Origin: Bacteroides sp. CAG:927 | GTDB taxonomy: Bacteria; Bacteroidota; Bacteroidia; Bacteroidales; Muribaculaceae | Length of the DNA: 64,000 nucleotides | Assembly (NCBI GenBank): GCA_000431155.1 | Contig: HF985638.1 | Span: 20,262-84,261, forward strand | Direction of reading: 5' to 3' | Shown here: positions 1-64,000 of the stretch, piece after piece | How the letters are laid out: every line of letters starts with the position of its first letter | Numbering within the stretch: position 1 is the first letter of the stretch | Notes under the pieces: model-generated | What the model saw: the letters and a program-made list of their open reading frames with translations, nothing else | The model's database searches: none | Told to the model about the DNA's origin: nothing | Program-made: the position numbers and the translations under genes

Positions 1-1
1 T

Positions 2-862
2 GTGGCTATTCCGCGCATAATGGGCTGGCATCTTGACTGCTTTGCCTTCGGTTATCCTATGGAGATAAGAAAAGACAACGACATCTACCGCTATATCTCC
101 GACCAATATCTCTATCCGAAATTCAAGATAATTCCGGCTCTCTCGAGAAACGGATTTGACGGAAATTTCCACGAAATCCGCCCAATCAAACTTTTCTCAA
201 TGCTCCTTTCCTCACCGCAAGCCGAAACACTGATTAAAGAGGGCTATACAGATATGCTTAAATATATGGCATATCATACCGACGAGGTAAAACACTTCTG
301 GGCATCATATATAATCGCCAAGCGTCACGGATATGAAATCCCAGACCTCTCAACGTGGTATGACTATCTGCGTATGCTGGAACGCTTCGGACGTGATACC
401 CACTCGCCGAAACTTATCGCCCCCGCCAATCTCTTTGACGCACACGACGAATATGTGCAGAAGGTACACCGCCAGCGAGAGAAGGAGCGCAGAGAAGCTG
501 AACGTAACAAGGCGTTGGAGAATGAAGAAAAGTTCAGAGAGCTGAAAGGTCGTTTCATCGGACTTGTCTTCACCGACAACGAGATAGAAATCAAGACCCT
601 CGACAGCGTTGACGAATACTACGAGGAAGGCAGGACACAGCATATCTGCGTCGGCAGTAGCCAATACTATCTCAAAGCCGAGAGCCTTGTATTCTCTGCC
701 CGAATAGACGGCAAGACAGTGGCTACCGTGGAGATAGACCTACGGACGCTCAAAGTGGTACAATGCCGTGCAGCCTGCAACAAGGTGAGCGAGTATCAGC
801 AACGGATAGAAAACGCTATCGCAAGCCACCAAGAGGAAATCAAGGCACGAATGACTGCCTAA
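2..862 (+). CDS. PcfJ-like conjugative-transposon protein (C-terminal part; 5' end lies outside the window)
   Basis: ORF runs open from the window start. The sequence resembles PcfJ-family proteins that flank tra regions of Bacteroides ICEs. Position next to the tra/lysozyme block fits. Confidence 0.5.
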   Translation: MAIPRIMGWHLDCFAFGYPMEIRKDNDIYRYISDQYLYPKFKIIPALSRNGFDGNFHEIRPIKLFSMLLSSPQAETLIKEGYTDMLKYMAYHTDEVKHFWASYIIAKRHGYEIPDLSTWYDYLRMLERFGRDTHSPKLIAPANLFDAHDEYVQKVHRQREKERREAERNKALENEEKFRELKGRFIGLVFTDNEIEIKTLDSVDEYYEEGRTQHICVGSSQYYLKAESLVFSARIDGKTVATVEIDLRTLKVVQCRAACNKVSEYQQRIENAIASHQEEIKARMTA

Positions 863-914
863 TGTATAATCCGACCTGCGTCAGCAATGGCGCAGGTCAC
901 AATACCCACCAATT

Positions 915-1172
915 ATGAACGTGACATTTGAACATCCGACTATCATTTTTGATGACAAAATAGCCGAAATCATCATAGAATTTGTGAACCACATTCTATA
1001 TGCCGACAGCGAGAAAACGCTACGGCAGATAGTAGCCGATTTTGCCGACAAGTACGACCTTGACCGATACTTCGTGTATGGCTACGGCAGTCACCACCTT
1101 TGGCTAAAACAAAGGAAGATAACCAACCCCGATATAACTTTTGGATACCGGATACTGATTGTAGAATACTAA
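915..1172 (+). CDS. small conserved ICE hypothetical protein
   Basis: 85-aa ORF co-oriented with flanking small ICE genes. No recognisable domain. Confidence 0.35.
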   Translation: MNVTFEHPTIIFDDKIAEIIIEFVNHILYADSEKTLRQIVADFADKYDLDRYFVYGYGSHHLWLKQRKITNPDITFGYRILIVEY

Positions 1173-1183
1173 ACCGCAAAACT

Positions 1184-1408
1184 ATGGCAACAAAACTCAC
1201 CGCCAACGGAGTAAGCACTACCACCACTCCCGGCACAGAACAATACGAGGTGTTTTACACCGGCTACCGCTCACGGCGAAAGAAACACTACCAATATGAT
1301 TACCGCCACACCGATGGAGAATTATTCTCTTGTGTGGCAGGCACACTCAAAGAGTGCAGACGCCGCCGTGACGAATGGCTTAACAAGAAAATCAACAACT
1401 CTAAATGA
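1184..1408 (+). CDS. DUF3873-like small ICE protein
   Basis: In-frame ATG at 1184 follows the stop of the previous gene. The sequence (EQYEVFYTGYRSRRKKHYQYDYRHTDGELFSC...) matches a small protein I recall as conserved in CTnDOT-like elements. Confidence 0.45.
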   Translation: MATKLTANGVSTTTTPGTEQYEVFYTGYRSRRKKHYQYDYRHTDGELFSCVAGTLKECRRRRDEWLNKKINNSK

Positions 1409-1415
1409 TAGCGTT

Positions 1416-1733
1416 ATGGACAACCAAGTAGCAAAAATCATACTCCAACAAATCGGAGGGCGCAGGTTTGTGGCAATGACAGGAAGTCACGACTTCATAA
1501 ATCTCGGCAACGGACTGAGAATGAGCCTCAGCCGTAACAAGACATCGGCTAATAGGTTGGAAATCATCTATGACGAGGGCGCAGACCTATACGACCTGCG
1601 TTTCTACCGTCAGAGTATGAACCACAAGACCTTTGAGGTCAAGACAAAGGATATCAAGACATACGAAGGTGTCTATTGCGATATGTTGGAGGACATCTTC
1701 ACTGATGTGACGGGGTTATACACCCGATTTTAA
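1416..1733 (+). CDS. conserved ICE hypothetical protein
   Basis: Internal ATG at 1416 sits immediately after the upstream stop. 105 aa, co-directional with the gene cluster. Confidence 0.4.
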   Translation: MDNQVAKIILQQIGGRRFVAMTGSHDFINLGNGLRMSLSRNKTSANRLEIIYDEGADLYDLRFYRQSMNHKTFEVKTKDIKTYEGVYCDMLEDIFTDVTGLYTRF

Positions 1734-1814
1734 CCGAATATTTGCCAAGTCGTAATATAAAGAAGGTGGGCGACCTCGTGATGAAGTTGCCCACCTTAAT
1801 ATTGCCAAAAATTT

Positions 1815-1838
1815 CGGCCGCCAAAAGGCGGCGTTTTG
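1815..1838 (+). terminator. rho-independent terminator candidate (GC hairpin followed by T-run)
   Basis: ggccgcc-aaaa-ggcggcg followed by tttt. A second hairpin lies at 1763-1797 (aaggtgggc...gcccacctt). Confidence 0.4.
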
Positions 1839-1880
1839 GAGAACCATATTACAGGTTATTGTTGTCTATTCCCAAACATT

Positions 1881-2537
1881 CTATTTTATATTGTCTATTT
1901 CTGAAATAATGTATCCCTCCATTTCTGATATGAATTCAGCTTTTAATTGTATGTATTCTTCCATTTTAACCTTAAATTCATCCGGTAATAACTTAGGTTT
2001 GCCAGCTGGTATGCCATTTTGATCCAATCCAGCACATTCAGCACAAATTTTACCGATTGAAGCTAATACGGCAGATAGTTGTAATACCTTTTGAACTACA
2101 TTTTCATCTTTTAATATTGGAAATAGTTTTGTTTGTGAACGAAGGAATGCCAATAACAGACTGTTCATATTAAAGATTCTAATATGTTGAAATGTTGCCA
2201 ATTCATTAAACAACGGACTATTTAACTCTTTTGACAAGGAATTGAACTCATCATATCTGAGTTGTGTGAGTATTAATCTTTTTTGATGCTCTCTATCACG
2301 CTCTTTTGAAAAATCGTTTGCCTTTTGAATTGTCATTGTAAGCCATACAAAGACTATAACATTTGTAATCGCAGAAAGCCCAGAAATATAATTACCAAAT
2401 ACAGCCCAATCATTGGGCAAATCAGAAAATCCGTAATGAAATTTTACAAAATATAAACTTATGCTTACTGTAAGTATGCAAGCAACAATACTTATAAACA
2501 ACAATGGATGCTTAAATATTTTATATAGCCATTTCAT
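1881..2537 (-). CDS. 2-TM membrane protein of unknown function in an AT-rich islet
   Basis: 218 aa with two N-terminal hydrophobic helices and a helical soluble tail. The local sequence (about 1860-2620) is visibly more AT-rich than the flanking ICE genes. Confidence 0.5.
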   Translation of the reverse strand: MKWLYKIFKHPLLFISIVACILTVSISLYFVKFHYGFSDLPNDWAVFGNYISGLSAITNVIVFVWLTMTIQKANDFSKERDREHQKRLILTQLRYDEFNSLSKELNSPLFNELATFQHIRIFNMNSLLLAFLRSQTKLFPILKDENVVQKVLQLSAVLASIGKICAECAGLDQNGIPAGKPKLLPDEFKVKMEEYIQLKAEFISEMEGYIISEIDNIK

Positions 2538-2623
2538 AATACAAAATTATGAAAAAAGATTGAAAAACTATAATTGTCTGCATGGCATGGCATCCCCCCA
2601 TACAGACAATTACATAACAATCT

Positions 2624-3112
2624 TTATTTTACAAATAATGCGGCAAACTCGGTCAAGCGGCGTTGGTGGAGTTGCTTGTGGAATTTTCCTTTATAGCGAC
2701 AGTGGGCGGTGTAGGACTTGAATATGTCACGGTTGCCGGATTTCAACTTTTTCAGTACGGTGGATTTGTTCACCACACTGGGGCCGCAGTTGTAAGCTAA
2801 CACGCCTAATAACAATGCGTCTTTGCCGTATGCCTTGTAGAGCGTCACGAATTTTCGCAGGTCTTTACGCAGGAGTGCGTCGGCTTGTTTCTCGGTGAGC
2901 TGCACACCTCGGCGGTATGGCTCACCCGGCTGGACTTGATGTCCGTAGCCGACATAAGGCCAGTGTTTCGGCTTATGGAGCGTTTCAAATTTCTTTATGA
3001 TAATCACAGCTCTCTCGAATGGCGGCAGATCCATTATGTTTATCTTCCGTCCGGTGGCGTTGCCCACCATGACGGTGAGCAACGCGAGAAACATCAGCAG
3101 AATTTTCTTCAT
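2624..3112 (-). CDS. secreted lysozyme-like peptidoglycan hydrolase of the conjugation module
   Basis: Signal peptide (MKKILLMFLALLTV...). Lies immediately downstream of traQ, as in CTnDOT-type elements, and resembles a lysozyme/muramidase family. Confidence 0.5.
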   Translation of the reverse strand: MKKILLMFLALLTVMVGNATGRKINIMDLPPFERAVIIIKKFETLHKPKHWPYVGYGHQVQPGEPYRRGVQLTEKQADALLRKDLRKFVTLYKAYGKDALLLGVLAYNCGPSVVNKSTVLKKLKSGNRDIFKSYTAHCRYKGKFHKQLHQRRLTEFAALFVK

Positions 3113-3630
3113 CGGATAGCCGGATTTACGGGTGTCACAATCGGGCTGACAATCTTGCCCTCATCATCGCTGTCTTTGCTGTTGAACTCGAAGGTCTGTT
3201 CCCACGGTGTTGTATTGAAGCTGTCTTCCACGACAACGAGGAATTTGTGGGCTTCGTCACTTTTGGCGGTGTAGTTCAGGCGGAAGGTCTTGCTTTCCAG
3301 AAGTACACGGTCGTTGTTGACCAGCACAGGCCCGTCAACGAGTCTGAGCGAGCCTTCTCCGTCATACTGGAAGTAACGGATTGTGTAGAGGGTGTTTGTG
3401 TAGTTGCCTTCCGGCTTTATTTCGAAGCGCAGTTCGACGGTCTGCCCTTTGGCAATCTTGGCAGCGTATGGCATGACTTCCACTGTGAAGGGATAGGACT
3501 GCTGCACATCGAGGTCGTCGGAACAGGATGTTAGTGACACTACGATTGCACATACTGCAATCAGGAACCCGAAAAAGCGGGTCTTGGTAAGGCGGATTTT
3601 GCCGATACGGGAAAAGAAATTTGTAGTCAT
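3109..3630 (-). CDS. traQ: conjugative transposon protein TraQ (lipoprotein)
   Basis: Last gene of the tra operon. Has an SLTSC lipobox and TraQ-like size and sequence. Confidence 0.65.
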   Translation of the reverse strand: MTTNFFSRIGKIRLTKTRFFGFLIAVCAIVVSLTSCSDDLDVQQSYPFTVEVMPYAAKIAKGQTVELRFEIKPEGNYTNTLYTIRYFQYDGEGSLRLVDGPVLVNNDRVLLESKTFRLNYTAKSDEAHKFLVVVEDSFNTTPWEQTFEFNSKDSDDEGKIVSPIVTPVNPAIR

Positions 3631-4499
3631 AATTTGAATTTGGGTTTAGTGGAAATTTTAGGATTGAGCGATTGTAGGTAATCGTTCAAGTCCTTATGAT
3701 TAGGATAGAGTGCCGATTTATCCATGACCTTGTTGCCGAACTCACGTTGAAGTCTGGCGAGGGCATTGCGTCCGGCTTCATCGTTGTCGAGATAGCAAAG
3801 AATCAGAGGATAGCCGGCGAGTATAGGGATAGACTTTCCGATGTTAGCAACGGAGTTCAGCACTACTGAATCGTTGCCCTCATTGAGTCCGAGGCGTTCC
3901 GCCGAAAGGAAGTCGATGAAGCCCTCGAACACATTGCAGCGCGGGTTATTACCTGCTATATGTGTGATGCTCTTGGGCGGGTAGCTCCCTTTGAAAAAAG
4001 CGTTTCTCAGTTCAAATCCGAGAGCGTTGTTCTCAAATCCGATGGCATAGTAGTGTTTGCCGTGAAGGGTGTAATCAACCTGTACACAGTAACGTCTGGC
4101 AATATCATCAGGTATGCCTCTTTCGGCAAGGTAGCGCAGCAATGCCGGGGAGTCCAGCCGGGACACAGTGACATTCTCGAATGTAGGTTCTTCGGCAAAA
4201 TATTGTGGCTTGTAGGGCATCGCGACAGGCATATTCATTGTTTCGGCGATATATCTTGCCTGCTCAACAAATTCGGATCTGCCTGACAGTTCTCCGGCGA
4301 GCGTGAAAATGTCGCCCCCTTCGCCTGTACCGAAATCATACCATAAGCCTTTGCGCGGATTGACATGAAACGATGGCTTTCTCTCGTTGCGGTACGGGGC
4401 ATAAAACCACAGACCTTTGCTGTCGCGTCCCGTCGGCTCATAGCCGAGGTGGTGCAGGAAATCGACAAGCGAAATCTGCTTGATGTCATCCATGTTCAT
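3627..4499 (-). CDS. traP: TraP, toprim-domain DNA primase
   Basis: N-terminal primase-type repeat (KGLWYDFGTGEGGDIFTLAGEL), a toprim E (EGFIDFL) and a DxD motif (YLDNDEAG). Confidence 0.7.
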   Translation of the reverse strand: MNMDDIKQISLVDFLHHLGYEPTGRDSKGLWFYAPYRNERKPSFHVNPRKGLWYDFGTGEGGDIFTLAGELSGRSEFVEQARYIAETMNMPVAMPYKPQYFAEEPTFENVTVSRLDSPALLRYLAERGIPDDIARRYCVQVDYTLHGKHYYAIGFENNALGFELRNAFFKGSYPPKSITHIAGNNPRCNVFEGFIDFLSAERLGLNEGNDSVVLNSVANIGKSIPILAGYPLILCYLDNDEAGRNALARLQREFGNKVMDKSALYPNHKDLNDYLQSLNPKISTKPKFKL

Positions 4500-5170
4500 A
4501 GGCGCATACCACGTTTCGGCTTTGATACTTCCGGCTCCTGTCTGACTTCAACCTTCCGTATTGCTGACATCTGAGCCGCTATATACCTGTTCAGTTCCGA
4601 CATATTGCACGAGCCTGTCAGCTCATACGCGAGGTCATATATGCCACCGTATGCGCCGGACTTTATATCGCGCCATTGATTGGTGTCGATATTTACAACC
4701 ATCGTCGGCTCTTGCTTTGAATCATACGGAGCATTGTAAATCCGCAGACTGCCGTCGGCTGCAACCGGGTGCTCCTGACCGAGAGCCTTCATAAAGTCGG
4801 TGAGTTTCACTTTCTTTATATCGAGACCAACGGTAATCGGTTCATGCGGGCGACGCGCCGTTGCCGAAAATTCCTTGCCCTGCTCATACTCGTTCATGTA
4901 TTTGAGTATGAAGTCTCTTGGATTCATATATAGCGTCGGTTTCATTTTGAGAGCGGCAAGGTCAATTATGTCACCGGTCTGGTCTGTGGCGTGGTCATAC
5001 CATTTGTTGGTGGAGGTATTGACAACCAGCATCGGCTCAGGGTCATCGCGTTGCGGGGCATAATACAGTTTCATATCCTCGAAGGACTTGACAGGCTTTT
5101 CACCGAGTGCAGCCATAAATTCCGTAAGAGGAATATTGCGGATGTCTTTTTCAGTGTATCTCATAGCCAT
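4496..5170 (-). CDS. ICE protein with two copies of a primase N-terminal-like motif
   Basis: Two internal repeats (KWYDHATDQTGDIIDLAALKM and QWRDIKSGAYGGIYDLAYELTG) resemble the N-terminus of TraP. No toprim domain seen. Confidence 0.4.
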   Translation of the reverse strand: MAMRYTEKDIRNIPLTEFMAALGEKPVKSFEDMKLYYAPQRDDPEPMLVVNTSTNKWYDHATDQTGDIIDLAALKMKPTLYMNPRDFILKYMNEYEQGKEFSATARRPHEPITVGLDIKKVKLTDFMKALGQEHPVAADGSLRIYNAPYDSKQEPTMVVNIDTNQWRDIKSGAYGGIYDLAYELTGSCNMSELNRYIAAQMSAIRKVEVRQEPEVSKPKRGMRL

Positions 5171-5751
5171 TACTCGATTATGAATTTGACACCGACACCA
5201 TACTGGGTGTGAAAAATCTGCACATCGCTACCGAAGGTGAAACGCTCCTTTACATTTGCGGTCAGGGCAATTTTGTCTGACAGGTAGAAATCAGCCTGTA
5301 ATGCCAGCGCACCGCCATAGATAAAGTTGTCGCCGTTATGGAGTGTCGAACCGTCGGATAAAACCGACTTTCCCAAATTCACTGTTTCGTAACCACCGAG
5401 AGCCGACACGCCACCGTAGAGGTGGAAGGTCTGCGAGTAGTCGCTCAACAGATGGAGATTGTAGCCGACCTCGCCTGTGAACTGAGCCACCGGGATACGA
5501 CCTTTCGCGCCGTAGGGCTTGTATGTCTGGAGATACTCGCCGCCAAAGCTCCAAGTATTGGCATTACCCTTATAAACTGAATAGAACGCTCCGAGAGAGT
5601 AACCGCAGTTGCGGGAGTTGCCGGTATAAAAACCGTCTGCCATGTCAGCCTTGATTTCTACTGCCGACATTCCGGGAAGGCATCGCTGGGCCATTGCCCG
5701 CCCTCCAAAGAGGGTGAGCATGGCAGCGATTATCATTATCGCTTTTCTCAT
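5170..5751 (-). CDS. traO: conjugative transposon protein TraO
   Basis: Signal peptide, beta-rich sequence, and its position between traN and traP. Confidence 0.6.
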   Translation of the reverse strand: MRKAIMIIAAMLTLFGGRAMAQRCLPGMSAVEIKADMADGFYTGNSRNCGYSLGAFYSVYKGNANTWSFGGEYLQTYKPYGAKGRIPVAQFTGEVGYNLHLLSDYSQTFHLYGGVSALGGYETVNLGKSVLSDGSTLHNGDNFIYGGALALQADFYLSDKIALTANVKERFTFGSDVQIFHTQYGVGVKFIIE

Positions 5752-5754
5752 TGT

Positions 5755-6777
5755 TTACTGGATTGAAAGTTCGTCAATTACATTGGCTCTCACAATATCC
5801 TCGTTCTCGACCACGAAAGACTGGTGTCTGCCGCCTTCTTTCTCAGCAATTTCGATAACAAGCTGCTTGTCATCGGGGATTGTGAATTTCTCCAGAGCGA
5901 AGACAGTTCTTTCGGAGGATTTGCCGTGTACTACCGTCACATAGTTCTGGGCGCGGAGAGGTTCGAGTACCTGCTCCTGCATTGCGGTACGCTTGATAAC
6001 CTTCTTATCCACAATCTTGAAGCTGATATAATCGACATCGAAAGGAATGTTGGAGGTGTTTTTCAGTTCGGTGTGGAAATAGAGAAGCCCGTTGTTGGCA
6101 TAAATGGATTTCAGGAGGAACTGCACCCCGAAACGCTTTGAGCCGATATGCTTGATTTCGCGCTTGTTCTGCTTGTAGATGCTCTTCATAATCAGCTTGA
6201 CAAGCATCGGCGACTCGCTACCCAACTTTTCGAGGTAGATTTCCTGCGCGTTGTTAGGGCGATTGACAGCTTCACCGTCATGCAAAAAATCGGTCATCTC
6301 GATATTGAGCAACAGCGGCTCTTTGGCAAATTTCACGTTGAAACTATAATAGCTTCCGTCCTCGGTGATTACCGACAGGTTTGTTTCCTGCTTGAACGAC
6401 TTGAAGGCTGATTTGACACGCAGCACATTTTTCGCACCGTCGGCTAATCCTGCGACAAGGTTTTCGTTGCCGAGGTCGCAATAGACTATTTCCGAGGGAA
6501 ATATAATGTGCGTAGTCTTTTCGTAGCAGACTTCGAGAGCGTGAGGCGGTATCATCCGGTCGAAGCCGACCTTGCGGGTCAGACCGTCAAACTTGTCACC
6601 GTCGGTGTAGTTGCCGCCGTACACATTGATGTCGTGTTCTGCTACCTGAGTGGCAACCTGTTCCGTGCCAGACGGCACGTTATTATCGGTGTTTTTAACC
6701 GATTTTGTTCCGGCAAAAGCCGGAGTAGCCATTGCTATAACGGCAATAAGCGAAAGTAAAAAGAGTTTGTAATTCAT
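5755..6777 (-). CDS. traN: conjugative transposon protein TraN
   Basis: Signal peptide; size and sequence typical of TraN (DUF4138 family). Confidence 0.7.
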   Translation of the reverse strand: MNYKLFLLSLIAVIAMATPAFAGTKSVKNTDNNVPSGTEQVATQVAEHDINVYGGNYTDGDKFDGLTRKVGFDRMIPPHALEVCYEKTTHIIFPSEIVYCDLGNENLVAGLADGAKNVLRVKSAFKSFKQETNLSVITEDGSYYSFNVKFAKEPLLLNIEMTDFLHDGEAVNRPNNAQEIYLEKLGSESPMLVKLIMKSIYKQNKREIKHIGSKRFGVQFLLKSIYANNGLLYFHTELKNTSNIPFDVDYISFKIVDKKVIKRTAMQEQVLEPLRAQNYVTVVHGKSSERTVFALEKFTIPDDKQLVIEIAEKEGGRHQSFVVENEDIVRANVIDELSIQ

Positions 6778-6803
6778 TGAATTGTGGATTTAATGGTGAA
6801 TAA

Positions 6804-7994
6804 TCATATATCTTCCGGCTGGTGGAGCATCACACGGTAGCCGGCTTTGAGGTGGACTTTGACGGTTCGCAGCTTCTTGGTGAGATACTGGCTGACACCG
6901 TTTATCAGCCCGCGCCCCACATCAGAGGCAATCTGCGCCCCGGTATTTGTGGAAATATTTATCGAGCTTCCCATCGTACTGCCCATATTTGCACCGATTT
7001 CATGCAGTGCGTCACTTTCCATTGACTGCGGGATATTGATGCCCTCCTGACCGTCGGAGTCATATACCTGCAACTCCACATCGTAAATTGAGCCTTCGCA
7101 CTCGATGGAGGCGATTTCAATCTCCAGCCTTTCGGCCTGCACTCTTGCAGAGCCGACAACGGTGGTGTTACGCGGTATCAGGCGGTTGCCGACCCACATC
7201 GGTTCGACGGTACGGAGTTTTACACTCTCGCCGTCAACTACACTCTGGTTGCCTGCCACCACTGCGGCGATGGTATTCTTGGCGACCTCCCTCATTGTAC
7301 CCACCGAGGTATTGAAGCCCCTGACGGTTGATGTCTGGCTAAGGGAGGATACCACATTTCTGTTGACCTGCGCCACCGGCTGCACATCCCGTTTGCCCTT
7401 TTCTTCGGTGGGTTGTGGCGGTGAATAGTTGCCGCCGTTGCCCATATACTGTGCCGCCAACTGATACGAGCGTTCCATCAGCTCCAGCTCGTCAGGCTGT
7501 GCCGTCTGTTGCTGTGCCAGAGCGTTCTGCGCCTCCAGCTCGTCAATCCGCGCCTGCAACTCTGCGACTTCCTGCGCCTGAGTATTCTCCGGGATATAGA
7601 AATCATTGAGAGAAGCCTGCACCTCCTGATACGCCTGCGCCGAAGTCTCGACAGCGGTTTGACGTGTCACTGTATCCGTGGTATTGGAAAGAGTGTCGAG
7701 AGTGGCAATCTCCACCTGCCGCGCCTCATGCTCCTTTGCGACCTCCGCCGCCGCATACTCCTCCGCTTTCGACTTGATGCCGTCGCTCTCTCCGGCAGGG
7801 ATCTCGGTGTTGAAGGCGTTTCCCCGTGTTTCTTCTGATTTATTCAGACTGGAATATAGCAGCCAGAGAATCACCACACCGCAGAGTATCGCCGCCGGCA
7901 TGACCACGAGGTACTTCATTATCTTCTGCCGTTCAGCCTGCGACTTCGGCTGGAAGAACCCGTTAATCCTCGCTTTCCATTCCTGCATTGTCAT
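6804..7994 (-). CDS. traM: conjugative transposon protein TraM
   Basis: One TM helix, a coiled-coil/Q-rich middle and a conserved C-terminal domain. Sits in the traL-traM-traN order. Confidence 0.7.
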   Translation of the reverse strand: MTMQEWKARINGFFQPKSQAERQKIMKYLVVMPAAILCGVVILWLLYSSLNKSEETRGNAFNTEIPAGESDGIKSKAEEYAAAEVAKEHEARQVEIATLDTLSNTTDTVTRQTAVETSAQAYQEVQASLNDFYIPENTQAQEVAELQARIDELEAQNALAQQQTAQPDELELMERSYQLAAQYMGNGGNYSPPQPTEEKGKRDVQPVAQVNRNVVSSLSQTSTVRGFNTSVGTMREVAKNTIAAVVAGNQSVVDGESVKLRTVEPMWVGNRLIPRNTTVVGSARVQAERLEIEIASIECEGSIYDVELQVYDSDGQEGINIPQSMESDALHEIGANMGSTMGSSINISTNTGAQIASDVGRGLINGVSQYLTKKLRTVKVHLKAGYRVMLHQPEDI

Positions 7995-8292
7995 AGACAG
8001 TCGTGGTTAAGGGTTCAACATTGTGGACGGGCAGATCCAGCGGACTGATATGCCGCACCTCAATCCGGCGCAGTGCCTGACCCAGCCCTATGCGGTAACA
8101 GGCGTGACCGAACACGAAGAAGGCAATAAGGACAAACACGGTCAGCATTACGCCTACGACCGTCACCCGTTTGCCGTGCGGCAGGTCGTCGCAGACCTTC
8201 CGCAACCGGGCCGAGAGCTTCCCCTTGGGGGTGTGCCACACCTTATTATATACGGTGTCTCTCGCGGCACGAAAACCAGAAATCATACTCAT
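7963..8292 (-). CDS. traL: conjugative transposon protein TraL
   Basis: Small membrane protein between traK and traM (DUF3989-like). Confidence 0.5.
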   Translation of the reverse strand: MSMISGFRAARDTVYNKVWHTPKGKLSARLRKVCDDLPHGKRVTVVGVMLTVFVLIAFFVFGHACYRIGLGQALRRIEVRHISPLDLPVHNVEPLTTTVYDNAGMESED

Positions 8293-8915
8293 TATCGTTT
8301 GGTGGTGATTATATCCTTGTTCTCAAGGATGTTGAAACCTTCAATAATAAATCCGTTGGGATTATCGTCGGAACGCGGCACGTTTGAGAGGCGGCAGGTG
8401 GTCACCAGTGTACGCTGTGTCACATTCGACTCACGGATAATCATCTGCTTGGCGTAGGTAGTGGCGGTGTACGGGTAATTGTTGAAATCGCACACCACGC
8501 TGTCAACCTGCACAAACTGATTGATATTCCCCGCTATGATGCGGTTGTAGTAACCCTTCTCCGAGAAATCGGTGTAATAATTGTAAGCCGATTTATCGCT
8601 GAGAATCAGAGCGCGGTTGATGTTATGCTCGATTGCCGACTTGTCGGGCGAAAGGTTGAAGAACAGTTCATGGAATCGGCGCACGTGTTCACGGGCCTCA
8701 GCCGGACGGTTCTGGCTCATATCCTGCGAAAGAGCGAGCATCAGCGACTTGCCGTTGTCGAGGACATAGATTTTCTCACGCTGCTTCTCTGCGAAATTGA
8801 AAACCATAATCAGAGCCACCGACACAACCACGGCACACATTGCCACAAAGACTATACCGAACAGGCGTATCTGACGGAAAGATGTCTCGATATTCTTTAA
8901 TGACTTAAACTCCAT
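8292..8915 (-). CDS. traK: conjugative transposon protein TraK
   Basis: N-terminal TM helix, about 207 aa, TraK-like sequence. Confidence 0.7.
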   Translation of the reverse strand: MEFKSLKNIETSFRQIRLFGIVFVAMCAVVVSVALIMVFNFAEKQREKIYVLDNGKSLMLALSQDMSQNRPAEAREHVRRFHELFFNLSPDKSAIEHNINRALILSDKSAYNYYTDFSEKGYYNRIIAGNINQFVQVDSVVCDFNNYPYTATTYAKQMIIRESNVTQRTLVTTCRLSNVPRSDDNPNGFIIEGFNILENKDIITTKR

Positions 8916-8919
8916 AATT

Positions 8920-9936
8920 CTACTTTAATAGTTTGCCAGCGCGACCGGCGACATTTCCTGCAACCGCGCCTCCGACGCTTGCCGCTCCTGAGCCTACCTG
9001 CATGGCGGTATTGTTGACAGCACGGTTATAGTTTCCGGCACCTCCGGCTTGTATTATCCAGCCTGCCACAGTGGGGATTGTGAAATAACCGATAATTCCG
9101 ATGATCATGAAGACCGTATATGCGGTGTTGCTTCCGTCGAGGTCGATATTCGGATTGTTAGTCAGTTCCGAAATATCGTTCTGGAGCATCAGCACCTGTA
9201 TTTTCGCAAGGATTGTCGAAAACAGGTCTGCGACAGGCAACCACAGATAGGTCTGAATGTAGCGGCAGATCCACTGTGTCAGTGTTGACTGAAAACCGTC
9301 CCATACGGAGAGGGCAAATGAAATCGGCCCCAGTATCGCCAGCACTATCAGGAAGAAAGTGCGGATAGTGTCAATCGTGAGAGAGGCAGCCTGAAAGAGC
9401 ATCTCCAGCAGCTCACGAAAGAAATTCTGGATTGCCTTTTTCACCTTATACATTCCGCGCTCGATATACATTCCGGCGGCTGTTCCGATTTCAGTAACAC
9501 CGAGTTCATCAATCTGCCTGTCAAACTCGGCATCATCGACAAGATAGGCTGTTGAGGGGTCATTCATCATCGCCTCATACTCCAGCCGGTCTTTCTCCTC
9601 GCGGTACTTCTTCATGTCGAGAGTCTGCCCTTCGAGCATCGAAGCCGTACCCTGCACAATCGGCGACATCACAGAGTTGATTGTGCCGAGTACCACCGAC
9701 GGGAAAAACATTATACAGAAGCCTATTACAAACGGACGCAACAATGGGAACACATCAATCGGTTCGGCTGCGGCAAGTGACCGCCAGATGCGGTATGCCA
9801 CATAGAACAGCGCGCCTAATCCGGCTATCGCCTGAGCCACACCCGCCATATCCTCGCAGAGTGGCATCATCTCGTCATAGAGCGAGCGGAGAATGGTGTG
9901 GAGGTTTGAAAAATCAATAGCACACAACATAGGCAT
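8920..9936 (-). CDS. traJ: conjugative transposon protein TraJ (polytopic membrane protein)
   Basis: Multiple TM helices. Its start overlaps the traI stop (ATGA). Confidence 0.7.
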   Translation of the reverse strand: MPMLCAIDFSNLHTILRSLYDEMMPLCEDMAGVAQAIAGLGALFYVAYRIWRSLAAAEPIDVFPLLRPFVIGFCIMFFPSVVLGTINSVMSPIVQGTASMLEGQTLDMKKYREEKDRLEYEAMMNDPSTAYLVDDAEFDRQIDELGVTEIGTAAGMYIERGMYKVKKAIQNFFRELLEMLFQAASLTIDTIRTFFLIVLAILGPISFALSVWDGFQSTLTQWICRYIQTYLWLPVADLFSTILAKIQVLMLQNDISELTNNPNIDLDGSNTAYTVFMIIGIIGYFTIPTVAGWIIQAGGAGNYNRAVNNTAMQVGSGAASVGGAVAGNVAGRAGKLLK

Positions 9937-10574
9937 CACCAGTATTTTTCAGAGCCGTCGCCATAGAGAGCCACCACACGCTGCGTATCAGCTTTCTTTT
10001 TGGCGCGCAGATATGACACGCTGATATTCTTGTTCGTGTAGTATGCCGTCAGGTTCTTCAGCCTTTTCATCTCCTTGTAGCAGTCATCGACCACATCCAT
10101 ACGGTCTTTGTCAGTCATACTCAGCGTAGTGATATTGACTACCTGCTTCAAGTCGCCCAGCACTCCGTTGGCTTCTTCGAGGATACGGGTGTAGCCTGAG
10201 GCGATTGCCGATAGTTCAGCCGATGTGAAGTTCGGATCGGTCAGCATCTTCTGGAAATTATTGACGTAATAGCCGGAGATATTGCCGAGCATCAGGATTG
10301 TCTGCTGCACCTTTCGGGCATCACGGACGAGGTTATTGACCGACTGGAGAGCGTCGTAATACTTTTTCGCCTGCTGGTAAATTTTCACGGTTTCCTGAAA
10401 ATTTTTGACCATATGCGTAGCCGTCTGCGATTCCTGAACGAGTGATTTGGAGTTGTTTACGATGGACTGGGCGATGTTTGACGGATCGATTACCGTCCAT
10501 TGGGCGGAAGCCCTGCCCGTGCCGAGCATCAGGCACAGGGCAATCAGGGAGATTAAAAACTTGAGTTGCTTCAT
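9936..10574 (-). CDS. traI: conjugative transposon protein TraI
   Basis: Start placed at MKQLKFLISLIALCLMLG (signal peptide) rather than the upstream open frame. About 212 aa. Confidence 0.6.
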   Translation of the reverse strand: MKQLKFLISLIALCLMLGTGRASAQWTVIDPSNIAQSIVNNSKSLVQESQTATHMVKNFQETVKIYQQAKKYYDALQSVNNLVRDARKVQQTILMLGNISGYYVNNFQKMLTDPNFTSAELSAIASGYTRILEEANGVLGDLKQVVNITTLSMTDKDRMDVVDDCYKEMKRLKNLTAYYTNKNISVSYLRAKKKADTQRVVALYGDGSEKYW

Positions 10575-10600
10575 TTGATTGCGGATTAAAAGTGGTGGAT

Positions 10601-10735
10601 TTATCGTATTCTGTGAGCCATGCCGACGATTGTACGGGCAATGACTGCCAATAGATGAAGGGTGACTGTCAGGAGGAGGACGAGGCAGACGAGTATTCCT
10701 GACATGATACTGGAAAATATTGATTTCACTTTCAT
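10601..10735 (-). CDS. TraH-like small hydrophobic protein (44 aa)
   Basis: Translated by hand as MKVKSIFSSIMSGILVCLVLLLTVTLHLLAVIARTIVGMAHRIR. Lies between traG and traI, where traH sits in CTnDOT. Too short for the ORF track. Confidence 0.35.
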   Translation of the reverse strand: MKVKSIFSSIMSGILVCLVLLLTVTLHLLAVIARTIVGMAHRIR

Positions 10736-10738
10736 ACA

Positions 10739-13240
10739 TTATTTCTCTATCCTTTCGTTGGCTAACTGTTTGATTGCGGCTTCGATGTCGCCGCCGAGCT
10801 GACGGGCGCGGTCAAGGACTTGGATTTTCTCCGTTTCCTCGGTGGTGTAGCATAGGTATTCCTCTGGCGATACCTCAGTTGCATAGACAGCGGACTGCGT
10901 TCCGCCCAGCCCAATCCAGACTTCTTTGTATAGCCTTCCCGGATTATTTGCCATATTGATACTGAGTATCTGCGCTTTCTCCTTGTCGGTCAGACCGAGC
11001 AGCTCCTGTATCTGGTCAAAGCGGTTCATATATTTCCGCTGATCCATAAGGATTTTACAGTCGGAGTTGTTGATGATTGTCTCCTTGACAATCGGCGACG
11101 AGATAATATCGTCAACCTCCTGAGTGACAACCACCGCCTCACCGAAATACTTGCGCACCGTCTTGAACATATAGCGCATATACTCAGCCATGTTTGCGGT
11201 TGACAACGCCTTCCAAGCCTCCTCGCATATAAGAAGTTTTCGCACGCCTTTCAAGCGTCGCATCTTGTTGATGAAGGCTTCCATGATGATAATCGTTACC
11301 ACAGGAAACAGGTCTTTATTGTCGCGGATAGCGTCAATCTCGAATACCACGAAACGCTTGTTGAGCAGGTCGATGTTCTCCTTTGAGTTCAGCAGGAAGT
11401 CAAAGCGACCGCCATGATAATATTGCCTTAAAGTAGTCAGGAAGTTGTCGATGTCAAAATCCTGCTTATAGATGGGGATAGGACGCTGTGCCATTTCAGC
11501 ACGGTAATCGTCGCGCATGAACTCGTAGAAGGAGTTGAAGCAGGGAACGATGTTGCGGTCTTTCTTCATCTTTTCAAGGAACATAGACAGCGCGGAGCCA
11601 AGCTCACCCGATTCAGTCTTTGTCACGCGGTCGTCTTCCGACTTCCAGAGCGTGAGAAGCAGCGTCTTGATGCTGTCCTTCTTCTCCACATCGAAAACCC
11701 CGTCGTCGGTGAAGAACGGATTGAAGGAAATCGGCTTTTCCTCCGTGTAAGTGTAATACACACCGTCCTCGCCGTGGGTACGGTTATGGATAAGGTTGCA
11801 CAGTCCTTCGTATGAATTGCCGGTATCAATCAGCAGGATATGCGCGCCTTGCTCGTAATACTGGCGCACCAGATGGTTGGTGAAGAACGACTTGCCGCTA
11901 CCCGACGGGCCGAGGATGAACTTGTTGCGGTTTGTGGTTATGCCGCGCTTCATCGGCTCATCGGAAATATCCAGGTGGACAGGCTTACCCGTGAGGCGAT
12001 CAACCATCTTTATACCGAATGGCGACAGTGACGATCGGTAGTTTGTTTCTGCGGTGAAAAAACAGACGGCAGGCTCTATGAAAGTATAGAAACTTTCCTC
12101 AGCGGGGAAATCCGCCTCGTTACCGGGCATAGCAGCCCAGAACAGCGTCGGGCAGTCGATGGTGTTGTGCCGTGGCATACACCCCATAGTAGCAAGCTGA
12201 CCGCCGACATCGTTCTTGATGCGCCGCAGTTCCTCGGCATCATCGCTCCACGCCATGATGTTGCAGTGGCAGCGCACGGAGGTGAGGCCGTAGCTGTGTG
12301 CCTCGTTCAGATAGCGGTCTATCCACTCCTTGTTTATGGCGTTTGAGCGTGAGTAGCGGCTCAACGAGTTCATATTGCGCGCCGTCTTTTCAAACTTCGC
12401 CAAGTTTTCGTCGTGGTCGTCGATGAATACATACTGGTTATAGATATGGTTGCACGGCAGGAGCAGACCCACGGGAGAGGCGAAGCTCAATCTGCAATCG
12501 GAGCGGTCGGTTGACAGGCGTTCATAACGGTTATCGGTGCTGACTTTCGAGGGTAGATCATCCGTGTCTGACAGAGTGTGAAGGCACAGCATCTTGTCGC
12601 CGATACGCATTTCTTTCGGTGACAGGTCGATATCCTCCAGACAGTTGACATTACCTATCGACAGCGACAGATACTTTTCTATGATACCGGAAGTTGTGTC
12701 TGTACCGATTATCTCATCGTCACCCATTCGGCGCAGCGTTATATAGCCGGTGTCGTTGATAATGCGCTCGAACTGCCCGACAGCTTCCATGAAGCCCACA
12801 ATCATCTCGTGATTGAGTTCCTTCGGAGTGATACGCCCACGGCAGAGAGTGGAAAAATTGGACTGCTGGCGCATACGCTCCTTTGTGGTCTTTGTCAGAT
12901 ACAGGTAACACTTGTGCGCCAGATACGGACGCTCGTTGAAATGACGCTCGAAAGAACGGTCGAGGAACGAAAGGTTATCCTTTTGCAGTTCCGGCTTATA
13001 GTTCTCCGACACGAACCAGTCCTGCTTGTGTGCCACCGTGAAGCGGGGCAATACCTTGATAGCCTTGCACCAAGCGGCGTGCATCGCCTCGTATTCCTGT
13101 GATGTGACGGTGAACAGTTCCGGAAGGCTAACCTCGAAGGCCACCGTTATATCGGCGTCCTTCGAGATGATGCAGCCGTGTTCCACTGCAAGGAGCGGCA
13201 GCTTCGATTCCAGTGTTGTGGCTTTAAGTGTATTTCTCAT
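10739..13240 (-). CDS. traG: TraG, VirB4-like conjugation ATPase
   Basis: Walker A motif GPSGSGKS. About 833 aa from the internal start MRNTLKATT (ATG at 13238-13240, overlapping the traF stop); the upstream in-frame extension is treated as non-coding. Confidence 0.85.
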   Translation of the reverse strand: MRNTLKATTLESKLPLLAVEHGCIISKDADITVAFEVSLPELFTVTSQEYEAMHAAWCKAIKVLPRFTVAHKQDWFVSENYKPELQKDNLSFLDRSFERHFNERPYLAHKCYLYLTKTTKERMRQQSNFSTLCRGRITPKELNHEMIVGFMEAVGQFERIINDTGYITLRRMGDDEIIGTDTTSGIIEKYLSLSIGNVNCLEDIDLSPKEMRIGDKMLCLHTLSDTDDLPSKVSTDNRYERLSTDRSDCRLSFASPVGLLLPCNHIYNQYVFIDDHDENLAKFEKTARNMNSLSRYSRSNAINKEWIDRYLNEAHSYGLTSVRCHCNIMAWSDDAEELRRIKNDVGGQLATMGCMPRHNTIDCPTLFWAAMPGNEADFPAEESFYTFIEPAVCFFTAETNYRSSLSPFGIKMVDRLTGKPVHLDISDEPMKRGITTNRNKFILGPSGSGKSFFTNHLVRQYYEQGAHILLIDTGNSYEGLCNLIHNRTHGEDGVYYTYTEEKPISFNPFFTDDGVFDVEKKDSIKTLLLTLWKSEDDRVTKTESGELGSALSMFLEKMKKDRNIVPCFNSFYEFMRDDYRAEMAQRPIPIYKQDFDIDNFLTTLRQYYHGGRFDFLLNSKENIDLLNKRFVVFEIDAIRDNKDLFPVVTIIIMEAFINKMRRLKGVRKLLICEEAWKALSTANMAEYMRYMFKTVRKYFGEAVVVTQEVDDIISSPIVKETIINNSDCKILMDQRKYMNRFDQIQELLGLTDKEKAQILSINMANNPGRLYKEVWIGLGGTQSAVYATEVSPEEYLCYTTEETEKIQVLDRARQLGGDIEAAIKQLANERIEK

Positions 13241-13554
13241 TTGCGTCCTCCCTTCATTATATTGCGCACACGCAGACGGTTGATGATATAGCGGGGGCGG
13301 TACTTCACCGAGGTGAGTTTCATAAGACCATACTGCCCGTACTTGCCATTGAGGTGGAAGGTGTACCACACCAGAGCCGACGCGCTCACGGCACCGAAGC
13401 CTATGCACAGCCCCTGCTGTACACCGCACATATAGAGTACCACGAACAGAATGAAATCGGTTATCAGACCTCCGGCGAAAATGAACAGGTACTGGGCTTT
13501 CAGCCCCTTGTATTCCACCGTCCTGCCTATGCCCTTGTTGATAGAATATTCCAT
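13237..13554 (-). CDS. traF: conjugative transposon protein TraF
   Basis: 105-aa membrane protein (DUF4133-like). Its stop overlaps the traG start. Confidence 0.6.
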   Translation of the reverse strand: MEYSINKGIGRTVEYKGLKAQYLFIFAGGLITDFILFVVLYMCGVQQGLCIGFGAVSASALVWYTFHLNGKYGQYGLMKLTSVKYRPRYIINRLRVRNIMKGGRK

Positions 13555-13567
13555 TGATACGGGGGAA

Positions 13568-13924
13568 TTAGAGGAAGAACGAGCGCAGGATTGTGGCGGC
13601 TACCACGAGGAATATACAGGCACCGAACCATGAGGCGGCAGTCTTCGATGTGTCTGGATCGCCGGAGCTGAACTTGCCATAGACCTTGACACCGCCGATA
13701 AGACCCACCACCGCGCCGATGGCATAGATCAGTTTCGTGGCGGGGTCGAAATAGGAGGTCATCATCGAGGTAGCCTCGTTGATACCCGCCAGACCGTTGC
13801 CAGCGGCGTAGAGGTTGGCTGCACACAGCAAAAGTGTGAGCATCATCGCCATAGGGCGACGCATACCGGGAGCGTTCATAAACTCCACGATACGTTTGTA
13901 GAGCGACTTGAAGAAATCAGTCAT
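13568..13924 (-). CDS. traE: conjugative transposon protein TraE
   Basis: Start taken at MTDFFKSLYK (13924), which avoids overlap with traD. DUF4134-like membrane protein. Confidence 0.6.
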   Translation of the reverse strand: MTDFFKSLYKRIVEFMNAPGMRRPMAMMLTLLLCAANLYAAGNGLAGINEATSMMTSYFDPATKLIYAIGAVVGLIGGVKVYGKFSSGDPDTSKTAASWFGACIFLVVAATILRSFFL

Positions 13925-13961
13925 AAATAAAATGGGGTTTGGATTGTGGATAAAGTGGTGG

Positions 13962-14702
13962 TCAGTGAAAGATATTGAAGTCGATTGCATCAATATCGGT
14001 AGTGTCGATGTCGGCATGGAAGACAATCTTTTTCTTCGGCGCGGCATCATCGGATTTTCCGGGAGGATTGTCATTCTCCTCCGTTGTGTCCGGGAGCTGG
14101 CACTCGATCATCAGAATGCGCTTGCGCACGACCGGGTCGAGTTTGACATACTCTATAATCTCCGTGCCTTCAAGTTCGGGGAGGACACGGCGGGCAATCT
14201 TCTCGTCCTCGTCTGTGTGCGGCTTGTCTTTCAGTACCTTCATTGTCGATTGCAGCTCGTCGAAGTCAATGCCCTCGGCGTTGGCATCCGCCGGAGGCGG
14301 AGTCTCTCCCGTAAGCTCGCTCACTGAATGAGTGGAGAATATCTCGTCCAGTTTATCGACGGGAATCTGAGCAGTCGGCTTTTCTTCGGGAATGTCGGGG
14401 AATCCGGCATCGGCAGGTGTGCCGATTTCCTTAATTATCAGCGGCACCACCTCCTTTGCAGCCTCCGTCGCGGCTTCTTTCGCTATCTCTCGGAAAGAAT
14501 CCATGAACTGACCGACATCGAAATTGCTTTTGCCGATTACCTCAGTCGGGGCTTCGGCAGCCCTGTCCGGGTCTGGCGGCGCGGAATTCTCCACGGTGTC
14601 GGCTACTTCCTTACCGGCGGGAGGTGTCTCCGGCTTTTTCAGGACTTTCCTGATGAGCCATACATTGCTTGCGAGCAATGCGATAATCAACAGCGTCTCC
14701 AT
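13962..14702 (-). CDS. traD: TraD-position protein (Pro/Glu-rich, one TM helix)
   Basis: N-terminal TM helix and an acidic, low-complexity body. Sits between traC and traE. Confidence 0.45.
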   Translation of the reverse strand: METLLIIALLASNVWLIRKVLKKPETPPAGKEVADTVENSAPPDPDRAAEAPTEVIGKSNFDVGQFMDSFREIAKEAATEAAKEVVPLIIKEIGTPADAGFPDIPEEKPTAQIPVDKLDEIFSTHSVSELTGETPPPADANAEGIDFDELQSTMKVLKDKPHTDEDEKIARRVLPELEGTEIIEYVKLDPVVRKRILMIECQLPDTTEENDNPPGKSDDAAPKKKIVFHADIDTTDIDAIDFNIFH

Positions 14703-15001
14703 CAGAAAAGGCTTTGGCTGTTTTCATCATACAGACCTTCCATCACCTCGCGGTTGTTGGCGAAGTGGTCGAGGATTATCTCGGAGACGTATGAGCCGAT
14801 GGACATACCGCTTTTGCGGAATCTGTCAGCCATTCGGCTGAGCACGGCGTGTACTTCGGGATAGATATACACTTTGTTATGGGAACTGATAATGCCGGGC
14901 TTCAGAAATTTGGCGGCATATCTTTTGCGTTCCTCTGCGGTTCTGGCATCAATGTCAGCGACCGGGTTCACATTGATTGTGACAATTGGTGATTTGGGCA
15001 T
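14702..15001 (-). CDS. traC: conjugative transposon protein TraC (DUF3408-like)
   Basis: Small protein following traB, as in the CTnDOT order. Confidence 0.5.
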   Translation of the reverse strand: MPKSPIVTINVNPVADIDARTAEERKRYAAKFLKPGIISSHNKVYIYPEVHAVLSRMADRFRKSGMSIGSYVSEIILDHFANNREVMEGLYDENSQSLF

Positions 15002-15007
15002 AGCTGG

Positions 15008-15421
15008 TTAGAGTTTGGGGTTGATGACGTCGGCGTACTCCTCGAAGTGAGCGGCCAGCACGTTGTTGATATACGATTTGAGGGAACAAGAACCGTTCTC
15101 GAAAGCGATCAGCCTCTTTATCTTGCCGATTATAACGGGGTCTATCTCCACCATAAGGAATTTGACCTGCGGGCGCAGATAAGTTGTTCTCGTTATAAAC
15201 CGTTCCCTGAACAGTCGTTCGCGCTCTTCATCGGAAGATGGTTGCTCAGGAGCTGATTTAACGGACATGGCGTATTCCGCTTTCTGTTCCGATGAACCGG
15301 TTGTATCCGGCAGGGGACCTTCTTTCGGCTTCCTGTTCAGCGATGACAGCGAGGAGGGCTCCTCCCGGAAAGACCTGATGAATTCATCGGGGTCGATTTC
15401 AGACTCATACTTCTTTGCCAT
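15008..15421 (-). CDS. traB: conjugative transposon protein TraB (DUF3408-like)
   Basis: 137 aa, between traA and traC. Confidence 0.5.
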   Translation of the reverse strand: MAKKYESEIDPDEFIRSFREEPSSLSSLNRKPKEGPLPDTTGSSEQKAEYAMSVKSAPEQPSSDEERERLFRERFITRTTYLRPQVKFLMVEIDPVIIGKIKRLIAFENGSCSLKSYINNVLAAHFEEYADVINPKL

Positions 15422-15426
15422 AGCGG

Positions 15427-16182
15427 TCAGAGTTTGAGTAAGCCGAGGAGTTCGTCGGTGAGTTCAGGGAGACGCGTGCCTTTGAGCAGCGTCCTGTCGG
15501 GAGGCATCACCGTGGAGCGGAACACAGCGCGGTTAAGGGTCTTTGACCCCTCGCGGCGATACTTCTTGGTATCGGGAATCTTCGTCTTCATGGTCTGAAG
15601 CCCGTATTCCTCAAACACCGCCTCATACTGGTCATAGAGGTCGGTCTTCTCGCGGGCATCGACAAGATTCCAGAGCATATACATCTGCTTTACCGAAGCG
15701 CGCCCGGTTGTGAGCCACTCCTGTATCTTCAGGGCGAAGGCGAGCGAGCTTTCAAGTATCACCTTGTCGGCGGCGACAGGGACAATCACGGTATCCATAC
15801 AGTTGAGTATGTTTACGACACCGCGGTTGTTGACCGTGCCGGGGAGGTCGAAGAAAACGATGTCGATTTCATTGCCGCCCTCGACGATTTCACGCACCTT
15901 CCGCATGGCTTCCTCCGGCTTTGCCGTCAGAAGCGGATAAGGCGCGAGCTTGGTCTGGCGCATATTATCGGAAAAAAGTTTCTTGAACTGGGGACTGCAT
16001 TCAATCAGGTCTCTGTCGCGCTGCCGCATCTCCTCGATGCTGAACTGCGGGTAGTCACAGTCCACGACAAGGACTTTCAGCCCCTTCACATAGTAGAGGT
16101 AACTCGCCGCAAGAACGGTCAGAGTCGTTTTGCCCGCTCCACCTTTCTGGGTGGAGAAAGCGACAAATTTAGGGTCTGCCAT
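15427..16182 (-). CDS. traA: TraA, ParA/MinD-family ATPase
   Basis: Deviant Walker A motif KGGAGKTT. First gene of the tra operon. Confidence 0.8.
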   Translation of the reverse strand: MADPKFVAFSTQKGGAGKTTLTVLAASYLYYVKGLKVLVVDCDYPQFSIEEMRQRDRDLIECSPQFKKLFSDNMRQTKLAPYPLLTAKPEEAMRKVREIVEGGNEIDIVFFDLPGTVNNRGVVNILNCMDTVIVPVAADKVILESSLAFALKIQEWLTTGRASVKQMYMLWNLVDAREKTDLYDQYEAVFEEYGLQTMKTKIPDTKKYRREGSKTLNRAVFRSTVMPPDRTLLKGTRLPELTDELLGLLKL

Positions 16183-17147
16183 AAATAAAATTTGAAAATG
16201 GATGTAGTGGTGACTGCATAGCAGTGGCCGTCAGCGTGACTCCTGACACGTATAGACCGGGCATCTATCGGCGCGAAGCAGTGCCGGCATAGACTATGCT
16301 GGGGATGACAGCTTTCCATGCCGCATGGAGCGACCTTCCTCCGCTGTCAGGAGGGCATCGGCTAAGTAAGCCGGGAAAGGTTGGATCTGTCAGTCATTGT
16401 TCGGTTCGGGTTTGGATGTGGAACTTAGCGGTGCTTTCTATCTACCGTACATAGCCATCAAGCCTTGAAGTCATGAAGCCTTGAAGTTATGAACTATAGA
16501 TAAATATATTTGTCATTCAAACAATAGATAATATTACAGGTAAATCAATCTTTAAGACAATCTCAATATCGTTCATTAAGCAGTTCCATTTCCATATCTA
16601 TAAGTTGAACTGTAAGGAAGGATATAGATTTGTCTGTAATCAGGCATACCTGTCAATAATACCAATGTTCTAAAGACAGATTGAAAATCATACTTGCAGT
16701 TCAATGGATAGTTCTATAATAAAGTCTGTAAGTTGAACTCCTTGAAGGCAGGTTTAACTGTCAATCTCTACACAAAGAAACAAATAAATTTCCAATTTGT
16801 CAAATCGGAAAATAATCCAATTCCCTGTGATTCCGCCGTTTGTCCGGCTATGTCCAAGTATGTCCGGCTATGTCCAAATTTTTTGCCAAAATTTTTAACA
16901 TTTCAACTTCGATTTTTTTACAGCCGGAGTCTTATCGGTCCGGACTGTGATACGGTATGCCGTTTTTTTCTCGTACTTTTTACTGCCGGTGTTAGGATTT
17001 ACGCGATTATTTTCGTAAATTTATGGAAGCATTACGCCATCACAATACCGCCGCGCCGTTGAAATCACGGTAATCACGCCATCGGGACATCACCGGGCAG
17101 CCCCGATACAGATACTACCGTATTTCATAATAGGAAAGGATGTTCAC
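16183..17147. promoter_or_regulatory. divergent mob/tra control region; oriT candidate with direct and inverted repeats
   Basis: A 960-bp non-coding stretch between traA (minus) and mobA (plus). Direct repeats: gccttgaagt(c/t)atgaa x2 (16462-16492); tgtccggctatgtccaa x2 (16841-16877); taagttgaact x2 (16603, 16729). Several short hairpins. Confidence 0.35.
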
Positions 17148-17315
17148 ATGAACACTGCAAGTTATGTTTCCCGGCACACGAATCGAAGATTGTGCCACGG
17201 AAAACACTTGCAATGTAAACATTGGGAAGATTCACTCCGAAGTCGTAAATCCATACGATGGGCTGCGCCGCCTTATGCTGCCGCAATGCGGTTACACCAC
17301 TTAAATCCACTTTTT

Positions 17316-17741
17316 ATGACCCAGATTACCAGCCGGGGCGGACGACGCCCCAAGACCGACCCGTCGGTCAACCGCTATGTAGTGCGGTTCAACGCAGAGG
17401 AAAACGCACGTTTCCTCGCCATGTTCGAGCGTTCCGGGCTTGAAAGCAAGGGAGCGTTCATAAAGAATTTCATCTTCCAGAAGCCGTTTAAGGTATATAC
17501 CATCGACGAGAACACCCGCGTGTTCATCGACAAGCTCTCATCACTTAACTCACTTTTCAGGACTCTGGGGGTGTCATACGACAACGTGATCAAGACCCTC
17601 CGTGAAAATTTCACCGAGAAGAAGGCTATGTCGGCTCTCTATAAACTGGAGAAGCTGACGATTGAACTCATCAAGGTCAACAGCGAGATTGTGGCACTCG
17701 CGCAGAGGTTCGATGAACAATGGTCGCTAAAATCTCGATAG
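17316..17741 (+). CDS. mobA: mobilization accessory protein MobA
   Basis: Start taken at MTQITSRGG (17316), which is preceded by the recurrent CACCACTTAAATCCAC motif. Small basic protein upstream of, and overlapping, the relaxase gene. Confidence 0.55.
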   Translation: MTQITSRGGRRPKTDPSVNRYVVRFNAEENARFLAMFERSGLESKGAFIKNFIFQKPFKVYTIDENTRVFIDKLSSLNSLFRTLGVSYDNVIKTLRENFTEKKAMSALYKLEKLTIELIKVNSEIVALAQRFDEQWSLKSR

Positions 17742-19042
17742 GCAATTCCCTGTACGGCGCGCTAAACTACAACGGCGAGAAAATCCACAAGGAACGGGGA
17801 CGGGTGCTTGACACCAACAAGATTTTCAATGACGGCAGCGGCACGGTTGACATCCGCCGTGCCTACGAGGACTTCATGCGCTGGATACCCACATCGTCAC
17901 GCACCGAGCGTCCGATGATGCACATCTCGCTAAATCCACACCCCGACGACCGGTTGAGCGATACCGACTTCACCCGCCTTGCCCACGATTATATGCAGAT
18001 GATGGGCTTCGCCGATATGCCATACCTCATAGTGAAGCACGAAGACATAGACCGCCACCACGTCCATATCGTTGCCCTGCGTGTCGGCACTGACGGACGC
18101 TGTATCTCAGACCGCAACAACTTCTACAAGAACAAGAAGGTGTGCCGCGAGCTGGAGCAGAAATACGGGCTGAAGGTTGCCGAGCGTGAGAAAATCACTC
18201 CGGATATGCCCATAAGGAAGATTGACCCCGACGGAGATTTGAAACGTCAGGTAGCCAACACCGTGAAGATGGTCGGTATGCGCTACAAGTTCCAGACCCT
18301 CGGCGAATACAACGCCATACTCTCACTGTATAATGTCAAGTGCGAGCCTGCCGACGGCAGGGTGAACGGACGCGAGTACCACGGTCTTGTCTATTTCGTG
18401 ACTGACGATGACGGCAAGGTTATCGCCAATCCGTTCAAGGCTTCGAGACTTGGCAAGTTCGCGGGGAGGGAGGCGATAGATGGACGCTTCGGGCGCGCCA
18501 AAGAAAGGATTGATCCCGCTCCGACGAAACAGACGGTTGCCGAGGTCCTTGCCGTAGCCACAGGCAAGGATGATTTCGTTGCCAAGCTGAAGGAAAGACA
18601 TATAGATGTCGTGTTCCGTTACACCGACGATGGCAGAATCTACGGGGCTACATTTATCGACCACAACACCATGTCTGTACTCAATGGTTCCAGACTCGGC
18701 AAGGAATTTTCTGCAAACGCGCTCAACGAGCGGTTCAACAACCCGCAGGTACAGGCAACAAACGGAATTCCGGTTCTCGACACACCGGTTGTCGTGCAGG
18801 AGTCGGAGCAGAACGCCGAGACACATTCAGATACCCGGTCACAATCAGGCAACACCAATGCCCCGTCGGATGGACACCACCAATCCGCAACTTCAAATTC
18901 AGTTACCGATTACAGTGACACCGATTTCACACTTCCGGGACTCGACCTGTTCCAGCCGGGAATGGCTGTCAATCCCGACGAGGAAGAATTCCGCCGTCGT
19001 ATGCAGCGTAAGAAAAAGAAGGGTCACAGACCGAAGTTTTAA
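17720..19042 (+). CDS. mobB: MobB relaxase (MobA/VirD2 relaxase family)
   Basis: HISLNP and HEDIDRHHVHIV histidine-triad motifs typical of the relaxase/mobilisation nuclease domain. Confidence 0.85.
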   Translation: MVAKISIGNSLYGALNYNGEKIHKERGRVLDTNKIFNDGSGTVDIRRAYEDFMRWIPTSSRTERPMMHISLNPHPDDRLSDTDFTRLAHDYMQMMGFADMPYLIVKHEDIDRHHVHIVALRVGTDGRCISDRNNFYKNKKVCRELEQKYGLKVAEREKITPDMPIRKIDPDGDLKRQVANTVKMVGMRYKFQTLGEYNAILSLYNVKCEPADGRVNGREYHGLVYFVTDDDGKVIANPFKASRLGKFAGREAIDGRFGRAKERIDPAPTKQTVAEVLAVATGKDDFVAKLKERHIDVVFRYTDDGRIYGATFIDHNTMSVLNGSRLGKEFSANALNERFNNPQVQATNGIPVLDTPVVVQESEQNAETHSDTRSQSGNTNAPSDGHHQSATSNSVTDYSDTDFTLPGLDLFQPGMAVNPDEEEFRRRMQRKKKKGHRPKF

Positions 19043-19060
19043 CTCCCAAATTACATTTTT

Positions 19061-20638
19061 ATGAGCCAACAAGAGGACGACCTCAGAGCGTTGGCAAAGA
19101 TTATGGACTTCCTGCGGGCGGTTAGTATAGTGCTGGTTGTCGCCAACCTTTACTGGTTCACCCGCGTGGAAACCGTCGAAAGCGGCTGGTTCTATTCGAC
19201 CGTCCATAAGATCTGCGCCAACTTTAACCGCACCTGCGGACTTTTCAGCACAACTTTCAATGCCAAACTGTTTGCGCTCCTGCTGCTTGGGCTTTCATGC
19301 TTCGGCACCAGAGGAGTAAGGAGCGAGAACATCACATGGCGGCATATCGGCGTAACACTCGCCGCAGGCTGTGTACTGTTCCTTCTGAACTGGTGGACAC
19401 TCGACATCGGTATGCGCTACACCTATATAATAAGCACCGTTGTAGGCTACATATGCCTGCTGATGGGCGGAATATGGGCTGGTCGTATGCTGAAAAACAA
19501 TATGATGGACGACCGCTTCAACGACGAGAACGAGAGCTTCATGCAGGAGACAAAACTTATGGACAACCAATACTCCATAAACCTGCCGACCAGATTCTAC
19601 TATCAGAAGAAATGGCACAAGGGCTGGATAAACGTCGTCAACCCGTTTCGTGCCACCATCGTGTTGGGTACTCCCGGTTCGGGCAAGTCGTATGCCGTCA
19701 TAAATTCCTTTATCAAACAGATGATAGAGAAAGGTTACAGCGGCTATATCTATGACTTCAAGAGTCCGGATCTCAGCATGATAGCCTACAACCATCTGCT
19801 CAGTCACAAGGAGGGCTACGGTAAGGTCAAGCCGAAATTCTATATGATAAATTTCGATGACCCTGAACGGAGCCACCGGTGCAATCCTATTCACCCCGAT
19901 TTCATGAGCGATATAGCCGACGCATACGAGAGCGCGTACACTATAATGCTCAACCTCAATAAGTCGTGGGTGAGCAAGCAGGGCGATTTCTTTGTGGAGT
20001 CACCGATCGTTCTGTTCGCCGCGATAATATGGTATCTCCGCATTTACAAGGGTGGAAAGTATTGCACTTTCCCCCATGCCATCGAATTGCTCAACCGCCG
20101 TTATGAAGACTTGTTCCCCATTCTCACCAGCTACCCGGAACTGGAAAACTACCTTTCGCCCTTCATGGACGCATGGCAGGGAGGCGCAGCGGAGCAGTTG
20201 ATGGGGCAAATCGCATCGGCGAAAATCCCTCTTTCGCGTATGATTTCGCCTCAGTTATACTGGGTTATGACCGGCGATGATTTCACTCTCGACATCAACA
20301 ATCCGAATGAGCCTAAAATCCTATGCGTGGGCAACAATCCCGATCGCCAGAATATCTATGGCGCGGCACTGGGTCTGTATAATTCCCGTATCGTCAAAAT
20401 TATCAACAAGAAAGGTATGCTGAAAAGCGGAGTGCTGATTGATGAACTTCCGACGATATATTTCAAGGGTCTTGACCAGCTTATTGCAACTGCCCGAAGC
20501 AACAAGGTTGCCGTGTGCCTCGGCTTTCAGGATTTCTCGCAGCTCAAACGCGACTACGGCGACAAGGAGGCGGCCGTGGTGATGAACACCGTCGGCAACA
20601 TTTTCTCCGGGCAGGTCAATACTGGACAAATCAGGTGA
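19061..20638 (+). CDS. mobC: MobC type IV coupling protein (VirD4/TraG family), apparently frameshifted near its 3' end
   Basis: N-terminal TM helices, Walker A GTPGSGKS and Walker B VLIDELP. The frame ends at 20638, and the typical C-terminal continuation is open in the +1 frame to 20772. Confidence 0.75.
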   Translation: MSQQEDDLRALAKIMDFLRAVSIVLVVANLYWFTRVETVESGWFYSTVHKICANFNRTCGLFSTTFNAKLFALLLLGLSCFGTRGVRSENITWRHIGVTLAAGCVLFLLNWWTLDIGMRYTYIISTVVGYICLLMGGIWAGRMLKNNMMDDRFNDENESFMQETKLMDNQYSINLPTRFYYQKKWHKGWINVVNPFRATIVLGTPGSGKSYAVINSFIKQMIEKGYSGYIYDFKSPDLSMIAYNHLLSHKEGYGKVKPKFYMINFDDPERSHRCNPIHPDFMSDIADAYESAYTIMLNLNKSWVSKQGDFFVESPIVLFAAIIWYLRIYKGGKYCTFPHAIELLNRRYEDLFPILTSYPELENYLSPFMDAWQGGAAEQLMGQIASAKIPLSRMISPQLYWVMTGDDFTLDINNPNEPKILCVGNNPDRQNIYGAALGLYNSRIVKIINKKGMLKSGVLIDELPTIYFKGLDQLIATARSNKVAVCLGFQDFSQLKRDYGDKEAAVVMNTVGNIFSGQVNTGQIR

Positions 20639-20758
20639 TGACCGACATTCCCGACCTGTTTGACGGTTTCGACCGTCAGGCTATTGGCGTGGACGCTCTC
20701 GAAATGGAGCAGAAGGAGACAGAAATTGTAGGCAAAATCGTAATCTATCTTCTCGACA

Positions 20759-23700
20759 ATGGCTTACAATAAGTTGCAGACAATGCGCGACAATATCAAT
20801 GCCATACGCTGTGCGTTTCAGATCGGTGTTGAAAAGCGCGCTCCCGACCCCATAGAGAGGGTTGTACTCGGCAGGTACTCCGGCTTCGGCGGGCTGAAAT
20901 GTATCCTCAACGATGCCAACGAGCTTGCCGATGCCGCCAAGTGGAGCAAGTCGGATATTGAGCTGTTCGCGCCGACGGTGGAACTGCGCCGTATTGTCCA
21001 CGACTATTCGCTCAATGACAAGGAGTTTAACCGCTACATGGAATCGCTTAAAGCTTCGGTGCTGACAGCATTCTATACGCCTCAGTCTGTTGTTGACGCC
21101 GTTTCCGACGCGCTGAAAGATGCCGGTGTCGATGTCAAAAGATTTCTTGAACCGTCTGCCGGTCAGGGGGCGTTTATCGACTCTTTCCTACGGAATGACA
21201 GATACCCCGGTGCCGAAGTGCTTGCGTTTGAAAAGGATTTGCTCACCGGTAAAATTCTGTCAGCTCTGCACCCATCAATCCTGACCCGCATAGAGGGCTT
21301 CGAGAAGATAGACTCCGATTTCAACGGATACTTCGACGTGGCTGCATCCAATGTTCCTTTTGGAGATTTCGCTGTGGCTGACCCCGTGTATGCGACAAGC
21401 AAGGAAATTGGCTACCGTCAGGCGGCAAAGTCGTTGCACAACTACTTCTTTCTCAAAGGTCTTGACCAAGTGAGAGAGGGAGGACTGATTGCCTTTATCA
21501 CGTCGCAGGGTGTGATGAACGCTGCTTCGCCCTTCATAAGAATGGAGTTAGTGAAACAGGCTGACCTCGTGGCTGCTCTGCGTTTGCCCAACAACACTTT
21601 CAGCGACAACGCCGGAACTGATGTTGGCTCTGACCTGATTATTTTCCAGAAGCACACCGGAAAGAAGTCATTGTCTGCCGATGAGGAATTTTTCATCCAG
21701 TCGGTTGTTGACCGTGGCACGAAAGTTTCGGGCAACAAGTTCTTTCAGGTTTTTCCTCAGAATGTAATCTGCACTGATGCGAAAGTCGGCACTGACCAAT
21801 ATGGCAAACCGGCTATCGTCTATACCCACAAGGACGGCATAGGCGGTATTGCCCGTGACCTGCATGACGCTTTAACCCTGTCATTCCGTCTGCGCCTGAA
21901 TCTGGAACTGTATAATTCCAACGGTATCAAGCCGCCGACGCCTGATCCCATCACGCCTAAACCAAAGGAAACTCCGAAAGCGGAAAAGAAGCCGAGCCTC
22001 ACCAATACATCTCTGATGCAACAGTATCAGGAGATGAAAAAGAAACATCCCGATGCTATTCTGCTGTTCCGCATTGGTGATTTCTATGAAATATTCGGCG
22101 AGGATGCGGTAAAGGCGTCGGAGATTTTAGGTATAACCCTGACCCGCAGAGCGAACGGCAGTGACAAATATATAGAGCTTGCTGGATTTCCGCATCACGC
22201 GCTCGACACATACCTGTCTAAGCTCGTAAGAGCCGGGCAACGTGTGGCTATCTGTGAGCAACTCGAAGACCCGAAGCTGACAAAGACCGCCAAGCAAAAG
22301 GTCGTAGAGATTGTTACGCCCAATGCTGAAACACAGAAAGTTGAGCAATCTGATAATGTACCTTCGGATTCCATTCCGCAACAGGCGAAGGAAATAGAAA
22401 CCGACGGGGGCCCGGATTATTCCGACAATCCCGACCCGCGTCTGTTCGCCTATAACCTTTTCGGGGAACTGGAGCCGAGGGACGCGCCAAAACGCCAGCG
22501 TACTGCTATGCCCAAGAAAGAGAAGGAGGAAAAGCCGGTCGAAAAGCCGAAACCGTGGGCTGATGCCAAACCGTTGCCGACAAATAAATTCCGACCGCTT
22601 ACTGAAAAGGAGCTGGAATTTTACGGTTCTCTGAACTGGGACGATAATCCGCCTATCAACGGGTTCTACGAGGCTATGATGTCAATCGCATACGCCCAGC
22701 TTGCGGAGCGTGAGCGTCAGGCGGCTGAAAAAGAAGCCAACAAGGATTATAAATCCGAAACTATCGTCGAGGGTGGCACTGTAATCGAGAAAACCGAAGG
22801 CGTTTTCATACCCGGCAGACAGCCAAGAGTGGCGGCACAGCAGTCGGAGAAAACCGAGGTCGATATGTCGCCCCGTCCTTTCTCGGAGGATATTCTGTTC
22901 TTTCACCACAACGGCAGTATGGTGGTGCAGGACGGTATGGTAGGTTTCCTCTCGGAAGTCCGCAAGAACAGCGCGACATTCAATCCGTTGGAATTGAAGC
23001 CGGAACAGGCGAAGCGCGCCATGCTCTATGTCACTCTGTCGGAGACTTATCAGCAACTCTACAACTATGAGGCTGAAACGCATGAACCATCGGAACATCT
23101 GCGCGAACACCTCAATCAGTACTATGATGAGTTTGTGGAGAAATACGGCAACCTAAATGAGAAAAAGAATGTGAAATTCATTCTCATGGATGCCAACGGC
23201 AGGGACGCGCTGGCATTGGAGCGGGGCGAGAACGGTCGGTTTGTCAAGGCTGACATTTTCGACCATCCCGTTTCATTCGCCATTGACGGGGTTACTTCTG
23301 TAGATACCCCGTTGGAGGCACTGACTGCATCGCTCAATAAATACGGTGTCGTCAACCTCGAATATATGTCATCGCTTGTGGATATGGATGAGGATTCATT
23401 GGTAGATAACCTCGAAGGTCACATATATTATAATCCGCTTGTCAGTAGCTATGAGGTCAAAGACCGTTTCATAGCCGGAAATGTAGTGGCAAAAGCCGAT
23501 AATGTCAGGGCATGGATTAACCATGAGGAAGAACGGATAAAGGACTTCCCCGGATATGATGGTGTAGAACCATTTATCGCCTTGTCGAAGGACTCCCTCA
23601 AAGCGTTGGAGGATGCCCGTCCGCGCCGTATCGAGTTCGACGAGCTGGACTTCAATTTTGGTGAGCGATGGATACCCACCGGCATATACTCCGCCTATAT

Positions 23701-26700
23701 GTCGTACCTCTACCATACCGATGTGAAGATTTCCTATTCCGCTTCTATGGATGAATACTCGGCAGAGGCGAGTCGCAAGAATGTGACCATCTGGGAGGAA
23801 TTCTGCGTAAGGGGTCACTATCGCACCTACGACGGCATGAACCTGTTGAAACACGCTCTGCACAATACTGTCCCCGACATAAAGAAATCAATCGGCAAGG
23901 ACGAGAACGGAAACGACATCAAGGTTCCCGACAGCGAGGCTATCCAACTCGCCAATACAAAGATTGAGGAGATACGCAACGGATTCAGCGAATGGCTTGA
24001 AGCCCAGTCGCCTGAGTTCAAGGAGCGTCTTGTTGATTTGTATAATGACAAGTTCAACTGTTTCGTGCGTCCCCGCTACGATGGCTCACACCAGACATTC
24101 CCGGATCTGAACATGAAACTTCTCGGTGACCGTTATGGAATCAGCTCGATTTATCAGTCACAGAAGGACTGTATATGGATGCTGAAACAGAACGGAGGCG
24201 GTATATGTGATTTCGAGGTCGGTTGTGGTAAAACGTTGATAATGTGTATTGCAGCGCATGAAATGAAGCGTCTTGGACTGGCTCACAAGCCTATGATTAT
24301 CGGGCTGAAAGCCAATGTCGCCGAGATTGCCATGACGTACCAGACGGCATATCCCAATGCCCGCATATTGTTTGCCGATGAAAAGAGTTTCAAGGCTGAC
24401 AACCGCGTCAACTTCTTCAACCGGATCAAGAACAACGACTACGACTGCGTGATAATGTCGCACGACCAGTTCGGCAAGATACCGCAGTCGCCGGAAATGC
24501 AGCAACAGATTCTTCAGGCGGAGCTTGACACGGTTGAGGAGAATCTCGAAGTGCTGAGGCAGCAGGGTCACGATATAAACCGGGCTATGCTGAAAGGTCT
24601 TATCAAGCGTAAGGAGAACCTTACCGCCAAAATTGCCACCATTCAGTACCAGATGGATCAGAACAAGGACGCTGTCGTTGACTTCAAGCAGATGGGTATC
24701 GACCATATATTCGTTGACGAGTCGCATCAGTTCAAGAACCTTATGTTCAACACCCGACATGACCGAGTGGCGGGATTGGGCAACTCGGAAGGCTCACAAC
24801 GTGCGCTCAATCTTCTCTACGCAATCCGTACCATTCAAGAGAGAACCGGTAAGGATTTGGGAGCAACATTCCTGTCGGGTACAACAATCAGCAACTCGCT
24901 CACTGAATTGTACCTGTTGTTCAAGTATCTGCGCCCGAAAGAGCTTGAAAGGCAGGATATACGGTGCATAGACGCTTGGCTGGCGATTTTCGCAAAGAAA
25001 ACAACCGATTTCGAGTTTAATGTCACCAATAGAATTGTGCAGAAAGAGCGTTTCCGTTACTTTATCAAAGTGCCGGAGCTTGCGGCATTCTACAACGAAA
25101 TAACGGATTACCGTACTGCCGAGGATGTAGGCGTTGACCGTCCTGCAAAGAACGAGATACTGCATAATATCCCTCCGACACCTCAGCAGGAGGACTTCAT
25201 CGGGAAACTGATGAAGTTTGCCGAGAGTGGCGACGCTACGATACTCGGCAGAGCACCACTTTCTGAAACGGAAGAAAAGGCGAAGATGCTTATCGCCACG
25301 GACTATGCCCGAAAGATGGCTCTTGACATGAGGCTTATTTCTGCGGCATACGATGACAATCCCGACAACAAAGCCTCGCACTGTGCCCGGATGATTGCCG
25401 AATATTACCGCAAATACGATGAGCAGCGGGGCACTCAGTTTGTGTTCAGCGACCTCAGCACCTACAAGCCCGGCGAGTGGAACATCTATTCCGAAATCAA
25501 GCGCAAGCTGATTGAGGATTACGGTATTCCGGCGCATGAGATACGTTTCATTCAGGAGTGCAAGACAGAGAGGTCGAGAAAGGCTGTCATTGAGGCGATG
25601 AACAGCGGCGACGTGCGTGTGCTTTTCGGTTCTACAAGTATGCTCGGCACAGGAGTTAACGCCCAGCGCAGGGCTGTCGCCGTCCATGAACTGGAATGCC
25701 CGTGGCGACCCAGCGACTTGGAACAACGCGAGGGACGTGCAATCCGCGCCGGCAACGAGATTGCCAAACTCTATGCCGACAATAAGGTGGATGTCATCAT
25801 CTATGCTGTGGAGAAATCGCTGGACTCCTACAAGTTCAACCTTCTCCACTGCAAGGCGACATTCATCAGCCAGCTCAAGCGTGGCGCGCTCGGAGCGAGG
25901 ACAATCGACGAGGGCGCGATGGACGAGCAGAACGGCATGAACTTCTCGGAATATATGGCTATTCTCAGCGGCAACACCGACCTTCTCGAAAAGGCGAAAC
26001 TTGAAAAACGGATAGCCTCGCTGGAGAGTGAGCGCAAATCATTCGGCAAGGGACGAGCTGATTCGGAGTCAAAGCTGGAGCTGACAAACCACAACATCGC
26101 CAACAACGAGGCGACGGTTGCGCAGATGAAAGCCGATTATGCCCGTTACGAGGCTGTGGTACAGCGAGACAAAGACGGCAACCCCGTCAACAATCTCACC
26201 ATCGACACCTGTCAGCTTACCGACGAGAAGAACATGGGTATCCACCTGCAAGGGTTGGCGATAAACACCAATACCAACCGCCGTTACCAGCGTATCGGAG
26301 AAATTTACGGATTCCCGATTTCCATCATATCCGAACCGACGGTGGTTGACGGTCACGAGAGTGTGCAGAACCGCTTTGTAGTCGAAGGCAACTTGAAATA
26401 CAAGTACAACAATGGCTTCATAGCCATGAGCGACACCCATGCCGCCTGCATGAACTTCGTCAACGCACTGGAAAAGATACCCGGCATCATCGCCCAGTAT
26501 GAGGAACGCACCGCCAGACTCAAAGCCGATGTTCCCCAGCTCGAAGCAATCATCGCCAAGACATGGGGCAAGGAGGACGAATTGAAACAACTCAAATCAG
26601 AACTCGCCGCCCTCGACCGCAAAATCACTGCCGAACTGGCACCGAAAAAGGAAGAGCAGGACGGCGTTGAGAATAAACCGGCTTCAACCGTTGAAGTCAA

Positions 26701-26800
26701 TACCACAGTGGTGGACGCTCCTTCAACATCTGACGACCAGAAAAAGTCAATGGTGGCAGAACCTGCATCAACATACCAAAACATACGCCCCAGACTATAA
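20759..26800 (+). CDS. 2013-aa fusion: N6-adenine DNA methyltransferase, MutS domain I and an SNF2/DEAH helicase with a coiled-coil C-terminus
   Basis: MTase motif [10 protein letters not shown] and motif IV NVPFGDF. MutS mismatch-binding domain with GDFYEIF (22000-22330). Helicase Walker A GCGKT (about 24222), DEAH-type DESHQF (about 24716) and motif [10 protein letters not shown] (about 25723). Confidence 0.8.
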
Positions 26801-26928
26801 TCATAAAGCGAATTACGAACTTCAATGATGCTAAATATTTTTATTGCCTAAATCTTTTTACATTAAAAAAGCCTATACCAATAATTTAACAGCAGGCACT
26901 CCAAGATACTGTCAAGGAACAGGGTTAA

Positions 26929-26957
26929 CTCTCCTCAAGGGGGATAACCCTGTTTTA
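26929..26957 (+). terminator. rho-independent terminator candidate
   Basis: Perfect 9-bp stem ACAGGGTTA...TAACCCTGT followed by TTTT. Confidence 0.45.
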
Positions 26958-27019
26958 TGAATTTATCTGAAACCTGAAATTCATTGAGACAGATACAGCC
27001 TAATTTTGCGGTCTAAAAC

Positions 27020-27931
27020 TCAATTCAATCTCAGAGAATACCGATACTCATTCGGGGCGATACCGGTAATTTTCTTGAATAGCAAGCTGAAATATTGCAC
27101 ATTGACGAAGCCCAACTGCCGTGCCACGATAGTTGGAGTGTTTTCCGCTTTGAGCAACATTTTTTTTGCTTTTTCAAGCCGATTTGTTTGTAAATACTCA
27201 TCCAATGTCATACCAGTCTCGAATTTCAATAAATCGTTGAGATAATATTCAGAAAGCCCAAGTTTCATAGCGCAATATCCCGATGTTGGAAACCTAAAGT
27301 CGCGTAACCTGCCGGAAGCAATATAATCATCAAAAAGAGTCTCCAACTCTTCAAGTATAGTTTTATTTTGATTTTCGCGTGTAATGAACTGTCTCTCATA
27401 GAAACGAGTGCAATAGTCCAGCATCAACTCGATATGCCGTGAAAAGATTGTGGCAGTGTGTGTGTCTATGGAGTGATGCAATTCTTCTTCTATGTTTTCA
27501 AGACAAGATGTAATAGTTTCTGTTTCTCGTTGCGACAGGTGCAATGCTTCTTCTTTACGATAGGAAAAGAACGAGTAGTTCTTGATATGATTTCTCAACG
27601 ATGTACGATATAACAAATCAGGATGAAAAGCTAATAAGCATCCTTTGTCGGGCAATACACCTGTGTTATTCATTCTGAAGATTTCTCCGGGTTTTAGAAA
27701 TACCATTGTAGAATTGGAAAAATCATAATATTTACGTCCACAACAGCATCCGTCAGGGCTGTTTTCTATCAGTAGAACAGCATAAAACTCAAATTTTATA
27801 GCATCTTTATCAAAATCCGGATGTTCAAAATTAATGATACTTACCTGTGGATGTAATGTTTTGCACCTCAAATGGCGATTACATTCACACACGCTTTTTA
27901 TGTTCAATGTATCTTTAATATCTTCTTTCAT
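27020..27931 (-). CDS. AraC-family transcriptional regulator
   Basis: C-terminal AraC-type double HTH. Paralogous to the regulators at 27940 and 34409. Confidence 0.8.
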   Translation of the reverse strand: MKEDIKDTLNIKSVCECNRHLRCKTLHPQVSIINFEHPDFDKDAIKFEFYAVLLIENSPDGCCCGRKYYDFSNSTMVFLKPGEIFRMNNTGVLPDKGCLLAFHPDLLYRTSLRNHIKNYSFFSYRKEEALHLSQRETETITSCLENIEEELHHSIDTHTATIFSRHIELMLDYCTRFYERQFITRENQNKTILEELETLFDDYIASGRLRDFRFPTSGYCAMKLGLSEYYLNDLLKFETGMTLDEYLQTNRLEKAKKMLLKAENTPTIVARQLGFVNVQYFSLLFKKITGIAPNEYRYSLRLN

Positions 27932-27939
27932 CTGCTAAT

Positions 27940-28845
27940 TCAACTAATAATACTTGCCCGGTATTCATTCGGTGTACATCCTACACGTTTCTTGAAAAGA
28001 CGGCAAAGATGCTGCGGATACTGGAATCCTAATGAATAAGCTATTTGGCTCACAGTGTCATGAGTACCTACAATACGGTCTTTGGCTACTTCGATGATTT
28101 TCTCCTGAATATACTCTTGTGGAGTTTTGCCAGTCTCCTTTTTGAGCATGTCTCCAAAATAATTTGGCGAAAGACATAATTTGTCGGCAAAATATTTCAC
28201 TGAAGGAAGACCATCCTGTTCAGCGGTAGTTCCCTCGAAGTATTCACTCAGAAGATACTCGAAACGAGTAAGTACATCTCGGTTGCTTTTGCTACGCGTA
28301 ATAAACTGGCGTTCGTAGAAACGCATACAGTAACTGAGCAGTAATTCGATATGAGTGGCAATCAGCTTTTTACTGTGTTTATCGATGTCGTGTTCCAGTT
28401 CCTTCTTAATGATGCTTAGGCAGTCCAATATTATTGCCTGTTCTTCCTCTGATACATGCAATGCTTCGTTGACCTCATATGAGAAAAACGTGTAGTCCTT
28501 TATTGTTTTATTTAATGACGTGCCGCGAAGCAGATCAGGATGAAAAATGATACCGTAAGCATTTGTCTGAACGGTTGCAATTGTAGAGGTCGTTTCCGCA
28601 GTCTGCCCCGGAGCGAAACAGACTATAGTTCCTTCTTCATAGTCGTATTTTTGTCGGCCATATTTGATATCGCAGGATTTTTCCAATTTTAGGAACATGG
28701 CGTATATACCATAGTTCAAGCGTATGAAATCTACCCCTCGTGTTGCCTCATTGAGATTAACAACATTGACCAACGGATGTCGGGTTTCAAGACCGTACAA
28801 TTGATTGTATTGGTCAATATTGTCTAAATGGAGTATTTTATCCAT
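27940..28845 (-). CDS. AraC-family transcriptional regulator
   Basis: Same family as its neighbour. Its shared intergenic region with the divergent acetyltransferase gene carries operator copy A. Confidence 0.8.
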   Translation of the reverse strand: MDKILHLDNIDQYNQLYGLETRHPLVNVVNLNEATRGVDFIRLNYGIYAMFLKLEKSCDIKYGRQKYDYEEGTIVCFAPGQTAETTSTIATVQTNAYGIIFHPDLLRGTSLNKTIKDYTFFSYEVNEALHVSEEEQAIILDCLSIIKKELEHDIDKHSKKLIATHIELLLSYCMRFYERQFITRSKSNRDVLTRFEYLLSEYFEGTTAEQDGLPSVKYFADKLCLSPNYFGDMLKKETGKTPQEYIQEKIIEVAKDRIVGTHDTVSQIAYSLGFQYPQHLCRLFKKRVGCTPNEYRASIIS

Positions 28846-29065
28846 GTCTTTGTTTTATTATATTTTTTCATCATACAAATTTAGGGGATTATATTGGTTC
28901 TGTCATAACCTCAATTACAGATAATAATACCTTAGATACAGATTGCAAACCTTCTTTTTAAGGATTATGTAATTGGGGTTATAACATCTGTAATTTATCT
29001 ACCATACAGTCTTATTATTCCGGCTAATTTTGCACTTGAAAAATTAGCATAAAAAGGAGCAAATT

Positions 29066-29644
29066 ATGACACTTGACAATTTTTTGAAACATATAGATAG
29101 CGGTGGGATGCTCAATACGCCCGAGATCTATCGATTCATGGATAAAATGAGCGACGAAGCTCGACGTATTACCTGCGAGATAAACAATACATATCATACA
29201 CAGGAGGAATTGCGGGCGTTGATGTCCCGATTGCTTGGCAAGCCTGTAGATGAAACATTTAAACTATTCCCGCCATTCTACACAGACTTTGGAAAAAATA
29301 TAACTATAGGGAGTAATGTATTCATCAATGCAGGCTGCCATTTTCAAGATCATGGAGGTGTGACTTTGGGTGACGCTTGTCTGATTGGCCACAATGTAGT
29401 TTTTGCTACCCTCAATCACGGCATGGCTCCCGAAGACAGAGGTGCTATGTATCCCGCTCCTATCCGCTTAGGAAAAAATGTGTGGGTTGGTTCAAACACA
29501 ACAATCTTACAAGGAGTGACTGTAGGAGATAACGCTATTATCGCTGCCGGATCTGTAGTAACAAAAGATGTTGACGCTAATACCATTGTGGGAGGCGTGC
29601 CGGCGAGGCCTATCAGAAAGATTGACGGGACCGGAAAGGAATGA
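29066..29644 (+). CDS. maltose/galactoside-type sugar O-acetyltransferase (left-handed beta-helix hexapeptide repeat)
   Basis: Hexapeptide repeats ([11 protein letters not shown]..., [13 protein letters not shown]). About 190 aa, Maa/LacA-like. Confidence 0.7.
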
Positions 29645-29851
29645 AGCAACTTCTGTAATCAGGGTAATAACATCAGTAATTCATCTACCAAGCCTATACA
29701 TAATTACCCTTAACTTTGCAATGTGAACAATATAACAGCTTATGCACGAGGCTGTGCATACGGATTCATACGACAATCTATAAATGATGTCGATTGACAG
29801 CGTAGAACAGTTCTTTACAATAATGAAAACAATTCTTTTTACGATAAAAAT

Positions 29852-30775
29852 ATGAGTACTAAACAAAAAGTTTTCTTCCCGAATAAAACCTTGAAGATGG
29901 TGGGTGAAATTTATTTCCCCGAAGGTTTCGATTCTTCTAAAAAATATCCAAGTATCGTAGTAACGCATCCGGGGAACGGTGTGAAAGAACAGGTAGCTGG
30001 ACTGTATGCTAAATTGCTATCGGATAAAGGCTTCGTGACGTTGGCTTTCGATGCTACCCATCAGGGAGAGAGCGAAGGATTACCTCGTTATCTGGAAGAC
30101 CCAACTTCGCGAGTAGAAGATATCCGTTGTGCAATAGACTACCTGGTGACATTGCCATATATCGATGAAGAACGCATCGGGGCTATGGGTATATGCGCTG
30201 GTGCGGGATATTCTATTAACGCAGCACAGACTGAATACCGTATAAAAGCGGTAGCCGGAATCAGCACATGGGATGTAGGCGACAGCCAACGTAACGGTTT
30301 CGCTCGGTGCTGGACTGAAGAAGAAAAGAAACAAATGCTTCGTGAGGTAGCTCTTCAGCGTACACGCGAAGCAAGAGGTGAAGCTCCTCTATATGTTGGC
30401 TACGTTCCCAATTCTCCGGAAGAAATTAATGAGAACACGTCTGTCATTCAGCGCGAGGCCTACGAATACTATTGTACTCCGCGTGCTTCTCACCCCAATT
30501 CACATAATAAGTTCTTGTTCTCATGTAATGATCGTTTAGCGGCATTCAACGCTTTCGACCTGATTGAGACCATTTCTCCCCGTCCCATTCTTTTGATAGT
30601 AGGAAGCAAGGCTGACACTATTTATTTTAGCCAAAACGCTTACGACAAAGCGAATGAGCCGAAAGAAATCTTCCAGATCGAAGGTGCCTCTCATGTCGAT
30701 TTGTATGACAAAATGGAGTATGTGAATCCAGCTGTAGAGAAACTCAATACATTCTTTACCAGCAGTTTGAAATAA
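29852..30775 (+). CDS. alpha/beta hydrolase (dienelactone-hydrolase-like, Cys nucleophile)
   Basis: Nucleophile elbow GICAGAGYS, a C-terminal His (GASHVD) and overall alpha/beta-hydrolase fold. Confidence 0.6.
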   Translation: MSTKQKVFFPNKTLKMVGEIYFPEGFDSSKKYPSIVVTHPGNGVKEQVAGLYAKLLSDKGFVTLAFDATHQGESEGLPRYLEDPTSRVEDIRCAIDYLVTLPYIDEERIGAMGICAGAGYSINAAQTEYRIKAVAGISTWDVGDSQRNGFARCWTEEEKKQMLREVALQRTREARGEAPLYVGYVPNSPEEINENTSVIQREAYEYYCTPRASHPNSHNKFLFSCNDRLAAFNAFDLIETISPRPILLIVGSKADTIYFSQNAYDKANEPKEIFQIEGASHVDLYDKMEYVNPAVEKLNTFFTSSLK

Positions 30776-30777
30776 CC

Positions 30778-31950
30778 ATGTTAGGGAATTTCATATATTA
30801 TAATCCTACGAAAGTTTATTTTGGAGATAAAATCCAAAAGATTCTGAGGGAAGAATTGAAAAATTACGGCCCGAAAGTGCTTTTGATTTATGGTAACGGT
30901 TCCATCAAAACCAACGGCATCTACAAAGAAATTACATCCATTTTACAGGCTGCAGGGAAAGATGTGATAGAATTCCCCGGTGTCATGCCCAATCCAACGA
31001 CAGATAAGCTCTACGAGGGTGCTAAAGTCGCTTGTGATAATGACGTGGATTTGATTTTGGCTGTAGGCGGAGGTTCGACTATCGACTTTGCCAAGGCTGT
31101 AAGTGTTTCGGCATGGTATGACGGAGACCCATGGGAAAAGTTCTATATCAAACAGGAGAATCCAGACAGTGATCAACGTATCATACCTGTCGGTTGCGTA
31201 TTGACGATGGCTGGTACCGGTTCGGAAATGAACGGTGGCTCGGTCATTACCAATCATAAGACAAAACAAAAAATCGGTAAGGGTTTCGGAATAAATGGAA
31301 CGCCAAAATTCTCCATACTCAATCCTCGCTATACAATCTCTGTTCCGAAGTATCAGATGGTAGCAGGAATCTTTGATACTATGAGTCATATTATGGAGCA
31401 ATATTTCTCTGGGACAGATGATAATACGTCTGACTATATGGCAGAAGGACTGATGCGTTCTCTCATACATAGTAGTAGGATTGCAGTGAAGAATCCGAAC
31501 GATTATGACGCCCGTTCCAATATTATGTGGACTGCTACATGGGCATTGAACTCTTTTATAGGAAAAGAGAAAAGCCAAGATTGGATGGTACATATGATTG
31601 GTCAGGCTATTGGGGCATATACCGATTCCACACATGGAATGACTCTCTCGGCAGTCTCTATCGCTTACTATCGTCATATACTCCCATTTGGGTTGAAAAA
31701 GTTCGCACGATTCGCAACTAATGTATGGAATATCCCCGCAACCAACAAATCAGAAGAACAGCTTGCTAACGAAGGATTGGATGCTTTGTATGAGTGGATG
31801 ATAGAACTCGGCGTTACTACAAAAGTCAGTGCGTTAGGCGTTACAGAGGATATGCTGAACAGTATTGTCAATGCAGCATTTATTCTGGACGGAGGATTTA
31901 AAACCCTGACGCGGAAAGATGTCATATCCATACTGCGTGAAAGTCTTTGA
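30778..31950 (+). CDS. iron-containing alcohol dehydrogenase (BdhA/YqhD-like)
   Basis: GGGSxxD motif (AVGGGSTIDFAKA) and conserved His-rich metal site. About 65 percent identical by eye to the paralog at 37719. Confidence 0.8.
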   Translation: MLGNFIYYNPTKVYFGDKIQKILREELKNYGPKVLLIYGNGSIKTNGIYKEITSILQAAGKDVIEFPGVMPNPTTDKLYEGAKVACDNDVDLILAVGGGSTIDFAKAVSVSAWYDGDPWEKFYIKQENPDSDQRIIPVGCVLTMAGTGSEMNGGSVITNHKTKQKIGKGFGINGTPKFSILNPRYTISVPKYQMVAGIFDTMSHIMEQYFSGTDDNTSDYMAEGLMRSLIHSSRIAVKNPNDYDARSNIMWTATWALNSFIGKEKSQDWMVHMIGQAIGAYTDSTHGMTLSAVSIAYYRHILPFGLKKFARFATNVWNIPATNKSEEQLANEGLDALYEWMIELGVTTKVSALGVTEDMLNSIVNAAFILDGGFKTLTRKDVISILRESL

Positions 31951-32197
31951 CAAGTATATGAATATAACAATTCATAAAGCGAAGTTCAAACTCATTCTGA
32001 ATAAGAATTATTGAGAAATCCTACGATGCTCAAAATTTAATAAATAGGCAATTTCAATCGAATTGCCTATTTATATATTATTCTGTAATAGGGGTTGTCA
32101 TCTCAGTAATCCATATACCATTCTAATTGTGGTTTTGATATAATTTTGCAAATATGAAAACAAGAAAGATCATTATTTGCACCAATATTTTTCTGAT

Positions 32198-32893
32198 ATG
32201 GAGAGACGAAAATTTTTAAGAAATAGTTTACTGACTGCTGGAGGAATTCTACTCAGCGGATCGGTTATTTCCCGTATTCTGAAAGACAACAAACCAGATG
32301 ATGCCCCTCGTCCCACGATAATAGAAAAAATATGCCACGGGAATGGTAAAAATGTTCTTGTGCTTATGAGTGCGGGTACTCGGCAGGGAAATACAGACCG
32401 GCTGACAGATGCCTATATAAGAGGCGTGTCTGAGAAAGGGCACAGTGTGACTAAAATATATTTGGGGAGTATGCGTATGGCGGGATGCAGAGGATGTGGT
32501 GCTTGCCAACGTAATGGAAATCGATGTGTTGTACAAGATGATATGCAACAGATTTATTCGCTTTTTACTGCATGCGATACACTGGTGATGGCTTCGCCGC
32601 TCTATTTCTGGACTATCACAGCTAAATTGAAGTCTTTTATCGAGCGACTTTACGCGATATCTGTTGACGATAAATATCCCGAAAAAGAAACCGTATTGTT
32701 AATGACTTCCGGTGATAATAACAAGAATACTTTTGATCACGCTTTGAGTTATTTCCATATTATCAGCGATGTGTTAGGAGGGAAAGAGGTCGGAACTTAT
32801 CTGGCAGGAGGTTGTACAGGATGTGAAAATATTGCCCGTCAAATAGCCCCTGAACATATTGAAAAAGCCTACTTAATGGGATTGGAATTATAA
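32198..32893 (+). CDS. NADPH-dependent FMN reductase / iron-sulfur flavoprotein-like, with a Tat-type signal
   Basis: N-terminal RRKFLRNSLLTAGG twin-arginine motif, a flavodoxin-like fold and a Cys cluster (CRGCGAC). The alternative upstream ATG is at 32177. Confidence 0.55.
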   Translation: MERRKFLRNSLLTAGGILLSGSVISRILKDNKPDDAPRPTIIEKICHGNGKNVLVLMSAGTRQGNTDRLTDAYIRGVSEKGHSVTKIYLGSMRMAGCRGCGACQRNGNRCVVQDDMQQIYSLFTACDTLVMASPLYFWTITAKLKSFIERLYAISVDDKYPEKETVLLMTSGDNNKNTFDHALSYFHIISDVLGGKEVGTYLAGGCTGCENIARQIAPEHIEKAYLMGLEL

Positions 32894-32912
32894 CCATAAA
32901 AATAGAACCGAT

Positions 32913-33461
32913 ATGAACCGATATGCTTTTATAATAGTCATGCTGTATGTTGCTGCAGTATTATCGCTGACTTCATGCAATCCTGATGATGAACCTGCAA
33001 TAGTTAATAAGGATACTGTCTTGACTCCCGGCAACGATAATTCAGAAAATGGTGACGATAAAAACGAGAATGGCAACACAAATAGTGGAGGAGAACATCA
33101 AATGAATAGAAACATTATAGTTCGTGTAGGCGATCGGAGTTTTGCCGCAAAACTTGAAAACAATGCAACCGCACATGCCTTCGCAACATTACTACCAATG
33201 ACGGTAACTATGAATGAGATGAATGGTAATGAAAAATACCATTATTTATCAGAGAACCTGCCTACAAATAATTATCGTCCGGGAACAATCAATAATGGTG
33301 ATCTGATGCTTTATGGTTCCAATTGTTTAGTTATCTTTTATGAGACGTTTGCATCGTCTTACAGCTACACCCGTTTAGGAAGGCTTGATAATCCGTCGGA
33401 GCTGGCTTCGGCTCTTGGACGAAGCAATGTGGTCGTAACTTTTGAAACCAGTAATAACTAA
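32913..33461 (+). CDS. cyclophilin-like-fold lipoprotein of unknown function
   Basis: LTSC lipobox. Paralogous to the protein at 37145 (shared segments include GDLMLYGSNCLVIFY vs GDIMLYQGDNIVIFY). Confidence 0.4.
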   Translation: MNRYAFIIVMLYVAAVLSLTSCNPDDEPAIVNKDTVLTPGNDNSENGDDKNENGNTNSGGEHQMNRNIIVRVGDRSFAAKLENNATAHAFATLLPMTVTMNEMNGNEKYHYLSENLPTNNYRPGTINNGDLMLYGSNCLVIFYETFASSYSYTRLGRLDNPSELASALGRSNVVVTFETSNN

Positions 33462-33474
33462 AACAATATATTAA

Positions 33475-34323
33475 ATGAAACTTATTAAAGATACTGAGTT
33501 CGAGGGAGAACGTCCCTTGTTTGAATCACATGACCTCCGTCTGGAGAATGTGATTATTCGTGCCGGAGAATCTGCCATCAAAGAGTGCAGCAACATCGAA
33601 GCGATCAAATGCCGTTTTGAGGGTAATTACCCTTTCTGGCATGTACATGTTCTCAAAATTGACCGTTGCTATTTCGATGTCGGAGGTCGTTCTGCCTTGT
33701 GGTATTGTGATAATCTAAAGATGACGGATACCATAATTGATGCCCCGAAAATGTTCCGGGAAATAAGTGAAATGGACATCGAAAATGTTGTTATGAATGA
33801 TGCCGATGAGGTGTTTTGGCGTTGTAACAAAATCCGCATAAAGAATCTCAAATTGCATGGCGGCACTTATCCTTTCATGTTCAGCAACGACATTTATGTG
33901 GACGGGTTGGAGAGTGATAGCAAGTATGTGTTCCAATATGTGAAGAATGTGGAAATCCACAATGCAAGAATTACGACAAAGGATGCTTTTTGGGAAACGG
34001 AGAATGTAACGATTTACGATTCCGAACTCAATGGCGAATACCTTGGCTGGCACTCGAAGAATTTACGACTGATTAACTGCCATATAACTGGAGAACAACC
34101 GCTTTGCTATGCACATGATCTTATTCTTGAAAATTGCACATTTGGTTCTGATTGTGATCGGGCTTTTGAGTACAGTTCATTACAAGCCGATATTCGCGGA
34201 GCTATCACCAATATCAAAAACCCGATGTCTGGACGCATTGTAGCCGACAAGATAGGTTCGATAACAATAGACAATAACATCAAGGCTCCAGCAGATTGTC
34301 AAATCTGTATCAGAAACGAATAA
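33475..34323 (+). CDS. DUF3737-like protein
   Basis: 282 aa with no obvious catalytic motif. Co-directional in the cassette. Confidence 0.4.
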   Translation: MKLIKDTEFEGERPLFESHDLRLENVIIRAGESAIKECSNIEAIKCRFEGNYPFWHVHVLKIDRCYFDVGGRSALWYCDNLKMTDTIIDAPKMFREISEMDIENVVMNDADEVFWRCNKIRIKNLKLHGGTYPFMFSNDIYVDGLESDSKYVFQYVKNVEIHNARITTKDAFWETENVTIYDSELNGEYLGWHSKNLRLINCHITGEQPLCYAHDLILENCTFGSDCDRAFEYSSLQADIRGAITNIKNPMSGRIVADKIGSITIDNNIKAPADCQICIRNE

Positions 34324-34408
34324 TCCTGTTTACAATGCAGACCTCGAAATCATGAAAAGTCATTAAATTGATTTATCATGATGTTCTATACAATTGCCCA
34401 GTTCGTGG

Positions 34409-35329
34409 TTATTGATTACGCTTTTGCATTTGTTTTCTGAATTCGGTAGGACTTTGTTTTGTAATCCTTTTGAAAAGACGCGCAAAGTGCTGAGGATGCT
34501 GAAATCCAAGCTCATAGGCTATAATGCTTATATCGTCGTTTGTTGAAGCAAGACGATGCTTGGCTCTTAAAACGACATAATTTGCAATAAATTCCTGAGC
34601 TGTAGCACCAGACCCTTTTTTTACCAAATCACCAAAATAACCGGGCGTAAGATTGGCAAGTTCGGCGAAATAAGAAACAGTAGGGATTCCTTCATATCCA
34701 CGCCCGCTTTCATAGTATTCTTTGAGATTTTTTTCAAACATACTTATTACCGCTGAATTGGCTTTCTTGCGCGTAATGAACTGACGTTCATAAAATCTTG
34801 CGAGATAATCAAGCAATACCAAAATCTGACTGGATATCACATCTGATGAATGATTGTCAATAGGATATTCCACTTCGCGCTTTATTCTATCAAGACACTC
34901 CATAAAGAGAGCCTTTTCCGAGCCGGATAGATGCAGAGCTTCTCGCTCAGAATAATCAAAAAAAGAATATCTGCTTATTTTATCACCGAGTGGTGTGCGG
35001 TAAATCAGGTCTGGATGGAACAACACCCCTACGACATCAGGTCTAATTTCATCGTTTTCAGAGTCAATACCAATAATCTGCCCGGGAGAGAAACAAACGA
35101 CCGTACCATCCTGATAGTCGTATGGCTGAAGACCATATCTCAGTTTACAGGAAATTTCATTTTTGAAGAACACAGCATATACATTATAGTCAATATTAAC
35201 GTGGTTGACGACATTCTTAGCTTGCTTCAAATCAATGACTGTTGCAAGAGGATTGTAAGTATCAAGTCCATAGAGCTTGTTGTAGGTATCTATGGAGTCA
35301 AGTCTTATTATGTTATTTGTATTTCCCAT
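34409..35329 (-). CDS. AraC-family transcriptional regulator
   Basis: Third paralog of the same AraC subfamily. Closes the AT-rich island. Confidence 0.8.
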   Translation of the reverse strand: MGNTNNIIRLDSIDTYNKLYGLDTYNPLATVIDLKQAKNVVNHVNIDYNVYAVFFKNEISCKLRYGLQPYDYQDGTVVCFSPGQIIGIDSENDEIRPDVVGVLFHPDLIYRTPLGDKISRYSFFDYSEREALHLSGSEKALFMECLDRIKREVEYPIDNHSSDVISSQILVLLDYLARFYERQFITRKKANSAVISMFEKNLKEYYESGRGYEGIPTVSYFAELANLTPGYFGDLVKKGSGATAQEFIANYVVLRAKHRLASTNDDISIIAYELGFQHPQHFARLFKRITKQSPTEFRKQMQKRNQ

Positions 35330-35482
35330 GATGCAAATTTACTCATTTTCCCGTCAATTAATACGGTGATTTGAAATATGGGTACACATTACCCAAATAG
35401 AGGTCTGAATTGGCGTATATCTCTTGTTAACTTTGCATTATCCAATTTTGTTGTTAAATCAGAAATAAAATCATAAATTAAA

Positions 35483-36055
35483 ATGAAGAAATTCGTAGCA
35501 TCAATCATGGCTGTTCTGGCACTATCTCTTACAGCCTGTGCCGGTAACACAGACGGCAGTTCGTCAGATAATGCCAAACCTAATTCCGTCCTTGTGGCAT
35601 ATTTTTCTGCTCAGGGGCATACCAAGGCATTGGCCGAGAAAATTTCTGTAGCAACCGATGGCACTCTATTTGAGATAGAGCCGGTGACCCCCTATACAGA
35701 AGCAGATCTCGATGGATGGAATGACAGTGCCCGAGGAACAAGAGAATCGAAAGACCGAACCACTCGGCCCGAGATAAAAAACAAGGTAAACGACTTTGAA
35801 AAATACGACACGATATATCTCGGTTTCCCAATATGGTGGTACACCGCACCGACCATCATTAACACATTTCTTGAAGGCTACAACACTGCCGGAAAGACAA
35901 TAATTCCATTTGCTACCTCAGGCGGGAGCGGCTTCGGCGATACAGAAAAAGACCTGAAAGTATCGGCTCCTGATGCAAAATTCAACCCCGGGAAAGTAAT
36001 CAACAATGCTACTCAGCAACAAGTGAATGAATGGGTTAAAACCGTAAGCAATTAA
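35483..36055 (+). CDS. flavodoxin lipoprotein
   Basis: LTAC lipobox and a flavodoxin FMN-binding signature (YFSAQGHTK...). Confidence 0.65.
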   Translation: MKKFVASIMAVLALSLTACAGNTDGSSSDNAKPNSVLVAYFSAQGHTKALAEKISVATDGTLFEIEPVTPYTEADLDGWNDSARGTRESKDRTTRPEIKNKVNDFEKYDTIYLGFPIWWYTAPTIINTFLEGYNTAGKTIIPFATSGGSGFGDTEKDLKVSAPDAKFNPGKVINNATQQQVNEWVKTVSN

Positions 36056-36060
36056 ATAAT

Positions 36061-37125
36061 ATGAGAACTATAAAATATGTCGTCGCCATCATTGCGACAT
36101 TTACTTCATTTATGGCAACTGCACAAACTACATATAAATATAACAAGCCGGCTGGAGCCGACAATTTCTATCATACCTACTCGGCGAGAGAAAGTCAGGT
36201 ATCTTTCCTCAACCAGTATAAAATGAAGGTCGCAGGCACTCTTTTTATTCCTAATTCATTGAAAGATGGCGAAAAATATCCGGCAATCATCGTAGGACAC
36301 CCTATGGGAGCCGTGAAAGAGCAAAGTGCCTTACTGTATGCTCAAAAAATGGCAGAAGCAGGCTTTGTGTCTCTCGCTATAGACTTGCCTTTTTGGGGAG
36401 AAAGCGAGGGAGAACCCCGTAATGCCGTAAGCCCCGATATGTATGCAGAGGCATTTAGTGCCGCTGTTGACTATCTCGGCACACGTCCGTTTGTAAACCG
36501 TGACGAGATAGGCGTGATTGGTATTTGCGGCAGCGGCAGTTTTGCAATCAGTGCAGCCAAAATCGACCCGCGACTCAAGGCTGTGGCTACGGTTAGCATG
36601 TATAACATGGGAAATGCCAATCGTCACGGTCTTAAAAAATCGCTTTCTCTTGACCAACGCAAAGCGATTATAGCAGAGGCTGCAGAACGCAGATACGCTG
36701 AATTTGAAGGAGCGACTACGGAGTTGACAGGCGGAACTGCTGATGAATGGAGCGATACTCTTGATCCAGTACAGAAAGAATTCTATGATTTTTATCGCAC
36801 TCCTCGCGGACAATATACCCCCGAAGGAGCGACACCGAAAACCACAACACATCCTACTCTGACTTCAAACGTGAAATTTATGAATTTCTATCCGTTTGAA
36901 GATATCGAGACTATATCTCCACGTCCAATGCTATTTATCACCGGGGCTGATGCCCATTCAAGGGAATTCAGCGAGGATGCCTATGCGCGTGCTGCCGAAC
37001 CCAAGGAGTTAATCGTAGTACCCGGAGCCGGACACGTAGATTTGTATGACCGCACCGATCTTATTCCTTTTGAAAAACTGATTAGTTTTTTCAAAACAAA
37101 TCTCGTTGAAAGTCAATCACATTAA
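36061..37125 (+). CDS. alpha/beta hydrolase (paralog of the protein at 29852)
   Basis: Signal peptide; GICGSGSFA nucleophile elbow and C-terminal GAGHVD. Confidence 0.6.
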   Translation: MRTIKYVVAIIATFTSFMATAQTTYKYNKPAGADNFYHTYSARESQVSFLNQYKMKVAGTLFIPNSLKDGEKYPAIIVGHPMGAVKEQSALLYAQKMAEAGFVSLAIDLPFWGESEGEPRNAVSPDMYAEAFSAAVDYLGTRPFVNRDEIGVIGICGSGSFAISAAKIDPRLKAVATVSMYNMGNANRHGLKKSLSLDQRKAIIAEAAERRYAEFEGATTELTGGTADEWSDTLDPVQKEFYDFYRTPRGQYTPEGATPKTTTHPTLTSNVKFMNFYPFEDIETISPRPMLFITGADAHSREFSEDAYARAAEPKELIVVPGAGHVDLYDRTDLIPFEKLISFFKTNLVESQSH

Positions 37126-37144
37126 AATAACAAGTATTTGACCT

Positions 37145-37711
37145 ATGAAAAACCTCGGTTTATTCATATCCATTATACTGACAGCACTCATGGCAAACGC
37201 GCAAAATAAAATAGAAATCATAGCAAACGGCCAGACCATGACCGCCACACTTGCCGACACCGAAGCAGCCAGACAACTGCTTACTCGGCTTGATAACGGC
37301 CCTGTTACAATCAGAATGAACGATTACGGCGGCTTTGAAAAAGTGGGGAGCCTCCCTTGGTCGCTCCCTGCATCCAACCGTCAGATTACAACTACAGCCG
37401 GAGACATAATGCTCTATCAGGGTGATAACATCGTGATATTTTACGGTTCCAACTCATGGTCGTACACTCCTCTTGGCCGTATTGACGGAGCCGGTGTCTC
37501 TGAAATCCGCGATTTCCTGTCGGGAAATTCAATCAATGTGACATTTGCAAAACAAGGGCAATCAGGAATCGATGACATCACTGCCGATACAGACAAAGAG
37601 CCTGAGATATACACTTTGCAAGGTCGTAGAATCTCCCTTGCAGGACGGAAAATATCAGACCTGCCAAAAGGTATATATATCATAAACGGAAAGAAACAAC
37701 TCATAAAATGA
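37145..37711 (+). CDS. cyclophilin-like-fold secreted protein (paralog of the protein at 32913)
   Basis: Signal peptide and shared conserved segments with the 32913 protein. Confidence 0.4.
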   Translation: MKNLGLFISIILTALMANAQNKIEIIANGQTMTATLADTEAARQLLTRLDNGPVTIRMNDYGGFEKVGSLPWSLPASNRQITTTAGDIMLYQGDNIVIFYGSNSWSYTPLGRIDGAGVSEIRDFLSGNSINVTFAKQGQSGIDDITADTDKEPEIYTLQGRRISLAGRKISDLPKGIYIINGKKQLIK

Positions 37712-37718
37712 CCAGATT

Positions 37719-38891
37719 ATGTTAGAAAATTTCATATATGCCAACCCCACTAAGTTATTCTTCGGTGACGAGGCTCAGAAAAATCTCGCAAAAGCTCTCA
37801 TGCCTTTCGGGAAAAAGGTATTACTCACTTATGGCGGAGGATCTATCAAGCGCAATGGAGTCTATGATGATGTCATCTCCGCGCTCAAATCCGCCGGTAA
37901 AGAAGTGGTGGAACTACCCGGCGTAATGCCTAATCCTACGGTAGAAAAATTGAACGAGGGCATTAAGGTTGCGCGTGAGAACAACGTGGATTTCATTCTT
38001 GCCGTAGGCGGAGGCTCGACAATCGACTATGCCAAAGCTGTCAGCGTTTCGGCGTGGTATGACGGCGACGCATGGCAGCGATTCTGGGTAAGACAGGAAG
38101 ACCCGACACCCGGTGAAAGAATAATCCCGGTAGGTGCTGTTCTGACAATGGCCGGCACCGGTTCGGAGATGAACGGAGGCTCGGTAATCACCAACCACGC
38201 CGCCAAGATGAAAATCGGCAAAGTATTCGGTGAGGATGTGATGCCGAAGTTTGCAGTGCTCAATCCAAAATATACTTTCAGTCTGCCACAACGCCAGATG
38301 GTAGCCGGAATATTCGACACCATGAGCCACATTCTGGAACAGTATTTCTCCGGCGATGACGACAGTACATCCGATTATCTCGCCGAAGGACTTATGCGCT
38401 CTGTAATCGCATCGAGCCGCGTAGCTGTTAAAAATCCGGAGGATTATGAAGCCCGCTCCAACCTCATGTGGTCGGCCACATGGGCACTCAACACCCTCAT
38501 CGGCGAGGGCAAACCACAGGACTGGATGGTACACATGATAGGTCAGGCTATAGGTGCATATACTGATGCCACTCACGGCATGACTCTTTCCGGTGTATCA
38601 GTGGCATACTACCGCCACATCATGAGATACGGGCTGAAACGCTTCGTGCGTTTTGCAGAAGTCGTATGGGGCGTTCTTCCTGAAGGAAAGACTGATGAGC
38701 AGATTGCTTCCGCGGGTATTGAGGCTCTTGAATCATGGATAAAGGAAATAGGCGCAGCTTCCGATATATCATCGCTCGGTGTCACACCTGATATGATCGA
38801 CGGAATTGCTGATTCCACCATCATTCTCACAGGCGGCTATAAGACGCTTGACCATGCCGAGATTGTTGACATACTTCGTAATAGCCTCTGA
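37719..38891 (+). CDS. iron-containing alcohol dehydrogenase (paralog of the protein at 30778)
   Basis: AVGGGSTIDYAKA, same length (390 aa) as the paralog. Confidence 0.8.
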   Translation: MLENFIYANPTKLFFGDEAQKNLAKALMPFGKKVLLTYGGGSIKRNGVYDDVISALKSAGKEVVELPGVMPNPTVEKLNEGIKVARENNVDFILAVGGGSTIDYAKAVSVSAWYDGDAWQRFWVRQEDPTPGERIIPVGAVLTMAGTGSEMNGGSVITNHAAKMKIGKVFGEDVMPKFAVLNPKYTFSLPQRQMVAGIFDTMSHILEQYFSGDDDSTSDYLAEGLMRSVIASSRVAVKNPEDYEARSNLMWSATWALNTLIGEGKPQDWMVHMIGQAIGAYTDATHGMTLSGVSVAYYRHIMRYGLKRFVRFAEVVWGVLPEGKTDEQIASAGIEALESWIKEIGAASDISSLGVTPDMIDGIADSTIILTGGYKTLDHAEIVDILRNSL

Positions 38892-38893
38892 CT

Positions 38894-39430
38894 ATGAAAA
38901 AGGTACTTATAATATCAACATCTTTGCGAAGTGTCAGCAATTCGCATGCACTTGCAGAGGCTTTTGCCAGAGGAGCGCATGAAGGTGGTAACGATGTGGA
39001 AATCGTCACATTGCACCATAAGGAAATAAAATACTGCATCGGCTGTCTCTCGTGTGTCAAGACCGGAAAATGTGTAATTGCTGACGATGCGCCTGCAATA
39101 ATATCCAAAATGCACGATTCCGATATTCTGGTTTTTGCCACTCCTATCTATTATTATGAAATGTGTGGTCAGATGAAAACCTTGCTTGACCGTGCCAATC
39201 CACTTTATGGAGGAGATTACCGTTTTACTGATGTGTATCTTCTGACCAGCGCGGCCGAAGAAGAGGACTCCGTGCCAAAGAGAGCAGTCTCTGGTCTTGA
39301 AGGATGGATAGAATGTTTCGACCGTGCGTCGCTTGCCGGGACTGTATTCGCAGGTGGAGTAACTTCTCCGGGAGAAATAAGTGGACATCCGAGTCTTGAC
39401 AAAGCCCTTGAGATGGGACGAAATGTGTAG
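38894..39430 (+). CDS. NADPH-dependent FMN reductase / iron-sulfur flavoprotein family
   Basis: Flavodoxin-like fold and CxxC motif (CIGCLSC). Confidence 0.6.
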   Translation: MKKVLIISTSLRSVSNSHALAEAFARGAHEGGNDVEIVTLHHKEIKYCIGCLSCVKTGKCVIADDAPAIISKMHDSDILVFATPIYYYEMCGQMKTLLDRANPLYGGDYRFTDVYLLTSAAEEEDSVPKRAVSGLEGWIECFDRASLAGTVFAGGVTSPGEISGHPSLDKALEMGRNV

Positions 39431-39447
39431 TAAAAAATAATAAGATT

Positions 39448-40389
39448 ATGAAATTACCGGCAATTGCATTAGGAACATGGTCGTGGGGCTCAGGAGCAGC
39501 CGGAGGCGACCAAGTATTTGGCAACCATACTGATGCCGAAAGTCTGAAATCGGTTTTTGACGCGGCCTACAGCGATGGACTCACGATGTGGGACACCGCC
39601 ACTGTCTATGGCATGGGCTCGTCGGAAGATATTCTTGGCGGATTCATCAGTAACTATCCGCGCGACAAGTTTATAATTTCCACGAAGTTCACACCTCAGA
39701 TTGCGCCAGACACAGCCAACCCCGTCATGACGATGGCCGAAGAGAGCTGCAAACGTCTTCATACCGATTATATCGACATCTACTGGATTCACAATCCCGC
39801 CGACGTGGAACGCTGGACACCCGGCTTGATTCCTCTGCTGAAATCGGGTATAGTGAAACGTGTGGGCGTCTCTAACCACAATCTCGAACAGATAAAACGT
39901 GCCGACGAGATACTCAGAAGTGCCGGTTACAGGGTCTCAGCTGTACAAAATCATTTCAGCCTTCTCTACCGCTCTTCGGAGAAAGCCGGAATACTCGACT
40001 ACTGCAAGGCCAACGACATCGACTTTTTCGCATATATGTGTCTCGAACAGGGAGCCCTGACAGGTAAATTCGGCACCGCCAACCCGATGCCGGAAGGGAG
40101 TCAACGCGCTGCTACCTATAATCCTATCTTGCCGAAACTTGACAACCTCATCGCCGCCATGAAAAAGATTGGTGACGCCAAGGGCGCATCGGTCTCGCAG
40201 ATAGGCATAGCATACGCCATCAACAAAGGTTCTTACCCGATTATAGGTGTGACCAAACCGCGCCATGTGGAGGAAGCCTCCGCCGCCGCAAAAATTCAGT
40301 TGAGCGATGCGGAGATAGCAACACTTGAAACCCTCGCCGCCGAGACCGGTGTTGATACCAAAGGCTCGTGGGAGAATCACATGGCATAA
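39448..40389 (+). CDS. aldo/keto reductase
   Basis: AKR (alpha/beta)8-barrel signatures (GTWSWG, DTATVYG, IYWIHNP). Confidence 0.8.
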   Translation: MKLPAIALGTWSWGSGAAGGDQVFGNHTDAESLKSVFDAAYSDGLTMWDTATVYGMGSSEDILGGFISNYPRDKFIISTKFTPQIAPDTANPVMTMAEESCKRLHTDYIDIYWIHNPADVERWTPGLIPLLKSGIVKRVGVSNHNLEQIKRADEILRSAGYRVSAVQNHFSLLYRSSEKAGILDYCKANDIDFFAYMCLEQGALTGKFGTANPMPEGSQRAATYNPILPKLDNLIAAMKKIGDAKGASVSQIGIAYAINKGSYPIIGVTKPRHVEEASAAAKIQLSDAEIATLETLAAETGVDTKGSWENHMA

Positions 40390-40412
40390 TCACTCAAAAT
40401 CGAAGAATAACT

Positions 40413-40973
40413 ATGACTAATAAAATTAACTTAGGTTCTAAACTTGCCCTTTACCCGACTCCGGTTACTGTTGTCGGAGCTGACGTAAATGGGAAGGTCA
40501 ATTGGCTGCTTATATCCCATATTGGCATAGTCAGCCACGACCGTGTTCTTGTGAGCATGGCAAAAGCACACTATACAACTCCTGCACTTGGCTTAGGGAA
40601 AAAGATATCACTTAATCTTGTAAGCCCAGAGATGCTTGAAAAAGTGGACTATGTGGGAAGTGTGGATGGCGATAAGGAAGATAAGTCGCAAGTGTTTGAA
40701 TTTCATCGCGGTGATGCAGGTACACCTGTAATCGATGAGGCACCGCTGACAATGGAATTGGAAATCGTGGACATTTATGAATGTAACGGTTTCGATAACT
40801 TTATCTGTTCGATTGCCAACACATATGTCAACGAAGACAACCTCGATGATAACGGTAAGATTGACTACGATAAGATGCACACTGTCTTGTTTGAGTTCCC
40901 GACCTATTCATATATCCTGTCTGGTAATGTCATAGGTAAATGCCGCAAAATGCACGATAACTGGCAAAAATAA
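40413..40973 (+). CDS. flavin reductase-like (FMN-binding split-barrel) protein
   Basis: LYPTPVTVVGA motif typical of flavin reductase-like domains. Start taken at MTNKINLG. Confidence 0.55.
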   Translation: MTNKINLGSKLALYPTPVTVVGADVNGKVNWLLISHIGIVSHDRVLVSMAKAHYTTPALGLGKKISLNLVSPEMLEKVDYVGSVDGDKEDKSQVFEFHRGDAGTPVIDEAPLTMELEIVDIYECNGFDNFICSIANTYVNEDNLDDNGKIDYDKMHTVLFEFPTYSYILSGNVIGKCRKMHDNWQK

Positions 40974-41127
40974 ATTTATAGAGCCTAAATCACTCCGAAT
41001 AATTCTATAAAGTCAGGATACTGAGTTAAGGCAGAGTGCCTGATGTTTTATTATCTGCCCTTTACTAAAGTATTGGTATGGGGCAGATTTTTTATGCCTA
41101 TATAAAAGAACCAATATTATTCACAAA

Positions 41128-42402
41128 ATGAACAAGGTATTAATTGTAGATGCCTCCGAATCAGACCGTCGGCTCATGGCGGGCTTGCTTGTCAAGTCCG
41201 GCTATGAGCCGATTGCCGTCGAGACAATGGAGGCAGCAAAGGACGAGGTGGCAAAACTGCCACCCGGCGCAGTGATTGTCGCGGACGCTTCACTCCGTGA
41301 CAGCTCTGCAAAAGAGTTAATCAACTGGCAGAAGGCTGAGGGATTCACTTTCCCTGTCATCGCCATAGTGAACAACCTGAACGGGCCAGACCTTCTTGAA
41401 GTGATGAAAGGCGGCGGAGCGGTAGATGTGGTGCAGCGGGCCGGTATTGACAAGCAGCTCGTTGAGACGGTAGGCAAATACGCCAAACCGGAGAATATCG
41501 TAATCCAGCTTGACAACGCCCTGATTCCTCGGAGAAGCAACAGCTTCCGTGAAATCGGGAAGGCAATTGGACGAGTCGCGACCACGAACGCCAACTGTAT
41601 CATATTTGGCGAAAGCGGTATGGGGAAGGAACAGATTGCACGACAGATCTATCTCCAAAGTTCGCGTACACAGAAGCCGTTGAAGATTCTCGAAGCCGGA
41701 GGCGCGCCGCTTGTCGGCAAACATGATCCGGAATCAGACCGCAGCGAAATCTATAACCGCATCGAGGGCTACTTTCAGGAAGTGAAAGGCGGCACACTGA
41801 TAATCAAGAATATCCAGTTGCTGACATTCGAGACCCAATCAGTGCTGTTGCACATTCTTGAACAGGAACACCCCGATGTGAGAATCATCAGTACTGCAAA
41901 CGGAAATCTGTTGAAGATGGTAGCCGACGGCAGCTTTCGCGACAATCTTTTCTATATGCTCCGCCAGAGGAGCATTACTGTACCATCTCTCCGAGAATCT
42001 ACGGAAGATATAGCTGATATTGCAGACTATCTTCTTCAGAGATACGCACAGAAGAAACAGCGACCGAAACAGCATCTTGACGCGTCTGCGATAAAGGCGT
42101 TGAAACTGCACCCGTGGCCCGGCAACGTCCGAGAACTGAAAGACACTGTTCTTTTCGCCGCCTTCCACGCGAAAGAGGATACCATTACCACAGAGGACAT
42201 CAGATTTGATGACGCCACACCCGATACAGCGGAGGATTTGACCCATCGCAATCCCAAGTACGAGCGAGACAATATAATCCGTGCATTCAAAAGAGCCGGC
42301 ACATGGCGAGGCGCGGCAACGCTGCTTGGAATATCCGAAAGGGCTTTGTTTGAGCAACGTAAGAAACACCATATCAATCCTGACGGAGAAATCGAGTCTT
42401 GA
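41128..42402 (+). CDS. rteB: RteB-like NtrC-family response regulator (receiver, AAA+ and Fis-type HTH)
   Basis: Receiver domain, AAA+ Walker A GESGMGKE and a C-terminal HTH. No GAFTGA motif could be found by eye. No histidine kinase gene lies adjacent. Confidence 0.7.
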   Translation: MNKVLIVDASESDRRLMAGLLVKSGYEPIAVETMEAAKDEVAKLPPGAVIVADASLRDSSAKELINWQKAEGFTFPVIAIVNNLNGPDLLEVMKGGGAVDVVQRAGIDKQLVETVGKYAKPENIVIQLDNALIPRRSNSFREIGKAIGRVATTNANCIIFGESGMGKEQIARQIYLQSSRTQKPLKILEAGGAPLVGKHDPESDRSEIYNRIEGYFQEVKGGTLIIKNIQLLTFETQSVLLHILEQEHPDVRIISTANGNLLKMVADGSFRDNLFYMLRQRSITVPSLRESTEDIADIADYLLQRYAQKKQRPKQHLDASAIKALKLHPWPGNVRELKDTVLFAAFHAKEDTITTEDIRFDDATPDTAEDLTHRNPKYERDNIIRAFKRAGTWRGAATLLGISERALFEQRKKHHINPDGEIES

Positions 42403-43141
42403 CAACCTCGAAAAAAATGCGTAACTTTGCAACGCAAATAGCAAAGACTGCGATTGTAGAGACAATCGTATCAACAATATAGGATAACATAAGTTATCGC
42501 AAGAGTTCTCTTGTAAATCCGGAAGATTATCAAAACCGAGCTTGAGCGTGACACTTATGCTATGCTTATCGCATAGCGTATGGTCACATCATTCGGTAAA
42601 GGCTTATTCCGGAGCCAACAAGAGAAGAAGTGTGTTCCGTACGCTATTTTTTTACCCTTATCTGAACCTGACACCATAACATAAAGTCGGCATAAATCGG
42701 CAAGCTGTCAGAATTGTTCTTCTGCCATAAAGATTTAACTTTCAAAATACTTTGCCGACATAAAATTCAATAGCACAGTCTATTGCTGATATTAACCATC
42801 GTTAAACAACCCTTTTCATAATCCCTTCGGTTATAATTGCAAACGAGGCGCAATCCTCGATAAGTCTAACGTAAAAACATATAACCGCATGGAGATTACA
42901 ACTCCCCCAAACGCATCAGGCTTCAACAGGAAGCCCAAATCAAAGAGCGGCAAACCAGACCGCAGCCGCAAGACCCGCAACCGCAGACCCGGCAACAATC
43001 CTATGGATGATCTGCCCGCGGATGCCAACGCTTGGCTGTTCGGATCAATGTTCCTCATGGCAGCCGCCAGACTTCTCGCACCTTTCTTTTCATACAGACA
43101 GGCGAAAAACACGGCACCGTCCGCCACACCCGAATAAGCGT
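42403..43141. other. structured non-coding region of about 740 bp (candidate regulatory RNA or leader)
   Basis: All frames are closed for about 480 bp. Hairpins are present (CGATTGT/ACAATCG; CTATGC/GCATAG). A TAACTTTG -7-like box follows the rteB stop immediately. Confidence 0.25.
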
Positions 43142-43525
43142 ATGGCGCAGACTACCGACAAGGACGCGGATTTCAAGACCGCCGCGCAAGCCTATGTCTC
43201 ACTCGTAGAGCAGCGTGCCAGAAGCCCCTGCCTTTATCCCACGAGAGACAGACCGCGACTGACCTTCCACGGAGAGCCTGTAATCCTTCTCGACGACATC
43301 ATAACCGGGCTTGACATCAGCGAGAAGACAATAAGGCGATACCGCGACGCAGGAAAAATCAAGGTCTATGAGAGCATAGAGGGAAACATCAAGTTCGTCC
43401 TTCAATGCGACCTCGACGAGTTTCTCGAAAAGTGCTTCATCAGTTCGTCCCATCCAGACTACAGGACTGTGAAGTGCAGAACCAACTCCGGCGGAAACGC
43501 CAAAACAACCACCACTAAATCATAA
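43142..43525 (+). CDS. HTH_17/excisionase-like DNA-binding protein (sits where rteC is in CTnDOT)
   Basis: Start taken at MAQTTDKDADF. HTH segment LDDIITGLDISEKTIRRYRDAGKI. Confidence 0.45.
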   Translation: MAQTTDKDADFKTAAQAYVSLVEQRARSPCLYPTRDRPRLTFHGEPVILLDDIITGLDISEKTIRRYRDAGKIKVYESIEGNIKFVLQCDLDEFLEKCFISSSHPDYRTVKCRTNSGGNAKTTTTKS

Positions 43526-43531
43526 TTCATT

Positions 43532-45097
43532 ATGGACCAGACTCCCGATCAGCAGGAAGTGCTGATGGCCCGCGACAACACAAGCGGGAAAGTCGGGGCG
43601 GTCGTAGGGCAGAATCCCGACGGCACCCCCAAGATGGCGGACGTAAAGTCAACGCCTCTCAGTGAACTCATCAAGTTCAACAAAGGGCAGAACCCCCTCG
43701 AAGCGTTCATGTCGAATTTTCTCCGGCAGGCCAAGAACCCGACGATGTTCAGCTTTTTCAGACTGCCAGCCGACAGGTATGAAATGGTCGCGCCCGCAAT
43801 GGCGGACATTATTCAGGAAGCGGAGAAAAACGCAGAGATGCTCAGACCCTATGCGGTGGAAACGGACGTCCCCGACCGGACAGTAAATCCTGAGCAACAG
43901 ACAGTTCCGGAGCCTCCGGCTCAGCAGGAACAACAGGCAGTCGAGACACCCCAGCCGCCACAACAGGCACAGCCCCCGGAGCCTGAACAATCAGTGCAGG
44001 CACAACAGCCCCAACAGCCTGAACAGACAGCCGCGGCACCTGTCAGGAATGCCCCCATAAACGCGGACAGCATAGACTGGGACAAGATACAGAAGCAATG
44101 GGGCATCACGCGCGAAGACCTTGAAAAATCAGGCGCGCTCGACCAGATGGTCTATAACCACAAATCGCCGCAGCTTTTCACTGTGACGCCACAATTCGGC
44201 GACGAGAAGTTCTCGATTCAGGCAAAGCTCTCTTTCCGCACCAACCCCGATGGCTCATATTCACTCGTGCCACATTTCGTCCGCAACGAGCCGCAGCTCG
44301 ACAAGGAATACAAGGGCTATACATTCACAGGCGAGGACAAGGCCGAACTGCGCAAGACCGGCAACCTCGGCAGGGCGGTGGAACTTGCCGACCCCAAGAC
44401 CGGGGAAATCAAGAGATGCCTCGTGAGCATAGACAGGCTCACCAATGAAATCGAGTCAATGCCGATAGACAACATCTATATCCGGCGCAAAGTGGCGAAC
44501 ATAGAACTCGACATGCAGGCAGTAGGCATACTGAAGAACGGCGGCACCATACGGGCGCAGAGCATCGAACTGCCCAACGGCGCGAAATTTGTTGCCGACC
44601 TGCAATACAACGTATCCAAACGTGATGTCGCTTTCGTCAACTCCGATCTCTACCGCCAGTTGCAGGAGCAGAGCGTGAAGCCTCAACAGCAACAGCAGAC
44701 GCAACAGAAGCCGGAAGAACGCTGGCACAATGCCGACGGCACTGTCAAACGCCTTGCCCACTGGTGTAAGATAGAGCTGAGCGAACAGCAGCAGAACGAC
44801 TATCTCGCCGGTAAGAAAGTCCTCGTGGGCGAAGCCAAAGACCTGTTCGGCAACAACTGCACCGTCTATTTCCAGTATGACCCTGAAAAACGTGCGCCGA
44901 TCACCACCCGCGTATATCCTGACCGCGACAAGGTGGTGGGTATCGCCGAGGAAAGCAAGACCCAGATGGCTGTCAACAATGACGGTGCCACAAACGAGGC
45001 TACCAAGAACGTGAAAGAGCCCCTCCAGCGCGGACAGACCGCGCCAAAGGACGAAAACCAGCAAAGGCAGCAGAAGCCCAAAGGTCCCAGACCCTGA
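43532..45097 (+). CDS. DUF3945/DUF4099-type ICE protein with a Q/P-rich linker
   Basis: Large low-complexity Gln/Pro region. This family usually pairs with a topoisomerase III gene in Bacteroidales ICEs. Confidence 0.55.
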   Translation: MDQTPDQQEVLMARDNTSGKVGAVVGQNPDGTPKMADVKSTPLSELIKFNKGQNPLEAFMSNFLRQAKNPTMFSFFRLPADRYEMVAPAMADIIQEAEKNAEMLRPYAVETDVPDRTVNPEQQTVPEPPAQQEQQAVETPQPPQQAQPPEPEQSVQAQQPQQPEQTAAAPVRNAPINADSIDWDKIQKQWGITREDLEKSGALDQMVYNHKSPQLFTVTPQFGDEKFSIQAKLSFRTNPDGSYSLVPHFVRNEPQLDKEYKGYTFTGEDKAELRKTGNLGRAVELADPKTGEIKRCLVSIDRLTNEIESMPIDNIYIRRKVANIELDMQAVGILKNGGTIRAQSIELPNGAKFVADLQYNVSKRDVAFVNSDLYRQLQEQSVKPQQQQQTQQKPEERWHNADGTVKRLAHWCKIELSEQQQNDYLAGKKVLVGEAKDLFGNNCTVYFQYDPEKRAPITTRVYPDRDKVVGIAEESKTQMAVNNDGATNEATKNVKEPLQRGQTAPKDENQQRQQKPKGPRP

Positions 45098-45312
45098 AAG
45101 CCTCTCACCATCCGTCCACAATCGACAAACTGTGATTCAACCGATATGATTGCCGGGTTATGACTGTAATCCCGACCACTGAATCCACGTCACGTCCGTA
45201 AATATCCCCTCCGGCAACCGTATCACCCAGACAAGTTATCCCCAAGGCACGGGGATAAGGGCAACCCAATCCCCGTGCCTTCAATAAATTCACCCTAAAC
45301 CCACATTAAATT

Positions 45313-46932
45313 ATGATCCTTATTATCTGCGAGAGCATTCTCGCCACCAAGACTGTCGCCATAGCACTTGGCGCAAACAACGAGACAAGCGAGGGCATCT
45401 ATACCTCCGGAACATTGACAGTTGCCGCAGTGCCGCCCCGTTTCATCCGCCACACGCCCCTCGGCGAGATGGCTGACGGAAAGAGTCCGTTCATCCCGGA
45501 GAAGTTCAGGATGTCCGTCACCGACAAGGGACTGGAACGCGAGCTGAAGCCCCTGTTCCGCGAGGCATCCGAAGTGGTGTTCGCCTCCGACGGCGGAGCC
45601 GACGCACAGGCGCGCTTCTTCAACATCTGCCGCCACTTCCGCGTGGGCTGTCCCCGAAGCCGTATGTGGATGACCCGGCTCAGCTACGGCGCAATCCGCG
45701 GGGCATTCCATTTCCGTGAGTCGGGCCGTCACCTCCACCGCCTCGCCCAGACCGGACTCGTGTCAAAAGGTATGGATATGCTGTTCGGCTACAATATCAA
45801 CCAGACCTTACTGCACATGGGGCTTCCCGCCTGCAACCTCACCCGTCAGGAGGCTGTCGCGCTCTTATATCTCGGAGAACTCTCCGATCATATAGACTAT
45901 GTGCAACAGCAGGCACATCCCGCATATTCAATCCTCGTCAACGCAAACAGCGGCACGGTGTTCGAGTCCGCGGAGTCATGGGACGATGAGGCGGATGCCG
46001 GAACCGCGCTCGAATCCGTACCCACAGGCGAAACCGTACCCGCCACCCTGACCATAGAGGAGACCGATAGGTTCAACCTGCGTTTCCACACACTCCTGAC
46101 ACTCCAGATGGACGCCTTCAACAATCTCGGCTTCATGCCCGGCAAGACCCTGAAAGTTGCGCAGAAACTTTATGACAGGGGGCTTATATCGTCGCCTCTG
46201 ACCGACTGCCCGCACCTTCCCGAAAAACTGCGGGGCCACATCATGACGGTGTTCCACGATGCCGGAGGCTACCTGTGGGGAGACAACGGGGCGACAATCG
46301 ACAGCCACGCCATAATAACCCTGCGCGCCGCCGAGGAAGTGCTAAGCGGGAGCGAGCTGCAACTCTACCGTCTTATCTTCAACCGTATGAGGGCTGTCAT
46401 GGAGCAGAAACCCGTCCGCAAGTATGCCACACTGGAGTTCTCCGTCGGTGACAACCGTTTCAGCCGCCGCTGGGAAATAACCGGTGACGCCTATGACGTG
46501 ACCGAGACAGGCTCTTTCCAGACTCAGGTCGAGATTGCCGATGCAGGGGTGTATCCCTTCGACCGTCCTGTGGAGTCAAGAGCGTTTGCCGATGTCATCG
46601 GCAATCTCACGACAGTGGCAGACTGTGTCGATGAGTTAATGCACACCGGTGTGCCATACACGAAGGAGACAAACGACTACGGCAGCGCGATGGGAAGCCT
46701 TGTGAACAAGGGACTCGCCATGCTTGACGGCGACGGGATATACCTCACCCCTGAAGGTCAGGCAATATTCGATGAGTTTTTCGGACACGAGATTGCCGAG
46801 GTGATACTGACATGGCAGTTCGAGGCAAACGACCTCTACGGAGGCGACCAGACCGGACGCAGTGTCATCGAAGGCTTCTCCGGCGCGCTACTTGACCTGA
46901 TCGGCGAACTTGACCCCGATTGTGGGGAATAA
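45313..46932 (+). CDS. Exc-like type IA topoisomerase homolog lacking the catalytic tyrosine
   Basis: Toprim N-terminus (LIICESILATKT). The active-site region reads LYDRGLISSPLTDCPHLP, where TopoIII has LYE..LITYPRSDCRYLP. At 539 aa it is shorter than typical TopoIII. Confidence 0.6.
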   Translation: MILIICESILATKTVAIALGANNETSEGIYTSGTLTVAAVPPRFIRHTPLGEMADGKSPFIPEKFRMSVTDKGLERELKPLFREASEVVFASDGGADAQARFFNICRHFRVGCPRSRMWMTRLSYGAIRGAFHFRESGRHLHRLAQTGLVSKGMDMLFGYNINQTLLHMGLPACNLTRQEAVALLYLGELSDHIDYVQQQAHPAYSILVNANSGTVFESAESWDDEADAGTALESVPTGETVPATLTIEETDRFNLRFHTLLTLQMDAFNNLGFMPGKTLKVAQKLYDRGLISSPLTDCPHLPEKLRGHIMTVFHDAGGYLWGDNGATIDSHAIITLRAAEEVLSGSELQLYRLIFNRMRAVMEQKPVRKYATLEFSVGDNRFSRRWEITGDAYDVTETGSFQTQVEIADAGVYPFDRPVESRAFADVIGNLTTVADCVDELMHTGVPYTKETNDYGSAMGSLVNKGLAMLDGDGIYLTPEGQAIFDEFFGHEIAEVILTWQFEANDLYGGDQTGRSVIEGFSGALLDLIGELDPDCGE

Positions 46933-47057
46933 TACGCTGTCTCCGGCATTTCCATCCAAAATAATCGGCACTACATAGCTGAAAATCGGATAGAAATCGC
47001 TAACTTTGCCACTGAATCGCAGTCATAATTTATTTTGATTGTGGATTTAGTGGTGAG

Positions 47058-47090
47058 GCAGCGGGAGGGATACCCGCTGCCTTTTTTACA
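47058..47090 (+). terminator. rho-independent terminator
   Basis: ggcagcgggagggatacccgctgcc followed by tttttt. Confidence 0.6.
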
Positions 47091-47126
47091 TCCATATCCA
47101 CCCACCGCTAAATCCCACAAATAATT

Positions 47127-47411
47127 ATGGAAATTGTAGCAATCGACAAGGAGGTCCTTGACGCGATGTTCGAGCGCATGGCCTACCTTCATAATATGCT
47201 TCACACGCTCTTTGAGAGAGTCCGCGACAAAAATCCCGACGACTGGCTTTCGCTTGAAGAAACCTGCCGCTTGCTGAACATCTCGGAGCGGAAAGTCCGA
47301 AACCTTCAGTCAGGCGGCAGAATCGGCTTCGTAAGATGCGGTAAGAAATGTAAGTACAGTGCGCATGATGTGTCAGCCATTATAGCGAAAGGAGGTGCCG
47401 ACATTGAGTGA
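47127..47411 (+). CDS. xis: Xis-like small HTH protein
   Basis: 94 aa with an HTH. Overlaps the next xis-like gene, and lies next to the integrase. Confidence 0.55.
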   Translation: MEIVAIDKEVLDAMFERMAYLHNMLHTLFERVRDKNPDDWLSLEETCRLLNISERKVRNLQSGGRIGFVRCGKKCKYSAHDVSAIIAKGGADIE

Positions 47412-47700
47412 CAGAATATACACAGGGGCAGACGAGTCTGTAAGACTGTTCTTCTCTCAGTGCAGGCATTCCCTTGAAATGGCGGAGCGGTTGGTGAAGG
47501 AATACCGGCCGTCGCTTATGGGCAGGCGGTTCATCACGGACGCACAGCTTTCAGAGAGGCTGGGCATATCCCGAAGGACGCTTCAGGACTACCGCGACAA
47601 AGGGAAGATTCCGTTCTACCGTCTTGACGGCAAGATACTTTATGACGAGGATGACATTGAAAAATTCCTATCCGGGACATACCGGCCGAAATTCGATTAA
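47395..47700 (+). CDS. xis: Xis-like small HTH protein
   Basis: 101 aa with an HTH (LGISRRTLQDYRDKGKIPFYRL). Confidence 0.55.
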   Translation: MPTLSDRIYTGADESVRLFFSQCRHSLEMAERLVKEYRPSLMGRRFITDAQLSERLGISRRTLQDYRDKGKIPFYRLDGKILYDEDDIEKFLSGTYRPKFD

Positions 47701-47721
47701 TAGACACCAACATCCGGCAAT

Positions 47722-47762
47722 GCAAAAGACGGCAGCAGGGCAGAAATCCTGTTGCCGTCTTT
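47722..47762. terminator. bidirectional terminator between xis and int
   Basis: gacggcagcagg...cctgttgccgtc stem, flanked by AAAA and TTTT. Confidence 0.5.
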
Positions 47763-47779
47763 TACTGTATATGTCGTTC

Positions 47780-49015
47780 TCAGCCGAGTCGCACCCCGTT
47801 GAACTTGGTGCGCATGACCTCCATATCCTCCGATATTGTATTGTCCAAAAGTCTGGCGTATATCTGCGTCGTCTTTATATCGCTGTGACCGAGCATCTTT
47901 GAGATTGTCTCAAGCGGCACATGGTTGTTGAGCGACATGGTCGCGAACGTATGGCGCGCGATGTGTGACGTGAGATGTTTGGAGATTTTCGCAAGGTCGG
48001 CAATCTCCTTGAGATACGCATTTACCTTCTGGTTGGACATCACGGGAAGCACCACACCGGTTGTCAGCACGACAGGGTGGCCGCTGTATTTGCGCATGAT
48101 TGTCTGCGGCACGTCAAGGAGCGGTATTACGCTCAGCTCCTCGGTCTTCTCACGGTTCTTCCTTATCCACATATTGCCGTTGGCGTCAGCCGATATGTCT
48201 GAACGTTTCAGCGTTTTGACATCAATGAACGCCAGCCCTGTGAAGCAGCAGAACACGAAAGTGTCCCTGACACATTCAAGTCTTGGAAAAGCCTTCAGGT
48301 CGAGAGCCATTATGCTTTTCAGCTCCGGCTCAGTGAGGAAGCCGCGGTCCGCCTTAGTACGCTTGAAACGCTTTCCAAGAAACGGGTCGTCGCTTATCCA
48401 CTTGTTGGCGATGGCATACTGGATCACATTCTTCAGGTAGCGCAGATACCGAACAGCGGTATTGTTGGCGCACTCCTTGCTTACTCGCAGGAAATGCTCG
48501 AAATCCTGCACGAAACCGGCTGTCACATCCTTTATGGCTATATCCCTGTCGCCTCCGTGAGTGAGGGCGATGAACTCCTCCAGATAGGTGACACAACGCT
48601 CCCAGCGGCTGAAAGTGGCGTAGCCGATGTCACCGCGCTCATATTCCTCCCTGCGCTTCACGTTTGTCTCACGGAACACGTCGCAGAGCATCTTAGGCTT
48701 TTCCACCATACCGAAATAATGGTTCTTCATTATCTGCGGATTGATGTAACGGCCCTCGTTGAGCAGGCGGTTGTGTATCTCATAGAAACGGGAGCGCACC
48801 ATTTCAAGATACTTGTTAAGCTCTAAGTCGCGGCGGGAGCGTCCCGCACTTTTCTGGGCGCGCTGGTCCCAGTTGGACGGATGTACCTTCCTGCCGATTG
48901 TAAACTCGGTCTTCTGACCTTCGGTTGTGATTCTCGCATAGATGGGGTACTCCCCGTTGCTTTCCGAACGCGGCTTCCTCGGAAAGAAAGTCAGCGTAAA
49001 AAATGAATCCTTCAT
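47780..49015 (-). CDS. int: tyrosine recombinase/integrase (IntDOT/IntN1-like)
   Basis: C-terminal catalytic region HTFATMSLNNHVPLETISKMLGHSDIKTTQIYARL (R..H..R..Y). N-terminal domain typical of Bacteroidales ICE integrases. Confidence 0.85.
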   Translation of the reverse strand: MKDSFFTLTFFPRKPRSESNGEYPIYARITTEGQKTEFTIGRKVHPSNWDQRAQKSAGRSRRDLELNKYLEMVRSRFYEIHNRLLNEGRYINPQIMKNHYFGMVEKPKMLCDVFRETNVKRREEYERGDIGYATFSRWERCVTYLEEFIALTHGGDRDIAIKDVTAGFVQDFEHFLRVSKECANNTAVRYLRYLKNVIQYAIANKWISDDPFLGKRFKRTKADRGFLTEPELKSIMALDLKAFPRLECVRDTFVFCCFTGLAFIDVKTLKRSDISADANGNMWIRKNREKTEELSVIPLLDVPQTIMRKYSGHPVVLTTGVVLPVMSNQKVNAYLKEIADLAKISKHLTSHIARHTFATMSLNNHVPLETISKMLGHSDIKTTQIYARLLDNTISEDMEVMRTKFNGVRLG

Positions 49016-49099
49016 ACTGTTGTGGGTTTAATGGTTATATAAATATAATCATTTTCTGCCGGATATGCAACAGGCAAAGAACAGTATGAATATACGATG

Positions 49100-49518
49100 C
49101 GTGACAGTAAGCGTCCGGCGTACTGCGTGAGTCAAAAATATCCCTGCAACTCACGGAAAAGCACAGAGGAAACATCCTCAAATGTTAAATCCGCCCTGAA
49201 AAACACCCGTTGCACGCTCATTCCTTAAATGATGTTAATTTACGGGCTTTGTGCTTTGAAAAGTGGGGCCGGAGGGTGGAGCCATGAACCCTGAGCCTCC
49301 CGTATCTGGACTGCATATCGCAGTAAAATACTGAACGGCAGGCGACTCACTCTCCGGTTCCTGCAATCGTGAGTCATTTGCCTCACGATGCGTGTGACTC
49401 ACGCAAAACTCACGCTCATGTGCCGAACTCCGCTGTATTATGCCGGATAGGGCAAAAAGAAAAACGCTGGAAATCAAGTGATTTTCAGCGTTTTGCGGTG
49501 GAAGTCCGTACTTCCTTG
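49100..49518. other. ICE end / attachment-site region with integrase arm-site-like repeats
   Basis: At least six copies of the GTGAGTCA/ACTCACG core in both orientations (49125, 49148, 49341, 49366, 49391, 49405), plus an inverted pair atcgtgag/ctcacgat. Lies between int and the tRNA. Confidence 0.3.
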
Positions 49519-49591
49519 TGATCCGCCTGGGGCTCGAACCCAGGACCCCAACATTAAAAGTGTTGTGCTCTACCAGCTGAGCTAGCGAATC
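49519..49591 (-). tRNA. tRNA-Lys (anticodon TTT)
   Basis: Folded by hand: acceptor stem GATTCGC/GCGGATC, D-arm GCTC-AGCTGGTA-GAGC, anticodon stem CAACA/TGTTG with loop CTTTTAA, T-arm CTGGG-TTCGAGC-CCCAG. A hairpin plus T-run terminator follows on the minus strand (about 49450-49490). Confidence 0.85.
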
Positions 49592-49677
49592 TCCGTTGGT
49601 GCTTCTTGTGAAAAGCGATGCAAAGGTAGCTCTAAATTTTATATTGTGCAAATTTATGCGAAAGTTTTTTCGCTCTT

Positions 49678-50352
49678 TTATTCGTCTATGCTGTAATTGA
49701 GGAAATCATTCATGGGCTTGAGCAGCTCAAAAAGGCGTGCGGAACGCTCCGGCCATGCCGGGTCCAAGAAAAACTCCTTGTCGCAGAAATGCGCTTTGCC
49801 ATAATCCTTTAAGCGCAGCAAGGGGGCCTGTGGATGATCCTTTGGCCAACCTTTGGGTATGGTTTTCAATTGCTCCCCGACCCATCCTGGAAACTCTTTT
49901 TCCAACTCAGGATTATGAATAATCTCCTCAAACTCCTCAATGTTATCCACAATAGCGTGGCGCAGTTTTTTGAGCATCGGAGCGTCAGGGCAATACAATC
50001 CGCCGTAAAGGCCTGATCCATTAGGACGGATACCGGTTTCGATATAGTAACCGGCATGAAAGTCATTTTTGCCTCCGGGCGCAAACGCGGCAGAGAAATT
50101 AAGCTTCAACGGTGTTTTGTCAGGCGAAAAACGGGTGTCTCGGTAAATGCGATAGGCACACTGTTTGGCCTCAAGATGCGCAAGAGCCGGTTCCCACTGC
50201 GCCATGGCAGCTATCATGCGGTCAACATCGGCCAGCCATGCTTGGCGCAACTCCTGATACTGACTCTTGTGGGCCGCAAACCAAGGGCGATTGTTGTTGG
50301 CCCTCAATTGCTCAAAAAAGTCATATAGCTCACTTATATAATATTGCGGCAT
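49678..50352 (-). CDS. DUF2461 (TIGR02453) family protein
   Basis: 224 aa, a conserved hypothetical family. Confidence 0.5.
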   Translation of the reverse strand: MPQYYISELYDFFEQLRANNNRPWFAAHKSQYQELRQAWLADVDRMIAAMAQWEPALAHLEAKQCAYRIYRDTRFSPDKTPLKLNFSAAFAPGGKNDFHAGYYIETGIRPNGSGLYGGLYCPDAPMLKKLRHAIVDNIEEFEEIIHNPELEKEFPGWVGEQLKTIPKGWPKDHPQAPLLRLKDYGKAHFCDKEFFLDPAWPERSARLFELLKPMNDFLNYSIDE

Positions 50353-50360
50353 ACGGCAAC

Positions 50361-50690
50361 TCAGGATTTAATATCTTCCCATTCGGCATCCTCAACCTGC
50401 TCCTCCACCTGAAATGTGGTGGACGAGGCATGCACATATTCTGAAGATGCTCCTTTTATCTCCTCAAACTCCACATATTCCCCGTCTTGGGCGGTAAACA
50501 CCTTGTTTTGAGAACGTGGACGCGAATTTTCATGCCCGGAGGTGCGCCGGGTGCGTTTCTTACCGGACTCCTGAGGCATTTCGCCATAAAACAGCATGCG
50601 ATAGACTCTGCGCATCCTGCGATAGGCACGAAATAGCCACACGCCGATAAATATCAGAAGTATAACAAGTAAAAAAGATCCAAACGACAT
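50361..50690 (-). CDS. small membrane protein (DUF4834-like)
   Basis: N-terminal TM helix, then a basic region and an acidic tail. Confidence 0.35.
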   Translation of the reverse strand: MSFGSFLLVILLIFIGVWLFRAYRRMRRVYRMLFYGEMPQESGKKRTRRTSGHENSRPRSQNKVFTAQDGEYVEFEEIKGASSEYVHASSTTFQVEEQVEDAEWEDIKS

Positions 50691-50751
50691 AGTAACAGTA
50701 ACGGAATGTAGAAAGTGTGTTCAACGAATTTTAAACGCCCCAAATGCGCTC

Positions 50752-51471
50752 TTATTGCGCAGCTTTGGGCGAAAACATCCTGTCTGCAAGCGAAAGCAGC
50801 AGATAGAACATGATGGTCCACGCCAATCCGGGGATACCACCCACACCGACAAACAGCACTGCCGCGATAATAATCAGATAGCGGCGATAGTTGTCGGCCA
50901 AATTGAAGTTCTTGAACTTAAGCGAGAACATGGGCAGATTGCACACCATCAGCAGCGACATGCCCACCACCATCACAGCCATTACCAGATCGCCGGGATA
51001 AGCCGTATCGATAAGCCACGCCAGCATACCCACCCAAAATATGGCATTGGCCGGAATGGGCAATCCGATAAAGGAAGTGGTTTGACGCGTATCAATATTG
51101 AATTTGGCCAGTCTCAGGGCACCCATCGCCACCATAAACAGCGATATGAACGACCACGCCGATATGCCCGGATGAAAATAGTTCATATAATTAAACACCA
51201 GCATGGCGGGCGCAAGGCCAAAGCTCACGAGGTCGGACAGCGAGTCAAGCTCTTTGCCCATATCGGAGTAAGCGTGAAGCAGACGGGCCATTGCACCGTC
51301 AAGAAAATCAAACACTGCCGCCGCCCCGATAAACAGGAATGCCCACTCATAGCCGAGCATGCCTCCAACGGTATGATACAGATTGAAAGCCATGGCACAC
51401 GCCATGGTGCCCGACAAAAGGTTGAGGCAAGTTATCGTATTGGGAATATATGCTTTAATGGTGCGCAACAT
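50752..51471 (-). CDS. pssA: CDP-diacylglycerol--serine O-phosphatidyltransferase
   Basis: CDP-alcohol phosphatidyltransferase motif DFLDGAMARL...G...D...D. Sits adjacent to psd. Confidence 0.75.
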   Translation of the reverse strand: MLRTIKAYIPNTITCLNLLSGTMACAMAFNLYHTVGGMLGYEWAFLFIGAAAVFDFLDGAMARLLHAYSDMGKELDSLSDLVSFGLAPAMLVFNYMNYFHPGISAWSFISLFMVAMGALRLAKFNIDTRQTTSFIGLPIPANAIFWVGMLAWLIDTAYPGDLVMAVMVVGMSLLMVCNLPMFSLKFKNFNLADNYRRYLIIIAAVLFVGVGGIPGLAWTIMFYLLLSLADRMFSPKAAQ

Positions 51472-51493
51472 CAGTTATATTTTTTGAAACAAA

Positions 51494-52189
51494 TCAAGTG
51501 GAAGCACCAATGGGCTTGAGACGCGCCACTTCGGTTATGCCTCCCACGGTCTTTTGGCCTATTTCCACAAGAATCTCTGCATCAAGAGGCAGAAAAATAT
51601 CCACTCTTGAACCGAATTTGATAAATCCCATGTGGTCGGCAATAGACGCCTCCACACCCGGATAGGCATAGGTCACAATGCGCCGTGCTATGGCGCCCGC
51701 TATCTGGCGGGCAAGAATCTGATGACCACTTTCGGTGCGGATGAGTATGCTCGCGCGCTCGTTCTCGGTACTGCTCTTGGGAAGATAGGCCGACAGGAAA
51801 CGACCGTTGTGATGCCGCACGGCCTCTACCGTGCCGTTGACCGGAAACCAGTTGGCATGCACATTGAACACTGTCATGAACACCGACAGCTGAATAGCCC
51901 TGCGATGAAGAAACTCCCCCTCATACACTTCCTCAAGTGCCACTACCGTGCCGTCAACCGACGACACCACCACATTTTCCTCATTTCCGGTGAAATTGCG
52001 GCGCGGCGAACGGAAGAAATTGAGCACGAGCAGAAACACCACTGCCGAAATGGAAGTAAACACAATAGGAATGGCCAGCGGACGAATGAACATCCACGAC
52101 GGTACATTGATTATGGCAAGCATAAGAAGCAAGATAATCAATATATTAGTGCCTTCTCTATGTATTTTTACTCTCATATCAGGTGGCAA
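51494..52189 (-). CDS. psd: phosphatidylserine decarboxylase proenzyme
   Basis: Psd family sequence with GS(T/R)-type cleavage region (FGSRVD). Pairs with pssA. Confidence 0.75.
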   Translation of the reverse strand: MPPDMRVKIHREGTNILIILLLMLAIINVPSWMFIRPLAIPIVFTSISAVVFLLVLNFFRSPRRNFTGNEENVVVSSVDGTVVALEEVYEGEFLHRRAIQLSVFMTVFNVHANWFPVNGTVEAVRHHNGRFLSAYLPKSSTENERASILIRTESGHQILARQIAGAIARRIVTYAYPGVEASIADHMGFIKFGSRVDIFLPLDAEILVEIGQKTVGGITEVARLKPIGAST

Positions 52190-52287
52190 AAAGCCTCATT
52201 GTCTGGCAAAGATAACCATTTTCCGGCTTACTTGTCACATTATGGAGCATAAAAATGGCTCATCGGAGCGTTTTTTGTGCAAAAGTT

Positions 52288-52539
52288 CTATTCCACAGGC
52301 AATATCCTGACATTGTTGCCGGCATTCACGCGATACCGGGCCGAAGTGGCCGTGTCGATATTCTGCACCGTAAAGACGCAATCCTCTATATTCACGTTGC
52401 TGAACGGCGACGCATCAAAAGCCGTTCTGATAGCCTCGTCAATAGTATTGAAGCCGGAGCCGTGAAATATGTAGGTTTCAGAGCCGAGCGACACTACTAC
52501 CTTGACTCTGTCGGTGGGATGAAGACGATTTTGTGACAT
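52288..52539 (-). CDS. small hypothetical protein
   Basis: 83-aa ORF downstream of psd. No domain recognised. Confidence 0.3.
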   Translation of the reverse strand: MSQNRLHPTDRVKVVVSLGSETYIFHGSGFNTIDEAIRTAFDASPFSNVNIEDCVFTVQNIDTATSARYRVNAGNNVRILPVE

Positions 52540-52632
52540 AATTCTATTGTTTTGCTTTTACAACTCAACAATTCTGAAGCAGTAAAGTTGCACCGATTTG
52601 TGTGTTTCCCCGCGAATCTCTATCTTTGAGCC

Positions 52633-53697
52633 ATGAACAGACATTCCCGGCTTGAGTCACTTGACATTCTGCGGGGCCTTGACCTCTTTCTGCTGGTGGG
52701 GCTTCAGCCCGTGCTCATATCCGTTGGCCGGCATTTTGACCACCCGGCATGGCAATGCCTGATGTACCAGCTTGACCACGAAGTATGGACCGGGGTCCGC
52801 TTCTGGGACATAGTGATGCCGCTGTTCCTTTTCATGACCGGGGCCGCAATGCCGTTTTCTTTTTCCAAATATCTGCGCGGCGATGTGCCCCTGCGCCATG
52901 CTTGGCTCCATGTAGCCAAACGGGTCATAGTGCTCTGGATACTTGGCATGGTGGTACAGGGCAACCTCCTCAGCTTCCGGCCCGCCGAATGGCTTTGGTA
53001 CACCAACACCCTGCAGGCCATAGCCGCCGGCTACCTCCTTGCAAGCATTCTGATGCTCTGCTTCAATCTCCGCATGCAGCTTTGGCTCACTCTCGGCCTG
53101 CTCCTGTGCTACTCCATACCCATGAGCGCCATAGGCGACTGGACCGTGGAACACAACTTCGCGGCACGCATTGACGCAATGGTCCTCGGCACCATGCGCG
53201 GCGACATCACCTACACATGGATATGGAGCAGCCTCACCTTCGGAGTCACCGTAATGCTCGGCACTTTTGCCTCGCGAATCATACGCCGCTACTCCACCCG
53301 CGCCACCGTCAGGCTGGCGGCCGCAGGGTGCGCATTTATAGCCGTGGCAATGCTATGGAGCCTTGAAACCCCGATAATCAAACGTATATGGAGCGGAAGC
53401 ATGACACTGCTGTCGGGCGGAATATGCTTTTTGCTTATGGCTATCATGCATTGGTGGGTAGATGTGAAGCATCACACCACAGGCCTGCTGTGGCTCAAAA
53501 TCTATGGCATGAACTCCATAACAGCCTACATTCTTGGGGAAGTTGTAAATTTCAGGAGCATAGCCGCCTCCGTATCTTGGGGACTTGAGCCTATTTTAGG
53601 ACAATGGTGGGACACGTGGCTAACCACCGCCAACTATCTCATCGTGTTTCTGATACTTCTGGCGATGTATCGCACCAAAACATTTATCAAGATTTAG
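52633..53697 (+). CDS. DUF5009/DUF1624 acyltransferase-like polytopic membrane protein
   Basis: N-terminal RLESLDILRG motif characteristic of DUF1624/HGSNAT-like proteins. Multiple TM helices. Confidence 0.5.
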   Translation: MNRHSRLESLDILRGLDLFLLVGLQPVLISVGRHFDHPAWQCLMYQLDHEVWTGVRFWDIVMPLFLFMTGAAMPFSFSKYLRGDVPLRHAWLHVAKRVIVLWILGMVVQGNLLSFRPAEWLWYTNTLQAIAAGYLLASILMLCFNLRMQLWLTLGLLLCYSIPMSAIGDWTVEHNFAARIDAMVLGTMRGDITYTWIWSSLTFGVTVMLGTFASRIIRRYSTRATVRLAAAGCAFIAVAMLWSLETPIIKRIWSGSMTLLSGGICFLLMAIMHWWVDVKHHTTGLLWLKIYGMNSITAYILGEVVNFRSIAASVSWGLEPILGQWWDTWLTTANYLIVFLILLAMYRTKTFIKI

Positions 53698-54940
53698 AGC
53701 CGGTTCCAAATATTTCTTTGAACGCCTTGTCCGTAGCCCCGAGGTTGCGCTCGATATATTCCCCGGCTTTGGCTCCGGCTGACATCCGTTTGCCGCCATC
53801 CTCAAGCATCATATCCAGAAGCGCTTCAAGCTCGGCGCGGTTGGTGAACGTGAAGCCTCCACCGCAGGCTATCAGGTCGGTAGCCTCCTTGAACTTCTTG
53901 TGTTTGGGACCAAAAAGCACCGGCATGGCATACACCGCAGCCTCGTTCACATTGTGTATCCCTTCGCCGAAACCGCCGCCCACGTATGCCACCTGACCAT
54001 AGCGGTACAGGCTTGAAAGTTTTCCGAAGCAGTTCACCACCAGTACCTGTGCATCCTTGCATGCGTCAGCATCGGCATCAAGTTCACTGAGCATCACGCC
54101 CTTACCGGCACCCGTATGACGCAAAGCCTCAAGGCGCCCCTCATCAAACTCATGCGGCGCAATAATGGCTTTCACTTCGGGATGCGCCTTAAGCCACGGA
54201 GCATACAGTTCCTCATCCTGCGGCCATGAACTGCCGAAAACAATGGTCAGCGGTGCGCCGGCAGTAAATTTCTCCACAGCCGGCATCTCCACTGTGGTAT
54301 TGAGAATATCAGTCACGCGGTCAAAGCGAGTGTCACCGGCCACAATCACATTATTGCGCACCCCGATTGACGACAGCAACTGCGCGCTGCGCGAATCTTG
54401 CACAAATATGGTTCTGTAGCATGCGAGCATCTGCCTGAACATGCCTCCCCACCACTTGAAAAACGGCTGTGTGGGACGGAATATGGCCGATATGATGTAC
54501 GTGGGGATGTTGCGGCGCTTAAGTTCCTTGAGATAATTGCCCCAGAACTCGTATTTCACAAACACCGCCATGGCCGGATTCACAGTCTCAATAAACTTTT
54601 TGGCACGGCGCGGAGTGTCAAACGGCAGATAGCACACCACATCGGCTCTGGCATAATTGCGCCTCACCTCGTAGCCCGACGGTGAAAAGAATGTAAGCAC
54701 CACCCCATATTCGGGCTTTTCTCGGCGCAAACGCTCTATAAACGGCCTCCCCTGCTCAAACTCGCCCAACGATGCCGCATGCACCCACACATATTTTTTC
54801 CCGGGCTGCAACGCTTGGCGCAAACGATCCATAGTCTGTTTCTGCCCTTTTATCATGCGGTTGGCCTTGGCATTGCGAAGTGCAAATACCTTGGCTCCGA
54901 GAGCATAAGCACGGATACCGGTGTTATAAAGCAAATTCAT
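53687..54940 (-). CDS. waaA: 3-deoxy-D-manno-octulosonic acid (Kdo) transferase
   Basis: KdtA/WaaA N-terminal glycosyltransferase-N domain (VWVHAASLGE...). Confidence 0.8.
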   Translation of the reverse strand: MNLLYNTGIRAYALGAKVFALRNAKANRMIKGQKQTMDRLRQALQPGKKYVWVHAASLGEFEQGRPFIERLRREKPEYGVVLTFFSPSGYEVRRNYARADVVCYLPFDTPRRAKKFIETVNPAMAVFVKYEFWGNYLKELKRRNIPTYIISAIFRPTQPFFKWWGGMFRQMLACYRTIFVQDSRSAQLLSSIGVRNNVIVAGDTRFDRVTDILNTTVEMPAVEKFTAGAPLTIVFGSSWPQDEELYAPWLKAHPEVKAIIAPHEFDEGRLEALRHTGAGKGVMLSELDADADACKDAQVLVVNCFGKLSSLYRYGQVAYVGGGFGEGIHNVNEAAVYAMPVLFGPKHKKFKEATDLIACGGGFTFTNRAELEALLDMMLEDGGKRMSAGAKAGEYIERNLGATDKAFKEIFGTGSKS

Positions 54941-54962
54941 GCTGGCGGATTTCTGTCAATAT

Positions 54963-56522
54963 TTAGGCTTCCGAGGGTTTAATACGCTCTATGGCAAGCT
55001 GTATGCGGCGCACGGTTTCATCCACGCCCATCAGCTCAGTTATGTCAAACATGTGCGGGCCCTTGCACTCTCCCACCACTGCCAGACGAAATGCATTCAT
55101 TACATTGCCGAGATGATAGCCTTTCTGCTCTATCCAGCCAAGCACCACCGGCTCGGCTGCCGCGCTTGAGAAATCATCCAGCCCTTTGAGCACCTCAATA
55201 AGTTCGCCCATGATGCGCGGGGTATCCTCGCTCCAGCGCTTGCGCACACTCTTGGCCTCGTACTCCTCAGGCTCCACAAAAAAGAATTTTGCATGTGTCC
55301 ACAAATCGCGCACAAAGCTGATGCGGCTCTTAACCAGATCAACCGCGCGGGCAATATATTCATCGCTGAAAGCGGTGGTGTCAACGCCATTCTGTGCCAG
55401 CACAGGCTTGAACATCTGAGCCAGCTCCATAGCCGACTTCTCCTGAAGATACTTATGATTGAACCACTTGCCTTTTTCAAAATCAAATTTTGCACCCGAT
55501 TTGCTGCAATGCTCGAAACTGAAACGGCTTATCAGCTCATCCATATTCATTATTTCTGTGTCATCGCCGGGATTCCAGCCAAGCAACGCAAGGAAATTGA
55601 TCACCGCCTCGGGCAAATAACCGTTCTCGCGGTATCCTGCGGAAACATCGCCGCTCTTGGGGTCGTGCCATTCAAGCGGGAACACCGGGAATCCCAGACG
55701 GTCGCCGTCGCGCTTCGACAGCTTGCCTTTGCCGTCAGGCTTGAGAAGCAACGGAAGATGCACAAACTCCGGCATCGTATCGCTCCACCCGAAAGCCTCA
55801 TACAGCAGCACATGCAGCGGAGCGCTCGGCAGCCACTCCTCACCGCGTATCACATGGCTCACAAGCATCAGATGGTCGTCCACGATATTGGCAAGGTGAT
55901 AGGTGGGCAGGTCATCGGCACTCTTGTACAGCACCTTGTCATCCAGCACCGACGAGTTGATGGTAACCTTGCCGCGAATCAGGTCGTTCACCTCCACATC
56001 GCGGCCCGGCTCAATCTTGAATCGCACCACATAAGGTGTGCCTTCGGCTATAAGCCTTGCCGTTTCCTCATCACCGAGAGTGAGCGAATTGCGCATTTTC
56101 CCACGGGTAGATGCATCGTATTGAAAATTGGGCGTGGCAGCGCGCGCAGCTTCCAGCTCGGCAGGAGTGTCAAACGCCACATAAGCCTTGCCGTTGTCAA
56201 GCAGCATCTTCACATGCTCGCGATAGATGTCGCGGCGCTCGCTCTGCTTGTAGGGCCCGTAGGCGCCACCCTCTCTCACGCCCTCGTCAATCTTTATCCC
56301 CAGCCATGCAAGAGCCTCATTGATATAATCTTCGGCTCCCGGCACAAAACGCTGCGAATCAGTATCCTCAATACGGAGTATCATGTCGCCTCCGTTGCGG
56401 CGTGCAAACAAATAATTGTACAGTGCGGTTCTTACGCCGCCTATATGAAGAGGCCCTGTGGGTGAGGGCGCAAATCTTACTCTGACTTTACGGTCCATGG
56501 TGTGCATAAATTTTCGCCGCAA
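54963..56522 (-). CDS. gltX: glutamate--tRNA ligase
   Basis: Class I HIGH motif ([12 protein letters not shown]). The true start is probably MDRKVRV at 56498. Confidence 0.85.
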
Positions 56523-56605
56523 AGTTAAAAAATAAAAATCACATTACCAATACCGAAACGATATGGTCTCTCTTAGATAGATAGAGCCGGGATAGAGCCG
56601 GGATA

Positions 56606-56906
56606 GAGCCGGCTCAACAATATCTGTTAACGGCAAGGCGGTCAATCGTCGCGCAGATTTGTTCGCGCAGTGAGGGAGCAATGTGGCTCCATTGTGACCG
56701 AAACAAGCGGGCAAAGATGCACGGCGAGTGGCCGAGGCGATGGTAATTTTCGTTCCGCGAAGACTTGATGGAAGATATTAGAGTCAGATGTATCTGAGCA
56801 TGAATAGAATACAGGCGAAATATGCCATCGCTCTTGCTGTAAAGAGGCAGCGTTATCACCTCAAGCTATGCGACCTTGCCGTTAACAGATATTGTCGAGC
56901 CGGCTC
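56606..56906. repeat. element of about 300 bp bounded by 32-bp near-perfect inverted repeats, with an adjacent tandem 12-mer
   Basis: IR-L 56606-56637 (gagccggctcaacaatatctgttaacggcaag) and IR-R 56875-56906 are reverse complements at 31 of 32 positions. A gatagagccggg repeat (x2.5) sits at 56577-56615. Confidence 0.45.
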
Positions 56907-56911
56907 TTAAC

Positions 56912-57880
56912 CTATATGTGCAGAAGGGTGCGCAGCTGCGAGCGCAGATCGCGCATCATGTCGCGCGCGGGAGTGATAATGGGCACGAACGGTGTGTCGC
57001 TCGTAGGAGTAAACACCCTCAGCGCGCCCGCATGACATTTTATATGCAGCTCCGCATCCATGGTCAACGGCTCACCGTCAAGGTGTACCACCCCGGGTGC
57101 CGAGCGGCTGATCATGATTTCCGCCGAACGGAATGTGTGCGTAAGCATATTCTCCTCTATCATCCCCGTAAGCAGGTCCAGGCCCACGAGAGCCGTGGTA
57201 AGCAGATTGCCCGCATGCACCACCGTCACATCCAGAAGTCCGTCAGTAATGGACGCGCGGGGAGCTATATATGCATTGTTGCCATACTGCGACGCATTGC
57301 ACACAGCCACCAGAAATGCCTTTTCAGTAATGTCGGTGCCGTTGGCCGATATGGCGTACGTTTCGGGCTGATACGAGAAATACTGCTCCACCGTTGAGCG
57401 CACATAGGTAAGCTTGCCGCGTTGCTTGGAGCGCGCAAACACATCGCTTACAGCCGCGTCAAACCCTATGCCGAATGTGCAAAAAAACGGTTTGCCGTTG
57501 ACACTGCCGTGATCGCAGTCCACCACGTTCTGCAGTTTCAGCACATTCAAGGCACCGCGTATATCCAGCGGTATGCCGAGGTGACGGGCCAGCCCGTTGC
57601 CCGACCCGCATGGTATTATGCCCAGCGGCACATTGCTTCCCGACAACCCCTTGGCAGTTTCGTTCACCGTGCCGTCGCCACCGGCTGCAAGCACGGCGTT
57701 CATCCCTTCAGCCACCGCATGACGCGCAAACTGAGTGGCATCGCCGCTGCCGGTGGTGTAGCGCACCGTAAGCTCGGTATTCAGCGATGCAAGAGCTTGG
57801 GCAACGGCCTCTGGAAGCTGCTGCTTTGACGATGTACCCGCTATAGGGTTTATTATGAGCAATGAGCGGTGTTGTGACAT
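56912..57880 (-). CDS. diacylglycerol-kinase-family lipid kinase (YegS-like)
   Basis: DAGK catalytic-domain motifs (LIINPIAGTS..., AAGGDGTVNE). Confidence 0.75.
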   Translation of the reverse strand: MSQHRSLLIINPIAGTSSKQQLPEAVAQALASLNTELTVRYTTGSGDATQFARHAVAEGMNAVLAAGGDGTVNETAKGLSGSNVPLGIIPCGSGNGLARHLGIPLDIRGALNVLKLQNVVDCDHGSVNGKPFFCTFGIGFDAAVSDVFARSKQRGKLTYVRSTVEQYFSYQPETYAISANGTDITEKAFLVAVCNASQYGNNAYIAPRASITDGLLDVTVVHAGNLLTTALVGLDLLTGMIEENMLTHTFRSAEIMISRSAPGVVHLDGEPLTMDAELHIKCHAGALRVFTPTSDTPFVPIITPARDMMRDLRSQLRTLLHI

Positions 57881-57940
57881 AACAGGAATGCAAATTTAGG
57901 AATTTTCAGTATATTTGCCCTCACATACCCTGAAATAAAT

Positions 57941-59641
57941 ATGAACATATCGGACCTGCTACGACGACATTCCACCCTTATAGTGCTGATTCTATTGGCA
58001 TTGACATTCCTGCCATGGCTCGGAATGTCTCTTTTCAACACCAAGGGCGAACCACGCGAGGCCATTGTGGCCGTATCTATGCTCCAGACCGGCAATTGGA
58101 TTCTGCCCGAGAGTTTTGGCGGTGACATACCCTACAAACCACCCTTTTTGGCTTGGTGCATAGCCCTCTTGTCGCTCCTTACAGGCTCGGTGTCGGAGTT
58201 CACCTCACGCCTGCCAAGCGCCATTGCGGTCATAGCCATGGGTGTGGCCACCTACAAGTTTTTCAAACGGCACTCCGGCTCCCGACGCCGGGGAGGCATG
58301 ACAGCCCTCATCATGGCAAGCTGCATCGAAGTGTGGCGCGCAGGAATGGCCTGCCGCGTGGACATGGTGCTTACCGCATGCATGGTGGGAGCGCTTTATT
58401 CCCTCTACAACTACCGCCACCGTGGTAGCCGGGGACTCCCTTGGACCGCCATTGTATTAATGACCATGGGCATGCTCACCAAAGGACCGGTGGCTATATT
58501 GCTGCCGTGCCTCTGTTTGGGAATATACGGCCTGATGCGCGGCGACAGATTTCTGCCTCTTTTTGGCAAAATGGTGGCCTCGGGCATACTTGCACTCATC
58601 ATCCCGGCTATATGGTACATCGCCGCATGGCACATGGGCGGTCAGGAATTTTTTGACCTTGCTTGGGAAGAAAACTTCGGCCGCCTCACCGGCACCATGA
58701 GCTATGAATCGCATGTCAACCCTTGGTGGTACAACATTGTGACCCTGATTGCCGGATGGCTTCCATACACGCTGCTCGCACTCCTTGCTTTGTTCGTGGC
58801 AAGGTGGAAAGTCCTTGCCCACGCCTCTTGGATCGGCGACAGCTGGACAAGAATGCGCCGCATGCACCCCGCCACCCTCTACTCCACTGTGTGCGCCGCC
58901 GTAATCTTCATTTTCTACTGCATCCCCTCAAGCAAGCGCAGCGTTTATCTCCTGCCGATGTATCCGTTCATGGCCTACATGCTCACGCTACTCGTGCTGT
59001 GGTTGGCCAACGGATCTCTCGCCGCTCGCCGCCTCCTCAAAACCTACTGCGGCATCATAGCGGCCCTTGCCGTAATTGTGCCTGCGCTTCTCTTATACGC
59101 CCGCTACCGGGGCGATATGCCGTTGGCACACGGCCCTATGGCCTCACTGTTGGCACAGATTCCCCACGGGGTTGTGGCATGGGGCCTCCTCCTCACATGC
59201 ATGGCCTGCGGATTGCAGACATTGTATCTGCTGCTATGCCGCAAGCCCTTGTTCTGCTTCAATGCAGCAGTGACCACCACCCTCGTCATGCTCTGGTTCA
59301 CCGCCGGAGGCGTGCTTCCGGTGGTGCTCGGAGCCAAAAGCGACCGCCCTGTGGCTCAGGCCGTGGACAGCATTGTGCCACGCAACAGCATCGTTTACTC
59401 TTGGGTGGGCACCGACATGCTACGCTACTATACCATCAATTTCTATCTTGATGACCGTCTGAGAGTGCTCGACACAGCCCGACTCCCACGGTCGGGATAC
59501 CTCCTCATTGGTGAAACCGACATAGCATCCATCCGCCCGCAACTCATCGCCCGGGGCTACAACGTGACCCAACTGCTTGACTCACACCACCGCAGCTGCG
59601 ACACACGCCAAACCGTATTGCTGTTCCAATTCTCAAAATAG
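57941..59641 (+). CDS. GT39/GT83-family (ArnT/PMT-like) membrane glycosyltransferase
   Basis: Polytopic membrane protein with the N-terminal loop typical of ArnT-like transferases. Confidence 0.65.
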   Translation: MNISDLLRRHSTLIVLILLALTFLPWLGMSLFNTKGEPREAIVAVSMLQTGNWILPESFGGDIPYKPPFLAWCIALLSLLTGSVSEFTSRLPSAIAVIAMGVATYKFFKRHSGSRRRGGMTALIMASCIEVWRAGMACRVDMVLTACMVGALYSLYNYRHRGSRGLPWTAIVLMTMGMLTKGPVAILLPCLCLGIYGLMRGDRFLPLFGKMVASGILALIIPAIWYIAAWHMGGQEFFDLAWEENFGRLTGTMSYESHVNPWWYNIVTLIAGWLPYTLLALLALFVARWKVLAHASWIGDSWTRMRRMHPATLYSTVCAAVIFIFYCIPSSKRSVYLLPMYPFMAYMLTLLVLWLANGSLAARRLLKTYCGIIAALAVIVPALLLYARYRGDMPLAHGPMASLLAQIPHGVVAWGLLLTCMACGLQTLYLLLCRKPLFCFNAAVTTTLVMLWFTAGGVLPVVLGAKSDRPVAQAVDSIVPRNSIVYSWVGTDMLRYYTINFYLDDRLRVLDTARLPRSGYLLIGETDIASIRPQLIARGYNVTQLLDSHHRSCDTRQTVLLFQFSK

Positions 59642-59665
59642 CACCACATTGCTGCATCAAACACA

Positions 59666-59697
59666 AAGGGCGGAGCACTCATGCGCTCCGCCCTTGC
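59666..59697 (+). terminator. terminator hairpin after the GT39 gene
   Basis: agggcggagc-actcat-gcgctccgccct. Confidence 0.45.
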
Positions 59698-60111
59698 CGT
59701 TTCAACTATTTATTTATGAGAGCCTTAATCTCCAGTAATCTCTACTCGACAATTAAGGACGAGGGATGTAGGGTCCTTTTTTCTAAACTACACCTATAAA
59801 ACAATATGTCGTGGCCTAAAGTCGCATTCACATTCACTAAAAGTGATTAAAAGATGTGAACCCGACAAATCGTCAAACAGCAACATTCTCACCACCAACG
59901 CATTTTTAACCAATTTTTTGGTTATTCACGATTTAATCACTATATCGCACCCGAAATCTGATACCACTTTCTTATAACCAACCACTACCACCTTATGCGA
60001 ATACTGCTCTCCATCCTGCTTGTCAATGTAGCGGAGTCCTGACGGCATCGCTAATGGTGAACGGATATCCTGTTTCAAACGTAAAAATGTACATTCCAAA
60101 TTAAAATCATC

Positions 60112-61371
60112 ATGAAAAGAATAACCGCATTAATAATTGCCCTGCCGGCCATATCGTTCACCAGCAAAGCAGAGGTTGGCGACAAAATAGAGATTGACGG
60201 CATAGGATATGAAATAGTGGAATATGTGGATGTTACTCCAAATCCCCCATATTTATACCCGATAAGAACAGATGTGATTTGGGCGAGTGTGAGTGAAGTA
60301 AAGCATATCCCTGACAACGGTGTTATAACCATACCGCCGACCATATCAATAAACGGTGACACCTATGATGTAGTGGTTCTTAACGAATCTCTGTTTGAAG
60401 GGCGCGAGGGACTTAAGGAGTTCAACATGTCTTCTCCAAAATGCGTGATAAGTGCCAAGACTTTCAAAGATTGCGGTGATATGGTCTTGAACATATCCGG
60501 TATAATAGAAAGTGTGGGCGAGTATGCCTTTGCAGGAACAAATGTGAAAAACGGACTTGACCTTTCAAAAGCCGTTACACTAAATCACTTCGCTCTTTCC
60601 GGAACCAAAACAACGGCATGCACCTTCGGTACATGGTTATGGGAAATCGGAGTTCACATGTTTGACGAATCTGAAATCACAGACCTTCGGTTCATAGAAA
60701 ACGATTGCGACTATGATATTATACTAAATTTCGGAGCACGCACATTCTTCAACTGTAAGATTAAGGAAGTGCGCTTGCCGAAAAGATATATGGGAATTCC
60801 TTGGGGTATGTTCAACAGCCATCCCTCGCTTGAGTGCATTATATTTCCGGATATTGAAAAACTGCGTCCTCTTGCATCTCGCTATCCCAACTATACCTGC
60901 AGCGAATGCACCCCTTATTACGATGAGCAATGCAAGATTCACAACTGCCCGAATCTCAAAGAAGTAGTGTGTCTTTCTCCGGATCCGGTACCGTTCCGAT
61001 ATTACAGCGAGGCAGAAGAAATATGCACCGATGTCACTATTCTTGATGATTTCAGCAGTTGCGTGCTGAAAGTGCCGGCCGGGAGCGAGGATGCCTACAG
61101 GGCCGACCCGGTGTGGGGTAAATTCAAATATATTGAAGGGTTCCAGCCGGGAGAGTATGCCGGAGTAGAAAGCGTAAGCGCGACACAGAATGTCGATGAA
61201 TGCACCTCACTGAAAGTGACCGTAGGCTCGGACGGATTGACTCAGGAACTTCCCGAGGGTAAAATAGAGATTTTCAACGCCACGGGGCAAAAGCTCCACA
61301 CTATCAATCACCCCGGCGGCACATTCCATATTGACCTCTCCGCCGGTCTCTACATCATCCATCTCAAATAA
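60112..61371 (+). CDS. leucine-rich-repeat (BspA-like) surface protein with a T9SS C-terminal sorting domain
   Basis: Signal peptide, LRR-like repeats and a C-terminal Por-secretion tail (IEIFNATGQKLHTINHPGGTFHIDLSAGLYIIHLK). Confidence 0.6.
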   Translation: MKRITALIIALPAISFTSKAEVGDKIEIDGIGYEIVEYVDVTPNPPYLYPIRTDVIWASVSEVKHIPDNGVITIPPTISINGDTYDVVVLNESLFEGREGLKEFNMSSPKCVISAKTFKDCGDMVLNISGIIESVGEYAFAGTNVKNGLDLSKAVTLNHFALSGTKTTACTFGTWLWEIGVHMFDESEITDLRFIENDCDYDIILNFGARTFFNCKIKEVRLPKRYMGIPWGMFNSHPSLECIIFPDIEKLRPLASRYPNYTCSECTPYYDEQCKIHNCPNLKEVVCLSPDPVPFRYYSEAEEICTDVTILDDFSSCVLKVPAGSEDAYRADPVWGKFKYIEGFQPGEYAGVESVSATQNVDECTSLKVTVGSDGLTQELPEGKIEIFNATGQKLHTINHPGGTFHIDLSAGLYIIHLK

Positions 61372-61399
61372 CCCGCTTGAGGAAAAGCACAAAGACCGC

Positions 61400-61440
61400 G
61401 TCCATCAAAACCCGATGGCGCGGTCTTTATTTTTGCTGTT
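61400..61440. terminator. bidirectional terminator between the LRR gene and ychF
   Basis: aaagaccgcg...gcgcggtcttt followed by atttttg. Confidence 0.5.
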
Positions 61441-61452
61441 GATTCCTTGAAT

Positions 61453-62556
61453 TTATACGTTGAAAAGGAAGTGCATTATGTCACCGTCCTGCACCACGTA
61501 TTCCTTGCCCTCAATATTCATTTTTCCGGCCTGACGCACCGCAGCTTCCGAGCCAAGCTCCACATAATCCTGATATTTTATTACCTCGGCGCGAATAAAT
61601 CCTTTCTCAAAATCAGTATGGATAATGCCGGCACATTTGGGAGCCTTGCTGCCGCGCAGGAAAGTCCATGCGCGCACCTCATCAGCACCGGCTGTGAAAA
61701 ATGTCTGAAGATCAAGCAGCGAATAGGCGGCGCGTATCAAACGCGATACACCGCTCTCCTCCAGTCCGATCTCGGCCAGAAACATCTGTCGGTCCTCAAA
61801 GGTGTCAAGCTCGGCAATCTCTGCTTCGGTTTGTGCCGCAACCACCAGTATCTGCGCATTTTCTTCGGCGGTAGCCTTGCGCACAGCCTCTACATAAGCA
61901 TTGCCCGTAGCGGCGGAAGCATCATCCACATTGCACACATACAGCACCGGTTTGTTGGTGAGCAGGAACAGGTCGCGGGCATATTTCTGCTCGTCCACAG
62001 TGTCAAATTCCACCGAACGGGCCGGCTTGCCCTGCTCCAGCGCCTCCTTGTATTTGGCAAGCACCTCATATTGCATTTTCGCAATCTTGTCGCCTCCGGT
62101 CTGAGCCTGCTTCTGCGTCTTGGCTATGCGGCTATCCACGGTTTCAAGGTCCTTGATAAGAAGCTCGTAGTCTATGATTTCCTTGTCGCGAACGGGATCC
62201 ACCGAACCGTCCACATGGGTTATATTGTCGTCGTCAAAACAGCGGAGCACATGTATTATGGCATCTGTTTCACGTATATTTGCCAGAAACTTGTTGCCAA
62301 GGCCCTCGCCCTTGCTTGCCCCTTTCACCAGACCGGCTATATCCACAATCTCCACTGTGGCCGGCACCACGCTGCGCGGATTGCACATTTCCACAAGGGT
62401 GGTGAGACGGTCATCGGGCACGGTGATTACGCCTACATTAGGTTCAATGGTGCAGAACGGGAAATTGGCCGACTGTGCCTTGGCATTTGACAGACAGTTG
62501 AAAAGAGTGGATTTGCCCACATTGGGTAGACCCACAATACCACATTGAAGTGCCAT
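61453..62556 (-). CDS. ychF: redox-regulated ATPase YchF (Obg-family GTPase)
   Basis: G1 motif [12 protein letters not shown], a TGS-like C-terminus, 367 aa. Confidence 0.9.
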
Positions 62557-62684
62557 ATCTTATATTATTTGTTTGCTAAGCGGTTTATGAGCCGCAAAGT
62601 TACGCAAATTTCCGCACACACGCAATTCCGGGTCAGGTCACATCGCCACCAACCCGGAATTTTGCCAATACAAAATTTTTACTG

Positions 62685-63560
62685 TCAGATACGGTCAAGC
62701 ACAGTGCCTATGAGATCGCGTACCGCCGTCTTATAGTTGGGAGTTGCATCATGGCGCATGCGGTTGGCTATGATCGAGCACACTGTCATGGCCTTATGGC
62801 CCATAAGCCTTGCAAGACCCTGCAAAGGAGCACTCTCCATCTCATAGTTGGTCACCTTGCGACCTTTGTGGCGAAACTCCTCTATGCGGTGATTGAGGTC
62901 GGGATTGGCAAGCGGCAGACGCAACTCGCGTCCCTGCGGTCCGTAAAATCCCACCGCCGATATTGTCACGCCGCGCACCATATCGTCACGACCTATCAGG
63001 TTCACGAGATGCTCGTCCGAATCCACCACATACGGCTTGGCCCACAGCGGGTTCCAATCCACATGACTACAGAAATCATGCTCAAACTCAAGGTCGGACA
63101 CATCGTTGCGCCCGGCGTAATAGTTGAGCACTCCGTCAAACCCTATTGACTTCTCGGCTATGACCGGAGTGCCAAGCTTCAATTCGGGCTGAAGTGCACC
63201 GCTTGTGCCTATGCGCACCATGTGCAGGGTACGGTGGTCGGGGCGCACCTCACGGGTGGCAAAGTCAATATTGGCAAGAGCATCAAGCTCATTGATCACA
63301 ATATCTATGTTGTCGGGTCCTATGCCGTGGCTCAGGCACATTATGGGCTTGCCCTGATATGTGCCGCCGATGGTATGGAACTCGCGGCTCTGCACCTCAA
63401 ATGTGCGCGTGTCAAAAAATTCCGCCACCATGTTCACTCTCGCGGGGTCCCCCACCAGTATAATGCGGTCGGTGAGCTGCTCGGGCAGCAAATGGAGATG
63501 AAACACCGACCCGTCGGGGTTGATGATAAGCTCTGATGATGCTATGATTTTCTTTTCCAT
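62685..63560 (-). CDS. nucleoside phosphorylase (PNP/UDP phosphorylase family 1)
   Basis: Phosphorylase-family segments (GDPARV, RIGTSGAL, YEMESAPL). Start probably MEKKIIASS at 63560. Confidence 0.55.
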   Translation of the reverse strand: MEKKIIASSELIINPDGSVFHLHLLPEQLTDRIILVGDPARVNMVAEFFDTRTFEVQSREFHTIGGTYQGKPIMCLSHGIGPDNIDIVINELDALANIDFATREVRPDHRTLHMVRIGTSGALQPELKLGTPVIAEKSIGFDGVLNYYAGRNDVSDLEFEHDFCSHVDWNPLWAKPYVVDSDEHLVNLIGRDDMVRGVTISAVGFYGPQGRELRLPLANPDLNHRIEEFRHKGRKVTNYEMESAPLQGLARLMGHKAMTVCSIIANRMRHDATPNYKTAVRDLIGTVLDRI

Positions 63561-63610
63561 AATGGATTCACTTGATTTTGGTAATATAACAATTTTACAG
63601 GCACAAAAGG

Positions 63611-64000
63611 TCACGGCACAGCCTTACGGTACGTGCCGCCCGGAAATGCTGTTACCAATCCCTGAAACTCCAGCTCTATAAGGGCCGACATAAGTCTGCC
63701 CACCGGTATGTCAAGCTCAACCGACAGTCGGTTGAGCTGCGCTTCACCGTGCTCGCCCAGATACCGCGCCACCGCCTCTTGGTCGGGCGACAGCGACGGA
63801 AACAGGCTCTGCTGTGCGTCGGCATTGACACGCTGCTCCTTCAATGGCCAGTTCATATCCTCGATTATATCGTCCACATCCTGCACCAGCTTGGCCACGC
63901 ACAGGGTTATGAGGCGGTTGCACCCTTGGCTGTAAGTGTCGGATATACGCCCCGGAAGCGCGAACACATCGCGGCAATACCCCGATGCTATTTTTGCCGT
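63611..64000 (-). CDS. dprA: DNA processing protein DprA, C-terminal part (gene continues beyond the window end)
   Basis: DprA Rossmann-domain tail (ALPGRISDTYSQGCNRLI) and a C-terminal winged helix (LMSALIELEFQGLV). The reading frame stays open to the window edge. Confidence 0.55.
   Translation of the reverse strand, partial: TAKIASGYCRDVFALPGRISDTYSQGCNRLITLCVAKLVQDVDDIIEDMNWPLKEQRVNADAQQSLFPSLSPDQEAVARYLGEHGEAQLNRLSVELDIPVGRLMSALIELEFQGLVTAFPGGTYRKAVP

Follow-up and report, generated by a model that had tools for sequence, protein, structure and literature searches.

A MutS domain I cassette in the linker of a DarB-like methylase-helicase from a CTnDOT-family conjugative element

A single gene in the 64-kb window, meaning the whole stretch of DNA analysed here, encodes a 2013-aa protein in which MutS domain I (MutS-I) is embedded in a methylase-helicase resembling phage DarB. 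The domains run in the order LPD36-like head, gamma-class N6-adenine methylase, MutS-I, middle region, SNF2-like ATPase, and helical C-terminal module, with every catalytic motif intact and unchanged throughout the family. We propose with moderate confidence, by analogy with phage P1, that the product is a "polyvalent" enzyme of the DarB type with which a CTnDOT-family ICE establishes itself and counters restriction, and in which MutS-I is an accessory sensor of DNA structure. This architecture had been catalogued before, by Iyer et al. 2017 (PMC5512222), and close homologues already go in NCBI under the name "MutS N-terminal domain-containing protein." The original prediction had called the architecture catalogued but functionally unexplained, and the literature agrees: beyond the description by Iyer et al., we found no experimental paper on a conjugative DarB-like protein or on a MutS-I domain outside MutS. 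Added here are the placement of the cassette in a disordered linker, its occurrence in zero, one, or two copies, its apparent origin from host MutS, its conserved core, and the absence of ArdC-N.

Table 1. Features of the gene and of the element that carries it (nucleotide positions in the window).
Feature	Position	Strand	Evidence
CTnDOT-type transfer genes (lysozyme, TraQ, primase-like, TraO, TraN/DUF4138, TraM, VirB8-like, TraJ, TraG ATPase, pilin DUF4134) and ParA/DUF3408	1881..16182	-	Pfam
Mobilisation operon: MobC_2 (17148-17741), relaxase (17720-19042), type IV coupling protein (19061-20638)	17148..20638	+	Pfam
Whole gene: 2013-aa DarB-type "polyvalent" methylase-helicase with MutS-I insert	20759..26800	+	Intact ORF, phrog_10089, phage DarB-like identity, P1 DarB collinearity
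N-terminal helical domain, aa 1-95, LPD36-like, motif G42-F-G-G45 (G-x-G-[GAS])	20759..21043	+	Motif reading; boundary approximate
Gamma-class N6-adenine DNA methyltransferase, aa 96-395	21044..21943	+	Motifs, weak Pfam Eco57I, PF02384 on orthologues, P1 DarB
Pro/Lys-rich linker 1, aa 396-415	21944..22003	+	Low complexity, lower conservation, aligns with variable orthologue linker
MutS domain I cassette, aa 416-523	22004..22327	+	Pfam MutS_I, E. coli MutS alignment, conservation, absent or duplicated in orthologues
Disordered linker 2, aa 524-625	22328..22633	+	Low complexity, pLDDT < 50
Family-specific middle region, aa 626-1130	22634..24148	+	Conserved in all orthologues and the P0126 dyad
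SF2, SNF2-like ATPase/translocase, aa 1131-1720	24149..25918	+	Helicase_C, weak SNF2-rel_dom, motifs, PF00176 on orthologues
C-terminal module, aa 1721-2013	25919..26797	+	pLDDT 73-93
IntDOT-type tyrosine integrase	47780-49015	-	Pfam Phage_integrase, Arm-DNA-bind_5, Phage_int_SAM_5
tRNA-Lys next to integrase	49518-49591	-	ARAGORN

The original prediction placed MutS domain I between the methylase and the helicase with its Phe-x-Glu intact, and the profile search it proposed as a check bears this out: Pfam MutS_I matches aa 417-523 over profile positions 1-108 of 113 (E = 9.4e-37; 126 bits against a cut-off of 20.6). A phmmer search of PDB sequences aligns aa 416-527 with residues 10-122 of E. 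coli MutS (E = 4e-28), pairing F442 (nt 22082-22084) and E444 (nt 22088-22090) with F36 and E38, the residues through which MutS domain I contacts mismatches. The NCBIfam MutS equivalog models are covered only at positions 2-113 (144 bits against a cut-off of 480), so the connector, core, clamp, and ATPase domains of MutS, none of which is found in the 2013-aa protein with Pfam and NCBIfam models, are absent, as had also been foreseen. Among close homologues, the core of the domain (aa 441-520) is conserved at 95 to 98%, matching the catalytic motifs, compared with ≈78% for the flanking linkers. The cassette retains 45 of the 53 columns conserved in genuine MutS, with most departures clustering at the junction to the lost connector domain. 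Across MutS-I copies outside MutS, the Phe is kept in 30 of 38 and the Glu in 29 of 38, and both copies of tandem dyad variants have the Phe-x-Glu. This pattern of conservation indicates strong purifying selection on the cassette, with the Phe-x-Glu wedge kept.

The number of MutS-I copies differs between loci, with one copy in 46, two tandem copies in six, and none in 26. Muribaculaceae orthologues have one, some orthologues have two in tandem, and those of Bacteroides, Parabacteroides, and Prevotella have none; where no copy is present, the same site holds disordered linker only. MutS-I is a discrete cassette put into a disordered linker. Its identity is 66 to 69% to annotated Bacteroidales mutS, reaching 72% for the best match to a genuine connector-bearing MutS, versus 49% to E. 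coli, which indicates capture from a Bacteroidales-type host MutS. Because widespread orthologues lack the cassette and some have two, it is optional and cannot be central to what the protein does at its core. The 1938-aa form of the protein, which has no MutS-I, outnumbers the form that has it (7114 members in one 90% cluster), so the benefit of the cassette would be lineage-specific.

Elsewhere in the protein, every motif string quoted in the original prediction lies where it was said to: EPSAGQGAF (motif I, 131-139) and NVPFGDF (198-204, with motif IV N198-V-P-F201) in the methylase, SLMQQYQ (418-424) and GDFYEIF (440-446) in MutS-I, and GCGKT (motif I, 1155-1159), DESHQF (1320-1325, with motif II DESH at 1320-1323), and QREGRAIR (1656-1663) in the ATPase. 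The methylase motif residues, which include a TP motif at T107-P108, are invariant in orthologues down to 54% identity, and the domain is 28% identical to the P1 DarB methylase (E = 9e-24). The ATPase motif residues are likewise invariant, Pfam Helicase_C matches (E = 1e-8), and Foldseek returns SF2 and SNF2 remodellers for this region from a low-confidence model. Two scores obtained with a local copy of Pfam, those for Eco57I in the methylase (19.1 bits) and for the SNF2 N-lobe (17.4 bits), fall under the gathering scores of 25.3 and 24.9, respectively; we accept both domains because of the motifs, the precomputed PF02384 N6_Mtase and PF00176 hits on orthologues, and the full-length DarB-like homology. 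The predicted gamma-type methylase and SF2/SNF2-like helicase thus hold, as does a helical or coiled-coil C terminus, in which a long helix (≈1740-1800), an alpha/beta domain (≈1844-1883), and helices 1885-1959 precede a variable, poorly conserved tail (1961-2013). This module is the only part modelled confidently, and the structure models are too poor for geometry to be read from them. At the N terminus, G42, F43, G44, and G45 are invariant (alignment A1); LPD36 and the TP and NPP(Y/F)-type motifs are as set out in Iyer 2017 (PMC5512222). The middle region opens with an invariant 16-residue stretch (626-641) and is covered by phrog_10089, phrog_11801, and phrog_1685, with no known fold assigned to aa 626-1130, where the AF2 model is of low confidence.

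Over its full length, the protein matches the PHROG family phrog_10089, "DarB-like antirestriction" (E = 1.2e-278), and 172 phage records at 28 to 31% identity over ≈80% of its length (E ≈ 1e-130). The methylase and helicase matches are collinear with P1 DarB itself, a protein that shields phage DNA in cis against type I restriction. The gene begins 120 nt past the coupling-protein gene on the same strand, an order repeated in about 12 related loci; in other loci, the mob genes are convergent downstream, so that the linkage is frequent but not universal. Together with the CTnDOT-type tra genes, this operon supports the location that had been predicted, a Bacteroidales conjugative element, and the region holding the integrase and tRNA-Lys (47780..49591) is the probable right end of the ICE. 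ArdC-N is encoded neither in the window nor closer than 9 kb to any of 80 orthologues.

By analogy with P1 DarB, the methylase-helicase probably serves to escape restriction in a new host. The protein would be produced together with the mobilisation and transfer proteins and would either accompany the DNA into the recipient or be expressed there early; delivery is not to be assumed, since ArdC of R388 is reported to act upon expression in the recipient and not the donor. It would then load onto the incoming element, move along it using the SNF2-like motor, and methylate adenines before host restriction enzymes act. MutS-I is most likely an accessory tether that senses DNA structure on this anti-restriction methylase-translocase. 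Held on flexible linkers, it could use its Phe wedge to probe unstacked, mismatched, or unpaired bases, with candidate targets including imperfect hairpins in the transferred strand, single-strand/double-strand junctions in complementary-strand synthesis, and heteroduplex att joints. Binding there would help the protein load, or keep it longer, on element DNA that has just entered and not on the resident chromosome, improving targeting of a core reaction that would not need the cassette. Recognition of distorted or heteroduplex DNA, originally predicted as a means of targeting methylation or of blocking host mismatch repair or restriction, would agree with the strong conservation of Phe-x-Glu and matches the published hypothesis, in which MutS-I was proposed among the modules binding DNA during establishment (Iyer 2017, PMC5512222). 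MutS-I is also fused to the ssDNA-binding anti-restriction module ArdC-N with MPTase and to DarA_C, which places it functionally among such modules. In MutS, most DNA affinity comes from other domains and the dimer; on its own and as a monomer, domain I may be a weak DNA binder or one of changed specificity.

The intact, highly conserved mismatch contact, together with the IntDOT-family integrase on the element, could also mean that the cassette keeps host MutS from mismatches on element DNA by competing for them, while the methylase-helicase only tracks that DNA. IntDOT-type integrases tolerate overlap heterology and leave heteroduplex joints, as known from CTnDOT; such "coupling sequence" joints, or homeologous recombination intermediates, would be kept from host mismatch repair, sparing the newcomer nicking, excision, or rejection. 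Descent from the MutS of the same host order is what a same-substrate competitor would need. Any block of mismatch repair could act only through competition for DNA and not as a protein decoy, because no contact of domain I with MutL or another partner is known. We nonetheless consider this reading unlikely: classical Bacteroides and Parabacteroides CTnDOT-type orthologues lack the cassette altogether, a lone domain I without clamp domains would hardly beat dimeric MutS, and elsewhere the domain accompanies ssDNA-binding anti-restriction modules rather than recombination genes.

It is less probable still that the ICE carries the protein as a single-chain enzyme, restriction-modification-like or BREX/DISARM-like, to protect its host or exclude competitors. 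A methylase is likewise paired with an SF2 ATPase in enzymes of types I, III, and ISP, and models for DrmD, BrxH, PglX, and MAD2 match weakly, but far under cut-off (DrmD, 27 bits versus 610; PglX, 14 versus 900). Pfam and defence-model searches found no nuclease domain in the 2013 aa, DarB-like antirestriction proteins are the family that it matches over its full length, and the gene sits in the mob/tra backbone rather than a cargo region.

Linker 2 contains a conserved 13-residue motif adjoining the cassette (aa 561-573, nt 22439-22477), which takes the form [RH]L[FY][AT]YNL[FL]G in essentially all orthologues with MutS-I and Q[LFM][TS]L[LF]DL[WF]G in those without. The latter, as Q-L-[TS]-L-[LF]-D-L-W-G, resembles the clamp-binding consensus QL[SD]LF, and the motif or the MutS fragment might thus recruit or titrate a host partner such as the beta sliding clamp or MutL. 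We regard this as very improbable, given that the first motif residue in the window's lineage is R or H rather than Q, that the motif is present with or without MutS-I and so leaves the cassette unexplained, and that domain I, whose documented role is DNA contact, is not a recognised MutL- or clamp-binding surface.

That the cassette is a neutral passenger or the ORF an assembly artefact has a negligible chance of being right, despite sister lineages that do without the cassette and one MAG copy (L023) frameshifted within it, being essentially refuted by the retained Phe-x-Glu, a cassette core as conserved as the catalytic motifs, and dozens of independent assemblies in which the gene is intact. 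The complete genomes CP061009.1 and OX620685.1 are among these assemblies, as are type-strain drafts of Duncaniella muris, Paramuribaculum intestinale, and Lepagella muris, and together they rule out a chimera of separate genes, leaving the single ORF of the original prediction, one unbroken frame of 2013 codons, as real. A 100% identical NCBI protein is named "helicase family protein [Bacteroides sp. CAG:927]."

Returning to the proposed anti-restriction enzyme with a MutS-I sensor, its close counterparts include the 1938-aa "N-6 DNA methylase" proteins of Bacteroides, Parabacteroides, and Prevotella CTnDOT-type ICEs (P0308, P0346), which are 62 to 66% identical with the same precomputed Pfam string but have disordered linker in place of the cassette. 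P1 DarB and the phrog_10089 phage proteins share the helical head, gamma-class N6A methylase, family region, SNF2-like ATPase, and long C terminus in the same order, with homology over ≈80% of the length, and are also carried by an invading element. DarB, however, is a virion protein injected with DNA, whereas this gene lies on an ICE beside mob genes; P1 DarB and the phage relatives examined lack MutS-I, and P1 DarB itself shares little identity with the 2013-aa protein (28% in the methylase). MutS, represented by the E. coli (PDB 1E3M) and Bacteroidales proteins, is homologous over the full length of domain I and shares the GxFYE motif, but without its connector, core/lever, clamp, ATPase, and dimerisation domains the 2013-aa protein cannot work as a sliding clamp, hydrolyse ATP as MutS does, or bring in MutL. 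The MutS-I polyvalent proteins of Bacteroidetes and Firmicutes (Iyer et al. 2017, PMC5512222) are of the same class, carrying domain I outside MutS in a multidomain conjugative-element protein; about 80% of them also have ArdC-N, whereas the 2013-aa protein lacks it and holds the domain within a methylase-helicase dyad. Proteins combining ArdC-N, MPTase, and MutS-I (e.g., P0208, P0177, and P0130) likewise place a 66 to 70% identical MutS-I with intact Phe-x-Glu on an anti-restriction scaffold of mobile elements, there with an ssDNA-binding ArdC-N and a zincin protease in place of the methylase and ATPase.

The giant gene, which joins an adenine methylase, a MutS domain I (MutS-I), and an SNF2-like helicase, is one unbroken frame of 2013 codons in both the ORF listing and the translation, as the original prediction held, and every motif string quoted there is present in the translated protein. 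An assembly chimera is ruled out because NCBI lists a protein 100% identical to the product, under the name "helicase family protein [Bacteroides sp. CAG:927]", and because dozens of assemblies made independently, the complete genomes CP061009.1 and OX620685.1 among them, have an intact orthologue.

By Pfam annotation, the window carries most of a CTnDOT-family ICE (TraG/J/K/M/N/O/Q-type genes, MobC-relaxase-T4CP, and an IntDOT-type integrase), and the giant gene sits directly in this backbone, starting 120 nt past the end of the coupling protein gene. Linkage of the giant gene to mob genes is common across related loci, though not universal. The integrase and the adjoining tRNA-Lys(ttt) (47780-49591) probably mark the right end and attachment site of the element. 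Its left end lies outside the window, before the start, and a PcfJ-like gene opens the window at position 2. Inverted repeats of the presumed oriT region (16150-17200) and the 120-nt gap upstream of the giant gene, scanned with tools that do not cover Bacteroidetes promoters, yielded nothing informative. The cargo block includes three AraC-family regulators and two paralogous gene sets, each comprising an alpha/beta hydrolase, a cyclophilin-like protein, an Fe-alcohol dehydrogenase (Fe-ADH), and a flavodoxin/FMN reductase; the two Fe-ADH copies are 66% identical.

Features of the ICE in the window, in order of position
Feature	Position	Strand	Content or remark
Transfer genes, first part	1.9-16.2 kb	minus	lysozyme, TraQ, primase-like, TraO, TraN/DUF4138, TraM
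Transfer genes, second part	1.9-16.2 kb	minus	VirB8-like, TraJ, TraG ATPase, DUF4134 pilin, ParA + DUF3408
MobC, relaxase, coupling protein	17148-20638	plus	
Giant gene	20759-26800	plus	
Cargo block	27020-41000		inside ICE, after giant gene; lower GC (0.39-0.45); AraC regulators, redox enzymes
Fe-ADH, first copy	30778-31950		
Fe-ADH, second copy	37719-38891		
NtrC-like regulator, DUF4099/DUF3945, topoisomerase			beyond cargo, followed by integrase
IntDOT-type integrase	47780-49015		
tRNA-Lys(ttt)	49518-49591		directly beside integrase

Homology to DarB-like antirestriction proteins extends over the full length of the giant protein. It matches the PHROG family phrog_10089, "DarB-like antirestriction", with E = 1.2e-278, and a tblastn search against phage genomes returned 172 records, many of which are 28-31% identical to the protein over ≈80% of its length (E ≈ 1e-130) and are annotated as DarB-like. 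DarB of phage P1 is collinear with it, the methylase aligning at 28% identity over 386 aa (E = 9e-24) and both ATPase lobes aligning as well. Iyer et al. (J Bacteriol 2017; PMC5512222) defined a "DNA methylase-helicase dyad" by an LPD36 region with GxG[GAS], a TP motif, a motif IV of the NPP(Y/F) type, and an SNF2-like ATPase, all of which we found here. The LPD36 head carries G42-F-G-G45, the TP motif (T107-P108) precedes the methylase core, motif IV reads N198-V-P-F201, a variant of NPPF, and C-terminal to the methylase lie ATPase motifs I, II, and VI (GCGKT, DESH, and QREGRAIR); each is invariant in our homologue alignment, and the catalytic residues are unchanged among homologues down to 54% identity. 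Helicase_C scores 35.9 bits versus 23.5 in Pfam; SNF2-rel_dom falls below threshold, but orthologues carry PF00176. The predicted anatomy of an adenine methylase and an SNF2 helicase is supported, and the protein very probably belongs to the DarB family. The precomputed Pfam string PF28553, PF28554, PF01624, PF28556, PF00271, PF28555 is common to all 120 relatives listed, and curated models for the head, methylase-associated, middle, and C-terminal regions of the family seem to exist (PF28553, PF28554, PF28555, and PF28556).

The original prediction placed a MutS domain I with an intact Phe-x-Glu between methylase and helicase and named a profile search as its check. In that search, Pfam MutS_I (PF01624) aligns with aa 417-523 over profile positions 1-108 of 113, scoring 126.1 bits versus a gathering cut-off of 20.6 (E = 9.4e-37). 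A PDB sequence search aligned aa 416-527 with residues 10-122 of Escherichia coli MutS (E = 4e-28), and MutS proteins were the sole matches. F442 falls on Phe36 and E444 on Glu38 in the same GxFYE context (G440-D-F442-Y-E444 versus G34-D-F36-Y-E38 in E. coli). In MutS, these two residues stack on and hydrogen bond to the mismatched base, and the largest share of DNA affinity resides outside domain I (reviewed in PMC3848065). The connector, clamp, and ATPase domains are absent, also as predicted: MutS_II to MutS_V, which stand for the connector, core, clamp, and ATPase domains, have no Pfam match in the giant protein, and the NCBIfam equivalogs for full-length MutS1, TIGR01070 and NF003810, score 144 and 134 bits versus cut-offs of 480 and 642, with the match confined to the first 113 model positions (2-113).

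Among 121 close homologues, aa 441-520 retain 95-98% identity to the query, a level equal to that of the catalytic cores, versus ≈78% in the flanking linkers. The MutS-I unit also keeps 45 of the 53 columns in which 47 genuine MutS proteins show at least 90% conservation, and five of the eight changed columns lie at aa 512-522, where MutS runs on into its connector domain. This pattern of conservation indicates that the domain is under selection. Its GC3 is 0.54, versus 0.60-0.64 in the rest of the gene, a gap too small to argue for recent insertion from base composition. Sequence identities of 49-72% to MutS lead us to infer a MutS domain I fold. AlphaFold2 (AF2) runs on aa 405-1135 and 1130-2013, using 56-row homologue alignments, gave mean pLDDT values of 48.7 and 55.9, respectively, with ≈50 over the MutS-I segment; the well-modelled part is limited to a C-terminal module (aa ≈1740-1959) composed of a long helix, a small alpha/beta domain, and more helices. 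Because these models are of low confidence, the Foldseek matches carry no evidential weight, whether the top PDB match for the MutS-I segment (MutS, 5yk4_B, E = 0.12) or the generic SF2 matches for the ATPase.

A survey of the architecture across other Bacteroidales ICEs, suggested alongside the original prediction, yielded 80 orthologous loci from a scan of species-representative genomes. One MutS-I copy is present at 46 of them, nearly all from Muribaculaceae or from MAGs labelled Porphyromonadaceae or Bacteroidales; two tandem copies, with FYE intact in both, occur at six (L018, L019, L021, and L025-L027); 26 have none; and the remaining two are fragments not covering the site. The copy-less proteins (1923-1948 aa, 62-66% identity), from Bacteroides, Parabacteroides, Phocaeicola, Prevotella, Butyricimonas, and Riemerella, have a Pro/Lys/Glu/Thr-rich linker alone between the methylase end and the invariant [16 protein letters not shown]. 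MutS-I is a cassette within a disordered linker. The copy-less form is abundant, being annotated as "N-6 DNA methylase [Bacteroides fragilis]", with 7114 members in one 90% cluster.

Several of these loci have features of their own. The complete genome CP061009.1 (Muribaculaceae bacterium MF13079) carries two different ICE copies of the gene, one with a single cassette (L008) and one with two (L019). One MAG locus (L023, ≈10261-10595) has a frameshift within the MutS-I coding segment, reflecting either a pseudogene or an assembly error. At L054 and L055 (≈12490-14860), as also at L052, the orthologue is interrupted by a group II intron that has reverse transcriptase, maturase, and HNH protein coding regions.

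The cassette is 66-69% identical to annotated mutS products of Phocaeicola, Parabacteroides, and Bacteroides, 49% identical to E. coli MutS, and ≈50% identical to Firmicutes MutS. Compared with connector-bearing MutS representatives, it reaches up to 72% identity (median 66%), and these representatives share a median of 71% among themselves. Because of the matches to annotated mutS in the plasmid collection, its origin is placed in the Bacteroidales, and by sequence it came from a host-type MutS. A further carrier, the 6019-aa protein P0126, has, in a phmmer-derived layout, a dyad linker without the cassette and two MutS-I copies further downstream; since the first of these is 74% identical to a genuine MutS and 55% identical to the domain in the window, more than one capture event is suggested.

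Other carriers combine ArdC-N, MPTase, and MutS-I; MutS-I, ArdC-N, MPTase, and a second MutS-I; DarA_C and three MutS-I copies; or DUF285, four MutS-I copies, and ArdC-N. Across 38 non-MutS copies, the Phe is kept in 30 and the Glu in 29, the losses falling mainly in multi-copy proteins, most of which still have one FYE intact. P0130, P0139, P0198, P0211, P0217, P0231, and P0126, each with two to four detected copies, mostly keep one F-Y-E, with others degenerate (e.g., V-I-K, V-Y-V, Y-Y-N, or R-C-H). In the asymmetric MutS dimer and in MSH2-MSH6, one subunit only contacts the mismatch, and the mixture of intact and degenerate copies is reminiscent of this arrangement. A 494-aa predicted protein (P0251) joins a MutL N-terminal ATPase and a DNA_mis_repair domain to MutS_I; the fusion may be true, or a mutL-mutS junction may be frameshifted or mis-called.

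Within the otherwise variable disordered linker that follows the cassette, we identified a short conserved motif at aa 561-573 (window 22439-22477; [13 protein letters not shown]). In MutS-I-bearing orthologues, its sequence is [RH]L[FY][AT]YNL[FL]G; MutS-I-less ones (L053 and L056-L080) have Q[LFM][TS]L[LF]DL[WF]G, and P0126 has VQLSLFDLW. The beta-clamp-binding consensus is QL[SD]LF, which the MutS-I-less form resembles, and a host protein may dock at the motif. For the lineage of the window, we set a clamp-binding reading aside, as R or H stands where the consensus needs Q.

DarB shields the DNA of P1 from type I restriction in cis. By analogy, we give roughly even odds to a composite explanation in which the giant protein would be a DarB-type antirestriction enzyme, with MutS-I as a DNA-structure sensor aiding its targeting. 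Homology with DarB suggests that the enzyme would load on the incoming element, the SNF2-like motor would then drive translocation along the element DNA, and adenines would be methylated ahead of host restriction. On its flexible linkers, MutS-I could probe unstacked or unpaired bases with its Phe wedge, which would make the enzyme load more readily, or stay longer, on DNA that has just arrived and is irregular in structure; the cassette would thereby aid targeting, and the core reaction would not need it. Delivery of the giant protein by the T4SS is an assumption, because ArdC of R388 is required in the recipient and not in the donor. The original prediction, that a mismatch-sensing module recognizes distorted or heteroduplex DNA during establishment so as to target methylation or block host mismatch repair or restriction, appears plausible as a functional interpretation.

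Alternatively, the cassette might compete with host MutS for mismatches, for example, at heteroduplex att joints. We regard such an anti-mismatch-repair role as unlikely, and it is weakened because classical CTnDOT-type orthologues do not have the cassette. A role in defence instead of counter-defence seems improbable, given that PADLOC returned generic, weak matches only and that DrmD of DISARM (27.4 bits versus 610) and PglX of BREX (14.4 versus 900) fall far under their NCBIfam cut-offs. Equally improbable is the idea that Bacteroidales elements repeatedly captured the host MutS wedge and that the ICE uses it to recognize and occupy places in its own DNA where bases are mismatched or unpaired, for instance at heteroduplex att joints or where the transferred strand folds into imperfect hairpins. 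If true, the captured wedge would direct methylation to mismatched sites and/or hide them from host mismatch repair, the series of zero, one, or two copies and the intact and degenerate arrays would mimic the asymmetric MutS dimer, and the wedge would be the first example known of a mobile element antagonizing or hijacking mismatch recognition. We give very little credence to a protein-interaction decoy, and a neutral relic or artefact is scarcely believable for a domain as conserved as the catalytic cores.

Little is understood of how conjugative elements of the dominant gut Bacteroidales evade the defences of recipients. Among the backbone genes of these elements, DarB-type methylase-helicases are some of the commonest and least studied. 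Under the composite explanation, a repair sensor grafted on such an enzyme suggests that newly arrived and resident DNA could be told apart by structure, and a clean genetic handle on this idea comes from the orthologues, whose cassette number at one linker ranges naturally from zero to two. With this copy-number series and a clear host origin, why elements borrow a mismatch sensor becomes experimentally approachable.

The architecture is already known, since MutS-I-bearing polyvalent proteins were described by Iyer, Burroughs, Anand, de Souza, and Aravind (PMC5512222) and NCBI names close homologues "MutS N-terminal domain-containing protein"; what we add is confirmation and refinement of an entry in a published catalogue. 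According to these authors, polyvalent proteins are the sole MutS-I occurrence outside MutS, and the domain may recognize places where the incoming element is, over a short stretch, single stranded or mismatched. In the literature, we found experiments neither on DarB-like proteins of conjugative elements nor on MutS-I domains outside MutS, in keeping with the earlier view of the architecture as catalogued but functionally unexplained. Within a large Muribaculaceae ICE family, the giant gene is unremarkable, and it has the hallmarks of a polyvalent protein, with methylase, MutS-I, and ATPase in one ORF adjoining relaxase, T4CP, and tra genes. ArdC-N has no Pfam match in the giant protein and no tblastn match in the 64-kb window or in the flanking 9 kb at any of the 80 orthologous loci. 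The giant protein thus differs from most published MutS-I polyvalent proteins, among which ArdC-N is frequent but not obligatory, occurring in ≈80% of the MutS-I-bearing and 93% of the conjugative ones (PMC5512222).
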